Below are positions 1 to 64,000 of a stretch of DNA of 64,000 nt, in pieces (the first letter of the stretch is position 1; each line of letters begins with the position of its first letter). Position numbers and translations under genes: made by a program. Below the pieces are notes generated by a model. That model did not search any database, was not told where the DNA came from, and was given only the letters and a program-made list of their open reading frames with translations. Source of the stretch: Hemiscyllium ocellatum (Eukaryota); contig NC_083422.1 in the NCBI RefSeq assembly GCF_020745735.1, positions 21,204,001 to 21,268,000 of the forward strand, in the 5' to 3' direction.

Positions 1-387
1 GACGGCTGGAGGAGGAGCGCCTCATCTTTCGCCTGGGAACCCTCCAACCACAAGGTATGAATTCAGATTTCTCCAGTTTCCTCATTTCCCCTCACCCCAT
101 CTTGTCTCAGTCGGTTCCCTCAACTCAGCACCACCCTCCTAACCTGCAATCTCCTTCCTGACCTCTCCGCCCCCACCCCACTCCGGCCTACCACCCTCAC
201 CTTGACCTCCTTCCACCTATCCCACCTCCATCGCCCCTCCCCCAAGTCCCTCCTCCCTACCTTTTATCTTAGCCCGCTTGGCTACTCTCTCTCATTCCTG
301 ATGAAGGGCTTATGCTCGAAACATCGAATTCCCTATTCCTGAGATGCTGCCTGGCCTGCTGTGCTTTGACCAGCAACACATTTTCAG
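1..387 (+). mobile_element. Penelope-like element (PLE), 3' end: GIY-YIG tail plus terminal repeat
   Basis: Translates ...RLEEERLIFRLGTLQPQGMNSDFSSF, matching the C-terminus of the GIY-YIG ORF at 21040-21588. It is followed by the same terminal repeat seen at 21590-21850. Confidence 0.88.
298..325 (+). ncRNA. Minimal type-I hammerhead ribozyme-like motif in PLE terminal repeat
   Basis: CTGATGA-A-GGGC-TTAT-GCTC-GAAAC-ATC contains the CUGANGA and GAAA core boxes, a stem II and an NUH triplet. PLE terminal repeats are known to carry such motifs. Confidence 0.7.
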
Positions 388-814
388 AGTTAATAAGATT
401 GCATCAAGAATTCCTCCTAAATAAGTACCTCACTTCAGTCTGGCAAAAATCTCACCTCACTGTCTGGAATTGAGCTGTAAGATGTAACAAGTTGTTCCTA
501 ACAACGGGGTAGGCCTCACTGGACTTCTTATCAGATTCTGTGAAACATCACCATTTCCAACATTATCCAGGCATCTATATTCTATCAATAGTATTTGTTA
601 CTGACATAACTGGTTTTAACATGCTACCAATGCACAAAAATGAAAATTCAGAAGTGCTGGACATGGTCGATTATTACTTTGCAAAAATATTTTGTAGTAG
701 AAGGAGAGACCAGCAAGCTGACCTCTCCAAGAAAATTAACAATTGTACCAGAATCAGAGACAGACCAAAATTAGTGTCAGAATAATGGAACAATGAATAA
801 ACTAATGGCACTAA

Positions 815-1078
815 AGATTAGATTAGATTAGATTCTCTACAGTGTGAAAACAGGCCCTCCGGCCCAATAAGTCCACACTGCCCCTCCGAACAGAAACCCA
901 CCCAGACCCATTCCCCTACCCTATATTTACCCCAGACTAATGCACCTAACACTGTGGGCAATTTTAGCAAGGTCAATTCACCTGACCTGCACATCTTTGG
1001 ATTGTGCGAGGAAACCGGAGCACCCGGAAGAAACCCACACAGTGAGGCAGCAGTGCTAACCGCTGAGCCACTGTGCCC
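815..1078 (-). mobile_element. HE1-like tRNA-derived V-SINE with internal deletion
   Basis: Has the (AATCT)n tail, GGGCCG.AGGGCCTGTTT tail motif, V-domain GGTTTCCTCCGGGTGCTCCGGTTTCCTC and A-box head. The B-box segment is deleted. Confidence 0.88.
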
Positions 1079-1209
1079 TCTGATCACTGAGATCAGATTA
1101 TTTCCATTGCAGGTGATTTAAACTGAGGCAGATGAGAACATTACAAATGTCCTAACAATAATTTTCCAACTTGCCCTCCATTCAGGAAACATTCCTTTTC
1201 ACTCTGTAA

Positions 1210-2620
1210 ATTTACATATATTTTCCATCATTTCAGAAAAGTTGAGAATGGAAACCCAGGGAATTTTCAATCAGTTAACTTAACATCTGTTGATGTGAAA
1301 TTATTATAGTCTGTAATTAAGGATAGCATGATAAATCGCCTGGAAAATATTCAGCTGCTGGGAGACAGCCAGTGTGGATTTTTAAAGTGTAAGTTATGCC
1401 TGATGAATCTGAATTTGTGCGGAGACAACTATAATAATGAATAATGGAATGTCAATAGTTATTATCCATGTGGACTTTAAAACAGCATTAAATAATATTC
1501 CTAAAACAAGACTGTTCACTGAGATTAAGCTCACGGAACTGAAAACAAATTGTTTTCCGGGTCGGGAGCCTTAAATGAGCAGCCAATGGCAGATAATAGG
1601 AATAATAGTTAGGTGCTCCAAGTGAGAGGATATGACTAGTGGTGTTCCACAAAGACCTATATTGGGGCCTCAACTATTATAGAGTCATGGAGATGTACAG
1701 CACGGAAACAGACCCTTCGTTCCAACCCATCCATACCGACTAAATATCCCAACACAATCTAGTCCCACCTATCAGCACCCGACCCATATCCCTCCAAACC
1801 CTTCCTATTCATATACCCATCCAAATGCCTCTTAAATGTTGCAATTGTACCAGCCTCCACCACTTCCTCTGGCAACTCATTCCATATACGTGCCACCTTC
1901 TGCGTGAAAAAGTTGCCCCTTAGGTCTCTTGTATATTTTTTTCCCTCTCACCCTAAACCTATGCCCTCTATTTCTGGACTCCCTGACCCCAGGGAAAAGA
2001 CTTTGTCTATTTATCCTATTCATGTCCGTCATAATTTTGCATTCATCATGTTTATTAACATATTAAGTAACAGAATAATGAGCTGAAAACGTGTTGCTGG
2101 AAAAGCCCTTCAGGAAGAAGGGCTCATGCCCGAAACGTCGATTCTCCTGCTCCTTGGATGCTGCTTGACCTGCTGCGCTTTTCCAGCAACACAATTTCAG
2201 CTCTGATCTCTAGCATCTTCAGTCCTCACTTTCTCCTAACAGAATAATGAGTCATATACTTAATTTTACCAATGACACAAAAATTGTAAACAACAGAATG
2301 ACAAAGCTACAAAGACATATTAATACAGTGGATTAATTAAATGGTAAAACTGGGGTAAATAAATGTCAAAATAGCAAAAATGAGGTTATCCACTTTGGAT
2401 TGAAATAAGGAAAGAAAATCTAAAAACAATGAAGGGCCAAACAGACTTAGGGGTCTACATATTGTTTAAAATATTATGAACAGGTACTGACATTCATTTT
2501 TAAAATGGTCAATGAAATGCTTACTTTTATATCTAGTGGTTTTAAATATAAGGGAATCAAAGTTGGAGTACTGAGAGTGATACCATGCACCACACCTTAG
2601 GATGGATATATTGATCGAAG
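1210..2620. mobile_element. Cluster of decayed CR1 fragments: old + strand RT remnant interrupted by a - strand CR1 3' end (~1678-2030)
   Basis: GNFQSVNLTSV-like and RT-like remnants lie on +. A CR1 3' UTR with an ATGACTCT tail lies on -. Confidence 0.6.
2083..2236 (+). mobile_element. Non-autonomous PLE-derived mini-element with 15-bp target-site duplication
   Basis: TAACAGAATAATGAG occurs at 2068-2082 and 2237-2251. The interior is PLE terminal-repeat sequence with GGGCTCATGCCCGAAACGTC. Confidence 0.85.
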
Positions 2621-2799
2621 AGGGTGTTGTGTTGTTGTGTTATTGTGTTATGTCTCATGAGACGTTAGTTTGCAATATACCTTTAAGAGACATACTCGTG
2701 ATTTCACTATTGCATCATAGCATGTGACTTGAGAATATAAAGTCTTGTCTCCATCCCTTTGGGGACAGTAGCAGTATTCATGCAGGGAAGCATGCAGCG

Positions 2800-3090
2800 G
2801 TTTGTTAATATTAGCCCAGACATTGCAGTGCCTGTAACTTTCATTCACTTGTGGAACATGGATGGTGCTGTAGTTGGATCCATCATTTTGACCCAGTGAC
2901 ACTGAAGGAATAGTGATATATTTCCAAGTCAAGATGGTGAGTGGCCTGGAGGGGAAACCTGCAGGTAGTGGTATCCCATGTATCTGCTGCCTCATCCATT
3001 TACAGGGAAGTGCTCATGGGTTTGGAAGATGCTGTCTCAGAATCTTGTGTGAATTTCTGCAATACAGACTGATCTCAAAACTCCATGACC
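2800..3090 (-). mobile_element. LINE 3' fragment (CR1/L2-superclade family distinct from the main CR1)
   Basis: Sequence resembles the LINE-like region near 63000-63800. It is degenerate. Confidence 0.45.
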
Positions 3091-3139
3091 TTGATCTTGG
3101 CTCCATCCTCTTGCAACTAGATCTTCAGCTTTCTGACCC

Positions 3140-4085
3140 ATAGACTGCAATCGGTGAAGATAGGTAACTGTACCTCCTCCATGGTAACTGGACCCTCCCC
3201 CACTCCCTCCAAGGATGTGTCCTCAACCCCTTACTATACTTCCTCTACACCCATGACTGTGTTGCCAAATTCTAAACAAATGGCTTCTACAAGTTTGCTA
3301 ACGACACCACCATAGTACTTTGGATATCTAACAACATGTCAAAATACAGAAAGGAGATAGAGGGCTTGGTGATGTGATGCAGTGAGAACAATCTCTCTCA
3401 ATGTCGGCAAAGCTAAAGAACTGATCATTCACTTCAAAAAGGAAGGAGGAGAACACATCTCCATCTACATCAAAGAGTGGAAGTTGAGAGGGAGGAGAAC
3501 ATCAAGTTCTTAGGAGTGACGGTAACCGATGACCTGTCCTAAACTTCCCAAGTAGGTGTAATGGTCAAGAAGGCACAACAATGCCTCTTCTTCCTCAGGC
3601 AGCTCAGGTAATTCAGCATGTCCATAAAGACTCTCGCCAATGTCTATAGATACATCACAAAAAGCATACTGTCTGGGTGCATAACGCTCTGGTATAGCAA
3701 CTGATCTGTCCAGGACCATATGAAATTACAGAAAGTTGTATGCACAGCTCAGACCATCACAGAAGTCAAACATCCATCCATGGACTCCATTTACATGGTT
3801 CACTGCTGTGGAAAGGCTGTCAATATCATCAAAGACCCATCGTATCCTAGTAGTGCTGTCCTACAACTCTTCCATCAGACAAAAGTTACAGAAGCCTGAA
3901 CACACAGCAGGTTCAAGCTTCTTCCCAACCATTATTAGCCTAATGAATGGTCTCTATAGCCTTAATAAGCAATGTAACCTGTATGCCTCTGTCTAAGTCT
4001 CTTTGATCTGTCAATCCTTGCTTACACTGATTTGCCTGTACTGCTTGTAAACAAAGTTTTTCACTGTACTTCGGTACATGTAACA
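3140..4085 (+). mobile_element. Rex1/Babar-like LINE RT remnant
   Basis: Decayed motifs YKFANDTT (FADD) and ENNLSLNVGKAKELIIHFKK, plus VKKAQQCLFFLRQL, with stops and frameshifts. Confidence 0.75.
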
Positions 4086-4525
4086 TTCAATTAATCAATC
4101 AATCTTGTAGATACTACTCACTGCTCTACTGAATGTCAGTGGTGGATGGAATGGATGCTTGTAGATGTGATGTCAATCAAGCGAATTAGTTTACAATGTA
4201 TGAAAATACCAGGAACCATAGTAAACATCAATTGAACCTATCAGTACTATATTGTCCGCAGCTAGTTCTAATGCTCTGACTGAATCAATGTAAATAAAGC
4301 CTCATCAGGTACAAATGCCCTGCTGAAGATAAAAAGCCCACCATTGTATTTATGGAAGGTCCTGAGGGCTGATCATATCAGAGTGATATGGAGTGTATGT
4401 TTACCAGGATGATTTCTGGATTTCAATTGTTAAACTATCAGGAGACATTTCCTACTTGAGTTGCATTCCCTGAAATTGTGAAAGTTAAAGGTAAATTGGT
4501 CAAAGTTTTCAAGGTATTAAGGGAA

Positions 4526-4840
4526 AGATTAGATTAGATTACTTACAGTGTGGAAACAGGCCCTTCAGCCCAACAAATCCACACCGACCTGCCGAAGCGC
4601 AACCCACCCATACCCCTACATTTACCCCTTACCTAACACTATGGGCAATTTAGCATGGCCAATTCACCTGACCTGCACATCTTTGGACAGTGGGAGGAAA
4701 CTGGAGCACCCGGAGGAAACCCACACAGACACAGGGAGAACGTGCAAACTTCACACAGTCAGTCGCCTGAGGAGGGAAGTGAACCCGGGTCTCTGGCGCT
4801 TTGAGGCAGCAGTGCTAACCACTGTGCCACCTTGCCACCC
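4526..4840 (-). mobile_element. HE1-like V-SINE, full length
   Basis: Has the tRNA-like head with A/B boxes, V-domain, CR1-shared tail and (AATCT)n end. Confidence 0.92.
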
Positions 4841-5039
4841 ACAAACTGACATAGTAAAAACTATTACTGTTCAAAATAGAATACTTCATATAATGAAATT
4901 CTGAAACAAAAACAGAAGATGCTGAATAAATATTCTGCAGGTTAGGCAAGGTCTGTGTAGGGGCAGAAATCAATCTGAGACATTTTATCGGAACTAGGAA
5001 AAGTTAAGAATACAAGGGATAGCTGGTGCTGTGACCACT

Positions 5040-6800
5040 GCTGCCTGCCTATGATGGTCAACAGTCTATCCACATCATCTGCCTCTTTGCTAAATGATTG
5101 GCTATTTCCACAAATTTTTGAAGATGCTGGACCAGTTCTGGAATTGGAAATTCTGTTATGGTTATTGTCATTTTTGGATCATTTTATTTGATAATGTGTC
5201 CCAAGAAATGAATGGACATCATGGAGAAGTCACACATCGTTAAATGTGTGGCCTTCTTCCTATTGATGAATCTGAACTGCTCTGCTCATTAGCCTGCAAA
5301 GTCTTTGAAACATATTGAAAATTTTCTTCGGAAAACTCCTGGTGCTGATCCCATACCAAATGGTAAACAATTGAAGCAAAATCTTCCAAATGGATTTTCA
5401 AAAGTTGCTAGCAACCCTGCTTGCTCGTTTAATGGAACCAGTCAAAAACAATATTCACATGAAGCTTTGTGAATACTTTGTTTTTTGATAATCATGCTAG
5501 ATTTTCATTTAGGATATTTAGTTGACATAGGATAGATTTCTCTTCCTGCTGCTTCCTTAGGTTAGATCAACAAAAAACATAAACTATACCTTTATATTTT
5601 GCGTAGGGATTTTGAGCCAGTACACTATGGTTGCACGACAGAGGAAATTACTCCTAATCTTGTCATCTCTTCCAGTTCACTATTCAGTTGCTTCATTAAT
5701 GGGTGTAGTATTTTCCTAGACATACAAAGACACATAGAATTAGCACCTATTTTTGTCTTCAGTTGTCTGAAAACTTTGAACAGTTTTGGGTAGTCCTTTT
5801 CCTTCTATTTATGTATTTGCTTCATTTACTGAATAAGGTTCAGATCAATGCTTGCTTTTCTGCTCAAAAGTGAAACCTTTGATGATAGAAGACACGTAGA
5901 TTCTCTGTTATCTGATGTCTGCTATGTTGAAGAGTTACTTGTAATGTATCTTTGATGTTTAAGTTAGTTCATCTGGACAATGTAATCGAATTTTGGTTGG
6001 TTCTAGGCAGTGTCCTACCAACCCAGATTCTCTGTCCAACATAATTGTTACATTTGTGCTGTACCTGACTTAAAATTTGTAAGGTGCCATTAATATGTGT
6101 CTACATGCCAGAATAACACCTCACCAGGTAAGAATTTAGGTTTATCTTCTGGTAAACTTTGTTCTATTTTATTGATAGCTTAGTGGGTGAAGGTTTTGTG
6201 GTGTCATGATTTTGCTTCAGCACACCTTATGAAAATGACCTGTTTTCTTGCACTGAAAACATTCTCTTAAATGGCTGGACACTACTGTTCACAGCTGAGA
6301 GGTATTATCTGCCAAAGCCTTGCCAAAGATTTCTGACCTCCTTGTGATTGTTCTATCAGCTGTGTCATTTTCATTTGTGTTTATTTTATTGTCTCATTCT
6401 TAAGAAAATGAATACATTCTCTAGATCTCACCTAACAAGGTTTTTCCTCTTCTCTGAGATTGATCTCAGATAAGAGGTGTAGATGGACATCTACACCTCT
6501 TATTGACTGAATGCCTTTCTCCACAGCAGTATCTTCTTTTCCCTGCAATCAATCTGACAAAGATTCCTGAGCAAAACGTACAACTATGCGGTTACTGATC
6601 AATTCTGTCTTCAAATTTCCATATTCAAATTTTTCAACTCGTCTGCAGGAATAATTAATGAAATCATCTATTGATTCATCAACTTTCTGAACTCCTCAAC
6701 TGGATTTTATTAAAGTAAAACTTCTAAAAGCTTATTCAAAATTTTTTGAAACTTCTTCAAATTTGTCTGATGTTCCATTGTCATTTGATCAACACCTAAG
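5040..6800 (-). mobile_element. Ty3/Gypsy LTR retrotransposon remnant (RT region)
   Basis: The minus strand gives PFGRFCFNCLPFGMGSAPGVF and LSKNKVFTKL, which are decayed Gypsy RT motifs. There are many stops. Confidence 0.75.
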
Positions 6801-7454
6801 CATCATCCTCTATGATGCTAGTGGAACAAAGAGATGTATTAACTTTACAAAATACTGAAAGAACTGTGGATGCTGGAAGTCAGAAACTAAAACAAAAACA
6901 GAAATTGCTGGAAAACTTCAGGAGGTCTAGCAGCATCTGTGGAGAGAAATCAAAGTTAGCATTTTGTGTCCAGTTCTTCAGAACATAACGTGTTAATTTA
7001 TTTTGCATCAGTCTTGCTGCCTAATTTTGAAGCAATTTTGTATCTTAAAAATTGCCTTTCTCATGATGCCCAATTCGGTGTCTGATCTTTTCCACTTCTA
7101 AAATTAAATATTCCTGGCAATTAAATATATTATGCCACATCTTTCTTTGTTTGCTAGGCATTGCTATTCTTTGTTTTACATTATCTTGCAGTAATGGAGG
7201 TTTTCTCCACACTTTTTACGGAGTGATGGCTGAAATAACTCCAAGAGGCTGGTATCCCATCACCAAGTCACCCTTCATTTACACGTACAAAGTCCTTGAC
7301 ACCAATCCAACTTTCTCAAAGCCAGCTCTCAGGGTGAACAGAACCCCTGGCAGTCCTGTTATATCTGTCAGTCAGGACTCCCTGATTGGGACTGTTTATC
7401 TGATCCAATCAGGGAACTCATATGAGGTCCACCTAGCAGACTTTGTTTCAATCA

Positions 7455-7750
7455 CTACAATGGCTTAGTGATATTATTGCTAGACTGTTAACCGAGAGAC
7501 CTGGTAATGTCCCGGGCATAGGTTCAAATCCCATCATGGCAAATGATGGAAGTTGAATTCAATAAAAGTTTTGAATTAAGGGTCTAATGATGACCATAGG
7601 ACTGTTGTCAATTGTCCAAAAAGTCCACCCGGCCCATTAATGTTCATTACAGAAAGAAACTGCTGTCCTTAGCTGGTCCAGCCGACATGTGACGCCAGAT
7701 GTTAACAATGCGATTGACTCTTAATTGCCCTCTGGGCGATAGCAATGCTG
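7455..7750 (+). mobile_element. tRNA-derived SINE, second family (not HE1)
   Basis: Has GGTTCAAATCCC (B box) and a shared body (...ACATGTGAC.CCAGA...GACTCTTAA.TGCCCTCT). Other copies lie at ~28755-29130 (-), ~37215-37545 (-) and ~41455-42400 (+). Confidence 0.7.
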
Positions 7751-9399
7751 AATCTTGTGCCAATTTGACTCCACTACAGTCTCTTTTCCCATTGAAAAAA
7801 CTCCCTGTTTGACTAGAAATGTTTCTATAAAGTTTTGAAAGTGAAATGATGAATCTACTTTCTCCGGGCTGTCAAGACAGTTCTCAGCTCTTTGCTGTTG
7901 CTTACCTGCTTCTTGCCTTTGAGTATACTGGTGTCATTCCAAGTTGGAGTTGTAGAAGTTTTAATTTTGAAGTTACCCGTAAAGTGTGAGCATTTTTGCA
8001 CCGTGTGCTAAGTCTTTCCAAGCCTATCAAAGATTTTCTCACCTCATCCGTATCATTCCTTAGCTTACCAGCTCAAATCTAAAATCAGGACCATTTGCAC
8101 AAAACACCTCCCCCCACCCCCACCCCCACCTCCCCACAGCCTGGATACCCGAGTTGTGGATTTTCTTTATCCTCTTGGCTCCATTTCCCCTATGGATCTG
8201 TTTGCTAGTCCTTCAGCTCCTTTCAGGTTGAGGTTGGACCTTCTGGAAATGACTTTTTTTTTCTAGATTCATTGTTGTTTGTAACTTCCAATGGCCACCA
8301 ATGTTGTTGCCATTTTGAGATCATTGTTGCCTATCTGTGGTGGATGAGAATTATCCGCCTCTTGGTCTAGCCTGTAGAGATATAAAGAGTCAGGTAAAGG
8401 TTATAATAAGATATGTTGTATTAATGCACTATATGCAAGTATTGTAAAACATTCCATCTCTGTGAGAGATTGTCCATGTGAGTGCCTGGATGACTCTTCT
8501 CACTTTTTTCCAGTTAGTAAACCTTTCAAGTTCATATATAGCAGGTGGGACAAGAGCAAAAGAAAAACCTGTGATAGGATCCAGGACAAGAGAGGGAGAA
8601 TGGCGGAACAGTTGGGTCTCCAGGGCAAAAGGGAAAGGATATGAGGCAAGAAAAGAAACAAAATGGAGATTAGAAATTGTAGTCTAAAATTTTTGGAATC
8701 AGTGTTGAATCCAAAAAGCTGTACGGTTCCTGGTTAAAAGATATTGTTCCTGAACCATGTGTGGAGACTCTCTGGAAAACACAGCAGGTCAAGGACAGAA
8801 ACGTCAATTTTTTTTTTTGATTTCTGTTGATTGGGGAGTCCACGACTAGGAGACGTAGCTTAGAAATTAGAGGCAGACCTCTTCAGGGATTGAGTTAGGA
8901 AACTATTTTCTACATAGGAAGTGATAGAAGTTTAAAACTCTCTGTAAACATTGTTAATTCTAAATCTGGGATTGAAAGCACTTTTGTTAATCATTGATGT
9001 TAAGAAAAATAGAGCAAAGGCCAGTATAAAGAGATCAGCAGTGATCTTATAAAATAACAGCACAGGCTCAAAACTAAATCATCTGCTCCTTGTTGCTATG
9101 TTTCTGATTGTTTCAATCAAATAATGTGAGATGAACCATGGCTAAACAATTATTTTTGTAGATATATTTTCTTTCCCTCTTGTGAAGAACTGCTGAGTAA
9201 AACAATAATTTATAGTATTTTCAGTTTATTTTACATTTGATTAAACTTGTAAAAAAATATGATACATCAAAACAGCATATTGGTATAAGGGATGAGATGG
9301 TTCAAGGGTCTTAAAGCTTAATGTATTTTTACATTTGTGTGTTTTCTAAGTTAATAAAGCAGTTGTTCTGGAACTAAACTCTGTAACTACACAAGATTC

Positions 9400-9982
9400 C
9401 TCTACACTGTTTTGAATGGCATGCATTGATGTATAGAAGTTTGGAATTCATGTCGAGGTTGTACAGGTCATTGGTGAGGCCTATTCTGGAATACTGTGTC
9501 CAATTCTGGTCACCCAGTTATAAGCTGCTGGAGAGGGAACATAAGAGATTTATCAGGATGTTGCCAGGCATGGAAGATTTGAGTTAGAAAGAAAGGCTGG
9601 ATAGGCTGGGACATTTTTCGTTGGAGTGTAATAGTTTGAAAGATGACTTTATAGAAGTTTATCTATACCCTTCATTATTTTGTACAGTTAGAGGGGATTT
9701 CAAAATTAAAAGGGGGGGGGGAAAGGAGAAAGAGTTAAAAAAGACATGAGAGACAAATGTTTTACACAGATGGTAGTTCGTGTGTGAAATGAACTTCCAG
9801 AGAAAGTGGTAAATGCAGGTACAATTACAACATTTAAAAGACATTTGGATAAGTACATGAATGGAAAAGGTTTGGTGGGATATAGTCCAGACGCAGGTAG
9901 GTGTGTCTAGTTTGGGATTATGTTCAGCATGGACTGATTGGACTGAAGGGTCTGTTTCCATGCTGTATGACTCTATGACCAA
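9400..9982 (+). mobile_element. CR1 LINE 3' fragment
   Basis: LVRPILEYCVQFWSP motif, CR1 3' UTR and ATGACTCT tail. Confidence 0.85.
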
Positions 9983-11309
9983 GTCAATTTTTTAAAACAC
10001 TACTCCTAATTTCACCACTAGTATTTGCAGACCAGTCACCCACAGCTTATGATAGTGTATACACTCTTCAATTCATATCAATTACTTCTGAATTGTGGTC
10101 AGCACTGTTCTTTGGCCCAAGTTCCTGTGGGATCCGAATAAGTTGACAATGCCCAAATTTTCTTATTGTGGAGGCCTTAATAACATTCAGAAAGTGAGGG
10201 CTTTCATCTGATACATACCAGGCTATGTTTGAGCGCAGATCCCAGAGGTACAAAGATGATGATCTAAAACATAACACCACTCAATTCTTTAAGCCTTTAA
10301 AAGCATTTTAAAGACTGCCCTTTCATTCTGCAGGTTAATAAAGTCCAAGGCAAGAATTGACAGTTTCTTCTCTGATGGCGATTTTTAAAGAAAATTGCAA
10401 GTGAAGTGAATTTCAGCAGCCTCGATCCATTTTACGTAATGATTTCAATAGAAACATTTCACTTGACAGTTTCTATGATGTCAAAGAAATACTTAGCCGA
10501 AGAAGAAAAATTTCATACAATCACTGTTGGACCTTTCAAGGTTGAACCTACAGTGCACTAATGGTAAAGATGTATTAAGGAATGCTAACAATGTGCCATT
10601 GTTGACAGAATGTTGACATTGAGGATCAAAACAAGTTTCCTTCGGAAATGCTATACGTGGGCCATGCAGCCAGGCATGTTTTACGTAAATGTATTAATAT
10701 TCATTGAGATGCATTTATGAATGACAAGAGTTTGACTCAAATTAATCCAAAGACTAGTCACTTAATTATAGTACCAAAAGGCCTGAAATCCCATGAGATT
10801 CCCTCTTCCATTAGTATAATGGAGTGAAACTCTGAACCAGCAATGACGGTGACTATTTACTGCCTCTGAAATTAGATCATTTGTATGTTGGGACAATCAA
10901 TCATGAACAACAATGATGCATCAAGGAAAGTGCTCCTGTCTGGTGGGGAGCAGAGTGGTCCATAGACAAAGAGAAGCAAAGAGAACCATTTGGCTTTTAA
11001 ATAGGTAATTCAAGTCCCACAAGATTGATGAAAAAGTCCAGGCTTTTTCAGTCTTCAGTACAGCTGCATTTACTCTCAGCTCTTGAGAGTTTGTTTAAAA
11101 CCATTTAATTTTGTAATGATGAAAATTTCCCAAATAGCTACCCCCAAAACATATCTCTTTATTCTGTTTGAATCTGGCCAAAGACTTCTCTGCTTCTCTC
11201 TTCTCATTTCAACTTCCTCTCCCACTCAATATTGCAATTTCAGATGGTGCTTCACAAAGGGTTGAAGTCAGCTTGCTTTCCAAATGCTTATCTGTCCCAC
11301 CAAGTTACC

Positions 11310-11480
11310 ACCTGATCTGGAGAATGCAGCATTAATGTTTTGGGTCTGGTGAGCCTTTTCCAGTTCTGAAGAAGGGTCACTGGACCCCAAATGTTAACTC
11401 TGTTCTCGCTCCGCAGATGCTGCCAGACCCACTGAGTTTTCTCACCAACTTCTGTTTTTGATGGTTATTTCCAATATCTG
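11310..11480. mobile_element. Short palindromic element with back-to-back hammerhead-like motifs (second PLE-derived family)
   Basis: CTGAAGAAGGGTCACTGGACCCCAAATGTTAAC (+) is preceded by its degenerate reverse complement. Related remnants lie near 4905-5000, 6850-6985, 22170-22250 and 35125-35250. Confidence 0.55.
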
Positions 11481-14400
11481 CCATTCTTTTTTTTTAAAAC
11501 CTCCTTGTCTATTATCCTTTCAGTTCAGGAGCTTTGTCCCTTAGATTTATAGAAGGAGAATGTCCAGTCCATTGGCTCTGTGCCAGCTCTTTGCTCAAGC
11601 AGGCCCAAATTATTCCCACTACCCAGTAATATCCTTTGTTTCAAATGTTAGTCCAATTTTCCAGTGAAAAGAGGCAGTAGATTTTTCCTTAATTGGTTTG
11701 TAAGCCAAAGTATTTCACATGGGAATGATCCCTTGTATCAAAAATCCCCAGACATACCTCCTTGGTGGCTTAGTAATAATTTTATATTGACGATCCCTTA
11801 TCAATAATTCTCAAGGACGGATCACAATTTTTCCTAATTTATTTTATCTAAGCCTTTCATAATATAAAATTCTCTGTTAACCACCTTCATAACCTTCTCT
11901 GGTCAAGTCAAAATTGTTCCAGGATTTCCATCTCTCCTCATTATGTAATTTCCAATTCCTAGCATCAAGCTGCTGCATCTACTCTGCACTTTATCCACAA
12001 TGAAGCAGTTTAACGATACAGATCTTGAAGAAAGTCAGTCCGGCCTGTGGGAAGGATGTCAATCTGACATCTGCTGTTCTTGGAGCAGGAAATAAACATT
12101 GTGGGTAGGGTAAATACATTTCATGTTGTTAATGTCGACCTCAGCCAAGCTGTGGACACTGCCATCAAGACAATGGCCCACAAGATTCAATGACATAGGG
12201 AGACACCCATCTCACATTTTGAAGTTTTACCACTTTTGATCTTCTGTTCATCTTACTCAACCATCTGTCAAGTTAAGATGGCCTGGGTCTCCCTGATCAT
12301 GTCTTTTTCCAGTTCTGCATGTTGACTCTTCATTACGCCCGACAATCCATTGGCCTTTCCCCTTCTTCAGGGTCTAAATCATCTGTCTGCAAAGCACATT
12401 GACCTTGACTTAAACAGTGGCATAACAATGCTCCCTGCCCTGATGCAGCCGTACAATGTCACAGCAGTGTCACTAAAGTGCAACCGAAGAGATCCAAGAT
12501 AAATCCAACAGAATGAGAAAAGATCCAGAGGTCTTCAGTTCTCAAAGGATTGGTCAAACCAGTCCTTCAAATGTTTTAATTCCCTTGAATGGCTGATGGA
12601 GTAGAATATTCTGTGAAGGACTACAAATTACCCCATTAGATGAGAAATGCAGGAATGTCCCTCACCAGAATTTCTTAGATATTTTTCTGCATAACAGATT
12701 TGGTTCTGTCTCATTTTTTGGTTCCCTCCTAAAATGTATTCTGGAAATGCTTCCAGTGAAGCAAAGCTTATTCTTTATCTGATTTGATACCTACTAATCC
12801 AGCAACCAGAAATTCATAGAGTCGTACAACACAGAAACAGACCCTTCTGCCAACCTCAGCCATACTGACCAAGCATCCTGAACTGAAATAGTCCTATTTG
12901 TCTTAAGTCAGTTTTGCATTATTTATATTCTCATCACCTGTTAGCATCCTTCATTAGTGCTTCCTCTTTGCTCTTTTTTTTCCTCCCTGTTTCTCCTGAA
13001 AATGTTGTAACGGATTCTATTTTGTTGCATGCACAGTCAGTTGGCATAATCTACATTCCTGCTGTTGTGCAGACTTCCGATGTCAGTAGGTGGCACTGAC
13101 CTCCAGAACTGGAAGTCAATGCATTCCTGCATCGGTCATCGTGTGCATAGTGTACAGGTACCCTCTAAGTAGCCGTGTGCCTTAGAAGAAGCATTGGTTA
13201 TGATCCCTACAGGGCTGATAACTTTTAAAAAGATATTTAAATCTCCAGTGACTGACTGTAAGGATCACATGGCTCAATTTCAAGTTTTTAAAACTTTTAC
13301 TGCAATTAGCAACCTGAAAGCAACAATGCCGAAGCACTGTTCAATAAGCCGCTTAAACAGTGAACTACACAAAAGACACTCAATAAAATTACTGAAAATC
13401 TCCCTCCACTTGTTTTTATGGCATTGTCTAGTCTAACAACAGGACATTTGTAGCGCTTTTTGTTGAGGTTTCTTCCCGTTCCCTCTCCCATCGTCAAATA
13501 CCTGGATAGGTCCTTGATCTGATGCACATGAGGTAAATTAAGACTGCATCCACTTGCTTTAGCTGATGTCCTCTGAGAACTTTCAGAACAGATGTTGATA
13601 GTGCTTTAGTGCTGTTTTAACAAAATATCCCAAAAGTGCTGCTGTTGTGAGTTGAACTTGTTTTCAATTTCAGTGTAGTGATGTGCTCTCCAGTAGCAAT
13701 GAAAGCTTAAAATAGCTCGGAAAATCCTCAGTCATCATTAGTTTCCTACTATTGGGCTGGTTGCTATTAAGAGAAGTGAATGTTGTAACACAAGTTTAAA
13801 AAAGATAGCATTTTGCTGCAGTAATGAATGTTTGGGATTGCATTAATTGGTCTTCTGAGCCTTTATTATCCTTGGGGTGGCTGTTTCTGGTGTGTACTTC
13901 AACCTCTTTTCCAAGATGGTGGACTGAATTTTACTAAAAATTGGCAAAGTGTCAATTTCATGGAGGATTTCTCTCTGTGAACTTCACCGAGTTCTCTCAC
14001 ACAATTCTCCACTGCTCACCTCCCAGTGTAACATCAACCCTGTATGGGTGCCATTTTCATGTGAGTGTGTGCTCAACAGCAACAGGCGTACTTGCCACTA
14101 TCAGGACCTTCTCGGCTCTATGCCACTGACATTGTATTTAATGCTCAGCTGGGCACCAGGTTAACTGCTGTCAGCTAGGAATAACTCTTTACACAAAGTC
14201 TGGTGGGACATAAGCAATAAAGCCATATTCCTGAGGGCACTGAGGTTGATGGGAAATAGGATCTCACATTTGTAAATGTATTGATCATCACATCATCACC
14301 TTCCTGATCAACTGTCATAATAACTACAAGAATGAAGTTACAGTGGCTGATTTTTTACACGATGATATTTTAGATCACTGTCAAAGAGGAGCCTTAAGCT

Positions 14401-15539
14401 TTCTCCAATACCCAGCAGAGCGTAATAGCTTGTCAGTGTTCAAAATGGGAGAATCACATATTGTAAAGCCTTCAGTTGTTAATGCTAGCTCTTATTGAAT
14501 AGGAAGGCCAGTGAATATAAAACTTACCGAAAAAGCTGCATTTTCTTCTGGAGATCAACAACAAATCAGGATTTGTATCTCAGATAATTGGTCATTACAC
14601 GTGTTTCATTGTAGAATTCTATGATTACAGATATCTGAATCCTGGACTGTGGAACAACCTGATGATAATGATTGCCTCTTGGAATGGCTCACAATTAAAG
14701 CCCACGTCTTCATACAGAAAAAAATGCTCATGCTGATCACTCTATGTGTGGTGGCAGCCATTCTTTCTTTCTATTGGATATTTGTGAATTGAAAATGAGG
14801 GTGGAAGGCAACCAAATCCCACTTCACAGAGTAAACCTTTGGCTCACCTTGATCTGGGTGACACCCCAAATCTTCATATTCCTTTCTTCTTCGCATTCCA
14901 TGTCAACTCCATCAGTTCTGAGTTTCCCCATTTTTCCATCCAACTCTTTCAGTTCAGTCTTCATCTACCATGTTACTTCTGAGGCCCTGCCCTACATCTT
15001 AGATATGCCAAACTATTGTGATGCACCATTTACTGTCCCTCCATTAAAGCCAGGGTGAAATTGACCGTTGACGAATCTTCAAACCCACATTAATCCATGT
15101 CCTTCAATGCACTGTCATCTCCCACCCTTGCACATTCAGTTAGCACTCTGTCATGATTATTATGTCCTCTCCATCCTAGTATGCTGCCTTCAATCCCTAC
15201 AATTTATTTTCCTAATTTGCCAGCCACAGCGGTATCCCTGATAATCCTCCTTCACTAGCAATGAACATACCTCTATGGTTGACCGTGGCCTATTTCGTTA
15301 AATGACTTGGAAGGACAGCTCCAGCTCATGAGTAACCAGAGCCCTGACTGATACCTATGCAGTTGTCGATGGATCTATCAACACTACCTGGTCTGGTTAT
15401 ACTGGACCGGCCGGACTGACCATGTCCATTTCCCCAGATTGTAATCAAATGGAATTCCTGGATCCTCACAGTCCAGGTCAACTCACTGTCTCCAAGTCCC
15501 TGGTTTGAGATTAGATAATGTCCTTGACTGACTATGACT

Positions 15540-16535
15540 GCTAGGAGAAAGTGAGGACTGCAGCTGCTGGAGATCAGAGCTGAAAATGTGTTGCTGGAAA
15601 AGCACAGCAGGTCAGGCAGCATCCAAGGAGCAGGAGATTCGAAGTTTCTGGCATGAGCCCTTCTTCAGGAATGAGGAGAGTGTGCCAAGCAGTCTAAGAT
15701 AAAAGGTAGAGAGGAGGGACTTGGGGGAGGGTCGTTGGAAATGTAATAGGTGGAAGGAGGTCAAGGTGAGGTGATAGGCTGGAATGTGGGTGGGGACGGA
15801 GAGGTCAGGAAGAAGATTGCAGGTTAGGAAGGTGGTGCTGAGTTCGAGGGATTTGACTGAGACAAGGTGGGAGGAGGGGAAATGAGGAAACTGGAGAAAT
15901 CTGAGTTCATCCCTTGTGGCTGGAGGCTTCCTAGGCGGAAGATGAGACGCTCTTCCTTCAGCTGTCGTGTTACTATGGTCTGGCGATGGGGGACGCCACA
16001 TCGGGTGCAGCGGATGCAGTAAGTGATGTGTGTGGAGGTGCAGATGAATTTGTGGTGGATATGGAAGGATCCCTTGGGGCCTTGGAGGGAAGTAAGAGGG
16101 GAGGTGCGGGCGCAGGTTTTGCATTTCTTGCAGTTGCAGGGGAAGGTGCCGGGAGTGGAGGTTGGATTGGTGGGAGGTGTGGACCTGACGAGGGAGTCAC
16201 GGAGGGAGTGGTCTTTTCGGAATGCTGATAGGGGAGGGGAGCGAAATATATTTCTGGTGGTGGGGTCCGTATGGAGGTGGCGGAAATGACGACGGATGAT
16301 ACGATGTATATGGAGGTTGGTGGGGTGGTAAGTGAGGACCAGTGGGGTTCCGTCCTGGTGGCGATTGGAGGGGCGGGGCTCAAGGGCAGAGGAGCAGGAA
16401 GTGGAGGAGATGCGGTGGAGGTCATCGTCGATCACGTCTGGGGGGAAGTTGCGGTCTTTGAAGAAGGAGGCCATCTGGCTTGTACGGTATTGGAACTGGT
16501 CCTCCTGGGAGCAGATGCGGCAAAGACGAAGGAAA
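15540..16535 (-). mobile_element. Penelope-like element 3' portion (GIY-YIG region internally deleted) with terminal repeat
   Basis: ORF 15824-16570 aligns by eye to the + copy at 20700-21588. The YIG segment is missing (RCGV|PHRQ junction). A hammerhead-like motif lies at 15641-15667. Confidence 0.88.
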
Positions 16536-16696
16536 TACCCCTTAGTCGGGCGCAGCAGTTCAGGCAGCATCCAAAGTGCAGCGAAATCGACGTTTGGGGC
16601 AAAAGCCCTTCATCAGGAATAGAAGGGCCTTTGCCCAAAATGTCGAATTCGCTGCACTTTGGATGCTGCCTGAACTACTGTGCTCTTCCAGCACCA

Positions 16697-19659
16697 TAGA
16701 ACATAGAACATAGAAGGATACAGCGCAGTACAGGCCCTTCGGCCCTCGATGTTGCGCCGACCGAGTCCTACCTAACCTATACTAGCCCAATAACTTCCAA
16801 ATGCCTATCCAATGCCCGCTTAAATGAACATAAAGAAGGAGAGTTCACCACTGATACGGGCAGGGCATTCCATGAACTCACAACCCGCTGTGTGAAGAAT
16901 CTACCCCTAACATCTGTCCTATACCTACCACCCCTTAATTTAAAGCTATGTCCCCTAGTAACACCTGACTCCATTAGCGGTAAAAGGTTCTTAGTATCTA
17001 CCCTATCTAAACCCCTAATCATCTTATACACTTCTATCAGATCTCCCCTAAACCTTCTCTTCTCCAATGAGAACAGCCCCAAGTGCCTCAGCCTTTCCTC
17101 ATACGATCTTCCTACCATTCCAGGCAACATCCTGGTAAACCTCCTCTGCACTCGTTCTAAAGCTTCCACATCCTTCCTATAGTATGGCGACCAAAACTGC
17201 ACACAATACTCCAGATGAGGCCTCACCAGAGTCTTATACAACTGCAACATGACCTCAGGACTCCGGAACTCAATTCCTCTGCCAATAAAGCCCAGTACAC
17301 CATATGCCTTCCTCACAGCACTATTTACCTGGGTGGCAACTTTCAGAGATCTGTGTACATAGACACCAAGATCCCTCTGCTCATCCACACTACCAAGTAG
17401 CCTACCATTAGCCCAGTAATCCATCATCTTGTTATTCCTACCAAAGTGAACGACTTCGCACTTAGCTACATTGAATTCCATTTGCCACATTTCCGCCCAG
17501 CTCTGCAACTTATCTATATCCCGCTGTAACCTACCACTTCCTTCCTCACTATCCACAACTCCACCGACTTTCGTGTCATCCGCAAACTTGCTTACCCAGC
17601 TTTCAAGTCCTTCCTCTAGATCATTTATAAAGATAACAAAAAGCAATGGTCCCAAAACAGATCCTTGTGGTACACCGCTAGTAACTGCGCTCCAAGATGA
17701 ACATAATCCATCAACTACTACCCTCTGTCTCCTTCCAGCCAGCCAATTCCTAATCCAAACCTCTAATGTATCCTCAATGCCATACCTCCGAAGTTTTAGC
17801 ATTAGCCTACCATGGGGAACCTTATCGAACGCCTTACTAAAATCCATATACACAACATCTACTGCTTTACCCTCATCCACTTCCTTAGTCACCTTCTCAA
17901 AGAACTCAATAAGGTTTGTGAGGCACGACCTGCCCTTCACAAAACCATGCTGGCTATCCCTGATCACGTTATTCCTACCCAGATGTTCATAAATCTTATC
18001 CCTTACCATTCTCTCTAAGACTTTGCCCACCACTGAAGTCAGACTCACTGGCCTATAGTTACTAGGGCTATCCCTACTCCCTTTCTTGAACAATGGGACC
18101 ACATTCGCTATCCTCCAATCCTCTGGTACTATTCCCGTTGACAATGACGACATAAAAATCCAGGCCAATGGCTCTGCTATCTCCTCCCTAGCTTCCCATA
18201 GGATCCTGGGGTAAATGCCATCAGGCCCAGGAGACTTATCTATATTCATCCTTTCCAATATTCCCAAAACCTCTTCCCTGCATATTTCCAGGGCATCCAT
18301 TCTAATTATTTGTGATTCCATATTCACATCAGCAACAATGTCCTGTTCCTGAGTGAATACTGATGAAAAGTACTGATTTAATGTCTCTCCAATCTCCTCC
18401 GCCTCCACACACAACTTCCCACTACTATCCTTGACTGGACCGATACCTACCCTAGTCATCCTTTTATTCTTGACATACCTATAGAAAGCCTTTGGGTTTT
18501 CCCTAATCCTACCAGCTAAAGACTTTTCATGTCCCCTTCTCGCTTTTCTTAGCTCCCTCTTTAGCTCCTTCCTGGCTACCTTATAACTCTCAATCGCCCC
18601 TACTGAACCTTCACGCCTCATCTTTACATATGCCGCCTTCTTCCCTTTCACAAGGGACTCCAATTCCTTACTAAACCACGGCTGCCTCACAAGGCCCTTT
18701 ACACCATGCCTGACTGGTACATACCTATCGAGGACACGCAGTAGCTGCTCATTGAACAATCCCCACATCTCATTAGTGTTCTTCTCTTGAAGCCTGTTTT
18801 TCCAATCCACACAACCTAAGTCATGCCTCACTGCATCATAATTTCCCTGCCCCCAGCCATAGCTCTTGCCCTGCGGCGCACGATTATCCCTCTCCATCAC
18901 TAAAGTAAAAGTCACCGAGTTGTGGTCACTGTCCCCGAAGTGCTCACCTACCTCCAAGTCTAACACCTGGCCTGGTTCATTACCTAGAACCAAATCCAAT
19001 ATAGCCTCCCCTCTTGTTGGCCTGTCGACATATTGTGTCAGGAAACCCTCCTGCACACATTGTACAAACACCGACCCATCTAATGAACTCGAGCTATAAC
19101 TCTCCCAGTCAATATCTGGGAAGTTAAAGTCCCCCATAACAACCACCCTGCTACCTTCACTCTTTTCCTGAATCATCCTCGCAATATTATCCTCTACTTC
19201 TCTAGGACTATTAGGAGGCCTGTAGAAAACACCTAACAGGGTGACCTCACCTTTCCTATTTCTAACCTCAGCCCAAACCACCTCAGATGGCAAGTCCTCT
19301 TCCATCGTCCATTCCACTGCTGTGATACTGTCTTTGACAAGTAATGCCACGCCTCCCCCTTTTTTACCCCCATGTCTGATCCTACTAAAACATTTGAACC
19401 CTGGAACATGCAACAGCCATTCTTGTCCCTGTTCTACCCACGTCTCTGTAATGGCCACAACATCGAAGTCCCAGGTACCAACCCACGCTGCAAGTTCACC
19501 TACCTTATTCCTTATACTTCTGGCATTGAAGTATACACACTTCAATCCTCCTTTCTGGTTACAGGCACCCTCCTTAGAGATCGCTGCATTATTCCTAACC
19601 TCCCTACACTCAAGGTCCTGTACCCTAAAGCTACAGTCCTGGTTCCCATGCCCCCGCAT
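16697..19659 (-). mobile_element. Young CR1 LINE, 5'-truncated just upstream of ORF2 (no ORF1)
   Basis: ORF2 is uninterrupted. The 3' UTR has GGGCCGAAGGGCCTGT and a (TTCTATG)n tail. CACCA is repeated at both junctions (16692-16696, 19660-19664). Confidence 0.95.
16777..19659 (-). CDS. CR1 ORF2: APE endonuclease plus reverse transcriptase, 960 aa, open
   Basis: EN motifs YFNARS, ITETW, FYRPP, GDFN and SDH are present. RT motifs DFSKAFDKV, GVPQGSVLGP and FADD are present. There are no stops. The ATG at 19659 is residue 28 of the listed 987-aa ORF. Confidence 0.93.
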   Translation of the reverse strand: MRGHGNQDCSFRVQDLECREVRNNAAISKEGACNQKGGLKCVYFNARSIRNKVGELAAWVGTWDFDVVAITETWVEQGQEWLLHVPGFKCFSRIRHGGKKGGGVALLVKDSITAVEWTMEEDLPSEVVWAEVRNRKGEVTLLGVFYRPPNSPREVEDNIARMIQEKSEGSRVVVMGDFNFPDIDWESYSSSSLDGSVFVQCVQEGFLTQYVDRPTRGEAILDLVLGNEPGQVLDLEVGEHFGDSDHNSVTFTLVMERDNRAPQGKSYGWGQGNYDAVRHDLGCVDWKNRLQEKNTNEMWGLFNEQLLRVLDRYVPVRHGVKGLVRQPWFSKELESLVKGKKAAYVKMRREGSVGAIESYKVARKELKRELRKARRGHEKSLAGRIRENPKAFYRYVKNKRMTRVGIGPVKDSSGKLCVEAEEIGETLNQYFSSVFTQEQDIVADVNMESQIIRMDALEICREEVLGILERMNIDKSPGPDGIYPRILWEAREEIAEPLAWIFMSSLSTGIVPEDWRIANVVPLFKKGSRDSPSNYRPVSLTSVVGKVLERMVRDKIYEHLGRNNVIRDSQHGFVKGRSCLTNLIEFFEKVTKEVDEGKAVDVVYMDFSKAFDKVPHGRLMLKLRRYGIEDTLEVWIRNWLAGRRQRVVVDGLCSSWSAVTSGVPQGSVLGPLLFVIFINDLEEGLESWVSKFADDTKVGGVVDSEEGSGRLQRDIDKLQSWAEMWQMEFNVAKCEVVHFGRNNKMMDYWANGRLLGSVDEQRDLGVYVHRSLKVATQVNSAVRKAYGVLGFIGRGIEFRSPEVMLQLYKTLVRPHLEYCVQFWSPYYRKDVEALERVQRRFTRMLPGMVGRSYEERLRHLGLFSLEKRRFRGDLIEVYKMIRGLDRVDTKNLLPLMESGVTRGHSFKLRGGRYRTDVRGRFFTQRVVSSWNALPVSVVNSPSLCSFKRALDRHLEVIGLV

Positions 19660-19719
19660 CACCACTAATCCAGAATCTGGTTTCCAGCATCTGCAGTCAT
19701 TGTTTTTACCCCTTAGTCG

Positions 19720-21850
19720 GTCCTGTCCCCCTTTGTCCAAGAACTCCCCACCTACATTCGGGTAGTAGTTTGGCGCACCGACCTTTGCACCACTGAGGCT
19801 AAACGCCAGCTCGTGGACTCTCCTCCTATTGCCCCCTTGATCATGACCCCACCTCCCACCACCAAACCATCAGATCCCAGACCAATCATAACCTCATCAC
19901 CTCAGAGGATCTCCCATCCACCGCCTCCAGTCTCATAGTCCCACAACACCTCACCGCCCATTTCTACCTCCTGCCCAAAATCCACAAACCTGACTGTCCC
20001 GGCCGACCCATTGTCTCAGCCTGCTCCTACCCCACAGAACTCATCTCTGCATACCTCGACACAGTCCTGTCCCCCTTAGTCCAAGAACTCCCCACATATG
20101 TTCGGACACCACCCAGACCTTCCACCTCCTCCATGATTTTCGCTTCCCCGGTCCCCAAAACCTTTTCTTCACCATGGACATCCAGTCCCTGTACACCTCC
20201 ATCCCCCATCACGAAGGACTCAAAGCCCTCTGCTTCTTCCTTTCCCGCTGTACCAACTAGCACCCTTCTACTGACACCCTCCTTCGACTAACTGAACTGA
20301 TCCACACTCTGAACAACTTCTCTTTCCAATCCTCCCACTTCCTCCAAACCAAAGGAATAGCCATGGGCACACGCATGGGCCCCAGCTATGCCTGCCTCTT
20401 CGTAGGATATGTGGAACAGTCCATCTTCTGCAGCTACACTGGCATCACCCCCCACCTTTTCCTCCGCTACATCAATGACTGTATCGGCGCTGCCTCGTGC
20501 TCCCACGAAGAGGTTGGACAGTTCATCCACTTTACCAACACCTTCCATCCTGACCTCAAATTTACCTGGACTGTCTCAGACTCCTCCCTCCCTTTCCTAG
20601 AATTTTCCATTTCTATCTCGAGTGACCGAATCCAAACGGACATTTACTATAAACCGAACGACACCCACAGCTACCTAGACTACACCTCCTCCCACTCTGC
20701 CCTCTGTAAAAATGCCATCCCATACTCCCAATTCCTTCATTTCTGCCGCATCTGCTCCCAGGAGGACCAGTTCCAATACTGTACAACCCAGATGGCCTCC
20801 TTCTTCAAAGACCACAATTTCCCCGCAGACGTGATCGACGATACCCTCCACTGCATCTCCTCCACTTCCTGCTCCTCCACCTTTGAGCCCCGCCCCTCCA
20901 ATCGCCACCAGGACAGAACCCCACTGGTCCTCACCTACGACCCCACCAACCTCCATATACATCGTATCATCCATCGTCATTTCCGCCACCTCCAACGGAC
21001 CCCACCACCAGAGATATATTTCCCTCCCCTCCCCTATCAGTGTTCCGAAAAGACCACCCCCTCTGTGACTCCCTCGTCTGGCCCACACCCCCCACCAACC
21101 CAACCTCCACTCCCGGCACCTTCCCCTGCAACTGCAAAAAATGCAAAACTTGCGCCCACACCTCCTCCCTTACTTCCCTCCAAGGCCCCAAGGGATCCTT
21201 CCATATCCGCCACAAATTCACCTGCACCTCCACACACATAATTTACTGCATCCGCTGTACCCGATGTGGCCTCCTCTATATTGGGGAGACAGGCCGCCTA
21301 CTTGTGGAACCTCTCAGGGAACACCTCTGGGACACCCGGACCAACCAACCCAACCATCCCATGGCTCAACACTTCAACTCCCCCTCCCACTCCACCAAGG
21401 ACATGCAGGTCCTTGGACTCGTCCATCACCAGACCATAGTAACACGACAGCTGGAGGAAGAGCACCTCATCTTCCGCCTAGGAACCTTCCAAACACAAGG
21501 GATGAACTTAGATTTCTCCAGTTTCCTCATTTCCCCTCCCCCCATCTTGTCTCAGTCAAATCATTCGAACTCAGCACCGCCTTCCTAACCTACAATCTTC
21601 TTCCTGACCTCTCCGCTCCCACCCCCACCCCCACCCCCACTCCGGCCTGTCACTCTCACCTTGACCTCTTTCCACCTATCGCATTTCCAATGCCCCTCCC
21701 CCAAGTCCCTCCTCCCTACCTTTTATCTTAGCCTGCTGGACACACTTTCCTCATTCCTGAAGAAGGGCTCAAGCCCAAAACGTTGACTCTCCTGCTCCTT
21801 GGATGCTGCCTGACCTGCTGCGCTTTTCCAGCAATACATTTTCTGACTGT
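19720..21850 (+). mobile_element. Penelope-like element (RT + Cys-rich linker + GIY-YIG endonuclease), frameshifted, with 3' terminal repeat
   Basis: RT motifs MDIQSLYTSIPH, MGTRMGPSYACLF and RYIND (YIDD) are present. Linker CNCKKCKTC and IYCIRCTRCGLLYIGETGR are present. ORF fragments are 20363-21241 and 21040-21588. Confidence 0.92.
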
Positions 21851-23979
21851 GACTGCTGACAGTCTCCCTTTGATTTGTCTTAGGACTGGTTCCACTGGGC
21901 CTCAAGACATGGTAATTTGGTTAAAGCACATGCAGTGTGTTTGCCATAAAAGCTGCTAGCACATGTTGTAGGTGTAACATTGATGTAGTACAGTGCCACA
22001 CAGCAATAGGTCCATCCCCTTGACTGATCACTGTAGATGTGTTTTTGTATGATATTGTGTATGCACTAAAAGGCAAGGCAAGACAGAAGTGATGTGAGGC
22101 TGCATGAACTGAATAGAGTGGCAAAGCACAAAAAGGCATGACAAGGTTAAGCAAAGCAAAGCAAAGCAGAAATTCCAATACAGAGAATGCTGGAGAAACT
22201 CAGCAGGTCTGGCAGTATCTCTGGTGAGAACAATAGGGTTAACATTTTCTTCTGAGCAGCTCAACATACAATTTGAGCACCTCAGAGACTCTTTAGCATC
22301 TATCACACCTGGAGAAATCACTGCTACTGTCTCTGGCTAGCACAGAATGAGCAATTAAATTACAAATACCAGGTTACAGTGAATGTTCATATAACTAGTG
22401 AAATTTTATCATTGAATTTGAAATTATTTCTATGTTTGTGTTAAGGATATAACAAAAATACACTTTGTATGTCAGACTGTTTACAATGATTACCTTACTT
22501 CTTTTCTTTAAGTTTCTTTGTTACTAAATCTCAATAGTATTTTTAATTTATCATACTCCTGACTCCTGTTAAAATGTGCAATCGAAAAACTACTCAGCAA
22601 CTTTAGAATCAGTGGTTTATGATATTTAACAGATCTCAGGTATCCGTATTTATAAATAATATTGAGGCTTTCATTATATAATCTGTAGCTTTTCTTGTAA
22701 TGCGTGTACATGGATTTTGTGCCTCAGGACATTTATTTAATGGATAATGCTTATGCTATTACTTGGCAGTGAAATTACATGCTGCAATAATGACATTTCA
22801 GGGAGACATGTACTCTTATGAATAGCACATAATATATTATCTATGATTTATTATGAAGCTGTAACTAGGTACAGATGAATTCATTGTATTTTACATCAGT
22901 TGGGAAAATGTGTCTGCCATTGTACATTTTATATTAATATCAAATTATGAAATCTTGAAACATTTAATAGAAAGCCTTTATTGTCATTATAAATTCTCAA
23001 TTTTCCTCCACAATCATGTGACACTCTCAGTAATAGACTGTGTATTGAAGAAAAAAGCAAATTAGTTCTTTGTATGAGTAGATTTATTTTGCTCAGGGCA
23101 TATCCTAATTGGGTTATATATTCCAAATTGCAATGAGAAATTAGCCTATCTAATTACAAAATTTTTAGTTTGTTGACCAGACCGTGAATTAAGATTCTTA
23201 TAAATTTAATGTACAGTGACCAATGTCATAACATTGTTTTGTTTTTGACCTGGCACTAATCATTAACCCATCATTTAAAAACTTGTTCCTTTTATAATGC
23301 GCTCTCAAACACATTAATATCCTTTGACCACTTTTGTAACGTAAATTTTCCTTTCGACATTGTCTATTGCTTGAAAATTTATAAAATATAACATAACATC
23401 CATGGACTAAATATTTGTCTCCATTTTGGGTGATTATGGAAGTGGACAAGTGTGTACAGTAACACAAGACTATTTTCCCAGAGGCTTAATCAGAGGAGGT
23501 TGTGGTACACCCTCCCTATGTGGCAGCTAGCTAACCAAGTAGACTTAATTAGCCTTGCAAAGTGCAGTAATGTGAGGTATGTTGTACACTTGCATTGAGT
23601 TCTTTAACATAGAATTACCACTCCCTGTCTGAATTGATAAGTAGTTTAGATTCATTTTACTTGAAAATCACAAACGGGTTTAGTTAACAGACAAACTGAT
23701 GAATTGCAGTAACAGAACAACTTGTTGACCACATCCTTACTCTAATATGCTGATGGCTGCAGTTTTCACACCAATCATGTAGCTTCACTTTGGTCATTGT
23801 TTCATTTGTTTATCTGCTTTTAAAGCAACATGGCTCTTAAAGAGCTAACACAACATCCTTTCTCACCCAAAATAAAATTACATACGCTAAGGTTGAACAT
23901 ATATATACCTTCAGTATTTGCAAAACTTTTCACACGGATCTAGAACTGAAAAATAATAGTTTGAGTCTGTCTATCATGC

Positions 23980-26650
23980 AGTTGGTTTGACAATCCTTCC
24001 AACCTTTGTGATGTTTTAACCTGCTGGAGATCTCAACACCTGGTTGTCCTTTACTTGCACAAATGTTGCTGTCTTGTGTATTGTTAGAACATGGTTGTCA
24101 CAATGATCCTCCCCATGTTTATTATCTTTGTGTGTATTCCATGCACCAATTAGAGTATCCTACAGACCCCTGAGTTGGCTTTTGTTTTTTCTCAATGTTG
24201 TTCCATTAGGTGGTGCAATTTCATACAAATTAGGTTCACTGCACATTTTGGATAGCTCTGTCAGTAATCAGGTTCCATGGGTAGGATTTATCACTCTGAC
24301 GTTTTCTCCTACACATAAACCAGGCTGCTATGCCCCTTCATGTTGGCCAAGCAGATCTTCAGTCTGTCTCATTGTTTGAGAAGTTTGTCTTTTATTTCTG
24401 AGAACTTGGACAAGTGGTGGCTTGACTGGCTTACCCTAACTTGACTTCCAAACAAGTTATTGAGTATATTTAAGACAGAGATTGTAAGTTTTTGATTAGA
24501 AAGGAGCATCAAGGGTTATGGGGAGCAGACAGGAGGATGGGGTTTTAAACATATCAGCCATGATCGAATGGCAGAGCAGATTCAAGGTGCCAAATGGCCT
24601 AATTCTGCTCCTACAACTTATGGTCTTATGCAGCAATTTCCAGTTGGAAAATGACTTCGTTCCATTTTTCTAGTGTTGACGTTTTATTTAGGCAACTCTT
24701 TAGAGAAAGCTTTAGGGTCCATATTTCTTTATCATACATGTAATAGAACCGCACCAGTATATATGTTCATGTGCATACAGAAAGCACTATTACAACTGTA
24801 TCATCTAGCTCAACTCTAAATGTCTTTTGTATGTGAATACTCGCTTTCTGGGAGGGTCAGTTGACAAAATTGCATCTTCTTTGAGATGCAAAACAGCATC
24901 ACCTTTGAAGTTTCTTATGGCATCAAATCTAATTAAACCAGTCCTGGATTATGACAATGTGAGTATGCTTGACTTCGTCTGCTGTGATTTGTTACTATTG
25001 ACAAAGTCACCAAAATACCAACGTTGAGTTCTGTACATGCTGGTAGTCCTGCTATTGCTGGTCCATTCAAGACCAACAGGCAGAATGCATGTAATCTCCA
25101 TGCAGAATTATGGTGGTTGAATTTCATTGTCAATTTACAAATGCACGATGTTGAATGAGCGATCCATACTGCTACTCATTGTGATATATGAACCCTCTGT
25201 GGTATTGCTCACTCACATTTCTAGAGTGACATTAGTAAGAAATCTATTGATGTATACATCTTTCTGCTAGAAGGCTAGGTCTAGATCACCCATTTGGACA
25301 GCAATACCTATTCTTCTATTATAGGCTGTTCTACTTCATGAACTACTCTTTTGTGAGCAGCTGCTGAACTGCTTACCGCTGTGTAACTATATCCTACTTT
25401 AGAACATTTTCTGAAAATTATCTATTTACAGATAAAGCATTTTTTTTTAGTTGCTGAGCACTGCTTGTACCTGTGAAGTTTCTTTGCTCTACAGCACTGA
25501 CAATGACTGTTAGCATCTGTTGTCTGTCTGACTCACTGTACTGGTTCTTCTATCTAGCTCTTATTACCAGGAATATTTAACCATCAATATTTAACACTTT
25601 TAATCCACCTTCTGCCCCCCCCCCCCCCAATCTCTTTTACTTGAGGTACTAATAGTTCTGTTGTCTTTGTGACATGCAGGACCAATGTTCTGTCTTGAAG
25701 TCCTTGAAGGTTGAGTTTGTTGGTATAACAGCTCTTGATCATGTGTGCGTTGTGACACTGGTGAAGACTTGAATGGAGACTCAATGAAGATGATTCATGA
25801 AAAACTGATTTGAAAAGGAAACTTCAGGATTCATTTGAGCATTGTTTCTTGTAAAGGAAGACAAAGAGTCAAAATTCTTGAGTTCCCTTCTGTCAGCTTT
25901 GCTCTCTGATCTAAGATTGAATGTAATGATGAAAAGAAGAATAAAGAGTTTGTTGAAGACAATGCCAGAGGAGAGGAAATTAAGCCTATTCTGTGACTTC
26001 TAGGGCAGAAATTTCTCTTTCTGTCGGTAATGGCATCACTTTGACACTTGCTGAAGTGTGAGCCCTGTGAAATGTAAGCAATAGCATTGGGAAATAGGAC
26101 TACCCCATCATGGACAGCAGAATAAACCTCTGGCTTGGCATAAACAGGAAATTTCTGTGTAGTTTGCTGAGGTAAACTTGAATGGTCTACCTCATCTGCC
26201 AGTGATCTTTGCCATTAACAAGGGGATGAAGATTCCTGTTCTCTTTCCATCTCTTCAAGTTTCCTATTTGCTGTAACAAACAGTTTTCTTCAGCTTGAAG
26301 TTCTGAGCATTTCTGCAACAGAATAGCTATTTTCCTGCATCTTTAAATCTCTTTGTTATGTCACTTGGGTGAAAGCACTGTTGCCTGAGTGAAAATGATT
26401 TTGTATGTCTTCTGAAAGGTTCTCAGTTTCAGCCTGTAGGGCTTGATTGTGCTATGCGGTGCTATTAGCTGGAATATTAGTAATGTTGTTTGCCAGAGGT
26501 AGTTGGATTGTATCTGTTACTTTCAAAATTTGATATGCTCAACCCAGTTCTGATGCTGACCTTTAAGCTTTGCCAAGGTATTCTGCATCTCTAGGAGTTC
26601 AGTGGTTTGGTTTCGTAGACTCACTTAGTCATCAGTGATATCCTATCCCA
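23980..26650 (-). mobile_element. Highly decayed Gypsy-like LTR retrotransposon remnant
   Basis: The minus strand near 24200-24330 reads GENVRVINPTHGT...CSEPNLYEIAPPNGTTLRKNKSQL, like Gypsy integrase C-termini. The remainder is poorly resolved. Confidence 0.55.
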
Positions 26651-26659
26651 TCTCAACCT

Positions 26660-27960
26660 AAACTGGGTTTCATGAGCAAATTATTGCTTGACAACACTGT
26701 TGATGGCACCTTTCACCACTTTATCAATTAATAAGAGTGGACTGATAGAGGCAGATTGAATTTGTCTTGCTTTTTGTGCATAGGATATACCTGGGCAATT
26801 TCCCACATTGTCAGGTAGATGCCAGTGCTATAACTGGACTGGAACAACCTGGTCATGGATGAAACAAGTTCTGGAACTGTGGGAGACTGGCATCTATGAT
26901 GCTGGGGACCACTGGACGAGTCCAAGGTAGATCATTCACTTGTCACTTATGGCTGAAGATTGTCCTGAACGTATTGGCCTTATGTTTTGCACTGATGTGC
27001 TGGGTTCATCCATCATTGAGAATGGGAAGATTTGTGGAGCTGCCTCCTCCAGTGAATTGTTTAATTGTTCGCCACTTTTCATGATAAGATGTGGTAGCAC
27101 AGCAGAGCTGAGATCTGATCTGTTGGTTGTGGAATCACTTAGGTCTATCTGTTCTTTACTGCTTATACTGTTGGCATACAAATAGTCCTGTTTGGGTAAT
27201 GTCACCAGGTTGACACCTTGTTTTTAGATTTTGGTGCTGCTGCTGGCATGCTCTTCATTAAGCTGGAGTTGATCCCCTAGCTTGATGGCAATGGTAGAGT
27301 GAAGGATAGGAGACTGCAAATTGTGCAGGAGTGCAATTCTATTGCTGCTCATGGTCGATAGCACCTCTTGGGTTCCCGTCTTGCATTGCTAGATCTGTTC
27401 AATTTCTATTCCATTTAGCACAATGATAGTGCCACACAAGAATATGAAGGGTTTTCTCAATGTGAATACGGGACTTTGACTCTGCAAGAACTGTGCAGTG
27501 GTCACTTACCAATACTGTCTTTGACAGATGCACCTACAGACAGGTAGATCCATGAGGATGAGGTCATGTATGTTTCTCACAGTTGTTGGTTTGCTCACAA
27601 TCTGCTGCAGACCCAGTTTGTCCTTTAGGACTCAATCAACTCCAACAATGATGCTTTGAAGACACCCTTGGTGATGGACATTGAAGTACCCTATCTAAAC
27701 TACATTCTGCACCCTTTACACCCTCAGAGCTTTCTCCAAACGATGTTCAACATGGAATACAGATTCATCCATTGAAGAGATGGAGGCTGGCTCATCCACA
27801 GTTGAGGCTTCCTTATCCATATTGAACTTGGTGTCATGAGACTTTGTGCGGTCAGGGGTCAATGTTGTGGACACCAGGACAACTTTCTCCTGACTGCAAA
27901 CCATTGAACCTGATCAGTGGACATGACATAGGCAGGGACGTCAGGGATATTGTAAGCTAT
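26660..27960 (-). mobile_element. Decayed LINE (APE-RT, CR1/L2 superclade)
   Basis: PELVSSMTRLFQSSYSTGIYLTMWEIAQVYPMHKKQDK is an RT N-terminal motif. Endonuclease-like remnants lie at 27650-27950. Confidence 0.7.
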
Positions 27961-28754
27961 GATTCGGTGAGTATGACTATTGCAGGCTGTTCGTAAGCAT
28001 AGAAACAGCAGTAAGTCATTTGATTTTGAACCTGCTTCACCATTCAATATGAGTATAGCTGATCAACTATCACTGTCCTGTATTCCTACTTGCTTACTAT
28101 ATCTCATTACCAACGGGGTAATGCTGCACAGCTGTTCTAAGATTCAGCACATGTTGATCAGTAGGCCAACACACTGATATTTGGTTTTGGATTGTCAATT
28201 GGAGTGCTCAGAAACTATGCTTCCAACCTGTGTTGGAAGAGTAACTAACCATAGGATGTGAGTTGGCTGAAAGGCATTAGAAGTATGCTCAACAAACAAA
28301 AAAAACTATAATAGGTAAAAAGGCCACATTTTGAAATGTATTGCAGGAGACAAGGTGTTAGTGCTGCTCCTGTCTCTGGGGAAACTACTAAATGCAATAT
28401 TCACTGGAACTTATCAAATCAAAAAGAAACTCAGTGTTGTGAATTATGTAGTGAGTATTCCAGGCAGGTGAAAGTACCTATGATTGTGACATGTTGAAAA
28501 AATGTTATGACAGGAACAATGGATAGGAGGGAAGTGAACTTAGGGTAATGGAAGAAGGAGGGAGCAAAATCAAACATCAGAACATTTGGAACATGAATCA
28601 GAAATTGAAAATTCACAAGTTGATCCTCCAGCAATCAGAACGAAAAACACTGAGGTGCTTAAAAAGTTAGGTAGCATCGTATTGTGACTTATAGAAAACC
28701 ACCAAAGTGACTTATGGAGGCTATCGCAGAATTCTAAATCAATTTGTCAGCATG

Positions 28755-29130
28755 TGGATTGTTTTCAAATTTCTTCATGGGATGCGGTATCATTGGCTGT
28801 GCTAGTATTTATTACCCATCCCTTTCTTACCTCTTGATCTGACTGGCTTGCTAGGGTTATTTCAGAAGGCAGTTAAGAATCAGCAATGTGACTGTGGATC
28901 TAGAATCACATGTAAGCCAGACCAGATAAGGATGACAAATTCCTTCTCTAAAGGACACTAGAGAAGCAACTGAGTTTTTGTGACAATCACCAATTGTTTT
29001 ATGATCACCATTTGGCAAGCTTTTTAAGTGCAGAATGTTCTTGAATTCAAATATCACAATTTTTGCCATGAAGGATTTGAACCTATCACCCCATTGGATT
29101 GATTCCATATCTTAGATGGCCAGAAGTGGC
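28755..29130 (-). mobile_element. tRNA-derived SINE, second family
   Basis: Reverse complement of the 7455-7750 family. Confidence 0.7.
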
Positions 29131-30288
29131 ACCACAAGCCGTGGACTCCAGAGGACATTAAGGTGTTATCCTCCAACAGTAAAACTGAAATGATGAGCAT
29201 GCAGAAGGAAGGACAGGCTGCAGAGGAGGAAAAGGTCGTCATCACACAGTCATAGCAACTGATTCAACCTTTACCTGAATAGACAGAGTCAATAGAGGGG
29301 AAGGGACCAAAGGAGACAGGGGAGTGGATACCGTTGGGAAGCAACTGCAAAAGGAAAGCACATCAGGCCTCTACACGCCCAGAGCAAAACGGAAAGAAGC
29401 AGCTGCAGGATGGACACACCAGCAGCTCCTCCGATGATAAAGATGTGTGGAGAAATGGCTATCAACAAAAAATGAGGCACAGCACCATGGAAGAGAAGGA
29501 GAGAAGCACCCCTCAGCTTGTAAACACTGGACATCATGAGGGGCCCACTGAAACTTTACCTCCAGCCATCAGGTACCAAGGGTACCCAACACACCATAAC
29601 TCTGGGCAACCGGGAGCAGTGATACCCCAAGTCAGGAGCAGAGCATGGCTGGCCCTCTGTTGGACTCCAAACCAGACCTTCCTGGCTTCGTCTTCACTCT
29701 GACAACACTGGATCAGGGCAATTGCTCCCAGGGAGGAGGCAGATGGCTGCCTCAGTGTAGAGAGTTCACTCACACCATGGGTTGCAGGGAGTTCCCCAGT
29801 GACAAATGGGTTTTAAAATTGCCAGTGTTAATGTGCGTAGTGTTAGATCTACTACGCAATGTGTTTCCATGATGGCTAACCTGGCCTATGTCAACACGGA
29901 CCTCCTGTTTCTGGAGGAGTGTGGGATACTGAACCTCAGCAGCTACAGGAGATGGTTGAGTTTATGGTGCATGGGCGTTTGATTTCTTAGGGTCGTTCCT
30001 CCGGCCTGGGTATTCTGCTAAGGAGGCAACTTCACTATCTCCGAGGATAAGGAGGTGATGGCCTGGCTCTTCCTTGTAGCAAATGTTACAGACAGAAGTA
30101 CTCCTCTAACACTAATTAGCGTGTACACCCTGTGGGTAAAGAGTGTGTGACTGACTATCCTGCAACAGCTCTCACTGCTGCTGGCAACATCCAGGCTGGT
30201 CATTCTGGACGGAGATATTAACTGCATCATCAATGCGGGTGGACAATCCAGAAAGGCTGACAGCAAACCAGACGCCATGTCCAGATTC

Positions 30289-30316
30289 CTGAAGAAGGGC
30301 TTATGCCCGAAACATC
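30289..30316 (+). ncRNA. Minimal hammerhead ribozyme-like motif (best-preserved copy in the window)
   Basis: CTGAAGA-A-GGGC-TTAT-GCCC-GAAAC-ATC has a perfect stem II and intact core boxes. Confidence 0.72.
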
Positions 30317-30415
30317 GAATCTCCTGTTCCTTGGATGCTGCCTGACCTTCTGCGCTTTTCCAGCAACACATTTTCAGCTCTGATCTCCAGCATCTGCAGA
30401 CCTCACTTTCTCCTC
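30293..30415 (+). mobile_element. PLE terminal-repeat-only insertion with 12-bp TSD
   Basis: CCAGATTCCTGA occurs at 30281-30292 and 30416-30427. Confidence 0.85.
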
Positions 30416-32225
30416 CCAGATTCCTGATGGCAATGATTAAAGTCATCAAGCTGCATGACATCTCCAGCAGCCTTGCAGATGGAGTGCAGCGTAGGTACAC
30501 CTGGTCATGGCCAGATGGGTCTATCTGATGCTGGATAAATTACCTATTTGATATTTCGTATATTCCTGCACGTTCTTTGTCAGATCCACCTTTGTCAAGC
30601 CAGTGTTCTTCTCTGACCACTGCCTCCTGCTGGTCCACTGTCACCTACAGGACACCAGCGGGCCGGCTAGGGAACATGGAAGCTGAACGTGAAATCTTTG
30701 ACCCCAGAAAACGTTGAGGAGCTCACAAATGATTCCACAGTTTGGAAAATCATGAAAATCCTCTTTGAATCTCCAGTGGACTGGTGGGTAACAGTCAAGG
30801 AGAACATTAAGAGATTCTTTATCCTCAGGGATGTACAGGAGGCAAGAGAGAGATGGGCAAAAGTGTCCAAACTCCAGAAGAGCAGAACCTACTCCAGCTG
30901 CAGAAAATAGGGTCATTGTCACAGGAGGTGAAGAGCCAGCAAGCTTCGTTCTTTGCCTTGGATAATCTTCCGGTCCATGGTCCATACCCTGGAGCAGGAT
31001 CAGATATGCTTATATTTTTTCTTTCAAAAGGTTCGCAGGGAGAGTTCCGTGCTCAACTGCCTGAAGGAAGAAGATGGCTTAGTAACGTCATCTTAGGATC
31101 CCAAGGATCAGTGAATCTTTTTATATCAGGTTATATAACACAAAGCTGACCGATAGCATGACCTCCCAGTCATTCTTGTCCCCAATCACAGAGGTCTTAG
31201 ACAACAGCACATGGGAGAGGCTGGACCTCTGGATGAGCTGAATCAAGACCCTTGAGTCCTTTGAAAATGAACTCTCAAAAGGGACGGCTTACCAGCCAAA
31301 TTATATTCAACTCTGTAGGACATGATTTGCAGGATCTGCTGGAGGTGTCTTACAACATGCTTTGGTCGGGTAGCAGTGTGAATCCATGAGAAAACGTATC
31401 ATCATCCTCATCAGCCTGGACCAGGAGAAGGCCTTAGACAGGACATCACACACCTACATGTGGGCTGTGCTGTCCAAAATGGGCCTTGGAGAAGAAATCC
31501 ACGTTTTGATATGACTGCTCTACACCAACATGGTTCATGCAGTCTCAAAGACAGGGTGGGAATCAAAAAGCTTCCCGATCAGATCCGGAGCCAGGCAGGG
31601 CTGTCTGTCCTCTCCTGCCTTGGTTGTGTGCTGCGTAGAAAATCTTGCTGAATCCATCAGGAAGGATGTGAGCCTGAGAGGGGTGACTATTCCAGGCAGG
31701 TGAGGCCTGTAGGTCTGTGTATTGGATGATGTCATTGTTTTCTGCTCAGATCTGCTGTCTGTGCACAGACACATGAGCATCTGTGACCAGTTTGAACAGG
31801 CCACGGGAGCCAAGGTAAATCAAGAGTGAGGCCATGTTCTTTGGGAACTGGGCCGACCAATTGTTTATCCCCTTTGCCATCAGGCCAGATTACCTGATGG
31901 TGCTGGGGAGATGCTTCAGAGTGGATGGTGCATGTGCAAAAACTTGGGAGGAGTGCATGGCCAAGATGAGGTAGAAACTGGGGGAGCACCAATCCCTGTC
32001 CATTGTGGGTGAAAACCTGGTCATTAGGTGTAAGATACTCTCTCCATTATTGCACATTTCCAGAACTTGAGCTGTTTTGGTCCACCTTCCAATTCATCTG
32101 GAGGTCTAACATGGACCATGTCCACAGGGGCACCATGTACAAAGGTCTAGATAAAGGGGGAAAGAACGTACCTAATACCGTCCTTATCCAGATGGCCATT
32201 TTTGTGTGCAGCTGCATCAAGCTTT

Positions 32226-32548
32226 TAGATTAGATTAGATTAGATTCCCTACAGTGTGGAAACAGGCCCTTCAGCCCAACAAGTCCACACCGACACTCCG
32301 AAGAGTAACCCTCCCAGATCCATTTCCCTCTGACTAATGCACCTAATACTATGGGCAATTTAACATGGCCAATTCAGCTGACCTGCACATCTTTGGGCAG
32401 TGGGAGGAAATTGGAGCATCCGGAGGAAACCCACGCAGATACGGGGAGAATGTGCAAACTCCACACAGACAGTTGCCAAGGCTGGAATCGAACCCAGGAG
32501 CCTTGTGCTGTGAGGCTGCAGTGCTAACCAATGAGCCCCCATGTCGCC
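32226..32548 (-). mobile_element. HE1-like V-SINE inside Tx1-like ORF2
   Basis: Complete head, V-domain and (AATCT)n tail. Confidence 0.9.
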
Positions 32549-32563
32549 AGTAACACGAAACAA

Positions 32564-32653
32564 GGTCTTGTTCAGGATTTGAACCAGGGACCTCTCACAC
32601 ATTGACGTCACAGTACGCCCTAAGCTAGAATCAGACCACTAGACCAACGAGCC
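32564..32653 (-). pseudogene. tRNA-Pro(AGG)-like pseudogene with 18-nt insert at the canonical intron position (32600-32617)
   Basis: The minus strand reads GGCTCGTTGGTCTAGTGGTCTGATTCTAGCTT-AGG-G-[CGTACTGTGACGTCAATG]-TGTGAGAGGTCCCTGGTTCAAATCCTGAACAAGACC, i.e. 72+18 nt and close to vertebrate tRNA-Pro. Acceptor- and T-stem mismatches indicate it is non-functional. Confidence 0.85.
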
Positions 32654-33669
32654 AGAGGACAACCAACGAGCCAGAGTATACCCTCGCTATGCAAACAACA
32701 AGTGTCACTACGTATTGAGGTTCTACCTGTCCCCGGTGTTGTGAAGGATGAGACAGGTGTCGTTGCAGTTGAACATTCTAAATAGCTGAACCATTCCTTA
32801 TCACCTTCATTCGCAAAGAAAAGCACCTTGACCAGGAGTCCATCAGGAAGTGGTCAGCACATAGTGTCCTCGAGACTCTGCGCAAAAAGGAGATGGTGGA
32901 TCCTGCTGGGTTGTTCCCTGAACAGATTGTCAAAGCAGAATGCCTCATCTGCATTCCAACAAGTGGCAAGACTTTGCTTGGTTGGCGGTGAGAAGGGCTG
33001 TACCCGGGCGATCCTTCACATCCACCTTGACTCTCTGCACCACCACATGCTGCTGTCGAAGTCGCTGCGGTGGGGGTCTGCAGAGTGTGTAGACACTGAC
33101 ACAGATCTCCTTCTGGAATGCGGTTTTTCATAGGAAGTTTGGAAAGACGTGCAGTGGCTTTTGTTGGGTTACATCTGAGCAACTCAGTGACACAAAACTC
33201 TATGCTCTTGGGACGCAGACTGAAACAAACATTGACTGACCTGGAGGACCATTTGCTCATGAAAGCCAGTTTTTGGTCTGCCCGAGATTTGTTGGTTTTC
33301 CAGAGCAAGTGTTGCAGACTGGCACATTCCAAGGTCCAGGACTACATGCTGAGGGATGCACTAAAGCTTGGGGCAGCTGCTGCCAAGATGCAGTGGGGAA
33401 CGATCACTGTCTGAGATCTTTCTGCCGAAGTTAAATGGGGGTCTGTTGAGTTGCCAGACCCTCTCGGTACCTCAAGTGTATCTAAGTACAATCTTGTTTA
33501 AATAAGGAATGCCTTTGATTTGATTTGTTGGATAGAGTCAAACTCCATTTTTTTTTTGTTTCCCCATATTCTACTGCACAGAACCAAACTGCTTTACTGA
33601 TTGTATCTGTATATGAAGATATTTCTATGCATAAAGTATATTTTGAAATAAATAAAAGGAAGTAAGGGC

Positions 33670-35110
33670 TATTTTAGATTTTCCTATGATAGGACCACAT
33701 GAGAAATTTTGTGCTATGTCAGCATGAGTGAATTTAATCACAGGTTTGTTCTGAATTTTAGCACTGATTACATTTCTAACAAATGTGTTGAAGAAAGGTA
33801 CAAAATTTGAATGGAAGCACTAATGTCTGGGTGCTTTTGAAAATTTGAAAGCTGTGTTGACAACCACACCGATTTTAGCTGCACCTAATTATGCAAACAC
33901 ATTCACATTGACTGTTGATGCCTGCAATCTTACTGCAAGCTACCATGATATGGATTGAAAGGCCTGTCAATTATATTTCAGAGAAACTGACCAGATGTCA
34001 ACTAAAATATTCCACAGTGGAAATGAAGGTATTGAGTCTTGCGATAGTTCTCCATCATTTTGAGATTTTTATCAGCGTTAGGATGGAAAATTCTTGGTGT
34101 GGATCTCAAAGCTTTAATTGTCTTGGAAAGATTTCAGACAACAGCTTACGGTTATTTCAATGATGTTAAATTCTCCAACAAAATAACTTGACAATTATTC
34201 GTGTGCCTGAAAAAAGTATAGAGAGCATATATGCAGCGGTACCATTGACTTGTATAAAATATTATTGCTTTGTAATTCATTGTATATTTAATGTCAACAT
34301 GTATGCACTGTTATTGTGACATAGTAAGGTGTTAAGTTAACTTTTGATGAATAATGAAAATTCTTCTCAAAGATACATTTTAATTCTTCTTCGTTGAAAA
34401 GTGTAGTTCATTTATATTTTAATACAACTTATTTTAGTATTTGAACTTGAGGCTAGTGACATGTGGGTTTTGGTCTCTGTGTTTGAAGAAGCTTAATTAT
34501 TGACTTGTAGGCAGTTCTTGGAGGCTAATGGAAGTTTGCTTATATTGGAGTTTTACAACCAAACAAAGTAAGTAGTTATGCACGAGGCTTTCAATTTTAA
34601 AGGTCAGAGTTTTTGGTTTCGGATAAAGAGAAACGCCCATTGCTCAGCAAAGTTGCAGTTACGGTTTCTGGTTTGGCAGGTGTGCAGAAGCCTTTGCTAA
34701 AGCTGAATATGTAAAACAGTTCCTCTGGAGTTAAGGGCATAGCTTAGAACTGTTCAGAAGTAGATTTTCATCGAGAGAAAGTGTAGGCTTACTTATACGA
34801 AAGCTGAAGGAAAATGCGATCAGATTTTTAAGACTGGGCAATAGAAGCTGCTGCTAAGTCGATCCCTAAGTGTGATGGAGGTGGAAATTCTGTCTCTACT
34901 CTGCTGTTTGAACAGAGGAATAAAGGAATACTATGTAGATTGATGGAATTGTAATCTACCATGTATTTGAAAATAGTTATTTGTATTAAATGTAAATAGG
35001 TTGGTTTATTCTATTTTATCTTCATTTCTATTGAATAATAAACTTATACTTAATTTGTTGATTCCAAATCTGCAGCATTGCACATTCATGTTTCTGTGAA
35101 AGGCCACTTC
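33670..35110 (+). mobile_element. Gypsy RT/RNase H remnant followed by possible LTR-like sequence
   Basis: LKAVLTTTPILAAPNYANTFTLTVDAC and ERPVNYISEKLTRCQLKYSTVEMKVLSLAIVLHHFEIF are RNase H motifs. The LTR assignment (34420-35110) is tentative. Confidence 0.7.
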
Positions 35111-35480
35111 ATTAACACCAGAAGATACAAAGCTCCAATGACGAGTCATCCGGACTCAAAACAGTAGCTTATTCTCTCTCCACAGATACTGCCCGGCCCA
35201 TTGTGATCTCCAGCATTTTTTGTTTTCAGTTCAGATTCCAGCAGGTGCACTAATTTGCTCCCAGAAAATACCGGATTTATCCAGTTTCATTCTGGGATCT
35301 GATTTGTCTCGTAATATAACTGAAAAACTGATAACCATGATTTTTACCAAAACAGGTCTTAAAAAATTCGAAGCTAATGACAAATTAAAAATAGAAAGTG
35401 TCTTTGGTGTGTTTTAAATATTGCTTGTATATTGCTTCAAAGCATTTATTATCTCTCCAGTGTATACATTAATTTGGGCG

Positions 35481-35540
35481 GTGTGTGTGTGTATCTGTGT
35501 CTGTGTGTGTGTGTGTGTGTGTATGTGTGTTTGTGTGTGA
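35481..35540. repeat. Imperfect (GT)n microsatellite
   Basis: Direct reading of the sequence. Confidence 0.95.
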
Positions 35541-37214
35541 CAGACATGCGAATGAGATTCACAGACTGATAAAATGCGAATGAATGACAGCTGCTCAGAA
35601 CCTGTATGTGCAATACTGTGGAAAGTCAGAACTGCAGAAATTTTTAAAGGGAAAGAGAAATATACATTGAGGTTAAATTACTTAAAAGAGTCTCTAAATT
35701 GGAATGTGACACCATCCCACCCCCGTCTAGTTTCAATCTGGATACATTTACAAGTAAGTGGGGAGCTGTTAATTAATAATTTAACATTTTCAGGTGTATC
35801 ATTAACTACTAATTGAACCAACATTCTGACCTTGACAGTTAGCTCACCTACATCCTGAGCTTTGAGACCTCACCAACATTGGCCAGATGAAATGTGCTGT
35901 GTCCTTCATCAGGGGCACTGATAAGCTGGGTCTCTTTTGAACCAAGAAACTGAGGAGCTGCATTGCTGCCCAGATGAGAGGGTGCAGCTCCCAGCACTTT
36001 TACAAGTCTGGGCATTTCCTGCTTAACGTGGAAGACAGTTCATTGTATTACACTTCACACATCTTCAGCTTCAGCTCCCTGCGATCAGCCTTTACTGCAG
36101 CAGTTGCCACTGCGCTGTCGCTTCTGCTATAAAGCGGTAGTTCCATTCTCGTGCAATCCCGTGTTATAAGAAAATCATGTAATAGCAGCATTGTTTAAAC
36201 TAATGAGGCTGGAGTCACATTATAACCAAAGTTATCAAGCTTTAAAAGTTCGCACTTTGGAAACAGTGTCCCCAAATCATCAATCATATTATAATGAATT
36301 CCCATTAACGAAGCACGTGTTATGGCTGAACAACCTGTACTCTGTTTCTGTGATGGGGAACAACAGCCCACAGTGACAGCACCTGGTGTTTTCTCCTTCA
36401 TTACTTACTCTTCCTAGGGGCACAAGGCATTAACACAGGATTCCAGCCTAGAGGGAGGCAAGGCCCCAACACACTACCAGAGATTAAGCTATCCTGTCAC
36501 TTCTGAGCTGCGGTGGGTCAGGAAGCTCAGGTGGTCACAGCATGTTGTTGCTGACACTTGGGACAACAGGTATTGGAGGGTACATATAGGTGATGTCTGT
36601 CAAGGTTCCCATTAGTGGACGGTCACCCACCCCACACCAGCCCAGCCTGGCTCCAGCTCATTGACTCTCCCTCAAGGTTCTGCACTTTCTCCCGTAAGGA
36701 CAATAAACAGAGATTACTGAAAGTTAGAAAATGATTGTGCGGAGAGCAGGGAAGGACAGCAGGAGGGGTGTGAAAGCTGTCTGCTCAGTAGGGGAGATGA
36801 GGATATGCCGACAGAGAGGAGGATGCATGTTGTTAGAACACATGCTGTTCTGAGGAATGCCATAGTGAAGAACATGGGATTGGCACCAGAATGTGATGTG
36901 TAACATACCTTCCTGGCCCTCCTGAGATCAATAATCCTCTCAGTGCACAGTCTCCACACTGGTTGATATTGTCAAAACACTGCAGCCCTTCAAATGACAT
37001 TCAAGTCAAAGGCCCAGCAAGTAACCTTTCCTCTCACCTCCTTTCCTGTGGTTGGTGAGCTTTTGTAATTGTATCAGTGATTCCTTTAACTTGAAATCCT
37101 TCATGTGTCCACCCTCTCTTTTTGCTCAGGAAACCTGGAAGTGGGATCATGGCTGAATTGAAGAGCCATTGTAAAACAGACCCCATGACAGGCCCTACTA
37201 ATTTAAAACAAAAT

Positions 37215-37545
37215 TATTCATTCACAGCATGAGGGCATTGCTGGTTAGGCCTGTATTTATTGCCCATCCCTAAGAGCAGTTAAGAGTCAACCTTATTGCT
37301 GTGGGTCTGGAGTCACATGTAGGCCAGACCAGGTAAGGATGGCAGTTTCCTTCTCTAAAAAACATTAGTGAACCAAGTGTGTTTTCCTGGCAATTGACAA
37401 TGATTCATGGTCATCATTTGATTCTTAATTCCAGATTTTTATTGACTTCAAATTCCACCATCTGCCATGGCAGGATTTAAACCTGAGTCCCCAGAATATT
37501 ACGTGGAAACCTAGATTAACAGTGCAGCAATAATACCACTAGGTC
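37215..37545 (-). mobile_element. tRNA-derived SINE, second family
   Basis: Reverse complement of the 7455-7750 family. Confidence 0.72.
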
Positions 37546-38819
37546 ATTGTCTCCCCTTTGGTTAGCTGACATGGGGTTCCCAACTCACTTATACCCACAA
37601 AAAACTAGAAGAATAGGAGATAGTGTTGTATTCCAACGTAGAGACACTTTTATGGAATTTAACTCTCAGCATATTCTTGCCTTAAAAATTTCTGCCATCC
37701 TCACTTTCTGAAGTATCATTTAGGACTATCTGGCTAGGATTAAACATTGGACTATCTGCTTGTTATGCTAAGGAGTATTGGAGAGCAGTATTTAATGGCG
37801 GTGAGAGAGTTCTTGCCTGCCAGTTTAGAGTATACTCCATCACTTGCATTTGGGGAAGGGACACCAATCAGGAAATCTTGCCTTCTGAGAGCTGCCAGCC
37901 AAGAGAGTTGGAAGCTCTGCAATGGTCAACAGCATCACAGGGAGAGCAGTGGCTGCTATTGGTAATAAACTCACTCAAGACCCAGGGTAGTTGAGGAACC
38001 CTGGCTACAGATGAGTGATGGAGGCCAGGAGGTAAGGCAGGGAAGGAGTCACAGATGTGGGAGAGGTGGAAGTAGGCTTAAGAGCTAAGGAGGAGTAACC
38101 TTCAACAGACTCTGTTTCCTATGGCGAATCCCTCAAACACACACTTGAGGGCCTCTGATGGAGAGACACCCTCCACCATCTCTGAAAAGCACATGTTAAA
38201 TCTTGAAAGGATTTGCTTTCCAGGCGTCTGGCATGGTGAGTCTCTTATTCACTCCTGGAGGAGCACCAGTGGTAGCTGATGTGGCCCTTAAATGAGCATT
38301 AATTACCATAAATGAGTCCTTTGCCCAGATTTATTTAGGATAAGGTCAGGAAGACCACAGGGTTCCTATTCACTGCATCTCCCCCCACTCAGGGGAAGGT
38401 TTCAAATTCTGTAAAATGGGCAAGGAAGAGAGAAGAAAAAAGACAAATGCAGGCTGATTAGCATAATTTAATGTCTTCTCCATTTGCATGATTGTATTCT
38501 TTGGATTAATTAGCTACGAAGTACCAATTTTTGATTTTTATAGTTCTATTGATATTTTTTCTTTTAAGTCGACAAAGGTTGAACAGAAAATAAAACTGGT
38601 GCAATCGAAAGCAAGATGAGGCAACAGTTAAACCATTTTCAACTATTTGCTGTTTCCCAAAGTGTCAAATTTCTGTAACATTGAATCACTATTATTACAC
38701 TTTTGTGTGTGTGTGTAAAACCGTAAAATTGTTATCTGCTGGATGAGAAATGAGAACTGGAGGATTTGTCGAGAAGCTAAGATATAGGCTGAGGAGGAAT
38801 TCATACTGTGCACATGATT

Positions 38820-39900
38820 AAATATTGGCCTTAGAAAGCAGTCCTATTCTTGTGCATTTTGAAGCAATTATTTCTGAAAGCTGCATTGGAGACCTTGATA
38901 GAGCAGAGTAGAAAAGATCAGAAAGGCCTTCTGTCCAACAGAGGGCTGGGGGCATTCCAGGTCGATCCTCAGAAGGCAGCCTGGGCCAGGTGGACATCAG
39001 TGTCTAAAGGGTCAACAATCTGTTTGCAGTGCAGCAAGACACTCTGACTGCACACTCATGGCCTATCTTCAACAGCTAACAATGGAGCATCTAGATCCAG
39101 AGACTGTTTGGATCATCATATCACTATCTATCAACTACCAACAATTTCTACCAAGCAGGACTCATACTAAATGTTCAAATGCTTCCCTCACTGCTACCAG
39201 TTTGCATACACTGCCAGCTCTTCTTCATGGCAGCTACCTGCTCAGATAATGAGGATAGGTTTGAAGTACAATTTGCATGAATGACAAGAGAGGCAATTTA
39301 CTGGAGGGTGCAAAATCCATATGAATTCCCTACAAAGGATTTAGCTAAGGACTTTGGGGCAGCCTACAATTTACTAATGATTGTAACGCACATCTCAATG
39401 ATTTCAGAAATCTATCAGCAAGCCTGTGGTCAGTGTGAGAAGTATGGATACTTGCAGTGCTAATTGGGCAAAGGGCTTTGCACAGGGCTTAAAGCCCATT
39501 CTTCACAGCAATACTGGTTACCTAACCATGATCCCAATCATGCTTCATTTGCAGCAAAATTAGTGGCCACACAATATCTGCAGGTGCTAGCTCAGACTGA
39601 AGCCATGCAAAGTTCACTGGTTGTGATAATAATCTGCACTGCTAGCAGTGTTTCTGTTGATTGCTTGTGTAGAAGATCTGCAGGGTATCACAACATCCTG
39701 TCCTCCAATGAATAATTGACATTACTGAGGTGGTTCCTGGGCAAGTGGAAGTAGACTATGGCTTCTCTAGTGTCCTCTCTCAAGAAGAAGTCATTCATCC
39801 TCCCATCCCTTGCATTCCACCAGAGCAGTTCTTCATGGACTGCCCATCCTAAAAGAGACTGTTGAGGTTGTCTCTTTCTGCTCTTCCTCAAGCTTCTGCT
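38820..39900. mobile_element. PIF/Harbinger DNA transposon remnant: Myb/SANT-like ORF (+, ~38850-39050) convergent with HARBI1-like transposase (-, ~39050-39900)
   Basis: The + strand gives AALETLIEQ...AAWARW...QCSK (Myb/SANT-like). The - strand gives ETLLAVQIIITTSELCMAS and SFVGNSYGFCTLQ, resembling HARBI1 ALPVAVKV..ALNFFASGS and F.NRKGFHSLN. Very decayed. Confidence 0.55.
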
Positions 39901-39904
39901 CCTT

Positions 39905-40615
39905 AGCAGTTGAAAATGTGTTGCTGGTTAAAGCACAGCAGGTCAGGCAGCATCCAAGGAACAGGAAATTTGATGTTTCGGGCCAGAGCCCTTCATGAGG
40001 AATGAGGACAGGGTGCCAGGCAGGCTAAGATAAAAGGTAGGGAGGAGGGACTTGGGGGAGGGGCGATGGAGATGTGATAGGTGGAAGGAGGTCAAGGTGA
40101 GGGTGATAGGCCGGAGTGGGGTGGGGGCGGAGAGGTTAGGAAGAAGATTGCAGGTTAGGAAGGCGGTGCTGAGTTGAGGGAACCGACTGAGACAAGGTGG
40201 GGGGAGGGGAAATGAGGAAACTGGAGAAATCTGAGTTCATCCTTAGTGGTTGGAGGGTTCCCAGGCGGAAGATGAGGCGCTCTTTCTCCAACCGTCGTGT
40301 TGTTATGTTTTGCCGGTGGAGGAGTCCAAGGACCTGCATGTCCTTGGTGGAGTTGGAGGGAGAGTTAAAGTGTTGAGCCACGGGGTGGTTGGGTTGGTTG
40401 GTCCGGCTTCCCTGAGGTGTTCTCTGAAGCGTTCCGCAAGTAAGCGGCCCGTCTCCCCAATGTAGAGGAGGCCACATCGGGTGCAGCGGATGCAATAGAT
40501 GATGTGTGTGGAGGTACAGGTGAACTTGTGGCGGATATGGAAGGATCCCTTGGGGCCTTGGAGGGAAGTGAGGGAGGAGGTGTGGGCGCAGGTTTTACAT
40601 TTCCTGCGGTTGCAG
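39905..40615 (-). mobile_element. Penelope-like element 3' fragment (GIY-YIG + terminal repeat)
   Basis: HPVAQHFNSP...RLEKERLIFRLGTLQP is present. A mutated hammerhead core lies at 39972-39999. Confidence 0.9.
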
Positions 40616-41672
40616 CTGACTCTATAGCTAGTGGTGTGAGTGTGTGCTGCTGATGATGTTTGTTAACTTGCAGTAGACAACACAAATGGAAGGAAAGTAA
40701 TTGGACATTTTAAGGTACAGGTAGGTAGACTTTTGTTTTTGTTAGGTAGTGGATCAAAGATTATTGTGAATTGTTAGGAATGTGGAATTCCAAACACAAA
40801 CAGATCAAGCATGATCTTATTGAATGACAGGTCCACATGGTCTACTTTTGCTCCTAATTCAGATATGGAACATTAATGTACCAGGTGTGCTCATGTAATA
40901 GTCAATCTCATGTATAATTCAACCCAATTTTTTGCCAAAAGTTTCTTAAATTTTCAGGTAGCTCATGTCTCGATCAGCCCCCGACATATGGTCAAAAATC
41001 TGGTGCAAAAGGTGGCTGTTCAGCTTCTCATGTCTGCAGAGAACAATAAAGATACTTTCAGGTTCCATTTTGCTGTTTTTGTTTTGATGGGGTTCAAATA
41101 TGGTAGGAACAGTCTCCAACTTGGCAACTCTGCAACTAGCTTCAGTACTGCCGTAAGAAGTTAGCTACTGAGACAATGGCAACACATAGATTTCACCCAC
41201 AACATTTTGGCTAAAAATTTGATCGCTCAAACACAACTTTTACATGAGTGTACACATAGATCAGCAGACTAACAGGCGAGGCATTCATGCCCAAGAAGGA
41301 AAATGGTAAGAACATAAGAATAACTAGGAGCAGGAGTGGCCAATTCAACCACTCAAGCTTGTTCCACCATTTAATATGATTATGGCTGATCTGTACTCCT
41401 AATATTTTGAAGCATTACACTAACAATTGAGTCTACCTGCCATCTCCTGCCTAAGGAAGGTGGTGTGAGTATAGTGGCAATGCCACTGGACCAGCAATCT
41501 AGAAATCCAGATTAACATTCTGGGACGTGGGCTCAGATCATGACAGATGGTGAAGTTTGAGTCAATTAAACAAAAAGCTGATGCTTAAAAAAACAAAATT
41601 AGTCTACTGCGATCATTTAACCATTGTTGGTTGTTGCAAAAGACCATTTGGTTGACTAATGCCCTATAGAAC

Positions 41673-42211
41673 CCTGTACAGGACTTTGGTTAGGCCACAT
41701 TTGGAGTACTGTGTGCAGTTCTGGTCGCCTCACTTTAGGAAAGATGTGGAAGCTTTGGAGAGGGTGCAGAGAAGATTTACCAGGATGTTGCCTGGAATGG
41801 AGAGTAGGTCATACGAGGATAGGTTGAGAGTTCTTGGCCTTTTCTCATTGGAACGGCAAAGGATGAGGGGTGACTTGATAGAGGTTTATAAGATGATCAG
41901 AGGAATAGATAGAGTAGACAGTCAGAAACTTTTTCCCCGGGTACAACAGAGTATTACAAGGGGACATAAATTTAAGGTGAAGGGTGGAAGGTATAGGGGA
42001 GATGTCAGGGGTGGGTTCTTTACCCAGAGAGTGGTGGGGGCATGGAATGCGCTGCCCGTGGGAGTGGTAGAGTCAGAATCATTGGCGACCTTTAAGCGGC
42101 AATTGGATAGGTACATGGATGGGTGCTTAATCTAGGATAGATGTTCGGCACAACATCGTGGGCCGAAGGGCCTGTTCTGTGCTGTATTGTTCTATCTATG
42201 TTCTATGTTCC
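41673..42211 (+). mobile_element. Young CR1 3' fragment inserted into a second-family SINE
   Basis: The ORF ...LVRPHLEYCVQFWSP... is open to its natural stop, followed by a (TTCTATG)n tail. ATAGAAC is repeated at 41666-41672 and 42212-42218. Confidence 0.9.
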
Positions 42212-45200
42212 ATAGAACAGCAAATCTACCATCATCACCTGTTACTTGGTCACCCCACGTGAGACTTCAGATGCACAACGTATGTGGTTAACTCTTAACT
42301 GTCCTCTGGGGTTGCCCAGCAAACCATTCAGTTCAAAGACAATTAGGGAGAGGCAATAAACGTTGGCCCAGTCAGCGAAAGTTGTGAATGTTAACAAACA
42401 GTGCTGCAGTGCTGTTGTTGAGGTAGAATACATTGATGTATCAAACAGAGCAACCTTCCTCTCTACTTCATGTTTTATAGAATCTCTGCTTTTCTCGAAT
42501 TAAACATGTGAGTTAGAAGCAATCCCCCCTCACTGCAATCAGTGGTCCATATGCTCCATTCCTACATCTGTTTTGCCATCCATTGGGATTGAACAGCTTT
42601 TTTTCTGATATGAGGTTCTCAGAAATGCAGGGAATGTGTTTTAACTCCCGTGTGTGGCCACTTTTAAATGGTTCAATTGCTTTAAATCCAATTTGCAGTT
42701 CTTGAAGAGTTGATGGTGCGCTGAACTGTCTACAGCTCATTGAACACGCTCAGTGTCAAAAACAATTGAGGCCAAAACCTCAATGTGCCTCAGCACTAAG
42801 AAATGAAAACATGCCCATAAACTCTTAAAATATTAAGAAATTTAAAAGAAATATGGGTTGCCAGGGACTGAGGGTTACATTCTCTGAATAGAAAAGTAGA
42901 TTTCTTCTGCTGTCTAAACAAGTGTCTGGTGGGGAATCATTGAATCCAGTACATGGGTTAGAATTAACATGTTGGAGGCTGATAAAGACACAGAAGTGGG
43001 CATGGTTTTAAAATTTAGTGTGGTGTTCCAAATTGATTTTGGGGGCATGGGTTTTGTAAACCATATCGAAACACTTAAAAGTTTTCATCCTGGGAGATAT
43101 TTATCATACAAAAGCACTTTATTCAGTTCTATGAGCTGAGAGAGAACACAGAGAGACTGTGAAATGTTGTAAAACCCGGAGCATAAATCGCATTGTTGCG
43201 CTTGTTCTGGAATACGAGCATGACTTGCATACGTTGTCACATTTCACAGTAAATGTTATTAGGGTGGATTGTATGATTTAGGGTGGATTGTATGATCCTA
43301 CCTCTGGACCCCTTACCTGATTGCCAGTATAATTGAAGGTTGGGGTGTATGTGAAACTAAACGGACAGTGTCTCTTACTTCCCTGTCCATCCTTGACCTG
43401 TCTCCCACATAAAAATGGACAGGCAAGGAACCAGGCAGCCAGTCCACCCTCAGGCCTATTGAAGCCGTCATGCAGCTAATTAACACTATCCACTAGCCTA
43501 ATTCCATCTCCAACGCAATTTTTGTGGCTGTGGCTGGACTAATTGGAGTTGAGGGAATGGGAGTGGGTGGCAGCAAGGTAAGTTGCCTGGCAACTTTTGC
43601 AGTATAGGCTGCTTTTGGACTGATGGGTGGGTGTACCTCATTTATGGGATCCCCTGTGCCGATTTAGCAGCACCCCCACACCCCTTCCTCTCCCCTCTCC
43701 ACAAGATAGTATCCCCTCATTTATTCCTACCCCAAGTTTCTAAACCCTTTCGACCGCAGCCCCAATTTGCTTGCCAGATCTGACTTGCTGATTTTGTTTT
43801 ACTTTGAGGTTTCCAAAACTTTGAGGTTTTGTTTTCAATGCAAGACCGATTTTGAAGCTTGTTTCAAAGCTTTAGGTATGAACACAGAGAGGTACATTTT
43901 TACTTTGGGATATCATTTAGAATCTCAGAGACTGGCATTGTGGGTCAACCCACAGCTAGTGGAAGGCAGCTCACTACCACCTTCTCAAGGGCAAATAGGG
44001 ATGGGCTGTCAATGCTGGTCAGCCAGCAATGCCCAAGTCCCACAAATGAATAAAAGAAAAATAACTCATGGATTGACTTACTTTTTGAAAAAATCCTTTG
44101 TGTTAAAGCATTGCCTATCCTTAAGACCAGGAATCTGGTTCAGCTTCCAGGATTTTCTGGGCCCTGTCAAAAATATCAACTAAACTTTTGCTTTGTTGTT
44201 GTTAATATACTTAAAGTCGCACTCAGCGATTTCCCCAAGCTTGATTGATATGTAAAGGTGCTTCTTTCATGATTTATTGATGATGTATATGTTGAGGAAC
44301 TGCAGGGGTTTGAGAGAATAATTCACAAAATGAGAGGCAAGGAATCTCTGTCTGGTTATACTAAATCTGAAAAATTAATGTAAGGTGTAAGTCAATTGTG
44401 ATTTTTGAGATGTTGAACCAAGGAGTAATTTACTGAGTATGCACTGGTGGCTGTCAGTACACCAAAAGATTACAGGTACCCAGTGTACTATCGCCCATAC
44501 TTTAATTTAGAAATTTTTACATTGGTTTGTTATCATTTTCACAGTAATTTCCTAAGTATTTGTCAAATAACTTCCTTTCCTCAACAGCCCAGAAGTTGTT
44601 AACTGTCTAATCTCTAGCAAGCCATTCTGATATGTATTTGAGTTACTGCTGGTCCAGGGGGAGCATGTGAAATCATTGTAGTCTTCAGACCGCCTTACCT
44701 GTGTTTTGACTCCAGTTCCCAGACTTTGAATTTCAATTCTAATGTTTAAAAGATGCACCCTCAGAATTTCAGGCCAACACTTTCAACCATTATTTCATTT
44801 TAACGTCAATTTCTCCTTAGGGATATTACAAGACGGCAGTATAGGACTAATTCATTCGCTGACATTTTTTGTTATTAAATCATAGAAGTCTCCTGATGGC
44901 AGGGGGTCCAAACAGTCTTGAAACTCTGCTTGAAGTTTGCTTTTTTCTCTTATTTGAAGTCTTCATTGAACTCTAGTCATTTCATGTCCGTATGTTTGTA
45001 CGAATTTTCTGTAGTTTTCCCTTGCTGTACCAAATAATGAAAGTGAACTTGCAGTCTAAATATTCAAAATGTTTCCCTGTGCAAGAATTAAGCAACTGAA
45101 ACCGAATCACACTTTGGGTTTAGATTAAGGAAGGAAATTACAGTATATTTAATCAGGAATTGTAGGTGATTGACATTACGCTTTTTAGAAAAGCCTTGTG

Positions 45201-46586
45201 ATATGCAGATTGTTTTGCACAAAGTTTACTATTTGGAACTCATTACAGCAAGTTGACAATAAAATGTGAGATGAAAGTGCTGTTTCTTAGGGAATGCAGC
45301 ACATGCAAGGTTACAATATAGCAGATTAGTGACATTGATAAAGGATTCATTTACCACAATGCAAAGGGTAGAAAAAATGCTAATGCGTTTACTGGCAAAA
45401 CATCAACTAGCACTTTTTACTCTTATTATAGTTATTGATGATGAATGGCAATTTGACAAATAGGAGGCACACAAAAAGCCATGGATCATATTTTGCAGCT
45501 GCTTTTTAGCTAAGCAAAGATAATGATAATGTTACAAGCCATAAATGTAATTATTCTGAGCTCTAAAAAAACAAGAAAAGATTATGATTTTGAGCTGGGG
45601 TGTGACATAACTGCAGGATTGCAATGACAAGAAGCAAGACCAATCTGTACTTGTTAAAATTGATTGACAGATAATGTGTTTCTATCCTTTTTGTTCCAGC
45701 TTAGAATAAATAGACTATCAAGGTGAGAAAGGAGGCAGGTTGTTCATTATCGACTCCTCCATTAAGCATGAAATAAAAATTCTTGCAGACTGCCATCATT
45801 AAATCTGTATCATCCCATTAGTATACTCTGACAAAGTGGCATCTTAATGAATTTTGAGTTACGTCAGTCTAGAGAATAAAATATTACACAGTAAACTGAA
45901 CTCGAGATACAAACAAGCTTTCAAAGCATCCTTTGCATCTTGATAATTTACTGAATATGGTGTTTTTGGTATTTCTATTAGTACAATGAATTCTGGGGTT
46001 TAACATTTTCACAAATTAGAAGGCTAATTGGAAGTGATGGAAAAACTATTTTATGATAAACAGGACCACATCAATTGTATGAGTCATTTAGATTCTGTTG
46101 ACTTTTGGAATAAAGTTTATGTTCTCCATTTACCTTGTAGTTTTCCATCGAAGTGCTAACCATTTTGGGAAGAGGTTGCAAAGTTCATTAGCTTATTAGT
46201 ATGCTGTGCCACATAATTCTGAAAAGCAATTTTGTTCTGCAATTCATCAGAAGGTAAATTCTGAATGTTAACAGTGCCATCTGGGATATGTCAAGTCAAG
46301 GCAAAAGTCCACCACTAGGAATAGAGAAAAATTAGAAGGTGAATTGCCTTGCACCTCTTTAATTAGTAAAGGCCTGGCAAGCTGCCCATCTATCATTGGC
46401 CACAGAGCAGTGTATACTGCATGAAAAGCAAAAGTGTGGAAAAATCATTTTCAAAATATATATGAATGTTTAAATTTTAAAATGTGTTTACAATAAGTAC
46501 ATGGACACTGAAGCTGATGCGATATATGAGAGTCAACAGATAATGAAGGATTTCTCTTACCTATGTTCAGAACCAAGGATGTCTGT

Positions 46587-46876
46587 TTAGATTAGATTAC
46601 TTACAGTGTGGAAACAGGCCCTACGGCCCAACAAGTCCACACCGACCCGCCGAAGCGCAACCCACCCATACCCCTACATATACCCCTTACCTAACGCTAC
46701 GGGCAATTTAGCATGGCCAATTCACCTGACCCGCACAGCTTTGGACTGTGGGAGGAAACCCACGCAGACACGGGGAGAATGTGCAAACTCCACACAGTCA
46801 GTCGCCTGAGTCAGGAATTGAACCCAGGTCTCTGGCGCTGTGAGGCAGCAGTGCTAACCACTGTGCCACCGTGCCG
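46587..46876 (-). mobile_element. HE1-like V-SINE (small internal deletion)
   Basis: Nearly identical to the copies at 4526 and 51043. Confidence 0.92.
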
Positions 46877-47574
46877 TTGATTTTTATTTTATAGCTGGAA
46901 AAGCAGAGATGGGCATTAAAGCCAACAGAAACTGGGAACTAAATTAATATATAAACCTTTTCTTATCTACACTACTTTCAGTTTTCTCTCTCCCCTTATT
47001 AAAGGATTAATTTAAAAAATGCAAATCATGATACTAATTGCTAACCTTTAATAATGAGCTCAGTGGAAGATACAACTGTTTCCTGCCATGGTTAAGGTGG
47101 GAAGGTGACTAGAAAGAGAGTAGAATGTAGAAAGCCAGCTAGAAGGCTAGAGATAGTTCTGAAATGGTACAGCTAACTCTATCTGGTGCTCAATACTTGC
47201 TCAACAAGGAAGTCGCAACATGGCTGGAGATGATGTAATGTCCAGGTACCAATCTAAGATTCAGAAAAGGATTTTGTTGTGATCTTTACAGTTACTAGTG
47301 TAGTGCTGCCAATCCTGGAGTTTTGGTCATTTGTCATTTAGTTAGCTGAAATGTACTGCAAAGGCCTGATAACTGTTAGCACACCAATACAACCTCCAAA
47401 GACTATAATTATAGATGAGTGATTTTACTATAAAGGTAACAAATTCAATTTTAAAGACCACAATGTGTATCCTGTTATTGCAAACCACAGAATCTGTTGA
47501 TAGTACTGGTTTTGCAAATTCATTACTGAAGAACAAATCTCCTGTCTTAAAGAATGTGTCATCCTTAACTCTAG

Positions 47575-48150
47575 TCATTGTCATAGAGTCATACAACATG
47601 GAAACAGACTGGTCCAACCAGTCCATGCTGACCATAATCCAAAAGAGACTAGTCCCACCTGCCTGAGCTTGGCCCATATCCCTCCAAACATTTCTTATTC
47701 ATGAACTTTTAAACAATGTAACTCGACCTGCACCCTCCACTTCCTCTGGAAGTTCAATTGGTCAAACATGAAGGAGAGAATTGGCAATGTGGGAAAATGA
47801 AAGTTGGTCACTATATAAGGAAAAGTACAAAAGCAGGATAATATTTAAACATGGAAGGACTGCAGAAATCAGTGATACAGAAGAATTTTGGTATCCTTGA
47901 AATGAATGAAAAAAAAGCAAGCACATAGTGCAGCAAATAATAGGTAAATGTCATGTTGGTCGTCATGCAAGAGGCAGTGGATTGTAGAAATAGGGAAGGA
48001 TTGCAGAAACTGTAGAGAGCATTTGTGAGACCACACTAAGAATATTGCATATGATTTTGGTCGCCTTTCTTAAGGAGAGTCTTTCTTTCATTGCAAGTGG
48101 TTCCAAAGAAGTTCTCTAGGCTGATTTGTGAGATAAAGGAATTGTCTTAC
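47575..48150. mobile_element. CR1 fragments in opposite orientations
   Basis: A minus-strand 3' UTR with ATGACTCT tail (~47575-47760) is followed by a decayed + RT remnant. Confidence 0.6.
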
Positions 48151-48229
48151 AAGAAAGGTTGACCAGCTTGGGACATACTAGCTGGAGTTTAAAAGAGCAA
48201 CAGTTGATCTTATTGAAATATAGAACGTG

Positions 48230-48545
48230 GCACAGTGACCCAACAGTTAGCACTGCTGCCTCACAGCACCAGGAACCCAGGTGCGAATCCAGCCACATTC
48301 TCCATGCATCTGCGCGGGTTTCCTCTGAATACACCAATTTCCTCCCACGGTCCAAAGATGTACTGGTTAGGTGGCTTAGTCATGCTAAATTGCTCATAAT
48401 GTCCAGGGATGTGCAGGCTAGTTGGATCAGCCCTAGGAATTGCTGGGTTATGGGGATAGTGTTGGGACCTGGGTGTGAGTGGGATGCTCTTTGGATGGTT
48501 GGTACAGACTCGATGGGCCGGATGGTCTCTTTCTGCCCTGCAGGA
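48230..48545 (+). mobile_element. Older HE1-like SINE
   Basis: GTTAGCACTGCTGCCTCACAGC head and a degenerate V-domain. Confidence 0.75.
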
Positions 48546-49140
48546 ATTTTATATCAGATCCTGAGGGGATTTGACAGGGTGGATGCTGGGAGTATGTAGA
48601 AGTAGGTGACATGGAGTTTTAAAAAAGGGTATTTTGTTCAGGTGAGGAGAATTTTTCTATTAGGATCATTAGTCTATCGAATAACATTCCCTCTTCCTAC
48701 ATTTTCCTCTGCACAGACATCTGAGGCCCATGCACAGCAGCAAAATCTGAAACCTGAAACCTATGCTGGGAGTGGCATTGACATGACAGCCCACAGACCC
48801 TCATAGAGGCCACACAGCTTACAGAATGCTGCTCCAAAGTTCTCTTCCTTAGATAGCCATGGAGGCTATAGCATTGAATGTATTCAGTATTGTAACATGA
48901 AACTACCAAGTGTTTAATCTTCCCACCCCAATAGGTATATGTTGGGCTGCTTTGCAGGATTTATGTTTTCCTGCTGCTGGAAGATGCCCTCTAATCTATC
49001 TACCGAGTCCAGTCACATGGGGATTTCTGGTAAAACAACACAATTATTCCTTTATCTTATAGCTAACATTAAACAGAAAACAAGCATTATTATATCATGA
49101 ATTAACAGGCACATTCTTCGCAAGTCTATATTCGTCATAG

Positions 49141-49344
<204 letters not shown>

Positions 49345-50514
49345 GCTTCCAAATATAAATTGTATCTTCATTATATGTTTTGGCAGAGGAAAAGGAAGTG
49401 TTCATGTAAAATTTTACTTTTATTTTAAAAGCACACTTACATAGAATTGCAATGTAAGTTTTCTTCACTGAGATTGGCAAGTATTATACAGATTTCCACG
49501 AGTAGTAAAATTACATTACATAAACTGTAAATGGAACTATTTTGGGAAAGGGATTTACTTAGTTCTTCAATGTTGTACTGTGAAACTGATTAAGACTTTG
49601 GAATATATGAACAGGTATTAATCAATTAATGCCTCCACCTTATTCTATCATTCATTCGGAACATGACTGATCACTGTAAGATTTATCCATCTGTGATTCA
49701 TTTTCCTTCTTATGCTTGCTAAATAATAAGCTATTGATCTCAGACTTGAAGATTTCAGTTAACCCAATTTTCATAGTCTTTTGGGGGAGCAGGTTCCACA
49801 TGTCCTTTTGGAAGTCTCAAATTACATTTTAATAATAATTTGTTGTTGTCTCCCATTATAACCAGTTCTCCTGAAATCGGTGTCTAAAGTCCAATATGTT
49901 TATTTTTCTCTGTTATATGCCAAATATTGTAAATGTGATGGAATTTACACAAAGTGCACTTTTATAGGTGACCACAGATCTATTACGAATGTTCCATATG
50001 TTTGTCTTTGAATTTGTTTTAAACCTCAGTATTATGGTACAGTATTTTATGAAAGAAATGATGTAGGACAAAATTTACAGTTTAAAAGCACTATTATTTT
50101 TGAATATGTGGCCACAACGTTTGGAAATTAAGTCAGCACTAGACAGATACATTGGATTTCTGCTCAAATACTAAAACTCTAACTGAAACAACAATCTAAA
50201 TGTATAACTTTCAAATAGTTGAAAAAGTATGAATTTTGGTGGAAAAGCTATAAGACTGACACAAAGCACGGAATCTTAAAAGGTCCTGAATGATATTGGT
50301 GAAATTTAGAAGAATTTCACAAGAAGTCCAGCAAGGCCATTCCCATGGTGGGGTGGGGTGGGGGGGAGAGGGGGGTGGTCAACAAGTTCCACTTTCTAAC
50401 AGCATTCTGAGCGTTGCAATAAGATTCTCAGAAGGGAGTGGAGAGGTGCCTATTAAGGTGGATTATCACTAATTCTCACCCATTAATATGCAGGTTCCCA
50501 TTCTATCTCTGTTG

Positions 50515-51380
50515 ACTGTCTGTGTGGTGTTTGCACGTTCTTTCAGTGTCTGCGTGGGTTTCCATCGGATGCTCCAGTTTCCTTCCACAGTCCAAAGCTG
50601 TGCAGGTTAGGTTGATTGTCCATGCTAAATTGCCCATAGTGTCCAGGAATGTGCAAGTTAACTGGATTAGCCATGGGAAATATGAGGTTACTGAGGTGGA
50701 GTGGGTTGGGATGCTCTTTAGAGGGCCAGTGCAGACTTGATGGACCAAATGGCCTCTTACTGCAATGTAGGAATTCTGTGATTCTACCACATGCCAGATA
50801 GATTCCCAGCATGAAAGTCAGAGCAGGTATTTTGTTGACTCCAACACACTGCTTCTTCCACTGTGTATGCATGGGTTTCCTCCGGGTGCCTCCGATTTCC
50901 TCCCACAATCCAAAGATGTGCAGGTCAGGTGGATTGGCCATGCTAAATTGCCCATAGTGTAAGGTGCATTAGTCTGAGAAAAATGGTTCTGGATGAGTAA
51001 ATCTTCGGAGGGTCAGTGTGCACTTGTTGGGCCAAATGGCCTTAGATTAGATTACTTACAGTGTGGAAACAGGCCCTTCGGCCCAACAAGTCCACACCGA
51101 CCCACCGAAGCGCAACCTACCCATACCCCTACATATACCCCTTACCTAACACTACGGGCAATTTAGCATGGCCAATTCATCTGACCCGTACATCTTTGGA
51201 CTGTGGGAGGAAACCGGAGCACCCGGAGGAAACCCACGCAGACACGGGGAGAACCTGCAAACTCCACACAGTCAGTCGCCTGAGGCGAGAATTGAACCCA
51301 GGTCCCTGGCGCTGTGAGGCAGCAGTGCTAACCACTCTGCCACCGTGCCGCCTGTTTCCATACTATAGGAAATCTAATCG
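50515..51380. mobile_element. HE1 SINE cluster: + copies (~50515-50760, ~50856-51042 plus tail 51353-51380) and a young - copy (51043-51352) inserted in the tail of a + copy
   Basis: The + copy tail GGGCCAAATGGCCT|GTTTCC is split by the - copy. Confidence 0.85.
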
Positions 51381-51399
51381 AATATTGGACAGCCAGCAC

Positions 51400-52900
51400 C
51401 AACATCTCAGGGCACACTCCATGGACAGTGCTGCATACACCCATGTCCACAGCTAAGACATCCAGCCTGTCTGCACCCTCATGACCCATCTCTGATCCTT
51501 TACAGTATGGTTCTACCCTTCACTGCTGCACTTTGAAGCATACTAGCCCCTTTCATTGGAAGGTTGCTGCATGTGCGCTATGCTTGGACAGGCAACCAGA
51601 TCATGGATTGGATCAGGTTGCACCTCAGGGTTGCTTACCCTAACTTTGTTGCAGAATCTCGTAGCATTCCCTCACCTTGTGCCTATTGCAGCTCTGCCCT
51701 GCCCTGCCTTACCTTGCCATGAGTTGCCTTTCGGTGCTGACTCAAGGACAGGCAGCATGTCATGGGTGTCTGCAGTAAACAGACAATGGGGTGGATTTCC
51801 TACTGTATGTCACCATTGCACAGCTGCACCATGTACCAGCAGCTGAAACACTGGTTGGGGATCTACCAAATGACCATGTCTCAAAGTCAGACAGGAATAG
51901 TGCTCCATTAGATCAAAGGAAACCCCTTCACTCAGGAAGTAAGTCAAGGGCAGGTAATTGGGCACACTTTGGTTCCCCTTGGGGCAATCAGAAGCCACTC
52001 CAAATTTCGGGTGCAGTGCTTTGTTGGGCAGCACACCACCCATCATGGCTCATTCTATCCTCCATTAAGTTGTTTTCTACTGCAATGAGAGAAAGGAGTG
52101 GATTGAGTGAGCTATAAGAGGGTGACCCAGCTTTTTCGAGCTGTTAGTGCTGGTGCAGGTGGGGGAGAATTAGGGAGGTGTCCTGATGAGTGAGTAGAAG
52201 ATGTGGTAACTATGCAGAGTTAATGGTATAGAGATGGCTGACTGGATGAGAATGATTGAGGGAATGTGTTGCACTCAGTTAGGGAAAGTGGCAGAGCGTG
52301 AGGCTTATTGGGTAGTGGGTGCAGTAGCAGAGATAGAGTGAATATGAGGTAGCAGGGAGAAGATGGTGGCACTACCCCTTGTAGAGCAGAGGAGGTAATT
52401 GACCTTCTTCCGACCCTGATATTGTTGCTCCACACAGCTGAGACCGCACTAATCCAGGTGGCTATCTTGAACTGGACAGCAGATTCTTGTCAAGATCAGA
52501 GTGGTGTTGCAGTACCTACTTCTGCCTGATAGATTCTTGTGTCTATTGTCAGTCCTGGAGGAAGAGGACATTCTTACTCTGCACTGTCCCATCCAACAGG
52601 GCCTCCAAATTCCCCCATGGAAAGGGGATGCCAGCATCCCCTCTCTGCTAGATTTGAGGTCAGAGTGCAACTCTGGACTGGTAGAACTTGCTTGGGTGCA
52701 CATCCCAACAGTGGTGAGTTCTTCTGATTACAATGATTGGTAGAATCCAGGTAGCATTGAACAAGAGGAGTGCTATAGCACTGGGGTAGGTCATTAATGG
52801 ACAAGTGTGGGATGAGGAAACAAATTAGACCTCACAGAGTAAAACTCTTCATGAAAATAATACTCTGCCAATCTATGTAAGATTGAGCCCAAAGAAACTG
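51400..52900 (-). mobile_element. Decayed Harbinger-like remnant
   Basis: The minus strand at 52400-52700 resembles the HARBI1 C-terminal region (CLDRSGGALQY-like). Very degenerate. Confidence 0.4.
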
Positions 52901-53089
52901 TTTCAGTTTTTTCTATGTTATCATGTGGACTTTCAATGATCTTCTACAGCGTTCAATTGATTTACATTTAATAAAAATCCTTCACAATATAGATTGAATT
53001 AATAATAGGGTTTTACAACACATTACCATATAACTATGATGTAGCTATTACAGAGACTTAACTGACAAACGGATTGCAACTAGTCTAAA

Positions 53090-55730
53090 GATGTTTCAGG
53101 CATGATAGAGAGGGATATAACAGAGTTGTGTGAGTTGCTTTTCTGATGAGAGAAAATATCACAGCCACATGGAGGGCTTATCCAGTGAGGTCATATGGGT
53201 AGAGTTCAGGAATAGGAAGGGTGCATCACTTTGATGGGACTGTACTACAGGCCTCCCAATAGCTAGCGGGTAATAGAACAACAGATATGTGGACAGATTA
53301 CTGAAAAATATGAAAACAAGAGGGTTGTTTTCGTGGGTGATTTAACTTCCCTCATGTTGGTCCATGTTTGATGCCAGGGACTTGGATGAGCGAGAATTTT
53401 TTCGGTGTGTCCAAGACGGTTTTTTGAAACAATATACAAATAATCCAACTAGGGAATGGACCACATTGGACCTAGTATTGGAGAATGAGCCTGGCCAAGT
53501 TTTCAAAGTTTCAGTGGGGGACCATTTTGGAAACAATGATCATAATTCTGTAAATTTTAAATTACTTACGGATAAGGTTAAGAGTAATCTTTTGGTGAAA
53601 GAATCAGCTGGGGGATGGCTAACTACCTTCATAGGCAGGAACTGGGGAATGTAGACAGGGGGTGACTGTTTGAGGGTAAATCCACATCTAGATTGTGGGA
53701 ATCTTTTAAATGCCAGTTGATTAGAGATTAGGACCAACGTACTCCTGCAAAAATTAAGGATAAGGATGGCATTGTTCGGGAACCCAAAAGGGATATTGAG
53801 TGCTTAGTCAAAAAGAAAAAGGAGGCATAAGTAAGGTTTAGGAAACTGAAGACAGACAGAGCCCTCAAAGAATACAAAGAAACATGTAATAACTCAAACA
53901 ATTAGTTATGGGGGCTAAAAGGGGCCATGAAATGTCTTTGGCAAACAAGATTAAGGAAAATTCCAACATGGTTTAAACCTATGTAAATAGCAAGACAGTA
54001 GCTAGGGAAAGGGTGGGTCCACTCAGGGGCAAAGGAGGGAATTTGTGTGTGGAGCTGGAAGAAGTGGGTGAGGTCCTTAAAGAATACTTTGCAACGTTCT
54101 ACACAAAGGAGGAAGTCATGGTGGGTGATGAATCTCAAGAGGGGTATGTTGATATTCTGGAAAATGCCAGTCTAAAAAACAAGGAAGCAATATATGTTTT
54201 AAAAAGCTTTAAGGTAGACAAATCCCCAGACTTCATGGGATCTATCCTGGAATGCTGAGGGAGGCAGGTGAAGAAATTGTTGAGGCCTTGTATGAAATCT
54301 TTGTATCCTCTTTAGTTGCAAGAGAGGTCCGAGAGAATGGGAGAATAGCCAATGTTGTTCCTTTGTTTACGAAGGGCAACAGGGATAATCTAGGAAATTA
54401 CAGGCTGGTGAGCCTTATGTTGATGGTAGGGAAATTATTGGAGAAGATTCTTAAGGACAGGATTTACTCGTGATTGGAAAATTACAAACTTATTAGCAAT
54501 AGACAGCGTGGCTTTGTGCAGAGGAAATTGTGTGTCACAAACTTGATTGAGTTTTTTGAGGAAGTGACAAGGCAGATTGATGAGTGCACGGAGGTAAATG
54601 TTGTCAATATGGATTTCAGCAAGACCTTTGACAAGGTCCCTCATGGCAGACTGATACAAAAGGTAAAGTCATGTGATCCACAATAAATTAGTCGAATAGA
54701 CATAGAAATGGTATAGTTATAGAAGACAGAGAGTAAAGGTTGAAGAGTATTTTTCAGACTGGAGATCTGAGCAGTGATGTTCTGCAGGGAACAGTGCTTT
54801 GATCCATTGTTGTTTGTAATATATATAAAAATGATTTGGGGAAGAATACAAGTGGCCTGGTTAGTAAGTTTTCAGATGTCATATAGGTTGGGAGACCTGT
54901 GGATAGTGAGGAATATTATCAAAGGATGCAGCAGAATGTAGATGAACTGGAGACTTCAACAGAGAAATGAAAGGTGGAGTTTAATCTGGACAAATGCGAG
55001 TTGATGCATTTTGAAAGTATACAATAAATACCAGAACTCTTAGTAACATCAAACTACACAGGGGTCAAGGGGCACAGGTCCACAGTTCCCTGAAAGTAGC
55101 AACATGAGTGGATAAGGTCGTTAAGAAAATATATAGCATGCTTGCCTTCATCAGTCATAGAGTATAAAAATTGGTAAGTCATGAAGCAGCTGTATAGAAC
55201 TTTGGATTAGGCCATATTTGGAATATTGTGTATAGTTCTGGTCACCACACTACAGAAGGATGTGGAGGCTTTGGAGAGGGTACAGAAATGGTTCACCAGG
55301 ATGTTGCCTGTTTTGGAAGATGTTAGCCATGAGGAGAGATTGGACAAACTTGGTTTGTTTTCACTTGAATGTCAAAGGATGAGGGGCAACCTGATAAGTT
55401 ACAACATTAAGAGGCACAAATAGAATGGATAGTCAGAGTCTTTTTCCCAGTGTAGAAATATCAATTGCTAGGGAACATTAGTTTGAGTTAAAAGGGGTAA
55501 GTTTAAATGAGTTGTGAGAGGCAAGTTTTTACACAGAGTGGTAAATATCTAGAATGTGCTTCCAGAAGATGGATATATTAGCTATATTTAAGAGGTGTTT
55601 TGACAGTTAGATGAATAGGCAGGGAATAGAGCGATTTGGATTGTGTAGAGGCAAAAGGTTTTTAGTTTGGAAAGACATTGGTGTGCCAAAGGATCTGCTC
55701 CTGTGCTGCGCTGTTCTTTATTCTTTGTTG
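53090..55730 (+). mobile_element. Old CR1 LINE ORF2 (EN+RT), pseudogenised
   Basis: Remnants GLYYRPP, DHNSV, KGNRDNLGNYRLVSL, DFSKTFDKVPHGRL and EALERVQKWFTRMLP are present, with many frameshifts. Confidence 0.88.
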
Positions 55731-56493
55731 TTTTGTTCTTCATTTTTTGTTCTTTGTATTGTCATTTGCAGGTAAACTGCTCAGATGTAACCAAATACCA
55801 AATTCTACCTAGAAATTAAAATTCACCATCTGTGAATTAGTTCCATTTGCAGTCGCAAAACACAGCAACTGGGTTATCCATTCAGCAATTGTTATCCAAT
55901 AAACAGCAGCATTTTGTTCAGTCTATAATTAGTTGAAAATGCTAAATGTGAAGTGGCATTAATGAAAACAGACACATGGGGAAAATGAATGACATATGGT
56001 AGGGTTAAGAGTCTGTAGGTTTCCTCATACAACTTCTGTACTATGGAAGGTGCAGAAACTGTTATCTAACACACTTGTTTCTCGTGAAAAACAATTTTGT
56101 CCTGTCATCAGTTTTACAGTGGGATGGCCTATATTTAATCAGCATCAACTTTCAGTTTACTACTGAACATGCCGTGCCCACTTATAAATCACGTGACAAA
56201 AAAATTAGGCCTCTTGCATATACTAGGTCATGGTCTAATATTTGTTGAAGGATTCCTGTGCTAAATTGTGCTATCCACCAGCATTTAGTAGATACTACTA
56301 AATGCTGCTGCTGACAATTGGGTTAAAAACTCCCTCGGTATTCCACAACAACCCCAATGACAGCTGCCAAAGACCAATCTTGAATCCTTCTTACCAGGGA
56401 GATTCAGTTGCAGGCTGGTGGGTGGTGGCAGTTCTTCCTGAATTTGTAGATAAGTGATCCCTGGACTTTTATCTTCCGGCACACACTGTTTAT

Positions 56494-57029
56494 GGGCGAC
56501 ACAGTGGCTCAGCAGTTAGATTAGATTCCCTACAGTGTGGAAACAGGCCCTTCGGCCCAACCAGTCCACATCGACCTTCCGAAGAGTAACCCACCCAGAC
56601 CCACTACCCCATGACTAATGCACCTATAGCAATGGGCAATTTAGCATGGCCAATTCACCTGACCTGCACATCTTTGGACTGCAGTAGGAAACCGGAGCAC
56701 CCGGAGGAAACCCACGCAGACACGTGCAAACTCCACACAGACAGTCACCCGAGGTTGGAATCGAACCAGTGATCCAGGTTCAATTCCCACTTTGGGCAAC
56801 TGTCTGCATGGCGTTTGCATATTCTCCCCATGTCTGCGCGGGTTTGCTCTGGTTTCCTTCCAAAGTCCAAAGATGTGCAGGTCAGGTGAATTGGCTATTC
56901 TAAATTGCCCAGAGTGCTAGATGCATTAGTCAGAGGGAAATGGGTCTGGTTGAGTTGATCTTCGGAGGGTCGGTATGGACTTGTTGGGCTGAAGGGCCTG
57001 TTTCCACACTGTAGGGAATCTAATCTAAT
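56494..57029. mobile_element. HE1 (-; 56516-56767) nested in HE1 (+; 56494-56515 and 56771-57029)
   Basis: The + head GGGCGACACAGTGGCTCAGCAG is interrupted by an inverted, 5'-truncated HE1. The + copy resumes at its B box. Confidence 0.85.
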
Positions 57030-59569
57030 ACAAGAATCCAAAAATGGGTTGGATTTCAAAATATCCCTGTTACTTTAGTCTTCATTAGTGTACATCATCA
57101 TTTCTGAGATGCTGTTAGAACAAAATAACGTCCGAGTGTTCCACTTGTAATCAGTTAGTAACCAAAGCACCTCATCATCATTCTACAAACATCAGAAATG
57201 GAGCGATGCAGTTGGATAGATGGCACACCCAGGTCAGATTGATCAAACCATAAAGTATTATTTTCTTCTCTTCTTTCCCTCTCTCCCTCTCTTTTTTGTA
57301 TTCTCATGTACATGTAATTTTTCTTCCTCTCAGGCATACTTGAAACAATTAGGAAATCTTAATCCTGTCGACAGAGGTCTCTAGCAAAAACTGAATGTTA
57401 ATGATTTAACTACTCACATTTTCAAAAGTCAGTCTCAGTTGCCTGCCTCTTTGCCAATTTTCTATCCATAATGTCACTGTCCCTTTAATCACATCCACCT
57501 CAAATTGCCTCATTCTATTGTTATATAATCAACCACCTTTTGAAAGTCCAAAACCATTATATTAACTATGCTGCCCTCATCCATTTGCTGTGTTACTTCC
57601 TAAGATGACTCAATTATGTTAGCCAGACATGACTTGTTTTCACAAATGTATGGCAACTATTAATCACTGGTCCAGATTCTATGATGGGAATTAATTTTTG
57701 TTGTGATTTATGGTCTGTAGAAGTTTTCCCACAACCAACATTAGATTAGCAGGCTGACAGTTACCAGCAAAATTTCTCTCCCTTATTTTGACAGCGGATA
57801 TACCACCAGTCACAGTCCCTCCTAACCCCTCCCTCTCACCAGCATACCCTAGCCCTCCCCTCCCCAATCCTTTAACATTACTGCTATATCCAAGAAGGAT
57901 TCAATGATTGCAGCAACAGTCATTCTGGGCTCAGTAATTTAGTCAAAGCTTGATGTTGAGTGAGCTTCCTTAAGATAAATGCAAAAACCAATGTAATTAA
58001 ATCGATCTCAAAATAACTTTATTGAACTCTGTACCCAATTCCCATTTGCTTAGCTCAGCAGGTGTCTGCACCATGTGGTGCTGTGTCGAACAATAAAATG
58101 TAAACAAAATCTTCAAGTTTAGTTTTGATCTGAGCTGTTTACAGTTGGAGAATGGTACATTACCCTGAAATGATGTGGCAAATGATTCTATTATGACAAC
58201 TGGTGGCTGGAAATTGTGTAGTTTTGTTGCTCCAAACTTGGGCGACAGAAAGAACAACTGCAGTGATGCCTGCTGGTGTTACTATTTGATGATTTCTGTG
58301 GGAAGTTCCCATATGTTTTCCCCAGGTACAACATTAGCTTGGTTTGTGATGGCTGCGAAAATTAATGGATTTATCAACTATTTGATAGAAAGGCCACATT
58401 TAATTCCTTTCAATTTTAAAACTGAATTGCTGAACTCTCCCGAGAAAATGCTCTATAACTTCTCCTTTGCTCAGCCAAGTAAATGATGAAAGACTCAGGC
58501 TCATTGAACCTATCTCACATCTTGCTATCTGTCTCATTGAGCAACAGATCATTATTTTGTGGAAAATGCTTGTAGAGAGGCTCTAGTTGCATTGCACTAG
58601 ATAACAGTTTAATGCTGTAATCCAAACAATATTGCTGATTTTTTTTTAAATTGCTGACACAATAAAGATAAACAAATACTCTGTTCTGTGGTTGAGATAT
58701 TATGCATCATTTGAAAGACTCAGAGGGAATTTAGCTCTGTAACGAGAATATACAAATAAGCTTCCTTTCATGTACAAAGATGACAAAGTACTTTTTAAAT
58801 TACAAAGCAGTTGACAACAAAACAGACTCTACGGAAATTCCTGGAGAAAGGCGACTTGGGAACTGAAATGGGTCGACCTACTTCTATAAGGAGTAAACAG
58901 AATTTATGTTGAAATCTTGTTTACAATTGTAGGAATTATAAATTGAGCATGGATTTTTCACTTTTAAACCCTGAGAATGTATATCATGGATTTTTTTTTC
59001 TCTCAGATCCTCTCCACCTTCATCTGTTCATTTTAGGAGATGGAAGTTCAGGTGCTGTTGAGATTAGATTTGCTTGCATTCAATCCTCACCAACATAATT
59101 TCACAACAGGAGGCTAAGGTAAGAAATTGAATGTATAATGAGAAAACATGGTTAACACTTTCAGATACATTCAGCTAGTTGCTTTAAACTGCCGCAAGGG
59201 AATATTAACAGCTGGAGTTTTGGTAGTGAAGATGACAAAACTGTCAGGGTTCACCACCATTCCAACACAAAAGCTGACAGCATCTGCTGGTACCTGCACA
59301 AACAGAGTTAAATACTGCAATCCAGAAAATGCTGTCATTGGGTCTACTCTTCTTCATTATCATCCCACAGATTGAAACCAATTTTAATATAAACTTGATC
59401 TTTTGAGCTCTTAATTTAGTTTTGCTCTAAATTAAAATTTTGAAAAAGGTGCAACTTGTTGAATGCAGTACAAGTAGGGTTTTTTTAAACAGGGAACTAA
59501 ATCATATTTACCGCTCAATAAATAAATGCCACTAAAATGTCACTCAGTTAGCAGCATTCTAGTCTTGGT

Positions 59570-59900
59570 TCGAGACATGTTCCAGGGGTTTAACATGAAC
59601 ATGGTCAAATTCAGTAGCTAACTCTACATTCCAGATCAGGTGTTAAACCGAAACCCCATCTGCCCTTTCAGGTGGATGCAACAGGTCCCGACTTTGAAAT
59701 AACCAGGAGAATTATTCTTGGTGTTTTGGCAGATAGTTATCCTTCAGTCAGTGTCACAAAAGTCAGATGATCTGGTCATTATTACATTGCTGTTTACAGA
59801 AGTTTGCTGTATGAAAATTTGCTATGTTGCAAAATTACTAAACTTTAAAAATATTTAATTGGCTGCAAAGTGTTTTGAGACATCTTGATGGTGCTGAGGG
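59570..59900 (+). mobile_element. DeuSINE-like (SacSINE1/AmnSINE1-type central domain) old SINE
   Basis: GTTAAACCGAAACCCCATCTGCCCTTTCAGGTGGATG...AGATGATCTGGTCATTATTACATTGCTGTTT resembles the Deu domain as I recall it, and there is an L2-like tail. Confidence 0.55.
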
Positions 59901-60203
59901 ATTTCCTTTCTTTTTGAACAACCTAACTGGGCCTAAAAAAAAACTAACTTTATATCTGTGAAATGTTAAATTTCTCCATCATCGTCAAAATGCTGCATAA
60001 ATGCTTAAAAAAAATGTTTTTTTAAAATAAAGTTTCAACTTCTTGTGTTAATCCCATGTGAATGCCCCAATCTTTATTTGGCTTTCTTTAAAAATTTTTT
60101 TTTAAATGAGGGATAATCAGTATTTTTAACTTTCTGATTGAAGAATTCTCACACACCAATCTGGTTGCATACTTTAAGTCATCAGAGTCAAGTTCTTTTT
60201 TGA

Positions 60204-60680
60204 AGATTCCCGACAGTGTGGAAACAGCTCTTCAACCCAACCAGTCCACACCAACCCTCCAAAGAGTAACCCACTGACATCTCCCTCTGACTAATGCACC
60301 TCATACTATGGGCAATTTAACATGGCCAATTCAGCTGATCTGCATATCTTTGGACTGAGGGAGGAAACTGGAGCACCCAGAGGAAACCCACACAGACACA
60401 GGGAGAATGTGCAAACTCCACACAGACAGTTGCCCATGGCTGGAATCGAACCTGACACCCTTGTGCTGAGACGGTGCCATCCCAATGTGAAAAGATCCTT
60501 TGGGGCTTTGGACAGAGATGAGGGGGAAGGTATGGGTGCAGGTTTTACACCTCTTGCGGTGGCAAGGGCTAGTATCAGGCGTGAAGGTTGGGTTGGTGGG
60601 AGGTGTGAACCTAACAAGGCAGTCATGGAGGGAATGGTCTCTGTGGAACGCAGACCGGGGTGGGGAGAGAAATTTAAGTC
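60204..60680 (-). mobile_element. HE1 SINE (60204-60476) abutting a PLE fragment (60480-60680)
   Basis: HE1 body is followed by sequence homologous to the PLE Cys-linker region. Confidence 0.75.
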
Positions 60681-61276
60681 ATCAGTCTTGCTAGATGTCT
60701 GGAGTTCCCCTGGACTTTACACCAGATTTAAACTGACATGGGAAGGTGGAATCTATACCACAGAGATTCCAAGGTTCTTCCAAGTCAATGTTGAGAATTG
60801 TCACTTTACTGTTGAATCCAAATGTAGCTCAATATCTTGATTTATGAAGTTGGGTTTCTTGTTCATTTCTGTTGCATTTAGTTGTAGTATTTTCCTACCA
60901 GGTGAACTTGCCCTTACTAATGCCAAACTAATTTTTTTCACAACCTGGGGCGAGAGTAGCACTGATGACAAAGATGTCCTCATTGCATTTATGCCACTGT
61001 GCCACAATTTGCATTAAACTAAAGTCACGTGCAGGCAGCTGAAAGTATCAGGTTTTTTAAAAAAATCAGCTCAAGATATAAAGTAGATGTACATAACTGC
61101 ATGAAAAATACTTAAATTTTCTTAGTTTTTGCTCAGTTTGGTATTTTCTTGAATTAAAAAAAAGCTAACACTTACAAAAGTGAAAATAGCAAAAGTTTAG
61201 ATCCGGTCATATGTAGATAATTTCTATGCCAGCTACCATGGTGACATTTTGTGTTAATCAAATGAAGGGACATCAA

Positions 61277-61787
61277 TATTTTTGGTTATGAAATCTTGTG
61301 GTTTCCCTCCTTCAGTTTATAATTGGGATGTCATCTTTTTCTAAAGTTATGATACTGGCCTTGACCAAGGCTATAACTCTCTTACATTCTAACCAATCTG
61401 ACAAAATAAATTTCTGTTGATTTACATTATATATTTATGGCTCTTACTTTAGGGTTCTCTAACAATTGGACCAAATTTTCTTCAAGAATATGAGGATTTA
61501 GAGTTGGATAAATAAGTAGAAAAGATGAGGAATAGCGGTCTTCTCTACTTATTTATCCAACTCTAAATCCTCATGTTCTTGAAGAAAATTTGGTCCAATT
61601 GTTAGAGAACCCTAAAGTAAGAGCCATAAATATATAATGTAAAGCAACAGAAATTTATTTTGTCAGATTGGTTAGAATGTAAGAGAGTTATAGCCTTGGT
61701 CAAGGCCTGTATCATAACTTTAGAAAAAAATGAAATCCCAATTATAAACTGAAGGAAGGAAACTACAAGATTTCATAACCAAAAATA
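61277..61787. repeat. 511-bp inverted repeat: 249-bp arms (61277-61525, 61539-61787), 13-nt spacer, 8 mismatches, no indels
   Basis: Base-by-base comparison of the left arm with the reverse complement of the right arm. Confidence 0.97.
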
Positions 61788-62919
61788 CTTTTTTTATTAT
61801 ACAAGAGCCAATCAAAGCAACCAGTAAATATATTTTTAAATAACTTGCTTTAATTTAAAACCATGAATCAATGCAAGTTAAACATAAATTAACAGAAAAT
61901 TGCAGTCAGTTATCACATATATATTACACATTAAATGGCAGGCAGATGCAATAGACAGACCTTGCAAATTACTTCAATAGCTCACTCAGCAAACCTAGTT
62001 ACAAAGTCCTTGGAAACTTTGTCTCCCTCACAAAAAATTTTAGCAATTCTTCTAGGATTTAACTTGACCTGTCGGCCAACTGTGTGATATCATGAAAATG
62101 GGTTCCGTGGGCATGCTTTGCACCAAAAATAGCATACACCTTCAGAACTTCCTCAGTGCTATTTTTGATAAGATTGATGGATCTATAGCATCCAGACTAT
62201 CTTTATGTAACACATTGGCAGCAATAACCACAATCCCTGAATATTCTCAGCTTCTGGATCGAGCACGTGTATCCTTTAGCCCAGATACACTATTGAACTC
62301 ATCACACAATTTCAACCATAAGTTTTGGTTTTCAATCTCAGTTTTAGTTTTAACTTCCTTAGTACCTGGGATGATCAGTCTCCATCTTCAGTTTCTCTTT
62401 CCAACAAGGATCTATCCCAGAAAGTATAAATTTTGACCACAGATTCTGTCACGTCAGGAACGGGTTGATACAAATAGCTGAGATACTTTCCAGAGGAAAC
62501 TATGCTAGTACATGTGAACAAAGAAAGTAGCAAGTTACATTGAAAGGTTGAGATAGATTGGATTGTATAAACTGAAGCACAGACTAAATGAGCCAAATAG
62601 CCTGTTATTCTGCTGTACTTTCTATCTAATTCTACGCAAGTAGCATCAATGATGCCAGTGCTAATGATTTGGAAACAGAACTCAGAATAGTCAAGTTTGT
62701 GAATTACACCAAGATTGTTATGGAAATTTTAAGTCAGTGTGAGAAATTATCTTTTGGAAAGGTAAACACATTTTGGTTCCTTTTTGTTGCAGACTTTTGC
62801 TGCCTTCCCAATTTTGGTAAGATGTGTTTTTTTGATTCTTAGTGCCAATTTTATTCAGAACATTTTCTGTGTCCGTGCTACGTTTGCACACAATTTAAAA
62901 ATATATAATTTTTTTTTAC

Positions 62920-63800
62920 ATCATGTAGATGTCACTGACCAGACTAGTACTTGTTACCCATGCCTGATTTCCTTTGGGAAGGTGTTGGTAAGTTGCCTCC
63001 TTGGCCCGCTGTTGTCTTTGTGGTATAGGGAAACCCTCAGTATAATTCGAAAGGAACTTCCAAGATTCAATCTAGTAATATTGAAGAAACAAAGATACAG
63101 CCCCAGGTGAGTGTGGTCTGCAGCTTGAAGAAGAACTGTGATGGTCCATGCATTTGCTGCCCATATCCTTTGAGGTGCTAGTGGTCACAGGTTTAGAAGG
63201 TGCTTTCTAAGGAAGCTTGACAAGTTGCTGCAGTGCACCTTATAAATGATACTCACTGTTATGGAAGGGATGAAAGACGGAGCACCAATCAAGTGGGCTA
63301 CTTTATGTTTTCAAGCTAATTGAATGTTGTTTGAGATTCCAGTGTTTAGGCAACTGGAGAATATTCTATTTCTGAAATGTGCTTGATGGATAGTGGCCTT
63401 GGGGAGTTAGGAGAGGAGTTACACACTGCAGATTCCCATCTTCCAATCTGCTCTTATAGCCATAATATTTATATGGCTGGTCTGGTTTGATACCTGTTCT
63501 AAGGTAATCTCTTGGATATCAATAGTGGAGGATACAGGGATGGCAATGACATTACATGGTTAAGGGGTGATGGTTATTTTCTCTGGGGGAGACGTTCATT
63601 GACTGGCACTTGTGTTACATGAATGTTACTTGCTACTTGTCAGCCTGAGCTTGAATGTCATTCTGCACATGGCAGTTTCAGTATCTGAAGAGTAATGAAT
63701 GGCTTTGAACATTGTGTAATCATCAAGAAACATCCACAGTTCTGACCTCATGATGGAGGAAAGCCTATTGAATAAGTAACTGAAAATAGTTAGGTTCAGG
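62920..63800 (-). mobile_element. Decayed LINE fragment (same type as 2800-3090)
   Basis: Shared degenerate sequence blocks. Confidence 0.45.
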
Positions 63801-63831
63801 ACATTAGCATGAAAAATTCCTGCATTAATAT

Positions 63832-64000
63832 TGTGGGTGGCTCAGTGGTGAGCACTGCTGCCTCACAGCATTGGGGACTCACGTTTGAGTCCAAACCATG
63901 GGCGACTGTTTGTGTGGAGTTTACACATTCTCCCTGTGTCTGCGTGGGTTTCTACCGTGTGCTCCAGTTTCCTCCCACAATCCAAAGATGTGCAGGTTGG
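63832..64000 (+). mobile_element. HE1-like SINE truncated by window end
   Basis: Head GGTGGCTCAGTGGTGAGCACTGCTGCCTCACAGC and V-domain. Confidence 0.88.

What the first reader, a model, noticed from the sequence alone, without database searches (positions are those of the whole stretch)
32226..32676. Unprocessed-looking tRNA-Pro(AGG) with an intron-like insert in tandem with an HE1 SINE: candidate composite retrotranscript
Seen, on the minus strand: a repeated 5' start (CTCT-GGCTCGTTGGT twice; 32662-32676 and 32643-32657), then a tRNA-Pro(AGG) body with an 18-nt insert exactly one base 3' of the anticodon, no CCA, a ~16-nt spacer without a T4 run, then a complete HE1 SINE. The whole block interrupts the Tx1-like ORF2 between ...CSCIKL and YANNKCHYVLRFYLSP. 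Established: eukaryotic tRNA introns sit at 37/38, and vertebrate intron-containing tRNAs are mainly Tyr, Leu, Ile and Arg, so Pro is unusual. Inference: Pol III read-through from an intron-containing tRNA-Pro gene into a downstream HE1 gave a pre-tRNA-SINE RNA that was retroposed via the SINE tail, with an RT stutter at the 5' end. This could be a nascent dimeric SINE, or evidence for intron-containing tRNA-Pro genes in sharks.
Basis: partly seen in the sequence, partly recalled or inferred. Interest (0 to 1): 0.7.

Follow-up and report, generated by a model that had tools for sequence, protein, structure and literature searches.

The report
Pre-tRNA-Pro plus HE1 SINE retrocopy
A copy of an unprocessed proline-tRNA transcript, still carrying an 18-base insert at the usual tRNA-intron position, sits head-to-tail with a complete shark SINE as one foreign block inside an old LINE gene; this is a single example of a known copying accident, and its main interest is the hint that this shark has intron-bearing proline-tRNA genes.

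Summary
On the minus strand there is a decayed tRNA-Pro(AGG) copy (32653-32564). It has an 18-nt insert at position 37/38 (or 36/37), no CCA, and a 15-nt spacer with no T4 run. A full-length HE1-type SINE follows (32548-32225).

ARAGORN calls tRNA-Pro(AGG) only after the 18 nt are removed. The repeated 5' start is real: 15 identical nt occur twice with a 19-nt period.

Shark homologues of the host LINE ORF2 read CIKL-C-VDPQYANTK. The host here lacks only that one codon across the block. So the spacer and leader are not host DNA, and the roughly 451-nt block sits at a single site, without a TSD.

The likeliest origin is a one-step chimeric retrocopy made by the SINE's partner LINE. I slightly favour a reverse-transcriptase template switch from the HE1 5' end onto a pre-tRNA-Pro.

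I found no sign of a composite SINE family: there is one copy in the window.

The intron reading is probable but untested here.

The scan has noted similar pre-tRNA+SINE chimeras and 18-nt-insert tRNA-Pro loci elsewhere in this genome. Those notes are unchecked.

The parts
31970..32224 (+). Host LINE ORF2, left flank; ends ...FVCSCIKL
   Evidence: phmmer finds 37 relatives, the best at 65-72% identity over the matched stretch, from basking shark and whale shark. The family has Exo_endo_phos + RVT_1 + zf-RVT domains. An RVT_1 fragment lies at 31515-31700.
32225..32548 (-). Full-length HE1-type SINE. It starts at consensus position 1 (GGCG...).
   Evidence: Alignment A1 with three other full-length copies in the window. 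There are at least 12 related copies in the window.
32225..32246 (-). (AATCT)n tail of the SINE, 22 nt
   Evidence: Read directly. The same tail is seen in the other copies.
32549..32563 (-). 15-nt spacer TTGTTTCGTGTTACT, read as the 3' trailer of the pre-tRNA; no T4 run
   Evidence: It is not host sequence: the homologues leave room for only one codon between the two flanks.
32564..32653 (-). Decayed tRNA-Pro(AGG) copy including the insert. A box (TGGTCTAGTGG) and B box (GGTTCAAATCC) are present. No CCA.
   Evidence: ARAGORN calls tRNA-Pro(AGG) at default threshold once the insert is removed. Pair count 15/20.
32600..32617 (-). 18-nt insert at 37/38 (or 36/37): candidate intron
   Evidence: It is not a duplicate of neighbouring sequence. 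Its pairing with the anticodon loop is no better than for shuffled inserts.
32654..32661 (-). CTCT leader (32657..32654) preceded by the 4-nt filler TGTC (32661..32658)
32662..32675 (-). Second, partial copy of the 5' end: (C)TCT leader plus tRNA nt 1-11
   Evidence: 15-nt exact repeat; 19-nt period, 17/19 identical.
32676..32741 (+). Host LINE ORF2, right flank: VYPRYANNKCHYVLRFYLSPVL
   Evidence: It aligns to VDPQYANTKCHYVLRFYLSPVL in the homologues, starting one residue after CIKL.

Best explanation
This is a one-off chimeric retrocopy. The partner LINE of HE1 (HER1, a LINE of the 'stringent' type that recognises the SINE's 3' tail) began target-primed reverse transcription on an HE1 RNA inside an old L1/Tx1-type LINE. 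It copied the SINE to its very 5' end. It then switched template onto a nuclear, unprocessed pre-tRNA-Pro(AGG) and copied the trailer, 3' exon, 18-nt intervening sequence, 5' exon and a short leader.

At the 5' end it copied the first 15 nt again, either by a second jump or by a slip at joining. The cDNA was then joined to the host with loss of about 3 nt and no target-site duplication. The block has since decayed and has no function.

Shown: the anatomy, the single insertion site, and the full-length SINE. Inferred: the enzyme, the template switch, and that the 18 nt was an intron in the source gene.
For: - The block lies at a single site. Host homologues read CIKL-C-VDPQYANTK, and here only the C codon is missing.
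- The SINE begins exactly at consensus position 1, whereas most copies in the window are 5'-truncated. That is expected if the jump happens at the end of the template.
- A pre-tRNA has no LINE tail or poly(A), so it could not be retroposed on its own.
- The repeated 5' start with a 4-nt filler shows that copying was discontinuous at least once at this locus.
- Template switching from a SINE RNA to a tRNA by a CR1-type RT has been proposed for PittSINE (PMC5729268).
- The HE1/HER1 pairing is listed in PMC3747384, Table 1.
- Unchecked scan notes report several other chimeras of pre-tRNA (Leu, Lys) plus a full-length SINE in this genome.
Against: - The trailer next to the SINE ends ...GTGTTACT, not in the U run expected at the natural 3' end of a Pol III transcript.
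- There is no TSD to bracket the block. Other HE1 copies in the window also lack clear TSDs.
- The source tRNA-Pro gene was not found, so a downstream HE1 at that locus cannot be excluded.
- The other chimeras are AI notes that I did not check.
Confidence: 0.5

Rival explanations
1. Pol III read-through. An intron-bearing tRNA-Pro gene had a full-length HE1 inserted 15 nt downstream, ahead of its terminator. The tRNA-SINE co-transcript was then retroposed through the SINE tail.
For: - There is no T4 run in the spacer or within the HE1.
- The spacer does not end in a T run, which needs no special pleading under this model.
- A fully unprocessed tRNA part is natural for a nascent co-transcript.
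- The block lies at a single insertion site.
Against: - It needs a source locus with a full-length, same-strand HE1 within 15 nt of a tRNA gene.
- Only about a third of the HE1 copies in the window are full length.
- Such a locus would be expected to seed several copies, yet the window holds one.
- Unchecked notes report chimeras with other tRNAs, which points to a general mechanism.
Confidence: 0.3
2. There were two independent insertions, HE1 and a tRNA-Pro-derived piece, which happen to abut.
For: No TSD brackets the whole block.
Against: - No host sequence lies between them. The host lacks only one codon across the entire block.
- The second insertion would have had to land exactly at the edge of the first, in the same orientation.
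- A tail-less pre-tRNA has no known route to retroposition on its own.
Confidence: 0.07
3. The 18 nt is not an intron. It is an insertion that arose in the pseudogene after integration, or in a dead source copy.
For: - The insert's pairing with the anticodon loop is no better than for shuffled inserts (p = 0.50).
- ARAGORN with the intron option does not call the sequence.
- No second copy was seen by me.
Against: - It sits at 37/38 or 36/37, that is 2 of 71 possible junctions.
- The 324-nt HE1 beside it has no insertion of comparable size.
- It is not a local duplication.
- U32 can pair with the A three bases before the 3' junction.
- Unchecked notes list four other tRNA-Pro loci with an insert at this position, two of them described as 18 nt.
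Confidence: 0.13

Closest known systems
PittSINE origin: template switch from TguSINE1 RNA to tRNA-Asp by CR1 reverse transcriptase (PMC5729268)
   Same: A tRNA-derived piece is placed 5' of a SINE that carries a LINE tail, in one retroposition event.
   Different: In PittSINE the new tRNA replaced the old head and the chimera amplified into a family. Here the whole SINE is kept, the tRNA part is an unprocessed precursor, and only one copy is seen.
U6/L1 and other small-RNA/L1 chimeric retrocopies (PMC4476161; 10.1101/2025.02.02.635956)
   Same: A Pol III transcript is fused head-to-tail to a retroelement copy at a single site, and is explained by RT template switching.
   Different: Those are made by L1, are bracketed by TSDs, and usually have a 5'-truncated 3' partner. 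Here the partner is a full-length SINE of a tail-recognising LINE, and there is no TSD.
Intron-containing nuclear tRNA genes with a canonical 37/38 intron, e.g. yeast tRNA-Pro(UGG) (PMC4090602)
   Same: The insert sits one base 3' of the anticodon in a tRNA-Pro. A short intron at this site also occurs in the unrelated eukaryotic tRNA-Pro(TGG) gene found in a metagenome contig (L001).
   Different: In vertebrates, introns are known mainly in Tyr, Leu-CAA, Ile-TAT and Arg-TCT (from my own knowledge). Here only a dead retrocopy is seen, and splicing is untested.
HE1 V-SINE / HER1 LINE pair of sharks and rays (PMC3747384, Table 1)
   Same: A tRNA-headed SINE of about 325 nt, abundant in the window, with a short-repeat tail.
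   Different: I did not compare it with the published HE1 sequence.

Membership tests
Intron-containing eukaryotic tRNA (pre-tRNA) | A cloverleaf tRNA is recovered once the intervening sequence is removed | tested here: met
   ARAGORN at default threshold calls tRNA-Pro(AGG), 72 nt, after removal of 32617..32600. 15/20 stem pairs are intact.
Intron-containing eukaryotic tRNA (pre-tRNA) | The intervening sequence lies between positions 37 and 38 | tested here: met
   The placement is ambiguous by one base (36/37 or 37/38).
Intron-containing eukaryotic tRNA (pre-tRNA) | An anticodon-intron (A-I) pair and a bulged 3' splice site | tested here: inconclusive
   U32 can pair with the A at -3, leaving a 3-nt bulge. 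That structure is not the minimum-energy fold (-12.4 against -22.4 kcal/mol), and the pairing is not better than for shuffled inserts.
Intron-containing eukaryotic tRNA (pre-tRNA) | Intact genes with the same intron exist in the genome and are spliced | not testable with these tools
Only unchecked scan notes are available.
HE1 / V-SINE | A multi-copy, tRNA-headed element with a conserved body and a short-repeat tail | tested here: met
   At least 12 copies in the window. Full-length alignment.
HE1 / V-SINE | Sequence identity to the published HE1 consensus, and a tail shared with HER1 | not tested
   No reference sequence was on hand.
Chimeric retrocopy by RT template switch | Two RNA-derived parts in the same orientation, with the 3' part carrying the tail that the LINE uses | tested here: met
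Chimeric retrocopy by RT template switch | One insertion site, with no host DNA between the parts | tested here: met
   The homologues leave exactly one residue between the flanks.
Chimeric retrocopy by RT template switch | One TSD bracketing the whole block | tested here: not met
   There is no TSD, and about 3 nt of host sequence are lost. Other HE1 copies in the window also show no clear TSD, so the feature is weak for this LINE type.
Chimeric retrocopy by RT template switch | The 5' partner ends at the natural 3' end of its RNA | tested here: inconclusive
   The trailer ends ...GTGTTACT without a U run.
Composite (dimeric) SINE family | Many dispersed copies share the same junction | tested here: not met
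   One copy in 64 kb against at least 12 HE1 copies. A genome-wide count was not possible.

The most novel reading that the evidence does not exclude
This shark has a family of tRNA-Pro genes (AGG and CGG) with an 18-nt intron at 37/38. That combination of isotype and intron is not known from other vertebrates. On this reading, the locus is a fossil of the genes' primary transcript, with leader, intron and trailer.
Probability: 0.55. Interest if true: 0.55.

Novelty: new member of a known kind. Interest (0 to 1): 0.35.

Why it matters
The block itself is dead DNA, but it preserves the shape of a Pol III primary transcript. If the 18 nt is a real intron, it points to intron-bearing tRNA-Pro genes in sharks. 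[quoted passage not shown]

Together with the other pre-tRNA+SINE chimeras noted in this genome, it would also suggest that the HE1 partner LINE often jumps onto nascent pre-tRNAs. That is the step by which new SINE heads are thought to arise.

Tried and rejected
No read or contig evidence on copy number or on orthologous loci was obtained. Local scripts did read the whole window file, for ARAGORN and a regex search.
- The search for homologous proteins on the left-flank ORF returned nothing. The PDB sequence search of both flanks gave nothing useful.
- Rfam gave only chance-level snoRNA matches and no tRNA match.
- The metagenome scan for tRNA-Pro with any 10-30-nt insert found only an unrelated eukaryotic tRNA-Pro(TGG) with a 13-nt intron (L001).
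- The search of earlier findings by sequence was blank.
- Rejected: the insert as a local duplication (p = 0.4-0.65).
- Rejected: the spacer as host sequence.
- Not decidable: whether the 5' repeat is a post-insertion 19-bp tandem duplication. Its distal 5 nt coincide with host codons, and the two copies differ only there.

Full report
**What is there.** Read on the minus strand, the region runs as follows:
- host sequence;
- (C)TCT + GGCTCGTTGGT (32676/5..32662);
- TGTC (32661..32658);
- CTCT (32657..32654);
- a 90-nt tRNA-like body (32653..32564);
- the 15-nt spacer TTGTTTCGTGTTACT (32563..32549);
- a SINE of 324 nt (32548..32225) ending in (AATCT)n;
- host sequence again.

Each tRNA-Pro motif occurs once in the window, with none expected by chance.

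**The tRNA.** ARAGORN finds no tRNA here at default settings, with or without its intron option, and Rfam gives no tRNA match. When the 18 nt at 32617..32600 (CGTACTGTGACGTCAATG) are removed in silico, ARAGORN at default threshold calls a 72-nt tRNA-Pro with anticodon AGG. Fifteen of 20 cloverleaf pairs survive. A box and B box are recognisable, and there is no CCA. The copy is a decayed pseudogene.

**The insert.** It lies one base 3' of the anticodon. Because it ends in G and follows a G, 36/37 is an equally valid placement.
- It is not a duplicate of neighbouring sequence.
- U32 can pair with the A three bases before the 3' junction, leaving a 3-nt bulge as in eukaryotic pre-tRNAs.
- That structure is not the minimum-energy fold, and the insert pairs with the anticodon loop no better than shuffled inserts do (p = 0.50).

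Structure therefore neither supports nor contradicts an intron. The argument for an intron is positional. A random 18-nt insertion would have to hit 2 of 71 junctions, and the adjacent 324-nt SINE has no insertion of that size.

**The SINE.** At least 12 related copies lie in the window. Alignment with three other full-length copies shows that the focal copy starts at consensus position 1 (GGCG...), immediately after the spacer. Most other copies are 5'-truncated. The focal copy belongs to a different subfamily from those three, with 17% difference from their majority, and is 85-86% identical to two truncated copies. I did not compare it with a published HE1 sequence. HE1 is listed as a tRNA-promoted V-SINE of sharks and rays, paired with the LINE HER1 (PMC3747384, Table 1).

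**The host and the insertion site.** The plus strand carries a decayed LINE, with an RVT_1 fragment at 31515-31700.
- A full HMMER search with the 85-aa piece ending in CSCIKL found 37 relatives. The best, at 65-72% identity over the matched stretch, come from basking shark and whale shark.
- A long member of the family has Exo_endo_phos + RVT_1 + zf-RVT. This is an L1/Tx1-type architecture, so 'Tx1-like' is plausible, but the clade was not tested.
- The homologues read ...FVCGCIKL-C-VDPQYANTKCHYVLRFYLSPVL.
- Here the left flank ends at CIKL (32224) and the right flank reads VYPRYANNKCHYVLRFYLSPVL from 32676. In P0005, P0028 and P0001 exactly one residue lies between the two pieces.

The host therefore lost about one codon. 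Neither the 15-nt spacer nor the leader region is host DNA, and the tRNA part and the SINE form one foreign block of about 451 nt at one site. There is no target-site duplication. The other full-length HE1 copies in the window show none either, so a TSD test is uninformative for this element.

**The repeated 5' start.** CTCTGGCTCGTTGGT occurs twice, exactly. The repeat finder registers a 19-nt tandem unit, 17/19 identical. The four extra positions of the distal copy fall in the host's V/Y codons. It is therefore unclear which of two things happened:
- copying restarted on the RNA (a second jump, with TGTC as filler);
- a 19-bp duplication spanning the junction arose at or after joining.

Either way, copying at this 5' end was discontinuous.

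**Mechanism.** A pre-tRNA has no LINE tail or poly(A), so it must have ridden on the SINE. Two routes give this architecture.

(a) RT template switch: the RT reached the 5' end of the HE1 RNA and switched to a pre-tRNA-Pro.
- For: the SINE is exactly full length.
- For: there is evidence of a further discontinuity at the 5' end.
- For: there is precedent (PMC5729268 for SINE-to-tRNA switching by a CR1 RT; PMC4476161 for U6/L1 chimeras).
- For: unchecked scan notes report other chimeras of pre-tRNA (Leu, Lys) plus a full-length SINE in this genome.
- Against: the trailer does not end in a U run.

(b) Pol III read-through from a tRNA-Pro gene into an HE1 15 nt downstream.
- For: there is no T4 run anywhere between the tRNA and the SINE tail, and the trailer problem disappears.
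- Against: it needs a rare source locus and predicts sibling copies, of which I saw none.

I put (a) at about 0.5 and (b) at about 0.3. Two independent abutting insertions get about 0.07.

[quoted passage not shown] First-reader notes of this scan list three 199-nt tandem tRNA-Pro(CGG) loci (two described with an 18-nt insert at 37/38, the third as intron-containing) and one more intron-retaining tRNA-Pro(AGG) pseudogene in this genome. I could not read those loci, so they are leads, not evidence. I rate the chance that the source gene carried the 18 nt at about 0.85, and the chance that a functional, spliced gene family exists at about 0.55.

**What could not be done.**
- The available runs were Logan contigs of the source species and three relatives, which would have allowed the copy-number and empty-site tests.
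- The metagenome scan returned only an unrelated eukaryotic tRNA-Pro(TGG) with a 13-nt intron.

**Verdict.** It is a new instance of a known kind of accident, a chimeric retrocopy. Similar pre-tRNA+SINE chimeras have already been noted by this scan on other DNA of the same genome. No composite SINE family is indicated. The one point that would surprise a specialist, intron-bearing tRNA-Pro genes in a vertebrate, is probable but needs a genome-wide tRNA scan.

Noticed in passing
window 56516-57029: Two HE1 copies lie head-to-head: 56516-56767 on the minus strand and 56777-57029 on the plus strand. Both are truncated at the same HE1 position and are separated by 9 nt, giving a palindrome-like pair of about 250-nt arms.
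   Followed up: no
window 50868-51355: Two HE1-related pieces meet tail-to-tail at 51042: a full-length copy at 51042-51355 and an inverted partial copy at 50868-51042.
   Followed up: no
window 32603-32610: The 18-nt insert contains the 8-nt palindrome TGACGTCA, the CRE/ATF consensus by my own recollection. This may be chance.
   Followed up: no
window 4526-4834, 46587-46876, 51042-51355 versus 32225-32548, 60204-60477, 56516-56767: There are two HE1 subfamilies in the window. They differ in a block of about 25 nt in the 3' half, with 17% difference between the focal copy and the majority of the other subfamily.
   Followed up: partly
L001:1020-1104 (minus strand): A metagenome contig (Ga0190273_10218387) carries a eukaryotic tRNA-Pro(TGG) gene with a 13-nt intron at 37/38 and a T-run terminator. 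It is unrelated to the shark locus.
   Followed up: partly
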